The notes: generated by a model from the letters alone, not told the origin. Counted from the stretch's first letter, positions 1-64,000 are shown. The stretch is 64,000 nucleotides of DNA from Paragordius varius (GCA_964247055.1 OZ176051.1:13888001-13952000); one strand, 5' to 3'. Translations and numbers: made by a program.

Positions 1-203
1 TTGTCTATTTTTACGAGATTCATGGGTAAAATATAATGATTCAATACAACCAGAAAAAGCTTATTGTTTTATACAATCAATCTATTTCAAACAAGAGAAA
101 ACCCAAACGAATGGATTTTGTTGTATGTGTTGTGTTGTACTGCAATTATTGCACATTCATTTTTTGTTTGTTACTATCAGGGTATATAAAAATCTTTTGT
201 TAA

Positions 204-692
204 CACTTCGCAAATTGGGTATCTAAATACCCCAGAATTAATTTGAGTTAGGATTTTACAAAACTACTGAAGGAAACGGTCCCAATTTAAATTTATGCTT
301 CTATCATAATAAAAATTATATAAATATGCTAAAATATCTTAATAAAATTTTGTTTTGGAAAAAAAGTTACATGTCTAACTACTTAGATGCCATTTTTATT
401 TTATGAATTTTTGCAAAATATCTTCTTCATTTAATTTTAAGGGTAAAATTAAAGCTAATTTTTTTTTAAATTACATCTAACATTGATAATAAAAAAAAAC
501 GGTTTATTTTGTATTATTTTTTTAATTTTACCTTTGCACACAAGTCACGTTGACTAAATTTTTACCTTTGGTTTTAGCTTAAAATAAGTAATATTAAGAT
601 TTTTGAATAAATTTTTTTATATATTTCGGTTTATCAATGTTATATAAGTGCATATGATGGAAGGACTATAATGAATGTGTTGTATCCAAGTA
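204..692. mobile_element. TTAA-flanked (piggyBac-like) MITE family F
   Basis: TTAA|CACTTCG...CAAGTA|TTAA; a second copy at 46930-47499 (TTAA|CACTTCG...CAAGTG|TGAA) shares several hundred bp. Confidence 0.6.
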
Positions 693-718
693 TTAACATT
701 AAAGTGGGTTAATTATTA

Positions 719-1005
719 CAGTAAAAATTATTATTATACGGAAAAAACGTAAAAATATAAAGACAAATTTCATTATCAAAAGATAACCATACTTTTTCAT
801 ACCTTAATATATCCTATTAAAATTATTGAATAACATTCCTAAAATATGTAATTGATTATGTTACTAGCATACAGCTCTATTTTATATACTTTGGATTAAA
901 AAAGAATGACTTATATTTGAATTTTTTTAAAAAGTATGGTCTATGATAAATAAATATTTGTCTTTATATTTTTACGTTTTGTCCGTATAATTTCAATTTT
1001 TACTG
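719..1005. mobile_element. Tc1/mariner-type MITE family A (TA|CAGTAAAAATTGAAATTATACGGACAAAACG..., ~85-bp TIRs)
   Basis: TA TSD. Other copies at 12344-12612, 21809-23517 (Helitron nested inside), 37297-37592, 49906-50157, 52601-52890, ~53493-53765, 54429-54710, 57054-57319, and fragments at 62526-63125. Confidence 0.9.
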
Positions 1006-1982
1006 TATTATATAATCTCATTCGTGATTTTCTTTAACTCTGACCTAAATAAATGTGCAAATAAAATGTATGTAGCAGATAACAGCGTCACACTTGACAA
1101 GGATTTTTATCGCGACACTGCTCAAAGCCCAATAACTTATATTACTAAAGCGTTAATATTTGATTAGGGCCAGTAAGTTATCGGTATTTCAGGTCTAATT
1201 GAATTGTAAATCCTTTCTTAGTCCTTATATATTATATGATGTTGAATTAGGTCCCAAGAAAGGGTGATGATTTAAATGAGTTTTGTTTTAGCTAGCTATA
1301 CATATATGTAAATGCGTATCATAGGCTTTGAAGATTAGAATATTGTAGTATCTCATCTAACCTTACTAATGATAACAATATAGTTAAAAATCCTAAGATT
1401 AGGTTCAGTTCTTTAACTTATTATTTTTACAAAAAAACGTAATCCATTGCCATTTAAAAACAATTTCAATAATCAATCAACCCACCATTATAATGAAAAA
1501 TATTGATTAAAGATATAAAAATTAAGATTTTATTGGAAACAAACTTTGGAGTGTTATTTGAAATTCCACATTAGTTAATATCAATTATAATTACACAAAA
1601 TGTGCTGAAATATGAATCGGTTACTCATTGAATGTTAAATCTTAACATACTTATTTATAAAAAAAAAATTATTTTTACAAACGTAACAAAAGACCTATCG
1701 ACATTACTGGTTATCATAACAGTTAATTCTCGCTAAAGAGCAATATAAAAGTGAAATATTCTATAATTAAAAAATTTATTAGAAACATTCTACATAAATT
1801 ATATTGATACATACAGGGAAAGATATAAGTAATAAGATGGAAAGTAATTGATTCTTGACTATGGAAGCATTGGTTGAGAACCGTGTAGGATATTCATGTA
1901 ATAAAAATAGATTGTTTATCATAAAAGTATCTTTATATATAAAATGAATTAAAAAATAGGATTCAATAAATTATATTATAGA

Positions 1983-4900
1983 TCATTTATTTGAGTTATG
2001 TTGTCGTTTTGTGAAAAAAAAATAGTAGTAAATGACATAGATTGGTATAAAAGCGACTGGTAAAAGAGCGACACCCCAACCCAAACCAGACGTCCATTTA
2101 GGATATTTGTAGGAGCCGAGGCTTATGGGAACATGTAATACGAAACCGTATATTATCATGATCTAAGGATTTTTGTTTAAAAGGATATAATTTGGGAGTT
2201 AGGATTGCTAAAAATAAAGTAAAATTCTACTGAATAGTTACCAAAATGAGTATTGGGCTTATATATTTCCAGCAAATTCTCCAATACAGGTTAGGTTTAT
2301 GGCCAATCATTTCTTCAATGTTTTGGGCAAATTTGGCATCACCTATTATAAAATTGGATTCATATATTTTATTATAATAAATGATTTTTTTAAACAAAGC
2401 ACTTTCAAAGTGCGAAATATAAACATCACCAATGATAAAAGAAATAAAAGACAACTTACCATAAAACCAGGAGATACCAACGGCTTCGAGTAAAACGACG
2501 AAAAGTAAGGCAGTACCGGCCGAATAATAATCAAAGAAATTAACCCAGTACATCCCAGCCTGGGTAAAAATATTTATTTATTATTATGTTTTTATTGTTA
2601 AAGGAATTTATGTTTGGTAGGAGAGCCGTAAAAATCGAGATGATTGCTTAAAATTTAAAGTCTAAAACTCAAACCAGTAAATTTGAGTTAATAAACGAGA
2701 TAGTTTTAACCATAGAAATCGGTTCTAGTTCAAATCTTAGGAAAATCACATGTTCTTTTAGAGTAATTTCTTGTCAAAGTACGTGATTTAATATATCATG
2801 AATTTTTACCCGACTGGTACAAAGGAGTGATATAATAAAAGAACAAAGCACGATGACACCCGTAAGGGCAGTTTTTGATATCTTCCTTTGCGCCATCCAT
2901 CCATGTAAATCATCATACAGGCCAGTTATAACGGACTCCACCCCACCTAACTAAAATAATATAAAACTAAACTTATGAAATTTCATATTAAATTGTAAAA
3001 ATAAAATTAAAATTACACCAAAACTTTGCCAATATCTTGTTTTACAAATTTTTAAATTAATATTTTCGACTATTAAATTTACTCAAAAAATATTACGAAA
3101 TATCCAAATTCAGATGTTAATTTGGTCTATACTTTTCGATAATAATTGATAAATGTATTATACTATATGTATTAATTAAAAATCAAACATACCAAACTAT
3201 CAAATCCCAGAGTAATCAGCGTCAAAAAGAAAACAATGGAAAAAAAGATGCTTCCTTTCAGCAATGTTAGAGCTTCGGGATACACATTGAACACCAGCCC
3301 AGGGCCTAAAATGTTGGATAAATAAAAATAATCATCATATATTATATTGTACCAAATTTAGTGTCAACGATAAGTTTTTCTAATTTTCCTAGTTGATCCC
3401 ACTACCCCACAGTATCCGAAAAATTGGGAGTCATGAAATATAAGAATAAGTTAAAATTGATTTAAGCGGTCAGCTCTTGTTTATGTTTTAGTTACGACAG
3501 GGTTAATTTTTTGAATATAGAATAATATATATAATTTATAAATTAAGCTCATTAACATTCGAAATTAATTAATTAATTAAAGCGTCTGCGTCTAAAATAT
3601 AATCAGATTATTTTTATTTGATCCAAAGTATATTCATGGGCGTTTTAACATGTGAAAAATTCTAAATTAATCATTTTTCTAACAGTTTCTTCTTGCAAAA
3701 CATAAGGAGTTTACCAAAATGACATATATAATTTATAAAGTCCATTTCAAAACACAAATATTTTATAATTTTTGTATAAATTTGCTGCATGAAACGCGTA
3801 CGTTTTATTGCTCCATCTCAGCTACCGAACAAGTTATTCATATGTTTTTGAAAATAAAAATAGGAGAGTGGCGTAAAAGTGGAGCTTTTTCTTTTAATTT
3901 TAAACCCTCATCAAAATAACCCTAATATATATTTTGATTTATACCACAAAATCTTATTTTTGTATTTAGCCGCTTTACTTTGATGTCTAATCTTATTGGG
4001 ACACACGCTTTTAAAATTTTTACCTTAGTATTTTCGATTGTTTTGCAGCTTTAATTTTAGCTGAAAGATTAAAATTAGTTTTTTGCTTATGCGCAACGTG
4101 ACATTTATTTGTTTACGAAACTAATGTACATCTCAAAATAAAACTTTTATTTTCGACCCTAGTCTAGCTAATTACATATATGAATATTAAGTTTAGATTT
4201 GGTACAATAATATTGTAACTTTAGTGTCTATTTATTTCAATGAATTTACAAGAAACTTATTTTTATCCCGTAACTTAACCTATGTTATTAATAAATTACC
4301 ATCTTGTGCAACCATTTGTATGTCGAGACCTCGCTGTTGAGCCAAATGACCCAGGAAGGAGAAAACAACAATGCCGGCTAAAAAACTGGTTATACTATTG
4401 ACGCATGCCGTTACAATCGCATCTCTATATCATATAATATCAAATTTAATTAAGTAAATTATCGGATCCAACATATAAAACAAAATATTTTGACTTATTA
4501 TTTTCACCTTTTATGATTCTTAATATATATACCTGTAACGTGTAGGAACAACAAATGGTTGAAATTAAACAAGATTTTCCTATCTCACAACATTCAATTT
4601 ATTAATTTATTTATGGACATATTTGTGTTTTATACATGCTACTGTATTACCAATTGGTCAAATATAATGCGAATTGTAATAACAGTTGTAAAATCCGTAG
4701 TATAATGATAATCGAAAATTAAAGAGATAATTAACAGAAATTATAAACGATATGTTAAACCCTTTTGTCAATAGTAATCGTAGACTAGTTTCGTGCTTGT
4801 TAGCACTCATCAGTACGACACAACTATTTGACTTGGGGTTTTCACATATCGATTTCGTATATATATCCAACTTTGCAAATTTGGTATAAATATTATCTTT

Positions 4901-6977
4901 CAATTAATTTTCGATTATCATTATACTACGGATTTTACAAGTGTTATTACAAAACATAATCATCCGTCATTTACCATTATAATGTGAATTGATTTACATA
5001 AATGTGTATAGAGATATATATATGTGGATTAAATAATTTTGATAACGAGGTAATAATTAAAATACGATAAGTTAATTACGATTGTATATTGTTATGGAAT
5101 TTGTTATAAGACGCGTATGCTATGTGGACCCCAAATCCCGGCCCGGTTGAATAAAATATTTGAACGGCGGCATCAAACCAAACCTTTAAAAATTTATAAT
5201 ATATTTAGCCAAAATCTAAAACTTGCGACACGAAATATATAACAAATTCCACATTCACTTATAATTTCAATGTTAATTGATATTACAGGTTGTATAAGTT
5301 ATTACCAAACCGTCCTTTAACTTTTCTATATTGGGCCTCAAATAATAGAATACACCATCTTTGGCTCCGGGAAGAAAGAATGATTGAATTAATAGCACCA
5401 GGAGCAATATATAGGGAAGAGTTGCCGTTACCCATACAACCTATATAAATAAACAATGTTTGTGCCAAAATTTGAGAGGCTTTAGGAATCAAACTATGCG
5501 CATGGAACAATAATGCCTTTAATTAACCATATGGCAGTTTGATTAGTTTAACAACTAATATAAATGTAAAAAACTCGCCCACTATTATTTATCAAAGCGG
5601 ATTAGGGTTTATTCACTTGGCTACATTTCAGTGCCAAAATAAATTCGATTTTTTTCTCTGATTATCAAGTAAGAGCATTATATATATATATATATATGTT
5701 GGTAAAAAAAAATTTAATTTGTATACCCTGAAGCATCATTTATAATCAATCTTTGAGCAATGATAAAATAAATTTTGTAAATTAATAAGTAATTACCTTT
5801 CCAGAAGATTTTACGCCACGAATGAGTGAGAAAAAAACGCATAAATATATGAGTATGGCTGCCAAACAAATATCCCATTTGATTCCACCGAAAAAATCTA
5901 GTCCTTGGCTCTCATGAATACCCAAAACCTTTCGGCTAAATATTATCATTGATTTAAATTAATTCTGAAAAATGGGCGTTTTATAGTTTTATATTTATAC
6001 TCGGTATTTAAATTTTTTTTCCTAGACTTATCGTTTTAAACTTATGTAGGCGCTAGTGATTATCAAGTAAATTAAGCATTTCAGGAATATATTTATATAG
6101 TTACAAACTAAGAGATTGATGAAATTATATTATACAATGTTAAAATATTCGGGAAAACTCAAGGATAATTTTCTTTAAAAATTGAATTTGTTTTGTACAA
6201 AATACGCAAATACTTGAAAAATTCTTCACTCGCGGGCACAAATTGTCTCTGAATTTTCGCATTTCCAATTATCTTACTAAAATTTTGCTGTAAAATGTTA
6301 AAATGACTAATATTCATATTGTTTGGCATATAATTTGACGCATTGGATGGCAGGGTGTTGGTTAAATTTAGGGTTCCATTGTGATACGCTTTTAAGAATT
6401 GTCCTGAAACGGTTTTTTCAAAACAATCTTTCGTGTTCCAGGCATTATCACAAGTCGACCACGGTAAAACTGTTGTGAACGAGGAGAAGAGATAATAAAA
6501 TGCATAACCAATAATGACTGGATAATATATGGAGACATAGAATGACACGGTGATCGAGGCATACCCCACACCTATATGTACATGGATTGTTGTTGTAAAC
6601 AAATTAAAAAATTTAACTATTATTTCAAACCAAAAGGTGTGTCATATTAATCTAAGGAAGTATAAGCTTTCTACCAAATTTGAAATAAGATAACTTTATA
6701 TATATCTCTCTTTTTTAATATCCTTAAAAGTAGCAGGCCTGTTTCAATCACCAAAAGTATGAATTAAATCTATTTTATCTATTTTATTTGCGAAATAAAC
6801 TGTTGCGATATTTTTTGGATGGTGATACTTGGATAAATGTGGTACAAACCTGTCTGGTGAAATTAGTTTTTAGGACGAAATCGTTTTTATACACAATAAA
6901 CTTAATTTTTTCAGTCATATTATTAGCATAAATTTTTAGTAAAGTATACTGATTTGTTACTTAAAATTCTGCCAGTT

Positions 6978-7020
<43 letters not shown>

Positions 7021-10000
7021 GGGTGGCCAAATTTTTTTATCGAGGGCTACCTTTTTGAGATAAAAGTCACGCGGGCCCTTATGAATATTAAGTATTAAAA
7101 TATTTATTTATCACTTGAGGACAAATGATGCAAATATAATGTCTATTTACGGTTTGGGGTAGTATATGGCTTTTTAAAATAATTATTACAAAAAATAATT
7201 ATTTTTTTGAGTAGTTATTTTTATATATAATCCTACTTTTATGAAGATACATAAAAAATATTGATTCAAAAGATTTCTGGTTGCCATAATCAGTACAAAT
7301 AGGAAACATTTGAAAATTCTTAATAAAAAAGGAAAATTAACTGTACATCTTGTCACTGATTTTAGAGGATTAAATAAGAAAAAGATTTGTAGCTCTTGGC
7401 AAGGATATTTATAATTTACCAATCTTATAGATTACTGCATTCTATAATGGACTTATGATTCCAGATGGTAAATTCCATCAAATCAAATAGAATGTCGCTC
7501 CGAAGTTTTGAGTTATTTATCAATGTTAACATAGTAGTTAATACAGATGAAAGATGTGGTTGAGTCATGTTGTATTTTTGGAATAAGACAAATAGAATAA
7601 AAAATAATACTCACAGTTAAAAGATCTAACATCGCATCCTGATATTTATATGCGATATCTCAGAAAAATGGCACTTTGCAAATCAATTAAAAAACAATGA
7701 TTTTTCTAATTTGACTTAATCTGAAATCTTGCTATGAAAATGTCGATGATATTGCACTCTAATTAATCATTGAGAAAAGATTTTTAGCTTGATTTTTGAT
7801 TTGTGAATATCTAAATGTATTTTTGTTAGTTCATGTAAAGAGTAGTAAAAAATCTTTGGACATTTGCCTTTTTAGGCAAAGCATTTAAAAATAATCTTGT
7901 TCCCATTCATTTTGATATATTTTACCATTTTCCTGCTTGATCATACTAAAATATAACTTTAAACTAAATTACTAATAGGACCAAATGATTTAAAGTTATG
8001 ATTAAATACATATGATAAAATTATTAATGAAATAATAAATAAACAGTTAAATATAAATTTTTGTAACATGTATAGATATTTTCACATAATAAAATTATAA
8101 TTTTGTGGGAAAAAAATTCTATGCAAAAATATTTTTTACAATATTTAAGAAATTTCAGGCTGTTACGTTTTGAAATCTCGAGGTCACCAAATCGACCACA
8201 GTGGACCGTTTGGCCACCCCTGATAGAAATAAACATATTCATATAAACTAGATTATAATTGACCATTTATGATTTATCAATCATTCATACATGTCAAATC
8301 AATTTATATTCAATAAATAAAAGCCGCACATTTAAATGATCCTTTATATTCCTGGCAAATTAAGCACGCTATAATGATGTTAGCGCAAAACGGCAAAATT
8401 ATAATTGCTATGGCATAATAAGTCGGCTTATCAAAATTTTTTTATGGATAATCTGCATATATATAGTGTTACGGAAGTATTTTGGCAAAATAAAATAATT
8501 TATTAATCATAATTGAAAGTTAGAAATAAGTAAAAAAACCATCGTCAACAAATTTATATACAATTTTTCATCGAAATCCAACACTAATAAAATTCAACAT
8601 TTTTCAAAGTCAATTGCTTTTTTGAATGTTAAACCCATCTCTTTTTCATTCAAACTCACTTTAGTTAAGGTATTTCAAGCACAAATATTAACTTGGATAT
8701 TGTTTTTGTGTTTGAAATCATTATAAATTTTTGAGTTTTCATAAGGCATTGGTAGTTTTATTTAATCAAAAATTTTGAAAAACAGGACCGAAAATTTCAT
8801 CAATAAGAAAAAAGGGTCTAGCCTTACTACCTTAGTATTCAGTTTGAATGAAAGAGTGCTCGATTCAAAAATGGTAGTAAGGAAGGAAAAAAAAGTTTTA
8901 CGTTTCAATGAAATAATGTTTAATTCGGTTTTTATAATTAATGCGCTATTTTTATTACAACATAATTATTACCTTGGTTTAAAGCAAATTTTTTAATCGC
9001 CTAATATAGAAATATACTTGTGAATATTTAGCAAGTATCTGTGATTTTTACTACTAAACTATATTATAGTTTAAATATATTTTCAAAAAAGATGTTAAGT
9101 CGCTCCTCAGACATGTCCAATATTTTCCCAATAAATATTTTCCCAAATATAACATACTATACATATGAAATTTACATGTTAAAAAATATATATTTTTTTG
9201 TAGTTTATTGTTTTACCTCTAAAATATGGCAGCATTTTCCAGATACCAACTGCTCCAGCTTGATTGTATTGCCCAAGAGCTAACTCGAGGTATAAGAGCG
9301 GAATCCCAGCAAAAACAAGCATTATAACGTATGGAATGAGAAATGCTCCTAAAAGTAGGATTTTACGAAAGAACATAAACCAATTCAGTTTAATAAGGAT
9401 AAAATAATAAAAAATTTAATTATAATTTACCTCTTCATATATATATATATAAACTGTATGCAAAAAAGAGGGTTAATTTTTTTAATAAAAATTTTTTTTT
9501 CATGAGTTAGCTTGTGACCAGGGAATTTATTTGCCGCAAAAATTTTAATCTGTTGACGATCTAGTTTTTGACATATTAAGAGAAAATCGAAATTCGGCAA
9601 AAAGTAAAAATTGAGGATTAAGGATATTTGAAAAAATAATGAAGTTGATATATTCTGATTTTTATTTTAGGAGATATTTTCTATATATAAATAGCTTAAA
9701 ATCATATAAATCGGGTTTTTACAAAATCTTAGTTCAAAAGATGGTGCTTTTTATTTAACTGGTTTTAAATGAGTTTTTTCATGACACTATATTAAAATAT
9801 TTTTTTTTAATAATTTACTAGCTAAACTTACTATTAAAATCTTATCATTCATATTTTATTCAGTAAAAAAACTATATCAAAATAAAACTAAAAAATATTG
9901 TTTTTATTTTTTCATTTTTTGTCATCTGGTTTATGAGTGTATATAAAATGTATAATGTTTTATTTTTGAATCTTACATGATTGGGAATTTTATACTATAT

Positions 10001-13000
10001 AATTTATGCAAAATAGGGTTAATATCAACCAACAATCCGTACAGATCCCTGTAACAGGTATGTTTTAACACAAATTAAAATTTTTACTGGGATATGTACG
10101 GATATTTTTGATTTTCCTCTGCTTTTAAATCCTATTTTGCAATTATATACTTTATAACTCCTGCTCATGTAAGAATCCAAAATAAAACAGTATAAATTTT
10201 TTTACCGTTATAAACCATGAAAAAATAAAAAAACAATATTTTTTAGTTTTATTTTGATATAGAAGTTTTTTTTACTGAATAAAATATAATTTTTAAGATT
10301 TTACTAGTAAGTTTATCTAGTAAATAATTAAAAATATTTTAATACAGTCTCAATAAATTTTATTGGTTTTTAAGTGTATTAAAAGAAAAACGCCATTTTT
10401 GGAACTGAGATTAAACCCTATTTATATGATTTTAGGCTATTTCTTTGTAGAAAATATCTCCTAAAATAATAATCAACTATAATATCACATATTTTTTGAA
10501 TATTCCTTAATTATCCTTAATTTTCACTTTTTGGCCGATTTCGATTTTCTCTTAATATTTCAAAATATAGGACGTCAACAGATTAAAATTTTTCCGGCAA
10601 ATGAATTCACAGGTCATAAATTATCTCATTATAAAAAAATTTTTGTAAAAAATTTATATACATAGATATATGATGTACACTAACTGAAGTTTCGAGTAGA
10701 AACCGATTCCTGCAAAAATTACAATTAAGACAAAACATGAAAAGACAAAGGGAATTATTGTACTAAAACATATTTATAAATTTTTAAAAACTATGTGATT
10801 GCAATTATAAATATGTATAAGGGTAAACTTTTTTCTATAATATTTCTGTTCTCCCAAAATAAAATGATTTAAAATTATGGTTTAGTTATTAGCTATTTAC
10901 TCTATATATTTACTTTTATAATTTTACTAGTGTAAATCTCCTGCTGCTATGCAGCCCGAGGAAGTCCCTCTGGGGGGGGGGGGGGCTATTTGAAAAAAGG
11001 GACAATAAAATGATCCACATATGTGGATTATTTAGAAACATTATTTAATAGCTATGATCTCATAAGAATTTTAAAACGGTGCATTCATACTAATATATCG
11101 TTTACTTGGGGGAAAAATAGAAAATATTATTTTTGTGGATTTTGTTTTTTTGAAAAAAATGGCTTTTTACGGGGAAGCGAAAGGGCCTAAATTAAAAAAG
11201 CGAGCCCACTATGTTCTGCGCAATCAAAAGTAAACAAAAATCATATTTGAAATTGAATGGTCCAACACTTTCTCCGGAAAATTGTCTCAAAGACACAATG
11301 ACTTTTGTTTTCAAAAAAAACCGTTTTTACACGGGGTGGGTCCGAAGGGGCCAAATTCAAAAAAAATGGCGAAACTATTGTCGGGGCATTTATTAATGAT
11401 TCGATATTTGGATTTGAATGGGTCCACCGGTTTTCCGGAAACAGGCACAAAGCCACATGACGAATTAGTTTTTAGCGGTTAGCTTCTTACCCAGCAGCTA
11501 TCGTCAAAGAAACGCTTGACTAAAATTTTTGCCTTTTAACAGGGAATACGTGAAATCCTTATTGAATTTTTACGGTCTCATACCTTGGGCTAAAAATAGA
11601 ATCAAAAAATTATTCTTGTAGACCTTGTTTTTTAAAAAAATGGCATTTTACGGGGGGAGCGGGAAGAGGGTCTAAATTAAAAAAGCGAGCCGTCTATGTT
11701 CGGCGCAATCGAAAATAAGTAAACAAAAATCAATTTGAAATTGAATGGTCCAGCAAGTTCTCCGAGAAATTGTCTCAAAGACACGATTTTTATGGACTAC
11801 TCTTTTTAAAAAAAACCGTTTTTTACACGGGGTGAGCCCGAACTGGGGGCCTAATTCAAAAAAAGGGCGAAGCTATTGTCGGGGCATTTATTAATGATTT
11901 ATTTTTTCGATATTTGGTGAATGGATCCACCCGTTTTCCGGAAACAGATCACAAAGCCAACATTTTCCATTTTTATAAATATATAGATTATCATACATTG
12001 AAATATAGCATTGATTAATTTCCCTGCAAACTTAACGATCAACATGACCTCCTATATTCTGAATGAAGGCGTGAATGTTAGAGTGGTTAAGAAAAGATTG
12101 TAATCAAAAATATTGGCTATTCATTATTATTATATAGTGGCGGGCGAGTGTTAAAGCCTTTTTATAAGTCCTAAACATTTAATTCCTTACCCATTATATC
12201 AAGCCTTCAAAATATTTCTTCCACCACGAGGAATTTCAAATGTAAAATTTTACCAAATCTAAGTAAAATCCAATTTCTCAGATAAACTTTCTGAATTAAT
12301 CTTTTCGAATGTTGGCAATGAGTTGGCAATAAATGTTAAAATACAGTAAAAATTGAAATTATACGGATAAAACGTAAAAATATAAAGACTAATATTTATT
12401 TATAAAAGACAATTAAACTTTTTATCTTGATTTTTTCAAATGTAACTCATCTTTTAAACTCCAAATTATAAAATAGAGATGTATATTGGTAACATAATCA
12501 ATTAAATATTTATTTCAAAGAGGATATGGTATAAAAAAGTATGGTTGTCTTTTGAAAAAAAAAATTGTCTTTATATTTTTACGTTTTTTCCGTATATTTT
12601 TTATTTTTACTGTAAATACTTGTTTTTACAGTCTTATATATAAAATCGAATAGAATTTGTTAATGCCCATATATTTTGCGAATGCGGCCCCCGCAGGATT
12701 TTTCGACCCGAAAATACGGCCCGTGAAGCCAATTGTGTGGGACATCCCGGCTTTAGATAATAAAACAAATTACGCAGGATATTCTTTAAGACGGTCCAAA
12801 CAACGAGGTGTATCCTTTATTTTATCAAAAAATTTTTTTTCGTTGAATGGGTATAAATATATATTTGTTAGGAATTGAAAAAACAAGAGCTCTATGGTAA
12901 TTCTTTAACTTTTTTGATGAATATGATATTGTTAATACCATAGAGCTCTTGTTTTTTCTATTCTTTAACAAATATATATTCATACCCATTTAACGAAAGA

Positions 13001-14009
13001 AAATAAATTTTTGATAAAATAAAGGATACATGACTGTAATTATATATATAAAAATAAAAATAAAATGTAATCCTTATTTGATACATTAAAAAACGTGGTA
13101 TAATCTCATCCTTTTTAAATTACTCATTAAAATACGAACCAAAATACAAAAGTATTTATTATCCATTATTATCAACAAATCCAAATTAGCTTCAAATTAA
13201 TACAAATGAAAAAAAAACTTACCACCACCATTTTTGTAGCAGAGGTAAGGGAAACGCCAAACATTGGCTAAATCAACAGCAAACCCAATGATAGAAAGAA
13301 GAAAATCAATCTTTTTACTCCATTGTTCTCTCGGGGGTTCACCCATTGATAATAAGGTACCTTTAACCTCGTTTTCCTGATATTTCTTGTGAGATTTAGT
13401 TTGATTAAATGTAATGTTTTGACCATTTTTGAAGTCATTTTCTGACTTTTGGTCCTTGGTATAATTGTACGGTAAGGCGACACGTTCAGTATTACAAGTC
13501 ATTTGAAAAAATTCATCTAGTTCTTGCTGCTTATTATTATCTTTGTTAATTGTTTCTAGCTCAATTTTTAAAATATTTACACCATTTTTTTGAGGATGCG
13601 ATTCATGTGGAACTTGGGATGGCATGATGATTATTTTTGGGACGGTTTCTTCGGAATATTCATTTGAGGATGTAGGATCGATAGCGCTTTTATTTTCATC
13701 GTAAATAATTTGTTCTTTAACATAACAATTATCATTATAATGAAAATTAACATCATAATTATTATTTTGCGATTCGTTTCTTTTATCGATATTAGTTTTA
13801 ACTGTATTTTGCAATGGTATGCCATTTTCTCGTGCTGCGTTCGATGTTAAAAATAATTGATTTTGGTGGTCAAGCGAATCAAAAGTTGCTTTTGTTACCA
13901 TTCCATTGTGCCTTTTTTCATTTTTGTGGTTTAATGGATTCATGATGGAGGAACCGTCGTTTCCATCTCGCTGCTTATCGAAATGATTAATATTTTTATT
14001 ATTATCCAT
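1983..14009 (-). CDS. DAT: Na+/Cl- dependent monoamine transporter (SLC6/NSS family; dopamine/noradrenaline/octopamine type), about 804 aa, 12 coding exons
   Basis: Exons: 14009-13223, 9348-9217, 6571-6214, 5935-5797, 5440-5306, 5183-5080, 4424-4300, 3305-3193, 2950-2810, 2559-2460, 2342-2242, 2162-1983; all GT-AG, phases consistent, 2415 nt. Motifs: [40 protein letters not shown] (TM1 Asp of monoamine transporters, LAN rather than the LGN of SERT), EL2 [91 protein letters not shown]. Exact orthology (DAT vs NET/OAT) is not resolved. Confidence 0.93.
7018..8222. mobile_element. hAT-type non-autonomous element in SLC6 intron 2
   Basis: TIRs TAGGGGTGGCCAAA / TTTGGCCACCCCTG; GCGGGCC subterminal motif; 8-bp flanks ATATATAT / ATAGAAAT (6/8 match). 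Confidence 0.65.
9470..10655. repeat. ~1.2-kb diverged fold-back palindrome in SLC6 intron 1
   Basis: Arms mirror each other around ~10060 (e.g. ATCCGTACA/TGTACGGAT, AGAAAATCGAAAT/ATTTCGATTTTCT, GGAGATATTTTCT/AGAAAATATCTCC); roughly 80% arm identity by eye. Confidence 0.85.
10927..11987 (-). mobile_element. Non-autonomous Helitron with internal tandem repeats (copy 1, SLC6 intron 1)
   Basis: On the minus strand: A|TCTATATATTTATAAAAATGG start, GCTGC-ATA-GCAGC hairpin 12 nt before CTAG|T; about two ~485-bp internal units. Confidence 0.85.
12344..12612. mobile_element. MITE family A copy
   Basis: TA|CAGTAAAAATTG...TTTTTACTG|TA. Confidence 0.88.
12811..13030. repeat. ~220-bp fold-back palindrome
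   Basis: TGTATCCTTTATTTTATCAAAAA...AAGAGCTCTATGGTA-loop-TACCATAGAGCTCTT...TTTTTGATAAAATAAAGGATACA. Confidence 0.85.
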
Positions 14010-15609
14010 TCTTTTATTTCTTTAATTATTATTTATAATAGTGAAAGATTTTTAAATAAAAAATTTATATTTTAATGATGGAAAAAATATATTTTGTCCG
14101 GTTTACTATCGTTATTAAATTAGAGTTGAAACATTAGATTGAAATAAAATTCTTATTAACGCATCCATGTGTAGTGCCCTTTTGATAGGTGTCGTGTCGC
14201 GTAGTGTCGTGAGTCCATTATTCTTAAGAGCAAACCTTTTTTGACGATAGTATTAAGGTTTCCTCTCAAATGATTAGTTAAATCTTTATCAAATTAAAAA
14301 ATTTACTTAGTTAGATTTAAATTAATAATGTGCCATAAAAATCGACCAAAACAAGTGTTTTATGATCGAAAACGTGATTGAAATGGAAATTCTTTACAAT
14401 AAAAATGAGATTTTTAAACATTGCATTTGGTTTAGAGCGACTCCTCTCCTCAAATGGACCAGAAAAATTGGTGATGGATAATATATGTGTGACAAAGTGA
14501 TAATAGGATAATGGAAAAATTTCAATAGATGTTAGATAGATGTATAGATATGCACGTTATCAATAAAATAAGTTTAAATGCAAATTTTACAAATAAAATA
14601 ATTCTCTTAAGGATGCATGTAGCATTATTGAAAATCACATAGAAATATAATAATAAATTTTAATGGTAAGGTGTCAATAAATATAAAGTTAATAGCTTTT
14701 TTTCCGTCACAGTAAAGGCTTGTAATTCAATAATATTATCTGATCCAAAAATTGAGTTTATACAAATAAAAAATGTGATAATTTTTAAAAAATATCTGCA
14801 AGCCCAAATTTTTATAAACGGATTTTATTTGATAAAGCAAAATATTTTGATAGGAAATAAGGACACTTACTTTATAACATAATTGCTAAAAATTCTGTGC
14901 GTAAAATAGCCTAAAGTATAACGATATAAAAATGTTATTTGTTTTACATCTTTAAATATAATATAACGTTTTATCTATATCAAATAATTTACATAAAAAA
15001 TAACATGAATTTGCAAAAATTTTAACGTATAATATATATATATATATATATATATGCCTCCGTACTATTTAGGTGTAATATTTTGATATGGAATAATTTT
15101 GTAAAAAATATTAAGAAATTTTCACTTAGTTAATAAAAATTGTTGACGTAATATCCGGTTTAACTAGTAGTACTCTGCCTTAGAGAAATTTTATTTTGGG
15201 AAATAAATTAATTAATTTACGTAATATATTAATTTGCTTCGATTGATCAAATAAAAAAACTGCACTTTAACTAAAATAATGATTACTTTAAGATAAAAGT
15301 TATTTATAGGTTTATTTGCGAGAGAATGAATATAGAGCGTCCGATTTAGGGGTTTCCCTTGCACTTTTTGGACCTAGGTGAGGATAATCTTTTGAAATTC
15401 GGTATAGTTTTAAAGGGCAAAACCACAGTATATAGAGCTAAGAGTAATTGTAAGGTTTTTTTATAAATTATTAGCTATAACTCAAAATACGTTAAGTTAT
15501 ATATGCATGGGAAAATATTAAAAGGGTAAAAAATTTAAAAATTTTATTTTATCAAACTTAAAGTTTACCCATATATTGGTGCCAATATTAAATAACCCTA
15601 GTATCGGGC

Positions 15610-15859
15610 TGATAGATTTGAATACATCAAGTTAGCTAACCTTAGACTAGAAAAATTTATATATTAGATTTGAATACATTTTTGATTATATTTGAGTTAA
15701 ACTATTGGATCAATTTTGTATTTAACCTGCACATGTTATTTTACCTTGGTTTAACATGTAAATATTATATTCACAAAATGTATATAAACATCAACTTTAT
15801 ATAGTTTAGTTTTTGTATATCTTAATAAATATTATTCTTTTACGGTTTCTAGATTTACT
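15610..15859 (+). repeat. 5' LTR
   Basis: Direct repeat of 19465-19724, roughly 90-95% identical by eye with several small indels. Confidence 0.93.
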
Positions 15860-15896
15860 TGGCGCGGTCGATTTTTTCACCTCATCACATTCGCGC

Positions 15897-18800
15897 ATGG
15901 AGAAAATAAGTCTGGAAGCATATGATCCCGCAACTAGCTTTGATGATTATATCGATTATATAAATAGAATGTTAAAAGCGAAATTAATTCAAGAGTGGAA
16001 GAAATTCTTTTATACTTATTTGCTCCGACATACAATGTGTTTGCAGCCAGCCAGTCGGGAGGGAAAACACGGAATCAGTGATGGATTATTTGATTCGAGT
16101 AAAGGAATGTGCCCGGTGCAACTTTGGGCAAGATGCTAAGAATCAGAGATGGGTTTGTGGGAGGAACTCAAAAGATTGGAAATAGATCCGTTCACAAAAT
16201 TTCCAGATGCAATGTTTGATGGGAAACCGGTTACGTTGGAGATGGTGGTAGAAATGGCAATGGGGTACGAAAAGTCGGAGAGTTGTTTGATTGATCAAGG
16301 TCCCGACAATAGGCAATTATGATGATAAGAAAAAAGTGTGGAAAATGTGGATAAGTGCATGCGAGCAATTGGTGTCCCGCTTCAAACAAAGAGTGTTACC
16401 GATGCAAATTACGAGGTCATTTTGGCAGGTGTTGCCGGCGAGTTAATACACTGAATGGTAACAATAATAATAATGAAGACCGAACGCAAGCAAGTCTGAA
16501 TGGCCATTGGGTGAGGATGTTGTACGATACCGGAGCTCAAATATCATTGATTGAGAAAAGCACGTGGATACAGATTGGAAGGCCTACCTTAGCACCGCGG
16601 GTCCAATATTTGCTGTAAACCATCAAGGTGTAGAGGTGATGGGACAATGCGTGGTAGATGTGAAATGGAATGGTATGATCATACAGTTGGAATGTTTGGT
16701 TACCAGGGGTAACATTTTTGGTTTACCGTGGATGAAAAGCTTTAAATGTAGATTTCCAGAGCCTGTATGTGTAAAAAATGTTAGTTACGTGGATTTAAAT
16801 AAATTCAAGGATTTGTTTTGTGAGGGTATTGAGTGTTACACGGGACCACCCATCAAGTTGTTTCTCAAAAAAGGGAGTATCCCCAGAAGATTTGCAACCA
16901 GGAGGGTACCTATCCCGCTTCAGTCTAAGGTGGAGAGTGAATTAAAGAGGCTTGAAAGTCTGGGTATCATAGAATCCATTAACCCCTCGCAAAAACGAAT
17001 TGACTGGTTAATTCCGTTGGTGATATTAAAAGAATGATAATGATATTCGCATATGTGGTGATTTTAGAGTTACTGTAAACCCAAGTCTGGTTTCTGTCGA
17101 TCCTTTGATTCCTAAGTTTGATCAGTTAGTGTTCAAAATTGGGCAGGGAAAAGTTTTTACGACCGATCAAGAAGCATACTGGCAAATGCCGAAACACCAA
17201 GATTATCAACATTTACTCACGTTTAGTTCACACATAGGTCTTTTTCGATTTAAGAGACTGCTATTTGGAATATCTAGTGCACCCACGATATTTCAACAAA
17301 TTATGGATGAGTTATTAAAAGATTGTCCAGGTACGGCGGTTTGCTTAGATGATGTAATTGTTAGTGCAACGGTAATGGAGCATAAGGATAACTTAGAAAA
17401 AGTGTTGAACAAATTAGCTGCTGTGGGTTTGAAATTAAAAAAGGATAAAATCCAATTAGCTCGTTCCTCAGTGTCATACTTAGGATATATAATTTCAGAC
17501 AAAGGAATTAAACCTGATAACGAAAAGGTAAAAGCAATTTTGAATTGTCCTACACCTACCAACAAAACATACCGGTCTTTTTTGGGAATGTTAAATTATC
17601 ACGCTCGTTTAATTCCATCTTTGGATGCTACGATCGATTTACATGCGCTTACAGGTTCTAAGAAATGGTGTTGGTCGACAAAAGAAGAGACGGTTTTTGA
17701 TAAAGCTAAACTGTTGGTGAGTAATGCATTATGTCTAATACCGTTTAACCCGAAGCTTCCGTTAGTGTTGGAAACAGACACATCGAATGACGGATTCGGA
17801 GCAGTCTTATCACATATGACAAGTGATGGAAAACGGCCGATAGCTTTTGCGTCTCGAAAATGTGCAAAGGTAAAACAAAATTTCTCGGTGATTGAAAAAA
17901 AAGCAAGGGCAATTTTATATGCCCTAGAAAAATTTAAAATGTTTGTGTATGGCAGAAAGTTCGTATTACTAACCGATAAACCCCTAATCCAGTTGTTTGG
18001 CTTTAAGAGATATCTAAGTAATTTTAACAAAAGTAGATTAGTATGGATACTCAGAACAACCGATAATAATTTTAATATACAATATATTAATGGTTCGGAA
18101 AATATAGCGGATTGGTTATCTCGTCTACCGTATGAAGAACCGAGGTTGAGGAGCAAGCACCCAGGCAAATCAACTTTTTAACAACAGACAACTTAAACGT
18201 ACAGCGAATTAAAGAAAATACATTACGTAATGAGTTTTTGATGACATTAAAAGCGGCTCTACACCATAATGATTGGTCAGCTCCAATTTTAAATTCGATA
18301 TTGAGTATAAGAAACGAAATACAAGAATCATATGGTTTGTTGTATTGGGACGATCGTCTGTTTATTCCCAGGGCGTTGCGAAGTGAAACGTTAAAATTTT
18401 GGCATGTTGGACATTCGGGGGCTAATGTGAAAGAGTCTGCCAAGGCAAGGGTTTATTGGCCAGGTATAAACCAAGACATTGAAAGTTATGTGAGATCTTG
18501 TATGGGGTGTCAGTTAAACCGGAGTAACATAAAAAGCAATCCCACGTATAAATGGAATTTTAATACGAGTATCTGGGAAAGGATACATCTTGATATTGCC
18601 GGTCCTATTGATGGGTTTTATTGGTTAATAGCTATCGATAGTAGCTCCAGATGGGTTGAAGTCGAATTGATAAGAACTGTTAATTCTGCAAACATATTAA
18701 TTGGTTAGAAATTTGGTGTGTAAGGTACGGGTTTCCCCGAATCATAGTTACCGATAATGATTCATATTTTGCATCGAAGGATTTTACAGATACCTTGCAA

Positions 18801-19457
18801 CGAGCCAAACATGTCACTAGTGCCTCCTATCATCCACGAACAAATGGGCTGGTACGGGTTATTTACACCTTAAAAGCACACTATAAATCGCTAACGGATA
18901 CTAAGCTGACTCCTGACAAAAAAATAAATCAAGTGTTATGGGGTTATCGCCCCGCCGTACATAGCGCCACAAAAGAGTACCCGTATAACTTATTTCTGAA
19001 AAGAAATATTAATACCTCCTTCTCTTGGGTTAGAGAAACACCCGCACAACACTTAGAGGACGACATAATACCCAATCAAGTTTTTAGACCGGACGAAGAA
19101 GTTTACATAAAGAATGAAATCAATTCAGGGTGGAGAAAAGGTTCAATTTTGGAGAGAACAGGGGTACTCTCGTACACGGTTAAAGATGGAAATCGAACAC
19201 TTCGCAAGCATGCGGATCAATTACGGCCGACCGGAGTCGAGAACGGCAGAGAGGAGGATGATAATTTAACAATAAACCGAACAGATGAAGGTATTACAAC
19301 CAATAATTGGAAGGTGGGGGAGGAACAACGCAAAGAAAAAGAAAACGAGAAAGACACCCAGTTTAAAATAAGAACGGAAAAAACAACTGAGAAAGAACCT
19401 GAAAGGAGATATCCTCTTAGGGAAAGAAAAGCACCAGATCGGCTCGGATTCGGATAA
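15897..19457 (+). pseudogene. Frameshifted gag-pol of the Mag-like element
   Basis: Gag MEKISLEAYDP; paired zinc knuckles CGKVH..CPASNKECYRCKLRGHFGRCC; protease LYDTGA; RT LLFGISSAPTIFQ and CLDDVIV; RNase H LETDTSNDGFGAVL; integrase H-H..C-C, WERIHLDIAGP, TDN, YHPRTNG. Split across >=7 ORF fragments by indels and stops. Confidence 0.93.
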
Positions 19458-19464
19458 GGAGATA

Positions 19465-19724
19465 TGATGGATTTGAATGCATCAAGTTAGCTAACCTTAG
19501 ACTAGACAAATTTATATATTAGATTTGAATACATTTATGACCCTTTATATTTGAGTTAAACTATTGTATCAATTTTGCATTTAACCTGCACACGTTATTT
19601 TACCTTGGTTTAACATGAAATTATATTCACAAAAAGTATATAAACATCGCAAACTTTATATAGTTTAGTTTTTGTATTTTATCTCAATAAATATTATTGT
19701 TTTACGGTTTCTCGATTTACTACA
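19465..19724 (+). repeat. 3' LTR
   Basis: TGATGG...TACTACA, immediately after the integrase stop and purine tract. Confidence 0.93.
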
Positions 19725-20299
19725 CAGGCTACACTTACCCTAGGGTCATTTCATAAAATAAGATTGAATAAGAATATACAATTTGTTAATTCCTTAACGA
19801 AATTCTGTAAACAGTGCCCGGAGATTAATCACAAAATTTTGAAATTTATCAAAATTAATGTTTAATATCACTAGTCAACAAGTTTGGACATTTTTGAGCA
19901 CCACCACTCAAACTTTTAAATTATAACTACAGTGTTTTAAAACCGAATGTGAAAAAGTTTTTGATCCCGCCAATCAAAATTTTGAAATATTATAGGTTTT
20001 TCTTTTTTTCAAAAACAAGAGAAAATCAAGAGAAAATTTAATATAATTTTATAATATATAAACTTATCATTTAATAAAGCGTTTTAAACTCTATCCTATC
20101 TTTTGAATATAAATATGTCATTTAAATATCAGAGAGGAAAAAATAGTACGGACTTAAACGTCAAAATTTAGTCTTTTTTTTTCAAGTGAATTTTAACACG
20201 TATAAAAAAATTTTAAAAAAATACTAAAAAAGGCATTCTATGGTTTAAACCTTCGGCTTTTAGATAGGCTATATTTTTTTGTTAGTTTTCGTTCTTTCG

Positions 20300-21260
20300 A
20301 GTACTTATTAGGCTTTTTCTTTTGAGTTAGTTCTTACAAAAAATCTTTTATTTATACCTGGATATACTTTATTTTTTAAAATTATTGGTTGTTTTGTATT
20401 TTGAATTTCAGATGGATGTTGTATAGCCACTTTTAGTAGAATTTACTGTTATGGGACTGGACCATTTGTATTACCTAATTTTATTCAATTTAATTGTAGA
20501 ATTTATTTAACTTTATTCTGTGAATTGGTTAATTTGACATGTCAATTTGCATGGATTTTGCTTGAAAGTCTCTCTTATCGGGCTTTACGATTACTTATTG
20601 TTATCTTTGCCATATCTGGCACAATTATAGGATCGCTTGGGGGATTTGCAGAGCTTGTGCAGCCGCCCATATCTTTCACACTATACATAAGTCCCTTTTA
20701 GATTTTTAATACTTTGGCTCTTAGCTTGTTTAGTATCTTATTTAATGCCTAGAATTTTGTTATTCATGCATGGAATATTACTTGTATCGACTTGCTCGTT
20801 TAAATATTTAAACATATGTACACGAGGAATGATTGTTATTTTCAAATTAAATACAAATTTAAAAATTAAATTTTGGAAAAATCCTATTGATGGCCTCAAT
20901 TTTCTTTTTTGTTTTGGCCTTTCCATGCCATTAGATATCAGAAAATCCAAAAATAATGGGGTGGTGCAAAACATTGTTGAGCAGTGTATTTATATAAATA
21001 TCTGGCAAATGCCGTTTTATGTTATATTGTTAAAGGAAATATTATTAACCACCTGTTTATCAAAGCCTCGTTTCAAACACCCAATTTTCCTTGACATTAA
21101 TTTTATACTAATAATTCTCTCGAAAATCACACTATAATAATTGTAAGTGACATTTATACTCAAGCTATACGTGTCATGGCTTCTAACCGATATCCCGGTT
21201 TTCTGAATGTAAGCAGGCCCTGTTCTGATTCCACCTTTAAAATAAGTGGTTCTTGCATAT
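20300..21260 (-). pseudogene. Possible decayed retroelement ORF1/gag with tandem degenerate CCHC knuckles
   Basis: The minus strand near 20600-20690 reads YV*CERYGRLHKLCKSPKRSYNCARYG; the surrounding sequence looks coding but is full of stops. Confidence 0.35.
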
Positions 21261-21808
21261 TTATTATATTTTTGAAAAATAAAATAATTGGTTAAATTAT
21301 TGTTTGAATTTGATTTGATGAATCCCCATTATAATGCACTATAACTATTCCAAAAATTGTAATTCATATATTATTTTAAAATATATTCATCATATAATAC
21401 CATTTTCTCGTAATCGATTAAAATAAAATTACCATGTGGATAATATATCCCCATTAGATTTTTCATAGCTTAGGAAAAGGGATAATACGATAAATTCATT
21501 AATTAGCCTTTTTATAAATTTAAAAGTCTGTTTCTGATAATTTAATTACGAAATCTCTTAATTCAAACAAAACCATCTGTTATAGAGTCCATAATTGCCC
21601 ATTTAGGAAAAAGGATCCACACTATATTACTTATATTTCTGCACACTTAAAACCAAACGCCTAATCATATATTAAATATGAAACTCTCTGTACTCTGAGT
21701 GCTTGGCCATTCTAAAAAGGGTACTAATGTTATAATATTTAGGAGGAAATGGCTTGATGCAATCCTTTTTTAAGTTAATTAAAGATTTTCTCCATAGCAT
21801 CATATATA

Positions 21809-23517
21809 CACTAAAAACTGAAATCATATGGACAAAATGTAAAAATATAGACAAATATTTTTTTCTAAAAGACAACCATATTTTTTGAATCTTCATTTTT
21901 TTAAATATAACTGATTGTTTTAAACTGCATATAAAATAAAAATGTAAATTGGTTGCACAAACAATTATATAGTTTACGATTGTAATTAATCTATATTTTT
22001 ATAAAAATGGAAAATGCTGGCTTTGTGATCTGTTTCCGGAAAACCGGTAGTCCCATTCAAATCCAAATATCGAAAAAAATCATTAATGAATGCCCCGACA
22101 ATAGCTTCGCCCTTTTTTGAATTAGGCCCCCAGTTCGGGTCCATCCCGTAACGGGTGTTTTGAGACAATTTTCCAGAGAACGTGTTAGACCACTCAATTT
22201 CAAATATGATTTTTATTTACTTATTTTCGATTGCGCCGAACATAGTCGGCTCGCTTTTTTAATTTAGGCCCCCTTTTTACCCGCTCTCCCCGTAAAATGC
22301 CATTTTTTCAAAAAAACAAAGTCCACAAAAATTTTTTAAATCTATTTTTCGCCCAAGGTATGAGACCGTAAAAATTCAATAAGGATTCTACATATTCCCT
22401 GTTAAAAGGCAATTTTAGTCAAGCGTTTTTTTGATGATAACTGCTGGGTAAGGAGCTACTCAGTAAAAACTAATTCGTCATGTGGCTTTGTGATCTGTTT
22501 CAGGAAAACCGGTGGACCCATTCAAATCCAAATATCGAAAAATATAATCATTATTAAATGCCCCGACAATAGCTTCGCCCTTTTTTGAATCTGGCCCCCA
22601 GTTCGGGCCTACCCCGTGTAAACGGGTTTTTTTGAAAACAGAAGTCCACAAAAATCGTGTCTTTGAGACAATTTTCCGGAGAACGTGTTGGACCATTCAA
22701 TTTCAAATATGATTTTTGTTTACTTACTTTCGATTGCGCCGAACATAGTCGGCTCACTTTTTTAATTTAGGCCCCCTTTTTACCCGCTCTCCCCGTAAAA
22801 TGCCATTTTTTCAAAAAAAATAGTCCACAAAAATAATTTATTGATTCTATTTTTCGCCAAAGGTATGAGACCGTAAAAATTCAATAAGGATTCTACATAT
22901 TCCCTGTTAAAAGGCAAAAATTTTAGTCAAGCGTTTTTTTGATGATAACTGCTGGGTAAGGAGCTACTCAGTAACAACTAATTCGTCATATGGCTTTGTG
23001 ATCTGTTTCCGGAAAACCGGTAGACCCATTCAAATCCAAATATCGAAAAAACATAATCATTAATGAATGCCCCGACAATAGCTTCGCCCTTTTTTTGAAT
23101 TAGGCCCCCAGTTCGGGTCCGCCCCGTGTAAAAAACGGGTGTCTTTGAGACTATTTTCCTGAGAACGTGTTGGACCATTCAATTTCAAATATGATTTTGG
23201 TTTACTTATTTTCGATTGCGCCGAACATATCGGCTCGCTTTTTTAATTTAGGCCTCCTTTTTGCCCGCTCTCTTTGTAAAATGCCTTTTTTTTCAAAAAA
23301 ACCATGTCCACAAAAATAATTTTTTAAATCTATTTTTCGCCCAAGATATGAGACCGTGAAGAAGTCCGAAGGACTTTCTCGGGCTGCATAGCAGCACGAT
23401 ATTTAATCTAGTATTTTATATAGCAAAAATTAAGGTTATTAATATGATTTGGTCTTCTGATAAAAAATGTTTGTCTATATATTTTACGTTTTGTCCGTAT
23501 AATTTCAGTTTTTACTG
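21809..23517. mobile_element. MITE family A copy interrupted by Helitron copy 2
   Basis: Left TIR 21809-~21895 and right TIR ~23450-23517 flank the Helitron. Confidence 0.8.
21990..23411 (+). mobile_element. Non-autonomous Helitron with ~3 internal 480-505 bp units (copy 2), nested in a MITE
   Basis: A|TCTATATTTTTATAAAAATGG at 21990; hairpins AAGTCC-GAA-GGACTT and GCTGC-ATA-GCAGC; CTAG|T at 23408-23412; unit marker GAGACCGT at 22362, 22867 and 23350. Confidence 0.9.
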
Positions 23518-23764
23518 TAAATAATACTATTTCCATACTTATTAAATTTGTGGCTACTTAATTATTTTTTTGTAAATTATCTTGTTTACTACAATTGATG
23601 GATGATATTTGGATAACATATTAACGGTTCCAAGTACACGAAACCGTTTATCCGGTTTTATTTTAGGATACACCTCGGTCCAATTTCAGCACCAAATAAA
23701 ATAAGAACCTTTAAAATTGCAAAATTATTTTATTAACAAATCGTTTAACATTTTTCTCATATAA

Positions 23765-23814
<50 letters not shown>

Positions 23815-24676
23815 AAGACACGTATAATTTTGTCCTCATGGAGTAAAGAGGTTTGACTTACACATTTGTAAAATTCCTTTATATATATACATATATATAA
23901 TAATGCATAATCTGTGATGCAGTTGATCGCTTTAATGAGTCCAATTTGTCCATTTTCTAATGCCGTAGGATTAAAAATAACCCTACGTTATCGTATATAA
24001 AGTTGCCTATCTCACCCATTCATAATTAGGCCTTATCATTAAATAATTTGCTAAGACCTAACGCTGTAGATAACATTAAAAGAATGATCCCTAGCCTCAA
24101 ATAACACCATTTGGAGTTCATATCATTAATACTCCCGCCCAAGGTAAGCTATTTCTATAATGAAAGTTCAAATCAGGCAGGCTATGCAAAGATATACCAA
24201 ACAATTAAAATTCACCCTCGAACAATTCAAATTCCTCCTGAAAGAAATTATGTGTTTTTTAAGATTAAAAATTACCTATTTTTATATTAAAAAAAAATAA
24301 TAGGACAATTAATATAGTACTGAAAAAATAATAAACTATATATTTCTTATTAATGATCAGTTATAAGGCCCGAAAACACATAATTTATTTTTAGGGTGAA
24401 TTTAAATTGTTCAAGGGTGAATTTGAATTATTCGATGGTGAATAATTGTAAAAGGTATATACTGATATAATTTGTCATATATAGATAACAATAAACAAAA
24501 GAAATTGTAAAAATGTTAATATATATTATAATCATTAATTTTTTTATTTTCATAAAAGAATACATTTTAGAGTAGTTTTCTACCCCTAAACTTTCATTTT
24601 GGCAGTTAATTTTATAAAAATATTGCTAAATAAATTTTTCTCTATCAAATTATTTTACCGCGTTAAACATGATAAT

Positions 24677-26667
24677 CTAAGTTGGAACCTGCGAAGCCGC
24701 TATTTAGGAAAAAGGATCAACAAAATTGTGATCCATATATGTGGATTATTTCGAAGCATTAATTATATGATCTCATAAGATTTTCAAAACGGTGCTTCAT
24801 AGAATTTTCATAACTGTGCATTCATATTAATATAATATATACTGATCTGAAGGCCCCAAATTAACAGCTAACGGTAAAAACCGATATACTATAATTTTTA
24901 TCTTTTTATGTGTATTTATTTAAAGCTTTTTTTAACTCGTATAGTATAGGGTTTGAAAATTATCTCCAAACCACACCATTTTTATATGGCGTCTCAGTTT
25001 TAAACCGGTAGACCCCTACCCATAGACCTGTATGAAAAAAGCGCTGAGTTAAATTCTTTGCATTTATAGGGCAAATATTTGTAATCATCTTTGATACCAT
25101 CGTCTCATAAGCTATTCGAAAAAATACCTCAATACTAAATAATCGTTGTATGATGGCGTAAAGGGCATGCATAAAGGCCCCAAATTAACGGCTAATACAA
25201 AAACACCTGGCCTTAATTTTTACCTAGTTACGAGTAATATTTCTAGCATCATATGGCTTCATATTTGTTGAGCTCCAAAACAACGCAATTTCTATTAGTG
25301 GTGCAGTTTATGGCGGGTAATAATAAAAGGGTGGGGCAAAATATATGGCTTTACATGGGGAATGGAATTATCATGGATTCCATATGTTTCTTTAATTATT
25401 GGAAATACAGCTTCAAAACTAAAAAATTTGTTCTATGGCGGCGCATTTTTCAGGGAGTAAAACTTTACATAAATATTTTAGGCTTTTATTGAACTAACAT
25501 AGTCTCATAGGTTTTCTGAAATATGGCTCCAAAGGTATTCTGTATCGATATAGTGACGCAATTTTAAGCGAGTAGTCCCCTAACTAAGGGCGAAACAAAA
25601 AACGCTCGATTAAAATTTTTGCCATACTTGGAATCATTATTGATTCCATATGCTCTCGTGGGATTCAAATTGCTTAAAAATCAAAAGGTCCTTCTATAAA
25701 GGCGCATTTTTTAGGGCAAGGGCCTAATTAACGGCTAATTTAAAAAACCGCTCGACTTAAATTTTTGCCTTTTTACGGGTATTTCAGGCTTTTATAAAAC
25801 TTATATGGCCTGATAGGTTTTCTGAAAATTATCTCCTAAACAACACAATTTCGATATTGTGGCGCAGTTTATAGTGGGTATCTTCTTATTCAGCAGCCAA
25901 TATAAAAAAGCGCTTGATTATAATTGCCTTTTTACGGAGGTTACCTGGAATAATGATTGATTCCATATGCTCTCATTAGTTAGAAAAATTGCCCTAAAAC
26001 TGAAAAATTATTTTATGGTGGCGCATTTTTGAGGGGGTGGAGGGTCTAATTAATGGCTAATTTTAAAAACCGCCGACCTAAATTTTTGCCTTGTTACAGG
26101 TAATTTTAAGCACCTATTGAACTCATATGGCCTGATAGGCTTTTTGAAATTTAGCCCCAAAGGCACGCTATTTCGATATGACAGGGCAGTATTTAGTGGG
26201 TCTCTCCTCACCCAGCAGCCAATATAAAAAAACCCATTAAAGAGGATATACCTAAAATCCTCATTGAATTTTTACGATCTCACACCTTAGACGAAAAATA
26301 GATTCAAAAAATTATTTTTCTGGACTTACATTTTTTTGAAATAAATGGCATTTTACGGGGGGAGCGGGTAAAAAGAGGGTCCAAATTAAAAAAGCGAGAC
26401 GACTATGTTCGGCGCAATAGAAAAAATAATGAAAAAAATATATTGGAAAACGAATGGTCCAACAGATTTTCCGGAAAATAGTATCAAAGATACGATTTTT
26501 GTGGACTTGTTTTAAAAAAACCGTTTTTTACACGGGGTGGGCCCGGGGGGGCCTAATTCAAAAAAATGGCCAACCTATTGTCGGGGCATTCATTAATAAT
26601 TATATTATTTCAACATTTGGATTTAAATGGGTCTACCGGTTTTCGGACATTTTTAGAAATATATATC
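24677..26667 (-). mobile_element. Older or longer Helitron-family copy with ~12 diverged ~150-170 bp monomers (copy 3)
   Basis: 26240-26667 matches the copy 1/2 units; 24700-24830 matches 10985-11100; monomer heads recur at 24851, 25010, 25173, 25720, 25881, 26041, 26202, 26378 and 26549. Termini are degenerate, so boundaries are approximate. Confidence 0.7.
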
Positions 26668-27392
26668 AAAGTGATTCCTAAAATACCAAATAACAAGCAT
26701 TAACAAAAATATATGAATTCAAGGATCTCAAAGTTATTTCCAATGACCTGTGGCTTCGCACCATAAGCGATATTAACGGAATTATTCCAAAACATTTACC
26801 ACTTCGGCAAAATCATTTTCAATAACCTATAGCTATATTGTGTTACCTAACACATGTTATTTGGATAAAATTATTTGTATTATTACTCATATCGGGCCCT
26901 AACAATTTCGGAAAACAATCCAAATGAAATATTAAAGCTTACTTTCACAGTTACAAAGCGTTAAATTAAACAGGCCTTGCTTCCAAATTAAAAATGAAAC
27001 AGGTCAAAACGGTTATAATCGATACCGGATTGGCTCATTAAAAATTTAACAGTTTCGAAATTACTAAAACCGGTACAATACACGTTTTAATGCTATTTTT
27101 ACGGAAGGCGAACAAGGAATAATTCTTTTAAAAAAATTAATTGGAAGCACATATTTGACATTTTATTATAATATAACACCTTTTTACTTATTTTTTGCCG
27201 AAAATCGCTAGTTATTGCGATTGAACAATTAGGTATGTCAAAGCGTTTTAAACTAGAATAGATATAGGATTTTAATTAACATATATATTTTATATGAACT
27301 TATGGAAATTTTTTAGCCCATTATTGTATATTTATTTTAAATATTTTATTTTAAAATAATTCATTGGAAATAGAATATTACCCCAACAATAA

Positions 27393-28032
27393 CACTGTGC
27401 AACAAAATATGGGGTCAATTTTCTGGAGCTTACTTTCATAATATTTTCTGATTCTTTATGGTATTGTGATCAGATCTGCGTAAAAATTTTTTTTACTTAC
27501 CCAGGTCGTTTTCGAGATATGGGACTTTTTCCATATTTGGACATATCCAAAATTTTCTCGTTTGTAAATCTTTTTCGCTAGGTAAACAAATAATATGTGG
27601 CTTATAATACAAATTTTATCATAGACCACCAATTTATCTTTAAAATAAAAAAAAATTAACTCAAAATATTCAATACTTTTTGTTACAGGGGGCAAAAACC
27701 CTCAAAAACGGGGGAAGTTAACATTTTTTGACACAAATATTTTTCATCATCTTATTAAATGAAAACACATTTTATTTTATGTTCTTGGATGTTAATAATG
27801 TTTGTTTAATTATAAATATCATTGTGTAATAGCTTTGTGGACTTTAATTTTTACAGCTTTTTTGCTGTTTTTTTTATGTAAAAAATGATTTAATTTACTC
27901 AGCTGCATATAATATATTCTTTATTTCATATGATATTTTTAAATATTTCCCACACCTAAATATACTCTATATCAGCTTTTCCATCAAGAATATATTATAA
28001 TATCCAAAATGTACAAAAAATATAATACCCAA

Positions 28033-28071
<39 letters not shown>

Positions 28072-29447
28072 AATTTAGGATGGATAAAAATATTGTTTGC
28101 CATATATGTGGACAATACACAAAAAAGCTAATAGTATAAACATTACCACTTACATAAAAAACTATTTTTTTATATTATGGGGAACCTAGATTTGGGCCCC
28201 GAACACCAATGCAACCCAAAGAAAAAGCGGCATAGGTGCATTGCGAACTTTTTCTCAACATTTTTTAGGAAATATAATAATAACAATTACCTGGAATTAG
28301 TTAATCGACTCTTTCTATAGGATGTGTATGTATGTTATAATACACCTGTTATTCATTTATATTTTTTTTTATCCAAAAATATAGGATGCCGCATGATCCA
28401 AAGCTACATATGGTATATTCCCATTGTGTTTTTATTAAAGACGCCAACAGAAATAGCCGATCAATTTTGAATCTTTCGAAAAAACTATCGAAATAATATA
28501 AATTTAATTTGCGATTATATATATATATATATATATAATAAATAAATTATTATTTTATTTTACTTTCATTTAAAATTGGCTCTCTCGTCCATACAAATCA
28601 TAAATAATAAGGGGCTGAGTGATGACCTTCGTAGACTCCGTGCTTTATTGAAAAGGGCTCTGATAAACTTGTGGAGTTTTAATCCTGGATGTGTGAGATT
28701 CTTACATTATTTGTAACAACTTGATATAACTTTCTGGAAACTTTTTACGATGGAGACTTCACCAAATAGATTATCTAGGAATCCTGTCAAAAGCCTCTTC
28801 CATTTCAATTAAAACCCCGTGTAACTCTTTCAATGAGAATTATATATTGAATTATACGCAAATCCTCATTTAATGCTTCAATTAATTAGAGTGAATATTA
28901 AATAAAGTGTATATTTTGGTCAAAAAGACACTAATCTATCTTGATTTTAAATGAAAGTAAAATATAATAATTTATTTATTATATATATATATATATATAA
29001 TCGCAAATTAAATTTATATTATTTCGATAGTTTTTTCGAAAGATTCAAAATTGATCGGCTATTTCTGTTGGCGTCTTTAATAAAAACACAATGGGAATTC
29101 ACCATATGTAGCTTTGGATCATGCGGCATCCTATATTTTTGGATAAAAAAGAATATAAATGTTTAAATAACAGGTGTATTATAACATACATACCGATCCT
29201 ATAGAAAGAGTCGATTAACTAATTCCAGGTAATTGTTATTATTAAATTTCCTAAAAAATTTTGAGAAAAAGTTCGCAATGCACCTATGCCGCTTTTTCTT
29301 TGGGTTGCATTGGTGTTCGGGGCCCAAATCTAGGTTGCCCATAATATAAAAAAATAGTTTTTTATGTAAGTGGTAATGTTTATACTATTAGCTTTTTTGT
29401 GTATTGTCCACATATATGGCAAACAATATTTTTATCCATCCTAAATT

Positions 29448-29490
<43 letters not shown>

Positions 29491-30119
29491 TTGGGTATTA
29501 TATTTTTTGTACATTTTGGATATTATAATATATTCTTGATGGAAAAGCTGATATAGAGTATATTTAGGTGTGGGAAATATTTAAAAATATCATATGAAAT
29601 AAAGAATATATTATATGCAGCTGAGTAAATTAAATCATTTTTTACATAAAAAAAACAGCAAAAAAGCTGTAAAAATTAAAGTCCACAAAGCTATTACACA
29701 ATGATATTTATAATTAAACAAACATTATTAACATCCAAGAACATAAAATAAAATGTGTTTTCATTTAATAAGATGATGAAAAATATTTGTGTCAAAAAAT
29801 GTTAACTTCCCCCGTTTTTGAGGGTTTTTGCCCCCTGTAACAAAAAGTATTGAATATTTTGAGTTAATTTTTTTTTATTTTAAAGATAAATTGGTGGTCT
29901 ATAATAAAATTTGTATTATAAGCCACATATTATTTGTTTACCTAGCGAAAAAGATTTACCAACGAAAAAATTTTGGATATGTCCAAATATGGAAAAAGTC
30001 CCATATCTCGAAAACGACCTGGGTAAGTAAAAATATTTTTTTTACAAATCTGATCAGAATTCTATAAGGAATCAAAAAATATTTAAAAATTTAGGTCCAG
30101 AAAAAGTTGTGTCACAGTG
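27393..30119. mobile_element. Fold-back element or long inverted duplication: ~1.18-kb arms, 367-bp loop
   Basis: 27393-28576 is the reverse complement of 28944-30119; outer ends CACTGTG...CACAGTG|TA; inner ~1.1 kb nearly identical. Confidence 0.92.
28590..28880 (-). pseudogene. RTE-type reverse transcriptase fragment forming the palindrome loop
   Basis: The minus strand reads LHGVLIEMEEAFDRIPR*SIW*SLHRKKFPESYIKLLQIM*E..RIKTP..GVYEG / SLSPLLFMICMD, paralleling 60660-60900 of the RTE element. Confidence 0.82.
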
Positions 30120-30289
30120 TAATGATATTAACCGTTCCATTCAATAATATTATAATAGATTAATATCTTGCACTTTTATGGTGATGATCCTTTTGGTTTA
30201 AATTTAATCATCAAACATTGTTCTCATTTAGTTAAAAAAGCTTATATTTTTTACTGTTTTATATATTCTAAAATCTTAAACTGACACAG

Positions 30290-30620
30290 CTCCAATATCA
30301 AGTTTTTGCTGGTAAAATGCAACCTGAAACGCTTACTTAAGTTAATTATTTACATTTTCCATCCATACTATAATTATATTTCCCTATTTTCTAGTGATTA
30401 AAAAAATTTGTAGAAAAAAATGGCGGCGAAAAAGTTTAAGATGAGGATTTAAATTTTACATTTTTTAGAATAAATTTGTATTATGCGCCTAAAAGGATAA
30501 AGAAAGCATATATTTAAATTCGGCCTAAAACCTTAAATACTTTTTAAGATATCATATCCCAAATTGCTCTGGGATACAAAACTCCCCCAAAAGGTCATAA
30601 CATGTTCATAAGGAAAAAGT
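30290..30620 (+). repeat. Dispersed repeat shared with ~55090-55400
   Basis: Shared blocks CTGGTAAAATG, AAAATGGCGGC(G/A)AAAAAGTT, ATGCGC(C/T)TAAAAGG, GGGATA..., GGTCATAA; family unidentified. Confidence 0.55.
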
Positions 30621-31157
30621 TTTGCTAAGACTATTTTTTTCAGATCATATACAGTTACAATCAAATATTTTTTGATTTATATATGCGCTAGGCTTACTTT
30701 CGCCAATGGACTGTGATGGTGGTAATCGGTTTTATAAATAAGTATCTTACAACGGAAACCAGAGAGAATCAAGTATTTATTTTCTAGCAAAACAAAGATA
30801 TATTAATAATTTGAGATGGGTACTTTGGACCATTGAATTGATGTGGATGTAAATACATGTTGTAGAATACAGATCATATGCAGTAAAAAATGATAAAATT
30901 GGGTTAATTAATATAAATTATGTTAGAGATATATGAAATTATATAAAAATATATGAAAAATGTTTATAAATAAGATGTGTGCTTTATATATATGACTCTA
31001 ACAAATAATATTAAAATGGATGGATACTGGATTAAGTAAAGACTATGTTATAAACATTTGCATGCAAAGATCATTTTGTGTGTTTTGGTTTATTTATATC
31101 AATCTATATTTTATGAAAAAATAATATCAAAGTATTTTCACTAAAAATAGTTTAAAA

Positions 31158-34100
31158 TCATGCCTTGCCCCTTACATATGTGGGCGAGGGTGAGTTCCTT
31201 CTATCTGCTATATGATGGCTATTTGATTGGTTCGAAATGGTGTCGTAAATATCAAGATTTGTTTTTGATTTGTGTGTTTGGGTAAATTTTGTATTTATAT
31301 GATTGTTGTAATATGAGCGATGTGTTAACATTTCGGATCGTTTTAGCTGAGTTTTACTTTTTACCAAAGAATTTGAATTGGACGTTGTTTGTGCAAAGTT
31401 AGTCGTACATAGTTTACCATTTATAAGGCATTTCGGATTTTTTGACGGTTTATTTGCCAGTTTTTGCAGAGCAAATTTCGCATTCTCATTCTTCGCATTG
31501 CAAATATTATAGAGTATTGTTGTTTTGTTTTCGACTAATTGTGGTAATAATTTAATATATTGTTGCTCACAAGATACGTAATCTAATCCCTTATCTAAGA
31601 TAGGCTCGTATGAATTAAACCCAAATATGTTTATATCAACATAGTTATTTATCGAAAGATGTTCAATTATATTGTCAATATCGGATATTTTTGGTGATAC
31701 TTTTTCCTTTTGAAGGATTAAACCATCGGATAAATAATTATTTTTAGCGGCGAGGTTAGGTATTAATTCATGTTTTACTATTTGAGAAGTTATTTGGGAG
31801 CAGTGGTTAAAACTTTTTATATCACACGTTTTGGTATAATTGCTGTCAGGTGCATTTAATATTTGAGTAGGCAATTCTGTTTGATTAGTATTATTACAAT
31901 CATTTTCGAAATTTATTTCGATTGTTTGAACCTCTAAAGGTTCTGACGGATCAGTTTCCCCTATATTATCGGTAACAACGTTGATGTATTCGGTATTTAT
32001 GGTTGATATTGTCGCATTACACAATAAATTGTTTGGAGTGCTGTCGTCAGCCTCATACAACCATTTATGGCTTAATGCTTGTTTTGCTGTCATTCTTTTT
32101 CTGAATTTATAAATTATTTTTGATATAAAGTGATGAACTTATAATTAACCATTAAATAATAATACGATTTGATCTTTTCCGAAAATTTCCTTTAATTTAT
32201 AAATAAATTGTATATTCCTAAAATAAATTTAATAAAAATTGGCACAACTTAATATGTTAGGCCTCTTGGTATCTATTAATGAAATTTTTTTGCACGGATA
32301 CACGTTTTGATTACCCAAAATCCAAATTTAATAAATCTAGATTAAGAGAATTAACACTATAATCTTAAAGTTAAGGATTAAATGTAAAAAAAGTATACTT
32401 TGGATGCAGGACACACAATTTGCTAATAAAGTCAATAGCTTGAGGTGATATATCATCAAACAATTCTGCAGGGAAATCTAGGTTACCCATCGTTATGTTG
32501 AGATATGTTTCCTGTACATTTTCGATACCTGAACTTTTAACTAAGTTATTTGGCTTTGAAGATTTAGTAATATCTTCCAAAGAACTCCTGCCATTTTTAG
32601 CATTCACTGATGATACCTTTGAATTATCTGATGAGGACCCACTACATGACGAGGTTGAAGAAAAGGGAGAATGTCCCGTAAGAATAACGTATGTTAACAC
32701 ACCCAGACTCCACATATCTGTTTGCGTACTGAGCGCATCGTAATTCAGTACTTCGGGTGCTAATACATAATATACATATATATATATATATGTATATATA
32801 TAACAGGGGTAGTCATAAGTTACCGGTTGTACTAAAAGAATACATTAACGAAAAGTAGGCAGACGATTAATTTGCAGACCCCATTTAATTCATCTGACAT
32901 TAAACGACAAACACACACACACACACAGGCGTCTTATTTTTATAATTCAGTAATCATGTCGATGTGCTTGAATAAACATTTGTGGCAGTTGCTATCGAAT
33001 CAATAAAGCCGTTGAAAGTCATCGTTTGCTGAACGAAACATATGGTGAACATGCTCTATCAATTGACACGTGTGAAACAATGTTTCGAAATATTAAAAGT
33101 TGTGATTCAGAAAGAGTATGTCTTTGCTGCGAAGCTAAAGTGCAAGAGTTATTGGATGATGAATCAACTCAAACGTAACAACATTTGCCAGAAGTATTAT
33201 ATGTATAGAAAAATAATCAATAGATGCCTATGAGCAATGCCAAAGACCAAAAAAAGGTAAATAAGTGTCACATAATTCGTATGAACCAATTCAAAATCGC
33301 AAAGTTTGTGAACTCTTGCTCGTCCGAAAAAAATTTCGCATCGTGGCGGGTGAAAAGAAATGGCTATAAAGCGAAACGTAGTTTTCGCCAAGCCAGTTAA
33401 TCAACACCGATGCTAAATCACCTCTGCAGTGAGCTATGTTGTGTGTTTATGTGTATTATCAGCTCTTAGAATCCGGCGAAACCGTCAAAGGCTATTGCCA
33501 ACAAATGATTGATTTGAACTGAATAATTGAAAAAGACCAAATATGGCTAGATGACATGGTACAGAGTGTTACATGACAATGCTCCGTCACTCACACCAAA
33601 ACCATTGAAAGACTTGAGATCGTTTCAATGGGAAATTCTTTTGCAGCTACTAAACTATGTTAAAACGCCATCTGACTATAAATCTTCGCATCGATAGAAT
33701 ATACCCTCGCAAAGCAGTACTTCAATATCGAGACGTTGAACGGCTTGACGGATGGTTTTCCGCAAAAGACCAGTTTTTTCTGTAATTCATACAATACTTA
33801 AGACAAGGGCATAGAGTGTAGAAGCTAGCTGATGTACAATTTTTGAAATATAAATAATCGATATCCATTCAAAATTACAAGTTTTTTCCAGGTAAAAACT
33901 TGTGACTACACCAGATATAAATTATTGTTTATATTAAAAAACGCAAAGATATATTTTTACTAGTAACGGTATATACTTTGCATCATACCCAAAGATTGTA
34001 ATTTATTTTATGCGGTCACTTCAACTCAAGCACTAATGATACATTACCCTGCCTAACTTGTAGCATTTTTTTTAGAAAATATTCACGTCGTAAGAAAATA

Positions 34101-37100
34101 AATATTTCACAATCAAAAACATTAAAGAAAGATTCAGAAATATTTTATAGTACACGGTTTTTACCACAATATAGCAGTTTTCGCGATTATTTAATGTTAA
34201 CTCATAAGTAATGGTTGATAAAATATCTAAATTTTTAAAATCCAACTTTTTTTTGTGAACAAAAATAGGTTTGACTGTATGCTCCTATATATTAGTATTA
34301 CTTATTTATCTTTATGATATGATTAGTTAGGTTCATCAAACCATTTTTCTTAATCTAATCGCAGAGATTGAGATTTATTCTTATGTTATTATAAGATTTC
34401 TATTTGATTGATATTATTAAGGAGCCTATTTGACTAAATGTTAAATTATTATTAACTTTAATCCCTGAAAATATTATATTATCCTTAAAGTTATAGATTG
34501 ATTTGACATGTTTTTTGTGTGTGTTGGTTAAGCAGTAGAGAGGAGAACAAAACTCCAATTACTATTGCAGAAAAAAATAGATAAAATCGTAAAAAAATAA
34601 GTAATCTTTTCTAATCTATGGCATATTGTATCGATAATGTGCAGAACAGTTTTCCAATTTAGTACACCGCATGTGATTGATTTAAACCACAGAACTTACA
34701 ATATCAAGATTGATTTTAATTAATTAATATTTTTTATATACTGTGCACGGATAGATGTTATATTTGCAAATTTCCAATTTTAAATTAGTAATCCTAAGAA
34801 AGTTTTATCATATATATACATATATATATATATAGATAGATAAGGCTCAACATTTTTTATGGTAAAAAACGATATTAAACACATATTAAAATAAACTTAC
34901 CAACATAATCTGGAGTTCCGACCATTTCCCTAAAATCCATGGTTGAGCTTATAATGCGAGAAAGGCCAAAATCACAGAGTTTTACATTACCGTGGGGCAA
35001 GGGTGCAGTCAACAGAATGTTTGATGGCTAAGATATAAGCATTTAAATTTATAAAAACACCCATTTTAGGGGAGGAGGGGGTAGTTTGTAGAAATTTCCG
35101 TATAAAATATTTACACGCAAAATTCAAAAGTAAATGGAAACTATGTTATTAAAAAACACAATTTGCAACCTTAATATCCAAATGAACGATACTCAAATGG
35201 TGGAGATAGTCTAAGGCTTCAACCACTTGTTTAACAATGCGTTTCGAGGTCCATTCTTGGACAAGACCTCCTTCACATTGAGATGATGGTATAATTGTCG
35301 TTACAGAGGTATTTTCAGTCTTCTGAAAAGTATTCAAATCTGTACTTTTTTTCTTCTCTTGATTTATCTTATTTTCGCTGAGTACATCACTGAGAGATGT
35401 GAGATTATTTTGTATTAATTCACCACCCTTTGCGCTAAATTGTAAAAAAAATGTTTTATAAATCATTTTCAACCTAAAAAAATTTAAAAGTATCAATTAT
35501 TGTTAGATATGTAGGCGATGGATTTTTAATAATACGGTATAATTTAAATAAATGTTTTTCGCTAGATAAACATTATTTCCATATATTTTGAATAAATTAA
35601 AATCGTTCACCCTAAGAACTTCGGAAAAAATAACAAAAAATAATAGAAAAATTAATATGCTATATAATTTATTTTATAAGGTATAAGCATGTCAATTTAC
35701 ATTTTTTAAAATCATGCATAAAATTATACAAATGTATCCTTTATCCATATCCGATATGGTGTTGTCCCATATATATGCGACAGTAGCCTATTTAATTTTA
35801 GTTTTTTTTATTAACCTTTGTTTTTTTTATAATAAGGCAAAAAATTATACACAATGTTTAATGGCCTAATTATGCAGAGTGTAATTTTTTTTCCAAAAAA
35901 AATTAAAAAAAAAGTAGTCCGTCTACCGCGCATGCAAGTTTTACCTGTATACATTTTTATAAAAAAAAGAATTTGTTTTATACACAAAGTTTATTCATTT
36001 AATCGGGGCATTTTTCATGAAATAAAGAATGTCTCATTGGAGAGTCTTTCAAAAATTTTTGTTTATATGCTATGATAGGTGTAGGCTTAAAGATTATATA
36101 ATCTTTTACCAAGCGAACAATTAACATTTCTCTCTGTAAAAAAACCTTCAAAAAAATAAAATATGTAAAATGTTTTACTATTCCATAATAAGGATAATAT
36201 CTTGTGTCGTTTCATAGCAGGAATACAGACTTATGAAGCGTTCATGACCAGATAACATACAATGTATACGTATTTCATTGTCTACGGTGGCTTTGAAAAA
36301 GGCTTTCCCTCGCCTTCGTTTTCGGACAAATTTGGCAGCAAACTCTTGACCAGTTGCAATGTTTTGACACAACTTAACTACGGCAAAATGACCACTAAAA
36401 ATTATTAAACAAAATAATTTAATTTATAAAGATATAATTATAAAAAGTGTATTTATCAAAAAATATGGAAATATATTGCTAAATTAATGGTATTTCAGCG
36501 TATATTGATTTTCTATACGTAAAAAACAACACATTTAAGGTGTAACGCTATATTTTTCATTATTATTGTAAGGTATGTGAAATAATGAGATTTTCCCTTT
36601 TAAAAAATAATAAGTTGCAGCATTCAAAATATTTTGTGAAAATGTCCAAAGCACAATTTTATATAATATATTAAAATTATTACAATATTATATGTAATAT
36701 ATAACAGGTGTTGCACATATTTTAGTTAAACTTTATCTCTCTTATATAACGGTTGACCCAATATTTTTGCAAAGATTTTGACCATTCTGGATATTATTCT
36801 TTTAAAAATGAAGGCTGCAAATTAAAATTTGTTTGAGTTTAAATAATATAATAAAATTTTAATGCGTTTTTAAACTTCGAAATCCCGTTTGTGGAATTAT
36901 AACCTAGGATGTAATCTTATTTTGCAAAATATTCAGTTTGACATATAATGTATTTGATTCTTCATTTTTCATTCTCTAATTAAAAATCAATGGAAAAATT
37001 TATGATGTTTTGATAAACTAACTACTCAGTTATTACTTATAATTAATTACGAATAAATAAATATATATATCGAAAAGAGTGTGTTTTCGTCAATAAAATA

Positions 37101-39361
37101 AAACGGTATTAAATTTTAATGAGATGAAAAAAATGTGTATATCGACAAAAATATTTGACATTGAACTTTACATAACTATGTAAACACAAAAATATTACAT
37201 TGTATCAGTTTTAATGTAACCCAATGTTGTCGAATCGAAAAGATATTCGATACCACATATTTATTATCATGGAATAATTATATTTTTTAAAATATACTGT
37301 AAAAATTGAAATTATGTGGACAAAACGTAAAAATATAGAGACAAATATTTTTTTCTAAAAGAAGACAAATATACTTTTAAAAACCTTAATATTTTCCATA
37401 TAAGCTACTTAGTTACCATTGTAAAATATAGAATTGATTGTGTTAGTTATATATATCTCTATTTCTCACTTTGCCATTTAAAACAAGGAGTTATATTGCA
37501 ATAAATCAAGATTTAAAAAGTATGGTTGTCTTTAAATAAAAATCTTTGTCGCTATATTTTACGTTTTGACCGTATAATTTCAGTTTTTACTCTATTTACA
37601 GTGCCTGATCTAATCAAATCAATATTAATTTTAATAATTTGTTGAAACTTTCTATATGACTTGAATATTTATTTAAATTTTTATCACCAATTCATAAAAA
37701 AGGTTATTATTTATACAAGGATCTGATATTTAAAATACCTACTACAAGATATATATATATATATATATAAATTTAGTATAGTTTTAAATAGGATTGATGG
37801 AAATTTTGCGCTAACTATATTAAATTAAGGCGTTTTTCAACATGTATTGTGAAAAAATTAGTAGTATAATATAAATTAAATTTAACAATTTTACATAATC
37901 ATTTATTGACATTATAAATGTGTGTATACTTAACCCAATTTACGTCAATTGTGTGTTCTTGAATTTTTTAAAAGGTGGCATAATATTTTTTTAACAATAT
38001 ATAAATATTTTTGCTGATTCATTGCTATTAAATTATTTTGATTGTAATGATATTATATGTTTAAAAAACGGTAATATATTAAAATCTTTTAAACAAATAA
38101 CTTGGTAATCCATAAAGCAAACTGTTTGCAAACTTATTTAACATATTATCGCTTCAATAATAGAGAAGAGAGTCAAGTAGTATTTTAATAATTATATGTT
38201 TAAAATTATAAAATAATATCAAAAACTATTAAATATTAGTATAATTATAAAAAATTTAACTGGCTGACATAGTAAGATAATGATAAAATTTTCACGAGTA
38301 TACATTTTTAGAGTAATTGAAAATGATATTATTATCATTCTTGTAGGCTTTTGAAAGGATGAACGAACACATACATGTATAAAAAATGTTAGGAATTTAA
38401 AATATTTAGGTATTCTATATATCTCGAGATTAGATATTATTGTAAGTAATCAATAACTACTATAAAGTTCATGAATTTCAATCAACGTAGACTAGCAGTT
38501 TATTCATTCTAAGTTAGTTAGTAAAAATATTAACGATTTATCAACAATTTTTTATTTTTGTTCTTAAAACTGTATAGAAATTTACTATGCAGCATTTCAA
38601 TTTCATATCTAATCAAAATCAACATAAATTGAAGAATATATATATATATATATATATTATGTGGGCTTCCACTCATGCGTATTTCTCGGTTAAAATTTTC
38701 CCCTAGCAAATTGACAAACAGAAAAATGGGTCCATTATTATCAAAAAGTGTCAATTTTTTTAAAAAAAATATTATTAAAATCTCTTGCTTTCACATGCGG
38801 TTTTTAGACATCAAATTTCAAATCATAAACTCCAATATTGTTTCCGGAAAAAATGATTGGGCTTAATAAAGTTTTAAAATTTAAACCAAGCTTTCGGATA
38901 AATTATAAAAATATTGTTAGAAGTTGCACAGCCATTTATAGACATTTAGTGTATTGATTGCTGTAATTAAAGCATATTAAAACTATTTTAAGCATAGTCC
39001 ATATCATTTTTTTACAACTACTGTTATTCAGCTGTTTGGTGGATATTTTGTTGTTTTTTTGAATTTATCTCTCTTGTACGGCATTTAGCCCTATTTGCTT
39101 TTGCAATTTTGAAAATAGCCCACAACTAAATATTCATCCATTGCGTCTCTTAGAACCCCCCAAGATTCAAAATATATATATATATAATTGCCGTTTAGCA
39201 TATAAATTAAATTACCTAGCAATTTCTTTTCCAATCGTGAAATCCTTCTCAAAGCCATCCTTGTAATTTACATTTACATTGCATGGTGATAGGTTAGTTT
39301 CAGATGTTTTTGTTGATAAAGTGTTTGTGTGGCAGCCCGGGCTCCACAGCTCAAATGTCAT
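31158..39361 (-). CDS. Drak: DAPK-family Ser/Thr kinase, DRAK/STK17-like, about 685 aa, 6 coding exons
   Basis: Exons: 39361-39216, 36394-36179, 35434-35170, 35027-34901, 32759-32399, 32100-31158 (2058 nt, GT-AG, phases consistent). Motifs: EIASGHFAVVKLC, FAAKF, DAPK basic loop VRKRRRGK, NEI, HLDIKPSNILL, KLCDFGLSR, GTPDYVAPEVL, DMWSLGVLTYVILTGHSPF, QETYLNIT, RMTAKQALSHKWL. The start codon is uncertain because an acceptor-like AG lies about 40 nt upstream. Confidence 0.9.
32803..33915 (+). mobile_element. Mariner (Mos1/mauritiana-like) transposon relic in kinase intron 4
   Basis: TA-flanked TIRs ACAGGGGTAGTCATAAGTT / AACTTGTGACTACACCAGA. Decayed transposase fragments AVESHRLLNETYGEHALSIDTCE, VQELLDDESTQT, FRIVAGEKKW, VYYQLLESGETV, HDNAPS, PSDY. 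Confidence 0.88.
37297..37592. mobile_element. MITE family A copy (kinase intron 1)
   Basis: Same TIRs, slightly degenerate ends. Confidence 0.85.
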
Positions 39362-39893
39362 AGTAATGATAAAATTAGGGCGATATGTTCTGAAATCGTT
39401 CTAAAATTTTATGTGGTGTGGAAGGAATTAAAAGATAAATATAAAATACTAAAAAAACGGTTATATTTTGTTTGTAATTTGGTGGATAAGGTAGTATTAA
39501 AATTTATATTTTCTCTAACGCTTTACACATATAATTAATTACTATTTGATTTTTGCTACTTTGTCATTTGAGCAAACATTATGCGTGCTATGGTTTTTGT
39601 TGTCTAAAATTGTCAACTGCTGTTTATTATTAGATGATAATAATAATAATAAGCCATAAAAATAAAAGTGTTTATGCTACCAAATAATTATAACAAGTTT
39701 AATTGATTACTATTTTACTATTTCGAATTTTTGTAAAAAGTTATTTTAGAATATTGTGTAACCAATTATCTGAAATAACATTAAGTAACTTTTGCTATAG
39801 AGGGATAGTTTTAAAATCTTCCTCCCTTCAATTTATAACGGTTTTTGCGACGGATGTGAGATTTTACTGGTACAAAACAATTTCATTTATATA

Positions 39894-40147
39894 CCATTTA
39901 CAGTTCAAATTTCATTTGGAAAATTAAATTAACCCCTGAACAATTCAAATTCACCCCAAAAATAAATCATGTGTTTTCAGGCTAATGTAACTCATTATTA
40001 CGATGAATTATATCTATAGCATAGTTTATTATTTTTTTATTATATTAATTTAATTTAAAACAAAATTTAGGTATTTTAATCATATAAAGCTTATAATTTA
40101 TTTGAGGGTGTTTGATTTGTTTAAGGGTGAATTTGAAACGTAAATGG
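39894..40147. mobile_element. MITE family E copy
   Basis: TACCATTTACAG...GTAAATGGTA. Confidence 0.8.
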
Positions 40148-41667
40148 TATTTTCATTGTTAACTTTTTGCAAAAGTGATAAAGTTAAATTTATGTATGTA
40201 GCGTTTAAGAAAACGGGAAAAATCCCTTGTTTAAAAATTTAAAATTTATATATAATCGGAAATTCTAACAATTAAAAAATAGGTAATATCCGTTTTTCTC
40301 TTTAAATATACGTTAAATAAGTTGGTCAAGCATTTGAAATGCTTTTTCCGATGCATATACATACTGCATACTAAAATGACGAAATAATTTATCAATTTTA
40401 TTTGTTAATTTTATTTTTCTAATTTTTTTTGTTAATTTTTTTTTAAAAAAAATATATTATAAAAGTTGATGATGATGACATATATAGATAATAAAAATTA
40501 TAATTTCACTAGAAATTACAATAATTCCTTGCTTTTTTCGTTAGAACTTTCACTACAAATCTTAAAATTATTAATTTTAGCATAAAAGACAAATTTTAAA
40601 GGTTAAAATTTTTTATATTTCCAGGATATAATTATATAAATATATATATCTATATAGATATATTCAAAAAATGTAATGAACTGTAAGAATTACATATCTT
40701 AAACAAATTAATTGTATATTTTTAACTATAATTATAAAATGTTTTAAAATATATGTATATGTATTGTATGTATGTTTGAATTTATATATAATAATTTTAA
40801 ATTAGAACCTGGTCAGAAATCGGATTTTAAATCTCACCAATGCTTAAATTGAAAAATGATGGAAAAAATTAAGAAAAAATTGCAATTATCAGAAAAAAAT
40901 CAAAACCATAAAGAATTATATTGTTTAAAGGTTATAATAATATGAAAGATTTGTACTTTTTGCAATTTAATATATTTATAGCTATAGTAAAAAACTAATT
41001 GATTGAACTTGTTTTTTCCAAACTAAACCGAAAACGTGATCGGACAAAAGAAAAAATAAAATTTAAAAAGATTATTTGCAATAATATAAATATGTCATGG
41101 TCATACCATATTAATTTAATTCGTGATTTTTTAAAAAAATATATAAAAATCCAAATATATCTATAATAAAATATTTTTTTAAAAAATAATTTTAATTTTA
41201 GCACAAAAGTGTTAATCCTATTGATGATTATATTAATACGTTACCTATATATATATATATATATATATATATACTCATATATTGCGGTTTATATTAATTT
41301 TTAATAAAGAAAATTTTTTTATTGGCGGATTAATTTGTCTTTAATATAAAATTTTTTAAAAATACAACAGGTAAAGGTAAAAGGTAAGCAAATAATGTAT
41401 GTAATATAAATTTTAAAAAACGACGATAATTTTGCTAGAAATATAAAGAAATATTGCTGTTAATGTAATCCAATCTATTTAACCTTTACAGAGTTAGGTT
41501 ATTTTTTAAAATAAATTAAATTTTAAATAATTTTAAAATAAAGAAATTAAAATAATAATAAAAAACGGGAATTTTTCTTTTTTACCTTAATAAGATTGTT
41601 GTAATATGTCAATTTTTTTGTCTAGGTTGGTAATTAATTCCATTTTTTTTAATTTATAATTACTTAG

Positions 41668-41699
<32 letters not shown>

Positions 41700-43046
41700 T
41701 TAAAAATAGGAAAATATGTACTACTTTGATGGAATTTAAATTAGATATAGAAAAACTATGATTATATCAAAATTAATGAATAAAATTTTTATTGGATTTC
41801 AGATTTTTCATTTATTATATATTACAAATTAACACACAAATGACAATTGATATTGAAGATGTGAAAAATATTCCAATATAATTTTTATACATACAACTAT
41901 ATTTCTTTAACGAAAACACAAAAAATAAAATGAAATTGTAATTGAAAATGTATAAAAGTTTAAATGTTAGTTTATATGGAAAATTTTAACTGTAAATTGT
42001 TTCAAAAATGATATATATTTCTGCATTTTATTTAGGATCCATTATTCAATTGATTCCCTTTCAGATTGCAAAAATCAATACCTTATTTTATCAAATTTAA
42101 ACATTATACTCATAAAGTGGGATAGGTCAAAATGTCACCAATTATAAAGTATAAAAAATTTGATACAAATAACAGTTTTTTTTATATACAATGTTAAATT
42201 GTATACTTTTCAAAACATATTTGTAGAGTTATTGAATGATTGAAAAAAAGATGAATGAAATGAATCTGATCAGGCCAAAGAAAGGACAAATCAATTATAA
42301 GTTTACTATTTTTTTGAAATTTATCAATTTTATAGCAAAAGGTATTGTTAAGATCTTTTGTGGTATTTACAATAATTTTTTACCTGAGATTTATATTAAT
42401 TTTAAACGCTCAAATTGACATTCTCCCATATATATTTTATATATATATAAACAATGCTTACATGTTTCCAATAATAAATAGTTTTACGGATCGAATATTG
42501 TATTGTCAGAATAATAAACGAATTAGTAATGTGTTCAAGATAAACTAACTATCTAATATGGTTAACAAAGAATTAATTTAAAATTAGTAGCGGTGTTTTC
42601 CCAGTTTAAAATATCGGAATTTTGTGAATTTCGCGAACAAACACATTTTTTTGCATTTGCGTAGTTTCAACAGGGGATTTTATAATAATAACAATAATAT
42701 AATAATTAAAATCGCAAAAAATTTATTACTTACTATAACTATTTTAATGAAACAAAAAAGGTATAATATAATTATGTTTTAAATGCATAAGTAATGCATA
42801 CAAAGTATGCGTAAAACCATAGTAAATATATATTTGTAGAATTTTTAATTATATAAATTTTAGGAAAATTATTTATATACATATTGGCAAAATCAATTGG
42901 AGAAAAAATAATCAATATGTTTAAACTGCAAAAATTAATTGTAATAAATAATACAAGATTAATTTTACAGGTAAGCGCACACCTGTGCTTTTATTATGTT
43001 GAGGTATAAATTTAATATCTTGTTAAAAAAATGTGTACTTTCCATG

Positions 43047-43092
<46 letters not shown>

Positions 43093-44515
43093 GTATGTAA
43101 AATCTTCCAAAAAAATATAATTTTTAGCCAAAATCATTTGGCATCTGTTCTGATCATCTCTGAACTAACTCACTAAAGATTAGATAATTTTTATCTAAAG
43201 AAAAAAATTTGCATTAATATGATGCAGTTGTGTGAATGGTCTATGAATATTTAGAATTTTTGTAAATTATTATTTGATATACTTTATCTTGGCTAAAACG
43301 GAAAATTTAAATATTTATTTTTAGGTTAAAATCTTGGTTATTAAAAGATTTTTATGTTATAACAAAATTTATATATATATATATATATATGTATAATTTA
43401 TTTCATATTTGATATTAAATATAGAATGTATCCCATTATAAAAGCTTTTGCTTTAAAAAAATTTTCAAAGTTAAATCGGAATGCGCTGTCATATCAATCA
43501 GTAATGAATGCATGCATGATACATATGTAAAATATATATAATTTAAAAAAAATATATAAATATAATTTTACCATTTTAAAATTTTATAGGGTTAATTTTA
43601 TAATTATATATATATATATATGTGGTTTGAATTTGATAATATGTAATTATCTTTTGAAAATTATTTAACCCCTATATGCCATAATGCTGCAAAATATATA
43701 GATCTTAGAGATAAAAGCAGCAGGGGTACACATATAATTATAAGTATAATATGGTATATTTTCAGATATATATTTTTATAATGGTATATAATTAAAACCA
43801 TGGATATTTTAGGTTTTTTAATTGTTTTTCTCGTCCGGTCATCATTTTATTTTTGCGGAAATTTAATAGGTATTTTTGGATTCCTTATGTAATACAATTG
43901 TTTATTAATACTACTTATTTTATATAAATGTCAAGATAGCGAGTGTCTTTAACAAAAGATCAAATTTTTTACATGTATATAGTATATTGAATAGCTTCTG
44001 TCGACATAATATATGGTAAATTTTCTAATTAACATATATTTTTTTATGTAAAATTATAATTTTAACAGCTTTATAAAATACTCTTATTAAAATAAAAAAA
44101 AACGTAAAACAATTTCCCTGTGTACATAATTAAAATTTTATTCAGATACTACAATGATATTAAAATGAAAAATCTACAAACAGGTATATATAATAAAGAG
44201 ATAATAAAATACAATCGCGTTTTTTGATGTCTTTTATATGTGCAGAGTATATGATGTTGCGTTTTTTTCTTTGATTCTGGTGAATAACCTTTCAACTGTG
44301 TTCTTTTATGTATATCTTATGGTAAAAATTTCCCATATAATTGGTAATAATTAAACATAAACATTATATCATTGTAATACAGTAATACATTGCTAGAAAG
44401 TTATTAATTATTGCAAAATAGCATATACAATAAAGGGTGACAGTATTATTTATAGGCTTATAGTTATTTTTTTCACAAATATGTGTACTCTAACTGTATT
44501 TCCAACTTTTTATTA

Positions 44516-44692
44516 CAGGTTTTAATGGTTGCTTATTTCACACTTATAGTTGGGCAATTTGCAACACATAGTATGGAAAAAACAATTTCGAATAAAAGAT
44601 CATTTCCTTTCTTTTTTTCCATACACTACTGTGTTGCCAATTGCCCTCCATATAATATAGCGTGAAATAAGCAACCATTAAAATGCATCCTG
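44516..44692. mobile_element. Fold-back MITE family D
   Basis: CAGG..TTAATGGTTGCTTATTTCAC...GTGAAATAAGCAACCATTAA..CCTG|TA; a relative at 62574-62757. In both places it sits beside a family C element. Confidence 0.75.
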
Positions 44693-45299
44693 TAATACAT
44701 ATAATAAGAATGTTCGTTTAGGTCTTAATTTAAAACATTAAAATTAATTTATAATTATTCAAATCATTAACTCCAGTTAATATATTGGGGGATTTGGGTT
44801 TATTTATAAGAACCAATTTTTGATTGCAAAAAATATGTAAAAACTTGCCAATATCATTTACTTTACTATTTCAAAAAAAGGTAAAATTAGATCATCTATA
44901 AAAATAAAAATGAATACATAAGATAATAATTTTCATAGTGTTAGAAATTTATTTTTCTAAAAAAATATTAAATCAATCTTTTATATTAGTTTTATTAGTG
45001 ATTTTAATTAGACTGGGGGTATTTATATAAATAAAATAGTTAAATTTGTTAAATTCCCCGAACTGTTTGAAAATGTATGCAGGCCATTATGCACAAAGAT
45101 ATTTATTTTAAAATTAATTTACTGGACCGTTTTGGTTAAAATAAGGTTTTTCATTTATCATGCAGATTATTGAAATTTATTGAATTGATTTTTTTTCTAT
45201 AGAGACGTATGGATATTTTAGTTGGGAGACCTATCAACTTTAGGCGACCCTAGTATTTTAAAAGAATCAGTTTATAGCAATATTGATATCTAATATCTA

Positions 45300-45549
45300 C
45301 CATTTACAGTTTAAAATCACCCGCGAACAATTCAAATTCACCCGCAAACAATTCACCCTAAAATCAATTATGTGTTTTTTTTAAGATTAATAATTACCTA
45401 TATTTTTTATAAAAGATATTACGTTTAAAGTTAATATAATGCTGAAAAATAATAAACTATGTCGTAAAAATATAATTTTTATTAATAATGAGTTATATTA
45501 GCTTAGAAACACATAATTTATTTTTAGGGCGAATTTTAATTGTAAATGG
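45300..45549. mobile_element. MITE family E (TA|CCATTTACAG...CTGTAAATGG|TA with internal TTCACCC/GGGTGAA repeats)
   Basis: Other copies at ~24210-24460, 39894-40147, 51091-51363, ~54100-54344, ~56174-56428 and ~56664-56942. Confidence 0.82.
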
Positions 45550-45849
45550 TATATATATATATATATATGCGTATTAAATATAATACTTATTACAGAGTAT
45601 TGATATTTTAAAATCATGGATAACAAAATACGTATTTTTTTGTTCAATGTATAGTTTTTGCGAATTGAAATTTGGATATAACAGATTATACTTTCATATC
45701 AATAATGTTTGAGATTTATTTCTGTTTTTAAATAAACGTACTAAAGGAATATTTCGAGGAAGACGAATTTATTATATAGGGTAGTGTATACTAAATTATT
45801 TAAAATTTAAATTCACCTTGGTTATAATTTAAAGTTACGTAATCTTAGG

Positions 45850-46650
45850 GTGTATTGCGGATCCAATCATTTGTGAGTTTGTCCGTCCATTTTTTACCAA
45901 GTATCATTCGTCAGCAAGCTTGCTAAAAAGCTAGTATGTTTTTTTGGTCAGAGTTTCAAACCCAGCTTTCACAGCCATAGGTTGCGATTGGGAGTATTTT
46001 GGTATTTAAAATTTTTATTTTGATAGATTTGGTTATTTGTCGTGAAGACCATATCTGATATAATTTCATTTCCAGCCTGGCCATGGCTAGTCTTCGTTTG
46101 TTTCGGGTGTTGTATTATTTTTATTATTTATTTCGATTCCTAAAAAATACATAGGTTTCTAATGTCTCTAAAATATATTCTCCCATTTTGTTTAAGCAAG
46201 TGGCGTCATTTGATATGACTTTGGTTTTAGCCAGGCCATGAGATTGGCTCCTAAGAAGTACCCTTACTGGGAGCTGCTGTAAATCGGTTTTTTATCAGCA
46301 TTATTTATTTATTGGCCTAGTTTTACACCGATATGATGATAAGTATCTAATTTGAACCAGATATTCTCGGTTAAGATATTGAATAATAGGGGTGAAAAGA
46401 TGCACCCTTGACAGGCACCTCTGCTTGCAGGCAGTCAATATGGTTAATGTTAAAAATTGTGATAGTACAATTTTTAATAATTTTTTATGGCATAAAATAT
46501 CAAAGCTGAGGAAAAAAGAGCGTCTGAAAGCTGAATAACTCTAATATATAAGAATATTTAAAATATTTCTTTATAAATAGATTACGGTTAATGTAATTAT
46601 TGCAATCTTAACTTTTTGAATTATGTATAATGGCTTAAAATTTTGTATAA
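45850..46650 (-). mobile_element. RTE/BovB-like LINE 3' RT remnant
   Basis: Minus-strand fragments SFDILCHKKLL, GACQGCIFSPLLFNI, KTKVI, KILPIATYGCESW. Confidence 0.75.
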
Positions 46651-46929
46651 AAAGATTTAAAACGAAATTCTTGATAGATATAAACAAATTATTAGTTAAC
46701 ATAACTTTGGATTGATTTTAATTTGGTTTTTTTGAATTTGAATTAAATATATAATATGTTATCATTTAAGCACAATAGTCAACCAAAATATCCTAATAAA
46801 AAATGTATCAGGATTATAAGGGTGCTTTTGGCTTTGGCCTTACGAATGATAGAAAAGTATAACTACATAAAAATATTTTAACATAAAAAAATTAGATGAT
46901 GACATATTTACGCCAGATTTTTGATTTAA

Positions 46930-47499
46930 CACTTCGATTTAAATTGGGTTATCTAAATACCCCAGACTAAATTTAAGTTAGGATTTTTAACAAACTACTC
47001 AAGGAAACGGTCCCAATTTAAATTTATACTTCTATCCCAATCAAAATTATATTAATATGCCAATATATCTTAATAAAATTTTGTTTTGGAAAAAAATTTC
47101 CATGTCAAACTACTTCAACGCCATTTATATTTTACAAAATTTTTGCAAAATATCGTCTTCATTTAATTTAAAGAGTAAAATTAAAGCTAATTTTTTATTT
47201 AAATTACATCTAACATTAATAGAAATAGAAAAAACGGTTTATTTTGTATTATTTTTTAATTTTACTATTTCACACATGTCACGTTGACGAAATTTTTAGC
47301 TTTCGGTTTTAGCTAACTTACAAGTATTTTTGAATAATTTTTTTTTATATATTTCGGTTTATTAGTGTTATAATTGTGCAAATCTTTGCCATGATTTTGG
47401 TTCCTTCCATATTTTTAAAAGAATTTAATTTTAAACAGGTCTGGGTATCCAACAACCCCAATTTGAATCAAAGGACTAAAATGAGTGTGTTGTCAAGTG
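46930..47499. mobile_element. MITE family F copy
   Basis: Clear similarity to 204-692. Confidence 0.6.
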
Positions 47500-48207
47500 T
47501 GAAAAGCACTATTTCTGAGACCTTATCAGAATTACGTGTTTGAAGATATTTTTATCCTGTTTGTATGTGTATAGAATGAATTCAATTTGTTAAATTCTTT
47601 TGGAATTTAAATAAATTTTCAAACCAGATTTATGTAGTAAGATCCATGCATAACTTCAACTAAATTAAACTTAAACTCGTTATTAAATACAAACATTTCT
47701 ATAATCTACCCGATCATTCTTAGATATATTTAAAATAAGGACATATATGAGATACATAAAAACATACTCTAATCCAGAGTACTAAAACCTCGGTTTTTTA
47801 TGGCCCGAAATTATTATTTTATTCATTTTTGTTTTAGTATAAAGTATATGATCTACCTTGATCGGTCTTATATGGTGCACAAATTTTTTAGGCATAAAAC
47901 CTAGTGCCTTTTACTTTTTGGCAAACTACTGTTCTAATCTAATTATTTTTAAATACATTAGCTGTCCAAATATTAAATAAAAGGCCCAAAATGGGGATGA
48001 AACAATTTAATAAGAAAATATTGGTGTTATAATATAGAATTGATGATAATTTATAAATTATTAATTAGATCAACATTAGTCATATAAAGACCTCAATGCA
48101 TATATTTTGACTCATGGTTATAAATTACATCGAAAAGAATTCATTTGCATAACGGCATATACCATATGTTCTAATTTTAAATTTTATGGGAACCCACCAG
48201 AAAAATT

Positions 48208-51200
48208 ATGGTTTTTGGTTCAAAATTTAGCATTAATATTGACCGTTTTGATAAAAATTCTCCATATTCAACTTATGAAAACTATGCAATAACTCCAATC
48301 AATCAAAATACAGGGAGATATAAATTAAAAAAACTGCCAACCACATCTTCATCAATGCAAAAATCTAAAAGGGGCCGAAAACCGGTAGATAAATCTTCCA
48401 AAGTCTCAAATGTCTCAACTACTAACACTAAATTACTTCAATCTTATTCGCCAGAGGATTTATTTAGGCCCATGAAAAATCGCAGAGCTGACAAGGAAAA
48501 GGCTTATATGATGGAATGTTTGGAGGAGTATAGAAAAAGGGAACTTTCAAATAATTGCCCAATTGCATCAAAAAAGGACACCCTTAATACTCAGTCGCAG
48601 GGGTCAAACAGTCCAACAAAAGGTCACGAAGATGAGCTCGTGGCCCTTAAAAATTATAAGTTTTTCAAACCAACCAAAGCCATCATTGAAAAGCAAAATG
48701 TGAAAAAAGACAAGAAAAGAATGAGATTAAGTTATATTGAGAAAGTTGATGAACCACACCTCAACACTAAACGTCAATTTAGTGAAATGAAAGAAAAATT
48801 TTTTAAGCATAAAGAACTGTGTACACCTGATACGATTCTCGTTATAAAGGAAAACAATGAAATTTATCTTTTTGGCGATGATTCCAAGGTATATTTTAAA
48901 CATAGAATATTAATAGTTAACCCTTGCTAATTTTAATCATTGCCAGTTACAGTTTGACTAAGTACATATTGCTAAAAAGTTATTAATTATTGCCAAATTG
49001 CATATACAATAAAGTGGATTATTATTGGCTAATAATATATGAAAAAAATAACTATAAGCCAATAATACTGCCCTTTGTTGCATATGCTTTTGGAAATTAG
49101 TAACTTTCTAGCAATGTATACTTACTGTATTTCTATCATCCAATTGTTTTTGTTTTCTACCGTAAATACAATCAGGTATTAATTTAACCATTACGGTCCC
49201 ATGGATATTAATTTATTAACATATATGGCTCAGTTTATTAAAATAATTATACATCTGAATTTTAGAGATAAACTTATTCACTGGTTTTTTTGACTGGTCC
49301 AAAAACTACATAATATATAGTATTATAACCTCATTTAATTCATCAATAGATACTAACTGATTTTTTGTCATCATCGCAAAATCAAAATGAAAACAAGACA
49401 GCTGTCATGTATGAATCGTCTGCTTCACCTCATTCAAATTTACGGTATGTTAAATTTGGCTTGCAAAACTTTATTTCACATATTTGCCCAAAATTACTTC
49501 AAACGACCGAGCGGAAGTTGGCAATTTTGGATTGCATTTTGGCAAGGAATCACTTAGGCAACGAAAAGAAGCAGGATTCATTAATTTATCTTACGCCATC
49601 TACGGCCCTGTATAATTTGCATAATGAAATCATTCATCCTTTAGGTACTTTATCAGTCATATTGGTTGGAGAAGTTAATGGATGCGACTCTATAACTTTG
49701 ATGGTTACTCTTTTAATTTGTTTTTTTATTTTATCTTTAATTTTTTAGATATAACCTGATTACATAGATGTGAGGGTTGGGTGTCTTTTATAACAATTAG
49801 AATTGATATATTTTTGGTTGAAGCATTTTTAAAGGAATGTATGTTATCCAAAAATAGGAATGTTAATTGTTTTTACGATTTATATTATGTAAATAGGGAT
49901 ACTTACAGTAAAAATTGAAATTATACGGACAAAACGTAGACCAATACAAAGACAACCATACTTTTTTATTTTGATTTTATAATATAACTCATTGAAACTC
50001 CAAAGTATAATATAGAAATGTAAATTGGTAACATAATATTATATTTTAAGATTATAATTAAATGTTTTTTATGAGATAAATTAAGGTTTAAAAAGTATGG
50101 TTGTAAAGTTTTGTCTTCATATTTTTTATATTGTCCGTATAATTTCAATTTTTACTGTAATATTAATTTTTACATACAACCGCTTTCACATAATAGCTTA
50201 ATGTAAAATATTTGGGAAAAACATATGTATCATATGGCTAGATATTAATTGATTAAATAGGTTTGCCTTTGCGTTGTTATAACACATAAAAAATTGCTTG
50301 TAATTAATAAAAAATAACTATTTTTTTTAAAACCATATTTTTTGAAAAGTTTTGACTTACAGTAAGATTAATAAATGATCATCACGAAAAAAAACAAATG
50401 AATATCCAAAAGAAAAAATGATTAGGACATGATTAAAAAAGTATGTAATAAATATACCATATACTACCCTTGATGAATCCTTTCTATTGTATCTACTTAC
50501 ACAATTTAATATATTTTTTTAACCATGTGCTAAATATTTTTTTCTTTTGAATTTTCATTTCTTTTTTCGTAATAATCATTTATTAATCTTACAGTAATGT
50601 GTAACTATTTAATGTTCGAAATTAATTACCGTAGCGTATGATATAAAACAATATTACTCCATAGAAGAATTAATGATGTTTTATTTTAAAAAATAAACCT
50701 AGTTGTATATACACATATCCATTTTTTCTTCTATGGAGTAATATTGTTTTACTCCATACGCTGTATATAAATGTAATAAATAATTACTTTTTCAAGTTTG
50801 AAATTTCTTATTTTTTCCAACTAATAATGGTACTAATAATAGAATATCGATATATTGGCCCAAAGTCATGAAATATACGAATTCTCAGTACAAACCAGTG
50901 AAGATACCATCACCACCATTGGAAACAATGTGGAAAAATTATTAAATCATTGGAGGCCAGTCGAAATTTTTGCTACAGAGTTAGATGGATCTTATCCCTT
51001 AACTAAAATGATTACTGAACGAATCGACTTGTATAGCTTGGATAGGTATTTTAATTACTTTTTTTTAAAATAATTCAATTTTTTTATTAATCATTTACAG
51101 TTTAAATTCACCCTTCAACGATTCAAATTTATCCTTAAACAATTTAAATTCATTCTAAATAAATTATGTGCTTTTGAAATTAAAAATTACCTATATTTTT

Positions 51201-54200
51201 CTATATTTTTGAAAATTCAAATTTTGTTTAAAATTAAAATACTAAAAAATAATCTATGCCATAATAATATTTTTCATATTTATGATGAGTTATATTAGGC
51301 TGAAAACACATAATTTATTTTTAGGGTTAATTGGGTTCAAGGGTGAATTTGAATTGTAAATGGTATATTTTAATTATGATAAATTTATATTTATTATAGA
51401 TTTGAATGGGATAATACTAAAGTTAGAGTTAATCGCATTCCTATAATTTTGAATGGCAAAAAACGATTTGCCGATCAAGAAACCCTAATTATTGATAAGA
51501 TTTATGGTATCATTTTCATTTTTTACTTTTTTTATTCATTTTTTTAAGAGTTATAATTTTATTTTTTGAAATTATCAATGTATGTAAATCTTACCGATTG
51601 CTTAAATATATGTGAAATAATTAAAGTATTTTAATTAAAACAAAAGTTATGAACATAATCACTTCTTTTATAATATAAATCGAATTTTTAATCATTATTT
51701 TTCTGAAAATGTTTTTTTTAAACGAAACTATTATTATATTTTTTTTAATTTTCTGTTTTGTTTTAATCGATATATATATATATAATAAGTAAATTTATAT
51801 CTATGTTTCATATTTTCTATAAAAAATCTATTATAAATGTGTGTGGATCTTTCACAGCCCTTGCTATTAAGGATAAACCCAGTAAGATTCAAATAGCGCA
51901 TGAATTGGAACTTAATGTTATGACCGCGAACCATTTAAACATTTGGTCAGCCTACAACATTGTAATACAATTTTTGGATGAACTCAATCTACAATGTTTT
52001 GCAGATCACCTGTTTTTGCAAGTGAAACATATAACTTGTTTTTAGTTTATATATGTATAAAACACAAAATTTAATTAAAGCAACATTTTTTTACATCTCG
52101 ATTATGTTAAAAGAGAACTTATGTCGTTTTTAGGGAATAAATTATTAACACAACATCTATTTTTTTTAAAATTAATTCAAAAAATTAAAATTTAAATTTT
52201 TTTTCTTGAAATATTAGTTGTACTACCCCCTTATTTTTATTTTCAAACTGATTATTTTTATTTCAGGGAGGTCTAAATGCACCCATATTACATCCACAAC
52301 GTTGGCTTAAAACAACAATCATTTCACCTCATACACACTTGAGTCGAGTGACTAAACTTATAGTTTCTACACCTCTCAACGATGAATTCTCTAAGAATAA
52401 GAATAAAACTACAGCCCTTAAACGCGATTATTTTTCTTTCTTTGCACATAAATTGACAAATAATAATTCTTTTATACCAAAAACATATCCTGGCCATCTC
52501 GTCTTTTGTCATTTCCTTCGAGAACCGACGCAAGACTTAACATTGCTGGAGGAACGATTAGATATCGTTGGAGAACTCATTCAATTAAAAGTATGGCATA
52601 CAGTAAAAATTCAAATTATACGGACGACAAAACTTAAAAATATAAAGACAATTTTTTTTCTTCTAAAAGACAATGATACTTTTTTTCGAGCCTTAATTTA
52701 TCCTATTAATTAATTATAATTGTATAATACATAAGTTGCTTGTGTTATCAATTTACATCCTAATTTTCTACTTTATAATTTGAAATAATGGATTATATCA
52801 ATATTCAATAAGTATGCGGTAGTATTTTAGAAAAAATATTTGTCCTTATATTTTTACGTTTTGTTGTCCGTATAATTTTAATTTTTATTGTATTTGGTTT
52901 AGTTTAGGTTGGGTGATTTGCTTAACCATTTCACTTGAGACATAATATTCTCATTTGAAATGGTTTACCAAAAAGTGACTGTTATCGATAATTTTTGAAT
53001 GTAATTATAGATAATTATATCTGATTCAACATTTTTAGACATTTGCTCTATATATTTAAAAACGTAAAATTTAATTTAACATAATTTTTAACTATCATTT
53101 ATTAATTATTGATACAGTCTACAGCACCGCTGCAATGTTTAAACATCAAAAGTTTGCCCATAATAACTTCGTCGAATGCGTTTGAAAATGAACCTCGAAA
53201 TTTGTATACCTCGCTTCACGACATTTGTCAATTATGGTCGGGTTATTACGACCCTTATTCTAATTATTCCAAAAGCTTCGATAATAATATGAATAATAAT
53301 AAAATGAATAAAGAAGGACAAAGTTTTTATTTTGTTTGGTGTCGAATTATGTATGGATTGGCCAGACCGAACGAAATTTACGATTTATTTCAAACGCTGT
53401 TTTCATCATATAAATTGGCCCTTGAACTTGTGCGCGAGGAAATTGGTATTTTGCTTTTTATATATAAATTAGGGATGTTTTTAACATAAGAACCGAAATT
53501 ATACGGACAAAATGTAAAAATATAAAGACATATTATTTACTAAAAAAACCATACTTAAATCTTGATTTATTTCAATATAACTAATTCATTGTTTTAAATG
53601 GCAAAGTGTGAAATAGACATATATATTACTAAAACAATTAATTCTATATATTGTAACTAAGTAGCTTATATGGGAAACATTAAGGTTTTTATAAAGATTG
53701 TCTTTTATATAAAATATTTGTCTTTATATTTTTACGTTTTGTCCGTATAATTTCAATTTTTACTGTAAATGATTTCGCGGGTCGCATTTATATCATGTTA
53801 GATTTTAGTAGATATAAGACTGTAAAAACAACTACTATATTCGAAAAAAATTATCAATGTTCATTAACAAATTATGTTTAAGATAATAATTTTTATCTAA
53901 GATTTTATAAAAAATTTTGTATTTTAAAGTTGTTGAACACGCCCCCCCCCCTTTTTTTTTAAAATTCTATGTGTTGGGGTTTATTTACAAAAAACACTTG
54001 TAAATTCTCCAGTATTATTGAATCTTTTATATATATTCTAATTTAAATATGAAAGCGTTGAATTTTTTTAGTTTTACCATGGCGGTAAGCATTTATAATT
54101 TTTTACATCTCCCTTGAACACCTAAAAATAATTATGTGTTTTCAGGTGCAATTATAATTAGATTTAATTTTTTATAGCATAGTTTATATTTTTACCAGTA

Positions 54201-57200
54201 TTATGTTAATATATCAAACAAAATTCCACATTTTGAAAATATATAAAAATATATAGGCGCAGTTTTTTTATTCGAAAACACACTTTGTGTAATTAATTTT
54301 AGGGTAAATTTATGTTAAAGGTATGAAACTCGAACTGTAAATGGTATATAACGCTTCCTAAAAAAATTAGCAAATTTATTTTGCTAATAAAATTTAAATT
54401 ATGCATAACAATATTATTATTCATATTACAGTAAAACTGGAAATCATACACACAAAACGTAAAAATATAATGACAATTTAATTTTAAAAAAAGAAACCAT
54501 ACTTTTTTGAAACTTAATTTTTCTTATATAAACTATCTATTTAATTAAAATCCTAAAATATATAATTGATTGTGTTACCAATATACATTTCTAAGTCATA
54601 CTTTGAAATTTCAAACAATGAGTTTTATTTAAATTAATCAAAATTTATAAAAAAATATTTGTCTTTATATTTTTACGTTTTGTCCTTCCGTATAGTTTCA
54701 ATTTCTACCGTATTTTAAAACACACAACACAGGTGGGAAATTATATCATGAAGTATTGGCTAAAATTGTACATGAAATTACATACATTGTCAAACAACTC
54801 AAATATGATCTTATTGAATCTGGTCTAGTATCGGAAAATGCATTAAGGTAGGTAATTTTAACTAGGAATTCAATATTTTTTTCCATTTTTTTGTGTATTT
54901 TGCACATATTGAGGACTTTTTCGCTTTTTTGTCTGCATATTTTGTTTTAATAAACACTATCATATAATTTTAAAGTTATTTAAGTTAAAACTTAATTATC
55001 AAACACAATGTTCTCGTGTGTATTAGATAAATGAGCTTTTAATTTACACAGTTTTATTTTTAATTGAGTCTAAAAGTGGAAGGAATTATAAGATTTTAAG
55101 TTTTTTTCTGGTAAAATGTAATCTAAAATCTTGCTAAAGTTTATAATTATAATTTCAAACCATATGTCTGTTTTATTAGCCATGTGATTTATAAAAAAAA
55201 GCTATATAGAATAAAAATGGCGGCAAAAAAGTTTTTGAGTTGAAAATTTTTACATTTCATAAATAAATTTTTTTTATATGGATAATGCGCTTAAAAGGCT
55301 TGTTTTAAATATACGTGTTAATATCTTGAAAGATATTCAAATTTTCATCGCTTTGGGATATAACCCTAAATGGTCATAATGAAAAAATTGTTAATAACAG
55401 TAAAACTTTAACCTGAGTTATTTTTAAAAATATTTATAATTTACAACAACACCATCTTAATTAATAGAACCGCTATTAAAGTCAATATAATATCAAAAAT
55501 TTTGCAATTGTTTTTAATGATAACAGCACACTCTGAGAAATACTTGTAATTTGCGGATTTTACGCGGGGCAGGCAAAAAATCAGTTTATTGCGCGTTTTA
55601 AGTTTACAATAGCATACATACATTAATTAATATTGGATAATTTTGATATATATATGTATATATATAGAAAGAATATTAAAATAAAAATATGATATTTTTA
55701 TCGTATTTTATCTAGTTATTTTATCTATTGTACGTTTTTTATCGGAATCATTTCATTTTTTAACTGTAAATTTTACTTAAACCTTGATACTTTTGTTTTA
55801 TTTTTTTTGCATTTTGAAAAAATGCCCCCCCATAAATTTTTACTATCCTTTTCCAATCATTTTACTTTACATATATAATTTTTTATTAGAACTAACGATT
55901 TCGAAAACATTTTTAATCCCCCTATATTCATTTCACATGACAAAAACAATGTTAATAATGAGAATACCAATATCAAAGGAAGAGACATTTTACACGAATT
56001 TAGTCAATGCACTGTACCTCGGATATTGGAAATGCGTTTTTCTAAAATCTCACTCACGCATAACATTGAACGACACATTGAGAGTGTAATTTCAAAAACT
56101 ATGCTTGATTTAACACGTAAAACAATAAAACAAAAGCCAAAACGCTCTTCAGATGAATATGGTATAGTATATATCATTTTGCACTTCACCCTTAAACTAT
56201 TTAAATTTACCCACTCTTGAGCAATTCAAATTCATGACTCTGAAATAAATTATTTACTTATACCTTTTTAAAAAATAAAATTTTGGTTAAAATAAAAATA
56301 ATACTGAAAAAATAGTAAACAATGTCATAAAAATATATTTCAATGAGGAGTTATATTAGCCCAAAAACATATAATTTATTTTTAGGGTAAATTTGAATTG
56401 TTTAAAGGTCGATTAGAATTGTAAATGGTATATATTATATGGGTATTCATAAGGAATTTATTAGATTTCGCCATAAAATTGGAAAATGCAAACACACAAT
56501 AGCGCCTTTTATTTCTAGTTTTTGTCAATTAAACTTATTTAGAAAAAACTTGTTTAGGTTATATCGATCAATTTTAATAAGGTTTTATATAAGCGTACTT
56601 TTATAATTTATGGATTATTCAATTTTTTCAGGGTCGCAGCATACATAAAAAATCGGAATATATAACATTTATAATTCAAATTTACCCTTGAACAATTCAA
56701 ATTCACCCTAATAATAAATTATGTGTTTTCGGGCAGCTAATATAATTCATCATTAATAAGAAATGTATTCCTATGACTTAGTTTATTATTTTTTCAGTAT
56801 TATATTAATTTTAAACGTATTTTTATTTTTTTTAATCTAAAAAAATATGGGTAATTTTTAATCTCAAAAAAATACATATAATTCTTTCAGGGTGAATTCG
56901 AATTGTTGTTCAGGGCTATTGTGAATTTGAACCTGTAAATGGTATATCAAATCAATCACTAAGTTGTAAAAATATATGTTGTTTCTTTGATCAAAAACCA
57001 TCACATATCTCAATTTTTTAATTTGCTTATTTTTTATGTACAATTTCAATTTACAGTAAAAATTGAAATTTATACGGACAAAACGTAAAAATATAAAGAC
57101 AAATATTTTTTTCTAAAAGACAACCATACTTTTTCAAACCTATAAATTAATCCTAGGAAAATACTTAATAACAAGCCTTAAATATAATATATACATCTGT

Positions 57201-57511
57201 ATTTTATACTTTGGAAATAAAATACAATTAGTTAAATTTAAATTAATCAATGGTTGTCTTTTAGGGTAAAAAAATATTTGTATTCTTTATATTTTTACGT
57301 ATAATTAAAATTTTTACTGTAATACTCCGATGATTGTGATATCAAAAGATGAAACAACCCATTACATGGACCTGTATCGTGAAGAATGGTGCGAAAATAA
57401 TGCTGTGATGATGTATGGAACGAAAATTGAATCATTTGCATTCAAAATATCCAAGGCTGTAATCAAAGAAATGAACCCTAAAATGTTGCGAACATTAACA
57501 TTGTGGCGAGA

Positions 57512-57569
<58 letters not shown>

Positions 57570-60500
57570 ATTTAATTTTATTTTTTTTTATTGCTAAAAA
57601 CTGTCTAAATATTGTTTTTTTCATGCTTAAATCCGATAAATTTTAGGTTTAAAGATCATGCGTTTTAGTTTAAAATATTAATAGGGTTTTTTATGAGCTT
57701 AAAAATATAGTTGGACAAATTTTACCCTAAACTGACACATCGACATAACTGCATCTAATTTTTGTCGCATAATTATTTTTAACCAAAATATTCTATCATT
57801 TTGACCAAAAAATAATTTTTTAATATATATATACATATTTAGGGGTGTCGATTATAACCTGTATAAAGATGATAAGATTCAAAAATTTGAGCTAGAACTC
57901 CAAATATGGAGTCATGATTTCACAAGTGAATTTGAACATGCCTGGAAAACGTTTCAAATCTATCTTACGCAAAACTATGCAATACACTTCGAGTAAGCTA
58001 TATAATCAATCACATTTAATTATTTTAATAGAGGGACGGACATGATAACATTAGTAATACAAAGTTTCTAATTTCGGTTTTGCCCACACTTATAAACTCA
58101 CACTCATCCATTATTTGCAATAAAATTTGATTTTTTGGGTTAAATAAATTACTTTTTTTGCGCCCACCCTTATTTAACCTACCTAATTTTTTCGATGCAG
58201 TGCATGTGTTAGGTAGCAAGCAAACCCATTATTGGGAAAGCTTGATCATATTTTACTATATGGTTTTTCATGTATTTTTTGAAAAACATATTAAAAAAGA
58301 ATGGTATATATAAGGATTCAAATTTTCTCTAGATATAAAAATTATGTCAGGTGTCTACGACTACTGTTTATGCCAGGGATATCCAGCACAAATATCATGG
58401 CGGCATTGATTTATTTTAGCCCCGAATTATGGAAGAAAGATCTTTTAAACGGGATGCAAAGACCGACTCCCACCTGCTCGCGGGGCATCCTGGGTAACGC
58501 TAACGGAAGCGGCACTGTTTGTAAAGAACAGTCAATGAACATCAATCCACAAGGAGGAAAACTAGTGTGTGGGGCGTGGCGGAATTGAGATTGGCTGTCT
58601 CATTTTCTTACAAAATACCACAATGCTTGTATTCACACATGGTTGCGGATTTATCTGGGCGCTATAACCAGCAGCCAGATGATAATAACGAAAAATATAA
58701 GTTCTTAAAACAAAAGATGGAGTGGGAGCCAAAGCCCGGAAAGGCGCATACCTTGGCCGTACACTTAAATCTACAAACGGGTTGAGAGATTTGAAGGCTT
58801 TTCAGACACTCTCTAGCCTACTGGTACAGCGAATAAGGTACTCTCTCCTCCGAGTTAAGAGGTTGGCTATAAGGGTATATAGTCAATCAAGCCTCATTAC
58901 ATTTACCATGTTTAACAGCGAAATAATAATGAATAAATACTTTTCAAAAAGCGTCCTTTGAAACTTTTTTTTATTATATTTTTATACTGCATATTTTATT
59001 AGAAATAATATATCTACGGAAAAGAGAAATGTTGTTATCGGAGAAAAAATCCTTTACTAATAAAAATAATGACTTAAAATTTGGTACATGGAATGTCGGA
59101 ACCCTTGTTGGAAAAGCTTGGATGATAATAAATGCGATTAAAGAACAAAAACTTGATATATGTTGTTCAAGAAACACGTTTTAAAAACGGAGTTAACTAT
59201 CGACACGAAGGTTTCACACTTTATTATGAAAGAGGAAAATCAGGGAAATCTGGAGTAGCCATAGCCATAAACGATCAGATAAAAGAAAATATAATTGACA
59301 TTACACGTCACAACGATAGAATTATTCAAATGCGAGTGGCTCTCAATAATACCACCCTTAACATACTATCCATGTATACCCCTCAACAGGGTCAAAATGA
59401 AACTACCAAACAGGGATTCTGGAATCAGCTTTATCAGATTGCACAAAATGTTCCCACAAATGACATACTTCTGATCGGCGGAGATTTTAATGGACACATT
59501 GGAAAGCACGCTGTTTTTTATGAAGGAATACACGGTGGAGTAGGTATTGGCTCTCGCAAAAAAGAGGGCGAAACCCTCTTAGAATTCTGCAGTGCTGCAG
59601 ATTTACTGATTTGTAACACTCACTTCAGTAAAAAACCCAGCCAAATCCACACATATAAAAGCGGAAATCACACATCGCAAATAGATTTTGTGTTGTTGAA
59701 CCAGCAATTAGAAAAATTATAACTTACTTCAAAACTTATGAATATGATACACAACATAAACTAGTAGTTGCTTTTTTAATATTAAATAAGAACCGACCTA
59801 GCCCTAAAAAATTGCCTCAACTTAACATAGCAAAACTTAGTGATCCTATAACAAAGCATCAATGCATTAACCAAATTACATCTGAGCTAAAACATTCCCC
59901 TAACAACGTTGATGACGGCTGGGAGCATCTAAAAAACAATCTTCGCTCAAACGTTTTCCAAAATCTGGGGAAGAAAACGTGCGAAAACAAAATCTCAATG
60001 GTGGTGGCAAAGCTATATTAAACCCTTATTGAATGAGAAAAGAGATGCCAGAAATTAAAAACTTAAAAGTTTTTAAAACACTAAAAAATATTAATAGTAA
60101 TAAAAAAGATATTCGGGTAGTGAAAGCCATAAAAGATAAAAATAACAACACAGTTACTGACACTCTTAGTATTCAAAATGTATGGACACAATACATGCAA
60201 AATGCACTCCAGCATTCACATTTCGAAATACCAAACTTACTTCCAGTTATTGGGCCACCCCCAATCATTACTGCGGAAGATGTGAGCTTAGCCATGCAAA
60301 AATGTAAAATCAATATAGCATCTGGTCCCACGGAAACTGAAATGTACAAAAATATTCCTGAAGCAATTACCTATTTCACAGAGCTATTTAATCTAATTAT
60401 AATGGAGGAAAAAATCCCAAACGACTGAGTGTCATAATTCCAATATATAAAAGGCGACATGCTTAACTGCGCCTTCTACAGACCATTAAAATTACTTGAA

Positions 60501-63500
60501 CACGCAACCAAATTATTCGAAATTATTATAGAAAAGAAAATACGTCAGCTTTGCTCGATTGACGAAAGTCAATTCGGTTTCCAACAGGGGATCAGCACCT
60601 CTGACGCCATATTCTTTCTTAGAAGGCTCTAAGAGAACTACAGATGCAAAAACAAAACCTTATATCACATCTTTATTGATTTAAGCCGGGCATTTGACTG
60701 CATCCCGCGGTCCATGATCACATTCGCGTTACCAAAAACAGAAATTCCGGAATGGATAATAAAAATAATAAGCTTACTATATGAGAATACTACTAGTTGC
60801 GTGAGAACTCCCGTGGGAGATACCCATCAATTTCCAGTAACTGTCGGACTACACCAGGGCTCCATCCTCAGTCCATTACTATTTATCATTACTATGGATC
60901 TAATAACTGATAAACAGGTTTACCTTTCGAGATGATACGACATAATACTAAAAGCCACCAGCGAAACAGCCATCATCAATAAATATAACCTCTGGAAATC
61001 TACGTTAGAAAAATTTGGCCTCAAAATTAACACAGATAAAACAAAGGCTTTATAACAGGCTCACCAGTACCAGTAGTAAAATTCCCTTGCTCCATTTGTC
61101 ACTCTGAAGTGAAACTTAATTCCATCAAATGCACTGAATGCCAGCTGTTGGTCCATAAAATTGCTAACAAATCAAAGAAAGTTTATTAGGCATTGAAAAT
61201 TTTGTATGTAAAGCTTGTACAACACCAGATATAAACAAACAATCCCACACAAACTATCTGCCTCCCATCTATAAACATCGAGGTAGTAAACAAGTACAAC
61301 TACCTGGGCGACACAATAGCATTAAAAACGCTATAACAACACGACATCAAGCTTGGACCAAATTCCATCAATTCAAGTATATAATGAAACACAAACACAT
61401 TTCAAACCCAAACAAGGGTAAAATCTACACGATTGCCATTCGCCCTGCCCTCACATATGCTAGCGAATGTTGGCCCCTAAATCAAACTAATGAAAATAAA
61501 TTATGTGCAAAAGAAAGATAAATCCTCAACTCATGTCTCACCAATCAGTACCACAATGAAACAAATAATAATAAAAGCATACATAGTCTGTTTCATATCG
61601 TACCTATGTCTTCTTTTCTCAGAGCAAATCGTCTCAGATACTGGGGCCACATTGAACGCTCAAATGGTTGGATTAGCAAAATTAGATCCTTTCATCCGAA
61701 CGGCAATTTAAAACGAGGCAGACCATACCATGATTGGGAAAAAACATCAACCATGACTTACACTTAACTCAATTGACCAAAGACCACTGTCTTGATCGCA
61801 AGTTATTTCGCTCAAAAATATGGAAGCTAGCACAAGCTGGAGAAACAACGACTTGATGATTGATGAAATATCTTTTAAATATCCATCCTAAATTTTGATT
61901 AAAATCCATTTTTTTATTTTTTAACATTTTTTAAAAGAACTTTTGCCTGGTTCATGTGCTAAAAAAATCTATTTTCCTACACTATAATACATAAAATACC
62001 CACATTTCCGACCTCATAAAAGCTGCTTTAAAGGGAGGGATACTTATTAAAACCATTCTCTCTCCGTAATAATAAATCACGAAATTTTTTTACACTTTAT
62101 TACTATATAATAGATTATTTTTCAAAACGCTTGGTCTTTTGGATTGTTATATGTGCATGGCCCTTATATCAGGTCAACCTGGTTGGAGTCGGCCTTTCTA
62201 TATTCAACATTCAAAAATTTTACATGTAGAAGGTGGACATAATCCGCTTGTTGGACTGCCAAGTTTTATTTTTTTCGCAAATTATTTTTTTTGACAAATT
62301 TATATAGAAGAGTATTTTTTGATGAATATGAAATTCCATTCATGTGGTATTAAATCTGATAAAATAAACCAAATTGAAAATTATAATGTTTTGTTTATAA
62401 AGTGAATCCGTTTATAAAACGACAATTGAAAATGGCATAGTGACTGCATATAATAGCCTATCGCGTAAAAAGATTTGATCTTATTTGTTGAAAATTAGTA
62501 TATGATCAAATATCTACTTAGAATACAGTAAAAATTAAAATAGGTTTTTTCATGATATTTATATATATATATATAGTGTGCATTTTGATAGTTGCTTTAT
62601 TGACACTATAGTAGGGCAATTTTCAACAGGAACGTATGGAAAAAGAAAGGAAATAATTGTTTATATAACATTTTGTTTTGTTGTTTTTTTCCATAAACTA
62701 TTGTATTGCAATTGCCCTACTATAGTGTGATATAAGCAATCATTAAAGTGCATACTGTATATATAGGATAAATTTGAAATAACCCGTAAAAATATAAAAT
62801 TAAATATTTGTTTTTAAAAGACAAACGACCCCATATTTTTTTGAACTTTTATTTTTTTTCTTTGTATACTTATTTAATTACAATATTAAAACAAATACAG
62901 TATGAGTAAGTACACATTGCTAGAAAGTTATTGATTATTGCCAAATATAGTAAATACAACAAAGGGCAGTATTATTGGCTTATAGTTATTTTTTCACTTT
63001 AGCCTATATCCCTTTGTTGTATTTACTATATTTGGCAATAATCAATAACTTTCTAGCAATGTATACTTACTCATACTGTAATTTCATATTTTGCAATTTA
63101 AAACATATAAATTATATTTTTACTGTATAATCAAGGTATTTTAAAAAATTAGAGTGATCTTTAGAAAAATTTATTATTATGTTTTCAATTATTCTTCTTT
63201 TTCAAATATACCTTATCATATATATAGATGATTGTGTTACGAATGATACCCTGTTGGATATGGAGAATAGACCATTGATATTGCTTACGGGTGCACACGG
63301 CAGTGGGAAAAGTTCCTATCTCCTTAGCCTATTTCACATGGCCTGGTTGGCTCAAATAGGTTGTTATGTCCCTGCCCTGAAATATATTACAGCCACATAC
63401 GATGTTTTAGCCTACGTGTAATTATTGACTCTCTCTTTTATGCCTTATTTTACTAGATAATTTTAGGGAAAGGGCGAGGGCGGTGTGTGGTTAAAATTAA

Positions 63501-64000
63501 GTCGGAACGAATAATATGTGTGTTTGTTTGATTGATTATAAAATATCCATAATAAGGTGTTTTTAGCAAACTTTGAGTCATACATAGGTATATCATGTCT
63601 TTTCATTTTTTATATCTTAATTGATAAAATTTATCAAAATACAAATTTTTACAACGCTTTTCTACGTTGTTGTTATGAAAACTGTTTTTTGGAGGGGGAG
63701 GGGGTTCAAAAAGGTTGATTTATCAGGTTTTATGGTTCCGGCTTTAGTTTAAAATTCATTATATCCTTATAGGTTATCTGGAATAAGTAGCTCTAATACA
63801 GAAAACCATACAATGGCAGCCTATAATTTCGGCGGTGTTAGTCGAACCCTGAATGCAATTACACAAAATTCTCTTGTCTTTTTCGATGATAATTATTCCC
63901 AAGGCGTATATAATCATAATTGGGCTCAAACGAATTTGTCGTCTATGTCTTTTGAATCATTAAAGAGTTCATCTTTTAACTTGAGTTATGCCGCCTTATA
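48208..64000 (+). CDS. MSH3: Divergent MutS homologue, MSH3-like (3' end beyond window), >1140 aa
   Basis: Exons: 48208-48888, 49350-49703, 50843-51045, 51400-51506, 51858-52021, 52267-52590, 53118-53445, 54733-54847, 55890-56161, 57349-57511, 57843-57992, 62114-62262, 63228-63417, 63773->64000; phases consistent, no internal stop. Domain I-like RQFSEMKEK..PDTILVIK..YLFGDDSK; domain II VEKLLNHWRPVEIF; core FLREPTQDLTLLEERLDIVGEL; TLGLLDCYMCMALISGQPGWSRP; LHVEGGHNPLV; P-loop LILLTGAHGSGKSSYL..LAQIGCYVPA; NSLVFFDD. GKSSY and LFGDDS best match MSH3 (GKSSY, FFGEDA). Some donors (49704, 52022, 62263) and the 57349 acceptor are weak. Confidence 0.8.
49906..50157. mobile_element. MITE family A copy (MSH3 intron 2)
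   Basis: TA|CAGTAAAAATTG...TTTTTACTG|TA. Confidence 0.87.
50630..50765. repeat. Small fold-back palindrome in MSH3 intron 2
   Basis: AGCGTATG..AAAACAATATTACTCCATAGAAGAA / TTCTTCTATGGAGTAATATTGTTTT..CATACGCT. Confidence 0.8.
51091..51363. mobile_element. MITE family E copy filling most of MSH3 intron 3
   Basis: CATTTACAGTTTAAATTCACCC...GAATTGTAAATGG|TA. Confidence 0.8.
52601..52890. mobile_element. MITE family A copy, 10 nt after the MSH3 exon 6 donor
   Basis: TIRs and TA flanks. Confidence 0.85.
53493..53765. mobile_element. MITE family A copy (left end truncated)
   Basis: GAAATTATACGGACAAAATG...CAATTTTTACTG|TA. Confidence 0.8.
54429..54710. mobile_element. MITE family A copy ending just before MSH3 exon 8
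   Basis: TIRs and TA flanks. Confidence 0.82.
57054..57319. mobile_element. MITE family A copy ending ~30 nt before MSH3 exon 10
   Basis: TIRs and TA flanks. Confidence 0.85.
57513..57567. repeat. (TA)n microsatellite directly after the MSH3 exon 10 donor; one of many
   Basis: Other long (TA)n tracts at ~6985-7017, 15030-15054, 23762-23813, 28034-28064, 29454-29488, 41245-41272, 41668-41692 and 43048-43090. Confidence 0.95.
58451..58594 (+). ncRNA. HDV-like self-cleaving ribozyme at the 5' end of the RTE element
   Basis: P1 GGGATGC(58451-57)/GCATCCT(58485-91) with a G.U first pair; P3 ACC/GGG; L3 TGCTCGC; GG for P1.1 (58492-93); P4 ACGCT/GGCGT with a long insert containing hairpin ACTGTT..AACAGT; J4/2 GGCGGAA with candidate catalytic C58580; P2 CCGACTC/GAGATTGG. 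G1 coincides with the TSD boundary. Folded by eye. Confidence 0.8.
58451..61864 (+). mobile_element. Full-length RTE-clade non-LTR retrotransposon (decayed) in MSH3 intron 11
   Basis: APE endonuclease (LKFGTWNVGTL, QETRF, GVAIAI, IGGDFNGHIG, QIDFVL) and RT (YRPLKLL, QFGF, FIDLSRAFD, GLHQGSILSPLLF, IRPALTYASECW) in frameshifted ORFs ~59030-61700. TGAT/TGA-repeat tail. TSD GAAAGATCTTTTAAAC (58435-58450) / GAAATATCTTTTAAAT (61865-61880). Confidence 0.92.
62898..63078. mobile_element. Fold-back MITE family C (TA|CAGTATGAGTAAG...CTTACTCATACTG|TA)
   Basis: ~70-bp near-perfect arms; relatives at 48950-49127 and 44380-44496. Confidence 0.85.

Follow-up and report, generated by a model that had tools for sequence, protein, structure and literature searches.

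An MSH3-like gene with an open reading frame and eroded ATPase and domain I motifs in the horsehair worm Paragordius varius

Can a mismatch repair protein still be kept by selection when the motifs of its known activities are mostly gone, or is such a gene on its way out? This question is raised by a gene at the end of a stretch of 64,000 nucleotides from the horsehair worm Paragordius varius (GCA_964247055.1 OZ176051.1:13888001-13952000), here called the window. Nematomorphs are the sister group of the nematodes, which have no MSH3 altogether. Among the MutS homologues, MSH3 is to our knowledge the one that animals have lost most often, and we know of few cases where the loss of a core repair gene is seen in progress.

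Between 48208 and the end of the window, on the plus strand, 13 coding blocks with compatible phases join into a stop-free frame of about 1060 codons. A preliminary description had counted 14 exons and more than 1140 codons, numbers that we correct here. Its claim that the gene is intact holds: stops occur in the introns at 0.081 per codon, i.e. once every ~12 codons (12.4), and in this genome (27% GC) a random frame stays open for about 12 codons. The stop-free blocks of 249, 153, 132, 127 and 113 codons each have a chance expectation below 0.1 in the region. The blocks are listed below, where residue numbers refer to the Gordionus sp. m RMFG-2023 'DNA mismatch repair protein Msh3-like' (XP_065313592.1, P0001).

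Exon 1, 48208..48888 (+): start codon, low-complexity N-terminal region, motif shared with Gordionus and first MutS domain I strand (PDTILVIKENNEIYLFGDDSK); 249-codon stop-free block, z 11.7 against P0001 residues 1-143, donor AAG/gtatat.
Exon 2 (candidate), 49350..49703 (+): by position the rest of domain I, unrecognisable; 132-codon stop-free block (chance expectation 0.02), both ends phase-compatible; alternative start 49398, alternative ends 49644 or 49673.
Exon 3 (candidate), 50843..51045 (+): connector / domain II region; acceptor aataatag, phase 0; weak collinear similarity near P0001 residues 434-480 (z 1.9), by eye ILA...EI.Y.E and VEKLL...P.EI.
Exon 4 (candidate), 51883..52024 (+): bounds set by phase and by length match to Gordionus; similarity to Gordionus MSH3 not significant in the shuffle comparison.
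Exon 5, 52267..52590 (+): start of MutS domain III (PKT..G......EP..L...E.RLD.VGEL); strong acceptor tttttatttcag; z 10.5 against P0001 residues 562-658, Pfam MutS_III E 0.17.
Exon 6 (candidate), 53118..53429 (+): domain III; phase 0 at both ends, donor uncertain; 127-codon stop-free block (chance expectation 0.03), similarity to Gordionus MSH3 not significant (z 1.1).
Exon 7, 54696..54847 (+): lever region; acceptor ccttccgtatag, donor AAG/gtaggt; z 4.2 against P0001 residues 757-774.
Exon 8, 55890..56116 (+): lever / clamp region; donor uncertain; z 10.0 against P0001 residues 773-841.
Exon 9 (candidate, short), 57349..57412 (+): clamp region; start uncertain, placed by phases; EW motif by eye against P0001 at about residue 893, similarity not significant.
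Exon 10, 57843..57992 (+): lever returning towards the ATPase; donor CGA/gtaagc; z 9.5 against P0001 residues 903-944.
Exon 11, 62114..62262 (+): first ATPase domain strands, ending ...EGGHNPLVGLP; 64% identity to P0001 residues 955-993 (z 30.5), local MSH3 profile 37 bits.
Exon 12, 63228..63417 (+): P-loop exon, containing LLTGAHGSGKSS and ending ...YDVLAY; 59% identity to P0001 residues 1003-1060 (z 35).
Exon 13, 63773..64000 (+): cut by the window end; reads LSGISSS..HTMAAYNF..SLVFFDDNYSQGVYN; acceptor ccttatag fits the phase of the 63417 donor, with junction codon GT+G = V; similarity to Gordionus MSH3 near noise (z 2.7), no match in the PDB at E<=10.

Every motif string quoted in the preliminary description is present, at splice junctions with fitting phases. 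The junction of exons 7 and 8 rebuilds ...ALR-TNDFENIFNPP, to be compared with ...ALRQNNIENIFNNP in Gordionus. Several junctions are ambiguous, namely the ends of exons 2, 6 and 8 and the start of exon 9. Run X3, another sample, carries frameshifting indels at 49710, 49720 and 49741, just beyond the proposed donor of exon 2, and a stop at 48911 with dense changes directly past the donor of exon 1. An extension of exon 1 to 48915, which would restore the helix length after GDD, was rejected because of this stop and because 7/7 changes there are non-synonymous. The C-terminus of the gene lies beyond the window end (64000). Vertebrate MSH3 sits head-to-head with DHFR; no such open reading frame is found upstream between 36 and 48 kb.

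Since the modelled junctions are predicted from sequence, the true transcript might use other exons, in introns or past the window end, with a canonical signature and Walker B. A candidate intron start at 63906 (GGC/gtatat) could also end exon 13 early, so that the sequence after ...NYSQG may be non-coding. However, the phases fit, and the Walker A Lys and the Walker B Asp lie 75 residues apart, close to the 74 residues of human MSH3, which argues that the last block is a true homologous exon. A scan of stop-free segments in six frames with an MSH3 profile found no other canonical signature/Walker B exon from 47 to 64 kb. Furthermore, the exons with the degenerate P-loop, GGHNP and domain I strings show 43-64% identity to relatives in the parts that align. 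An artefact of the gene model is therefore very improbable.

The gene is MSH3-like, as had been claimed: its closest relatives are MSH3 proteins and not MSH2, MSH6, MSH4/5 or bacterial MutS. Among 1.84 billion representatives, the sole strong relative of the P-loop exon is XP_065313592.1 (E 2e-11), and this protein is firmly MSH3, with E 2.5e-106 against human MSH3, compared with 1e-45 for MutS, 8e-41 for MSH6 and 8e-34 for MSH2. In the PDB, the top match of the P-loop exon is human MSH3 (E 2.4e-4), first by a small margin. Searched exon by exon, Pfam recognises only MutS_V (27.4 bits on the single exon 12, where the whole-protein cut-off is 30.2) and a faint MutS_III; most exons have no match in Pfam, nor in a phmmer search of the PDB. 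These blanks reflect divergence and not missing homology.

The relationship to Gordionus is seen along most of the gene. Tblastn with Gordionus MSH3 gives six collinear matches, and eight blocks are collinear with a shuffle z of at least 2.7, while 5/13 blocks have no detectable similarity. In the part for domain III, lever and clamp, the blocks at 52252, 54696, 55879 and 57805 are collinear, and those at 53106 and 57309 unrecognisable. MAFFT scattered the unrecognisable fragments in the MSH3 alignment, and only the four fragments agreeing with the pairwise placement were used. Thus, the earlier claim that all MutS domains are present in order stands only as collinearity with Gordionus MSH3 for 8/13 blocks, and falls short in the exon-by-exon Pfam search. 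Two further features are common to both genes: a motif of the N-terminus, ...DLFRP..NRR..KEKA.MMECLE.YR..E in exon 1, and the junction preceding the P-loop exon. In Gordionus, isoforms X1 and X2 part at the position of the window junction 62262/63228, and the X2 model stops short of the P-loop exon. From the collinearity, the lineage-specific N-terminal motif and the common exon junction, the window gene appears to be the orthologue of Gordionus MSH3. A word search with the Gordionus protein (whole, and residues 60-370 of its N-terminal part) revealed no other nematomorph MSH3 and no Paragordius varius protein, so the clade is sampled by one species. Neither the exon 1 open reading frame nor the Gordionus protein had a match in the contig index.

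The identity to Gordionus MSH3 is ~30% over most blocks, which is about the distance between Gordionus and vertebrate MSH3 (28-29%). It can therefore be asked if the window gene is a fast-evolving paralogue, freed of the ancestral job by a second, canonical MSH3 elsewhere in the genome. The sharing of an exon junction and of a motif in an otherwise unconserved N-terminus speaks against such a duplicate, as does the single MSH3 locus seen in Gordionus. In addition, the X3 contigs over the exons show haplotype-level differences and no second family. We consider a diverged duplicate improbable, and the lineage-specific paralogue that the preliminary description had offered is not indicated.

The motifs that characterise the family are replaced at both ends of the protein, which confirms the earlier reading by direct inspection, by hhalign and by counts of invariant columns, i.e. 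those invariant in six non-nematomorph MSH3 proteins. In domain I, the tail of exon 1 reads ILVIKENNEIYLFGDDSK where MSH3 proteins carry ILxxECGYRYRFFGxDA, and the MSH3 element ECGY(K/R)YRFFG.DA is not found in the window gene. At the start of this domain Gordionus keeps 16/16 invariant columns and the window gene 5/16. Exon 1 can still be aligned to MSH3 domain I by hhalign over the first 30 columns (probability 87%, E 4e-6), while the second half is undetectable, exon 2 giving a probability of 0.07% and z -0.4. Pfam MutS_I matches neither exon 1 nor exon 2. As judged from these alignments, the erosion of domain I is specific to the Paragordius varius lineage and not found in Gordionus.

In the ATPase domain the replacement is uneven. 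Walker A is GAHGSGKS in place of GPNMGGKS, so that GxxxxGKS is kept and fits GxxxxGK[ST]; exon 12 also has a Cys where most relatives carry an aromatic residue before V/I-x-N-D. GRHP is GGHNP in exon 11, and the Arg of IFTRMG is lost. In exon 13, HTMAAYNF stands in place of the RSTFMEEL signature and SLVFFDDNYSQG in place of SLVILDELGRGT, i.e. the catalytic Glu has become Asp and GRGT is lost. Thus FFDD, HTMAAYNF and NYSQG are found where MutS domain V has its Walker B, STF signature and GRGT, although the Walker B Asp is retained. The statement that nearly every invariant ATPase residue differs was therefore too strong: GxxxxGKS and the Walker B Asp survive, as do 12/18 invariant columns in the Walker A exon.

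Gordionus keeps 13/18 columns in the Walker A exon, and 14/27 in the signature/Walker B exon, where the window gene keeps 5/27. The two ATPase exons preceding the last block are 59-64% identical between the worms. Both proteins have lost the STF signature and GRGT. By this count, half of the erosion in the signature/Walker B exon is present already in Gordionus, so that decay of the second half of the ATPase predates the Paragordius varius lineage. The substitutions are thus in part ordinary for the clade, a circumstance that had been named as fatal to the original reading. Gordionus retains a canonical domain I (Pfam 78 bits) together with GPNxxGKST, GGRHP, the Asp-Glu of Walker B, and ATH; of these, only the core GxxxxGKS and the Asp remain in the window gene.

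Is the gene still under selection? X3 is the sole comparison for pN/pS in exon 1, and among the differences listed there are 24, of which 15/24 fall at codon position 3; 11 are synonymous and 13 non-synonymous (pN/pS 0.32, p 0.006). Exon 1 is under purifying selection, and the gene is therefore not an old pseudogene. The neutrality check that had been called for is answered in the same sense, for exon 1 only. All indels among those listed in X3 (12/12) lie outside the modelled exons, and with no stop in ~1060 codons the marks of a pseudogene are not seen. Of the marks of a pseudo-ATPase, the loss of catalytic residues is seen, and selection in exon 1 only.

The main rival to a maintained gene is one sliding to loss. 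MSH3 would then be dispensable, as in nematodes and insects, the gene (near) functionless, and its frame open because the loss of constraint is recent or selection weak; the erosion would be plain decay and not adaptation. Most of the ecdysozoans and lophotrochozoans sampled lack MSH3, with repeated losses in ecdysozoans (PMC8438181), so that relaxed constraint before loss has to be taken seriously as an alternative to a non-canonical role that is maintained. The erosion affects DNA-binding and ATPase motifs as well as five whole blocks, and it increases stepwise, with Gordionus standing between other MSH3 proteins and the window gene. That both functional ends, domain I and the ATPase, are eroded looks like general decay and counts against a maintained protein, as do the repeated ecdysozoan losses (PMC8438181) and a degenerate old sense-strand retrotransposon in intron 10, just before the ATPase exons. 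Nothing of the first 6 kb is present in two runs presumed to be RNA, an absence in line with decay that is not evidence of silence. However, a frame of this length is not expected to stay open by chance at 27% GC. The last exon is near-random in similarity yet open, with its Walker A-Walker B spacing kept; the two preceding ATPase exons remain similar to Gordionus; no listed indel falls within exons; and exon 1 has both its low pN/pS and its excess of third-position differences. We regard a gene on its way out as possible, though rather unlikely.

A still-selected MSH3 without a canonical ATP cycle is ranked first as the most likely explanation. Specifically, we suggest, with about even confidence, that the gene is a nematomorph orthologue of MSH3, the specific subunit of MutS-beta, intact and selected and no longer able to act as a MutS ATPase or loop sensor of the canonical type. 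Since related animals have lost MSH3 repeatedly, an eroded MSH3 is a better fit than a novel type of protein.

According to this explanation, the protein would be translated and would retain a MutS-like subunit fold, with the P-loop strands and helix as its best conserved part. In solved MutS dimers, the strands and helix around the P-loop are the core and the dimer face of the ATPase domain, and pairing with MSH2 is probably kept. Nucleotide may bind, with hydrolysis poor or absent, and the ATP-driven clamp cycle for repair of insertion/deletion loops could presumably not be completed. From poor hydrolysis and an incomplete cycle it would follow that selection retains a reduced or non-catalytic role, such as partner binding or a function of the conserved N-terminal motif, in a lineage with what is probably a long-term relaxed constraint on MSH3. 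It can be speculated further that a MutS-beta subunit has been converted by selection into a partner or scaffold that is ATPase-dead and mismatch-blind, a change seen part-way in Gordionus and near the end in Paragordius varius, both within one phylum. We propose this only tentatively; if true, an animal would possess a natural pseudo-ATPase among its MutS homologues.

Comparison with known systems indicates what such a protein may still do. For ATP hydrolysis and loop recognition, canonical MSH3 requires the Walker B Glu, the signature Ser and the Tyr-Lys element of domain I. The window gene resembles the canonical MSH3 of MutS-beta (human, 3THW and 8OLX; yeast Msh3) in family and, to judge from the collinear blocks, in domain order, and its P-loop exon has human MSH3 as its best solved relative; however, all three of these elements are replaced. 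MutS proteins belong to the ABC-type ATPases and have two composite sites that are not equal. Asymmetric ABC ATPases have degenerate sites, for example with Asp or Ser for the Walker B Glu and with an altered signature in the partner. A site with an intact P-loop, Glu changed to Asp and a degenerate signature typically binds nucleotide and hardly hydrolyses it. In contrast to the window gene, where the DNA-binding domain is also eroded, asymmetric ABC transporters have one site that is catalytic by design. The Ser-Thr-Phe signature of MSH3 completes the ATP site of its partner, and its loss would also damage the MSH2 site. MSH4 and MSH5, the meiotic MutS homologues without domain I, have likewise abandoned the binding of mismatches and serve as clamps on DNA structures of other kinds. 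However, they retain canonical ATPase motifs, whereas the window gene groups with MSH3 and keeps a remnant of domain I.

The two horsehair worms can be seen as two stages. In stage one, Gordionus, the trans-acting signature and GRGT are gone. In stage two, Paragordius varius, the losses extend to the catalytic Glu, GRHP, the canonical residues of the P-loop and the domain I element for loop binding, with the frame open and exon 1 selected. If the protein is made, it would show by a natural experiment which functions of a MutS-beta subunit do not depend on hydrolysis. If no protein is produced, the locus gives a date for the loss of loop repair in a genome that is very rich in AT and rich in microsatellites, for which a characteristic excess of small indels at repeats would be predicted.

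The MSH3-like gene belongs, judged from its sequence, to a known family and is strongly eroded, and part of this erosion is shared within the clade. The window is AT-rich animal DNA (GC 18-39% in 2-kb windows), and an ORF scan finds 13 long stop-free blocks on the + strand from 48208 to the window end. Introns of the gene contain one stop per 12.4 codons; given this rate, the chance expectation is <0.1 for each of the blocks of 249, 153, 132, 127 and 113 codons. GT..AG junctions with compatible phases chain all 13 blocks into ~1060 codons, and the gene extends past the window. All junctions are predicted; the last four are unambiguous and several others ambiguous. It is highly unlikely that the gene model is an artefact.

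Predicted exons, each part of the phase-compatible GT..AG chain
48208-48888, +, exon 1
49350-49703, +, exon 2
50843-51045, +, exon 3
51883-52024, +, exon 4
52267-52590, +, exon 5
53118-53429, +, exon 6
54696-54847, +, exon 7
55890-56116, +, exon 8
57349-57412, +, exon 9
57843-57992, +, exon 10
62114-62262, +, exon 11, ATPase exon
63228-63417, +, exon 12, P-loop exon
63773 to window end, +, exon 13, signature/Walker B exon

Similarity searches were made exon by exon. Against 1.84 billion representative proteins, the P-loop exon has a single match well clear of the others, XP_065313592.1, the 'DNA mismatch repair protein Msh3-like isoform X1' of the nematomorph Gordionus sp. m RMFG-2023. This protein contains MutS_I (78 bits), MutS_III (59 bits) and MutS_V (168 bits), and matches human MSH3 with E 2.5e-106, versus 1e-45 for MutS, 8e-41 for MSH6 and 8e-34 for MSH2. 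Searched against the window with tblastn, it gives six collinear matches, and 8 of the 13 blocks exceed shuffled controls against it, in the expected order. The two genes have in common a motif, absent from other MSH3 proteins, within an N-terminus that is otherwise unconserved. The junction before the P-loop exon is also at the same position in both, at the point where Gordionus isoforms X1 and X2 diverge. Because of the Gordionus match, the collinearity, the shared motif and the shared junction position, we read the gene as the orthologue of the MSH3 of another, quite distant, horsehair worm. The predicted Gordionus isoform X2 (XP_065313593.1) equals X1 to residue 1002, continues for 30 different residues and ends, without the whole P-loop core; the break corresponds to junction 62262|63228 of the window. 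It is improbable that the gene is a diverged duplicate existing alongside a canonical MSH3 copy. In the protein collections searched, the window's own species has no entry, and Gordionus is the sole nematomorph with an MSH3.

The extent of the erosion was counted over invariant columns, i.e., those unchanged across six MSH3 proteins, whose sources are mammals, a mollusc, a plant and protists.

Invariant MSH3 columns kept in the two worms
Domain I start: 16 columns, Gordionus keeps 16, window gene keeps 5
P-loop exon: 18 columns, Gordionus keeps 13, window gene keeps 12
Signature/Walker B exon: 27 columns, Gordionus keeps 14, window gene keeps 5

Gordionus has GQSMGLSEW in place of G.STF..EL and DELGLSTSI in place of DELGRGTST. 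Since its signature and GRGT are already altered, these two elements, the first of them trans-acting, were lost before the two worms split. Gordionus retains GPNQSGKST, GGRHP, Asp-Glu, ATH and domain I, so it was in the lineage of the window that the catalytic Glu became Asp and that GRHP and the domain I element disappeared.

Read directly, the first of the three ATPase exons contains ...LDCYMCMALISGQPGWSRPFYIQHSKILHVEGGHNPLV..., the P-loop exon ...NDTLLDMENRPLILLTGAHGSGKSS...YDVLAY, and the last exon, with its junction codon V, V-LSGISSS..HTMAAYNF..SLVFFDDNYSQG...; all motif strings quoted in the preliminary description are present. Its statement that almost all invariant residues are changed goes too far: the gene retains GxxxxGKS, the Walker B Asp and the segment LAQIGCYVPA.KYIT. 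Conservation across the protein is highest in the two exons around the P-loop (59-64% identity).

Overall, the last block is scarcely more similar to Gordionus than shuffled controls are (z 2.7), and a PDB search gives no match at E<=10. Despite this, we take it as a true homologous exon, because the distance from Walker A Lys to Walker B Asp is nearly kept (75 residues, against 74 in human MSH3) and AITQNSLVFFDD aligns with ATSQSLVILDE. An MSH3-profile scan of all stop-free segments in six frames of 47-64 kb reveals no alternative exon with a canonical signature/Walker B. The tail of exon 1 matches the MSH3 domain I alignment (hhalign 87%, E 4e-6) and reads KENNEIYLFGDDS, where 8/8 relatives have ECGY(R/K)YRFFG.DA; in the block expected to hold the remainder of domain I, no similarity to domain I is detected.

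MutS proteins are ATPases of the ABC type and have two composite sites; solved structures of MutS dimers place the surroundings of the P-loop in the ATPase core and at the dimer face. With an intact P-loop and Asp for the catalytic Glu, the subunit would bind nucleotide at most, with slow hydrolysis. Most relatives carry, ahead of V/I-x-N-D, an aromatic residue that stacks on adenine; here it is Cys, and GRGT is also missing. The missing signature would weaken the partner's site too, and the loss of the domain I element would make MutS-beta-type loop recognition unlikely. Conservation persists in the N-terminal motif, in parts of the lever and in the ATPase core near the P-loop. We suggest, at about even confidence, that the protein continues to be produced and to pair with MSH2 in a reduced or non-catalytic role, and that constraint on MSH3 has been relaxed since before the worms split.

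The main rival, possible though doubtful, is that the gene is simply being lost. It is favoured by the common placement of nematomorphs as the sister group of nematodes. Frequent loss points the same way, as MSH3 is missing in most sampled ecdysozoans and lophotrochozoans, including C. elegans and Drosophila (PMC8438181). The earlier idea of an intact but catalytically eroded MSH3, possibly a pseudo-ATPase, is confirmed as an observation and partly supported in its interpretation; part of the erosion is shared with Gordionus, and gene loss is common in the clade.

Contigs of X3, a sequencing run of another sample under the same species label, differ from the window by 0.3-9% each. Selection was evaluated in exon 1, where the list of X3 differences is nearly complete. 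Of 24 differences there, 15 are at codon position 3 (p 0.01); 11 are synonymous and 13 non-synonymous at a site ratio of 1:3.7, i.e., pN/pS 0.32 (binomial p 0.006). All 12 indels listed for X3 fall outside the proposed exons, three of them just beyond the proposed end of exon 2. Just 3' of the proposed donor 48888, a 25-base stretch of the X3 contig carries seven changes; with read-through each of them would be non-synonymous, and one creates a stop. The open frame, the pN/pS of exon 1 and the indel positions therefore make an old pseudogene untenable and show that current constraint acts on at least the N-terminal exon; the comparison with X3 covers the first 6 kb of the gene, ahead of the ATPase exons. 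A search for RNA gave none: the listed runs that contain the stretch are not recorded as RNA, and two runs presumed to be RNA have no matches to the first 6 kb of the gene, which does not imply silence.

The 4.1-kb intron directly before the ATPase exons contains a degenerate non-LTR retrotransposon in sense orientation (58300-61850), with an endonuclease (Exo_endo_phos_2, E 2e-8) and a reverse transcriptase (RVT_1, E 2e-9).

Retrotransposon ORF pieces, split over several frames
59132-59719, +
60033-60425, +
60438-60932, +
61168-61518, +

As sense LINE insertions can shorten transcripts, the element may promote isoforms that lack the ATPase domain. At its 5' side is an HDV-like ribozyme candidate (58449-58516, +), which scores only 23.9 bits with Rfam HDV_ribozyme (gathering score 50; E 0.53 in a 1-kb search) and would be the retrotransposon's own 5' ribozyme, not a feature of the MSH3 gene; across the whole window, Rfam gives nothing at or above gathering score. 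Short intronic repeats at ~49808-50207, 51008-51407, 52608-53007 and 53408-53807 are covered by contigs at hundreds to thousands of times the exon depth in two runs, with hundreds of joints and recurring read-through peptides such as IFVFIFLRFV, and look like a very abundant MITE-like family. A palindromic element, with arms ...attattgccaaat...caaagggcagtattattggc... and their reverse complement, is present in two copies, at 48940-49130 (intron 1) and 62900-63070 (intron preceding the P-loop exon). A (TA)n-type microsatellite (57515-57570; IYIYIY / YIYIYI in all frames) separates exon 9 from exon 10 as part of their intron.

No DHFR gene was found head-to-head with the MSH3 gene among the upstream ORFs (36-48 kb). 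Other features of the window, with gene identities assigned by eye, are:

6159-6602 and 13197-14009, -, SLC6-type transporter exons
16564-19457, +, LTR-retrotransposon pol ORFs (protease, reverse transcriptase, RNase H, integrase-like), GC 36-39%
31158-36372, -, Ser/Thr protein kinase exons, nearest upstream neighbour of the MSH3 gene

Over 48208-54207, X5, a run labelled organism B, has low-depth contigs identical to the window and, at 48557-48602, also a second haplotype resembling X3; the run may come from the same species or an infected host, or its sample may be mislabelled.
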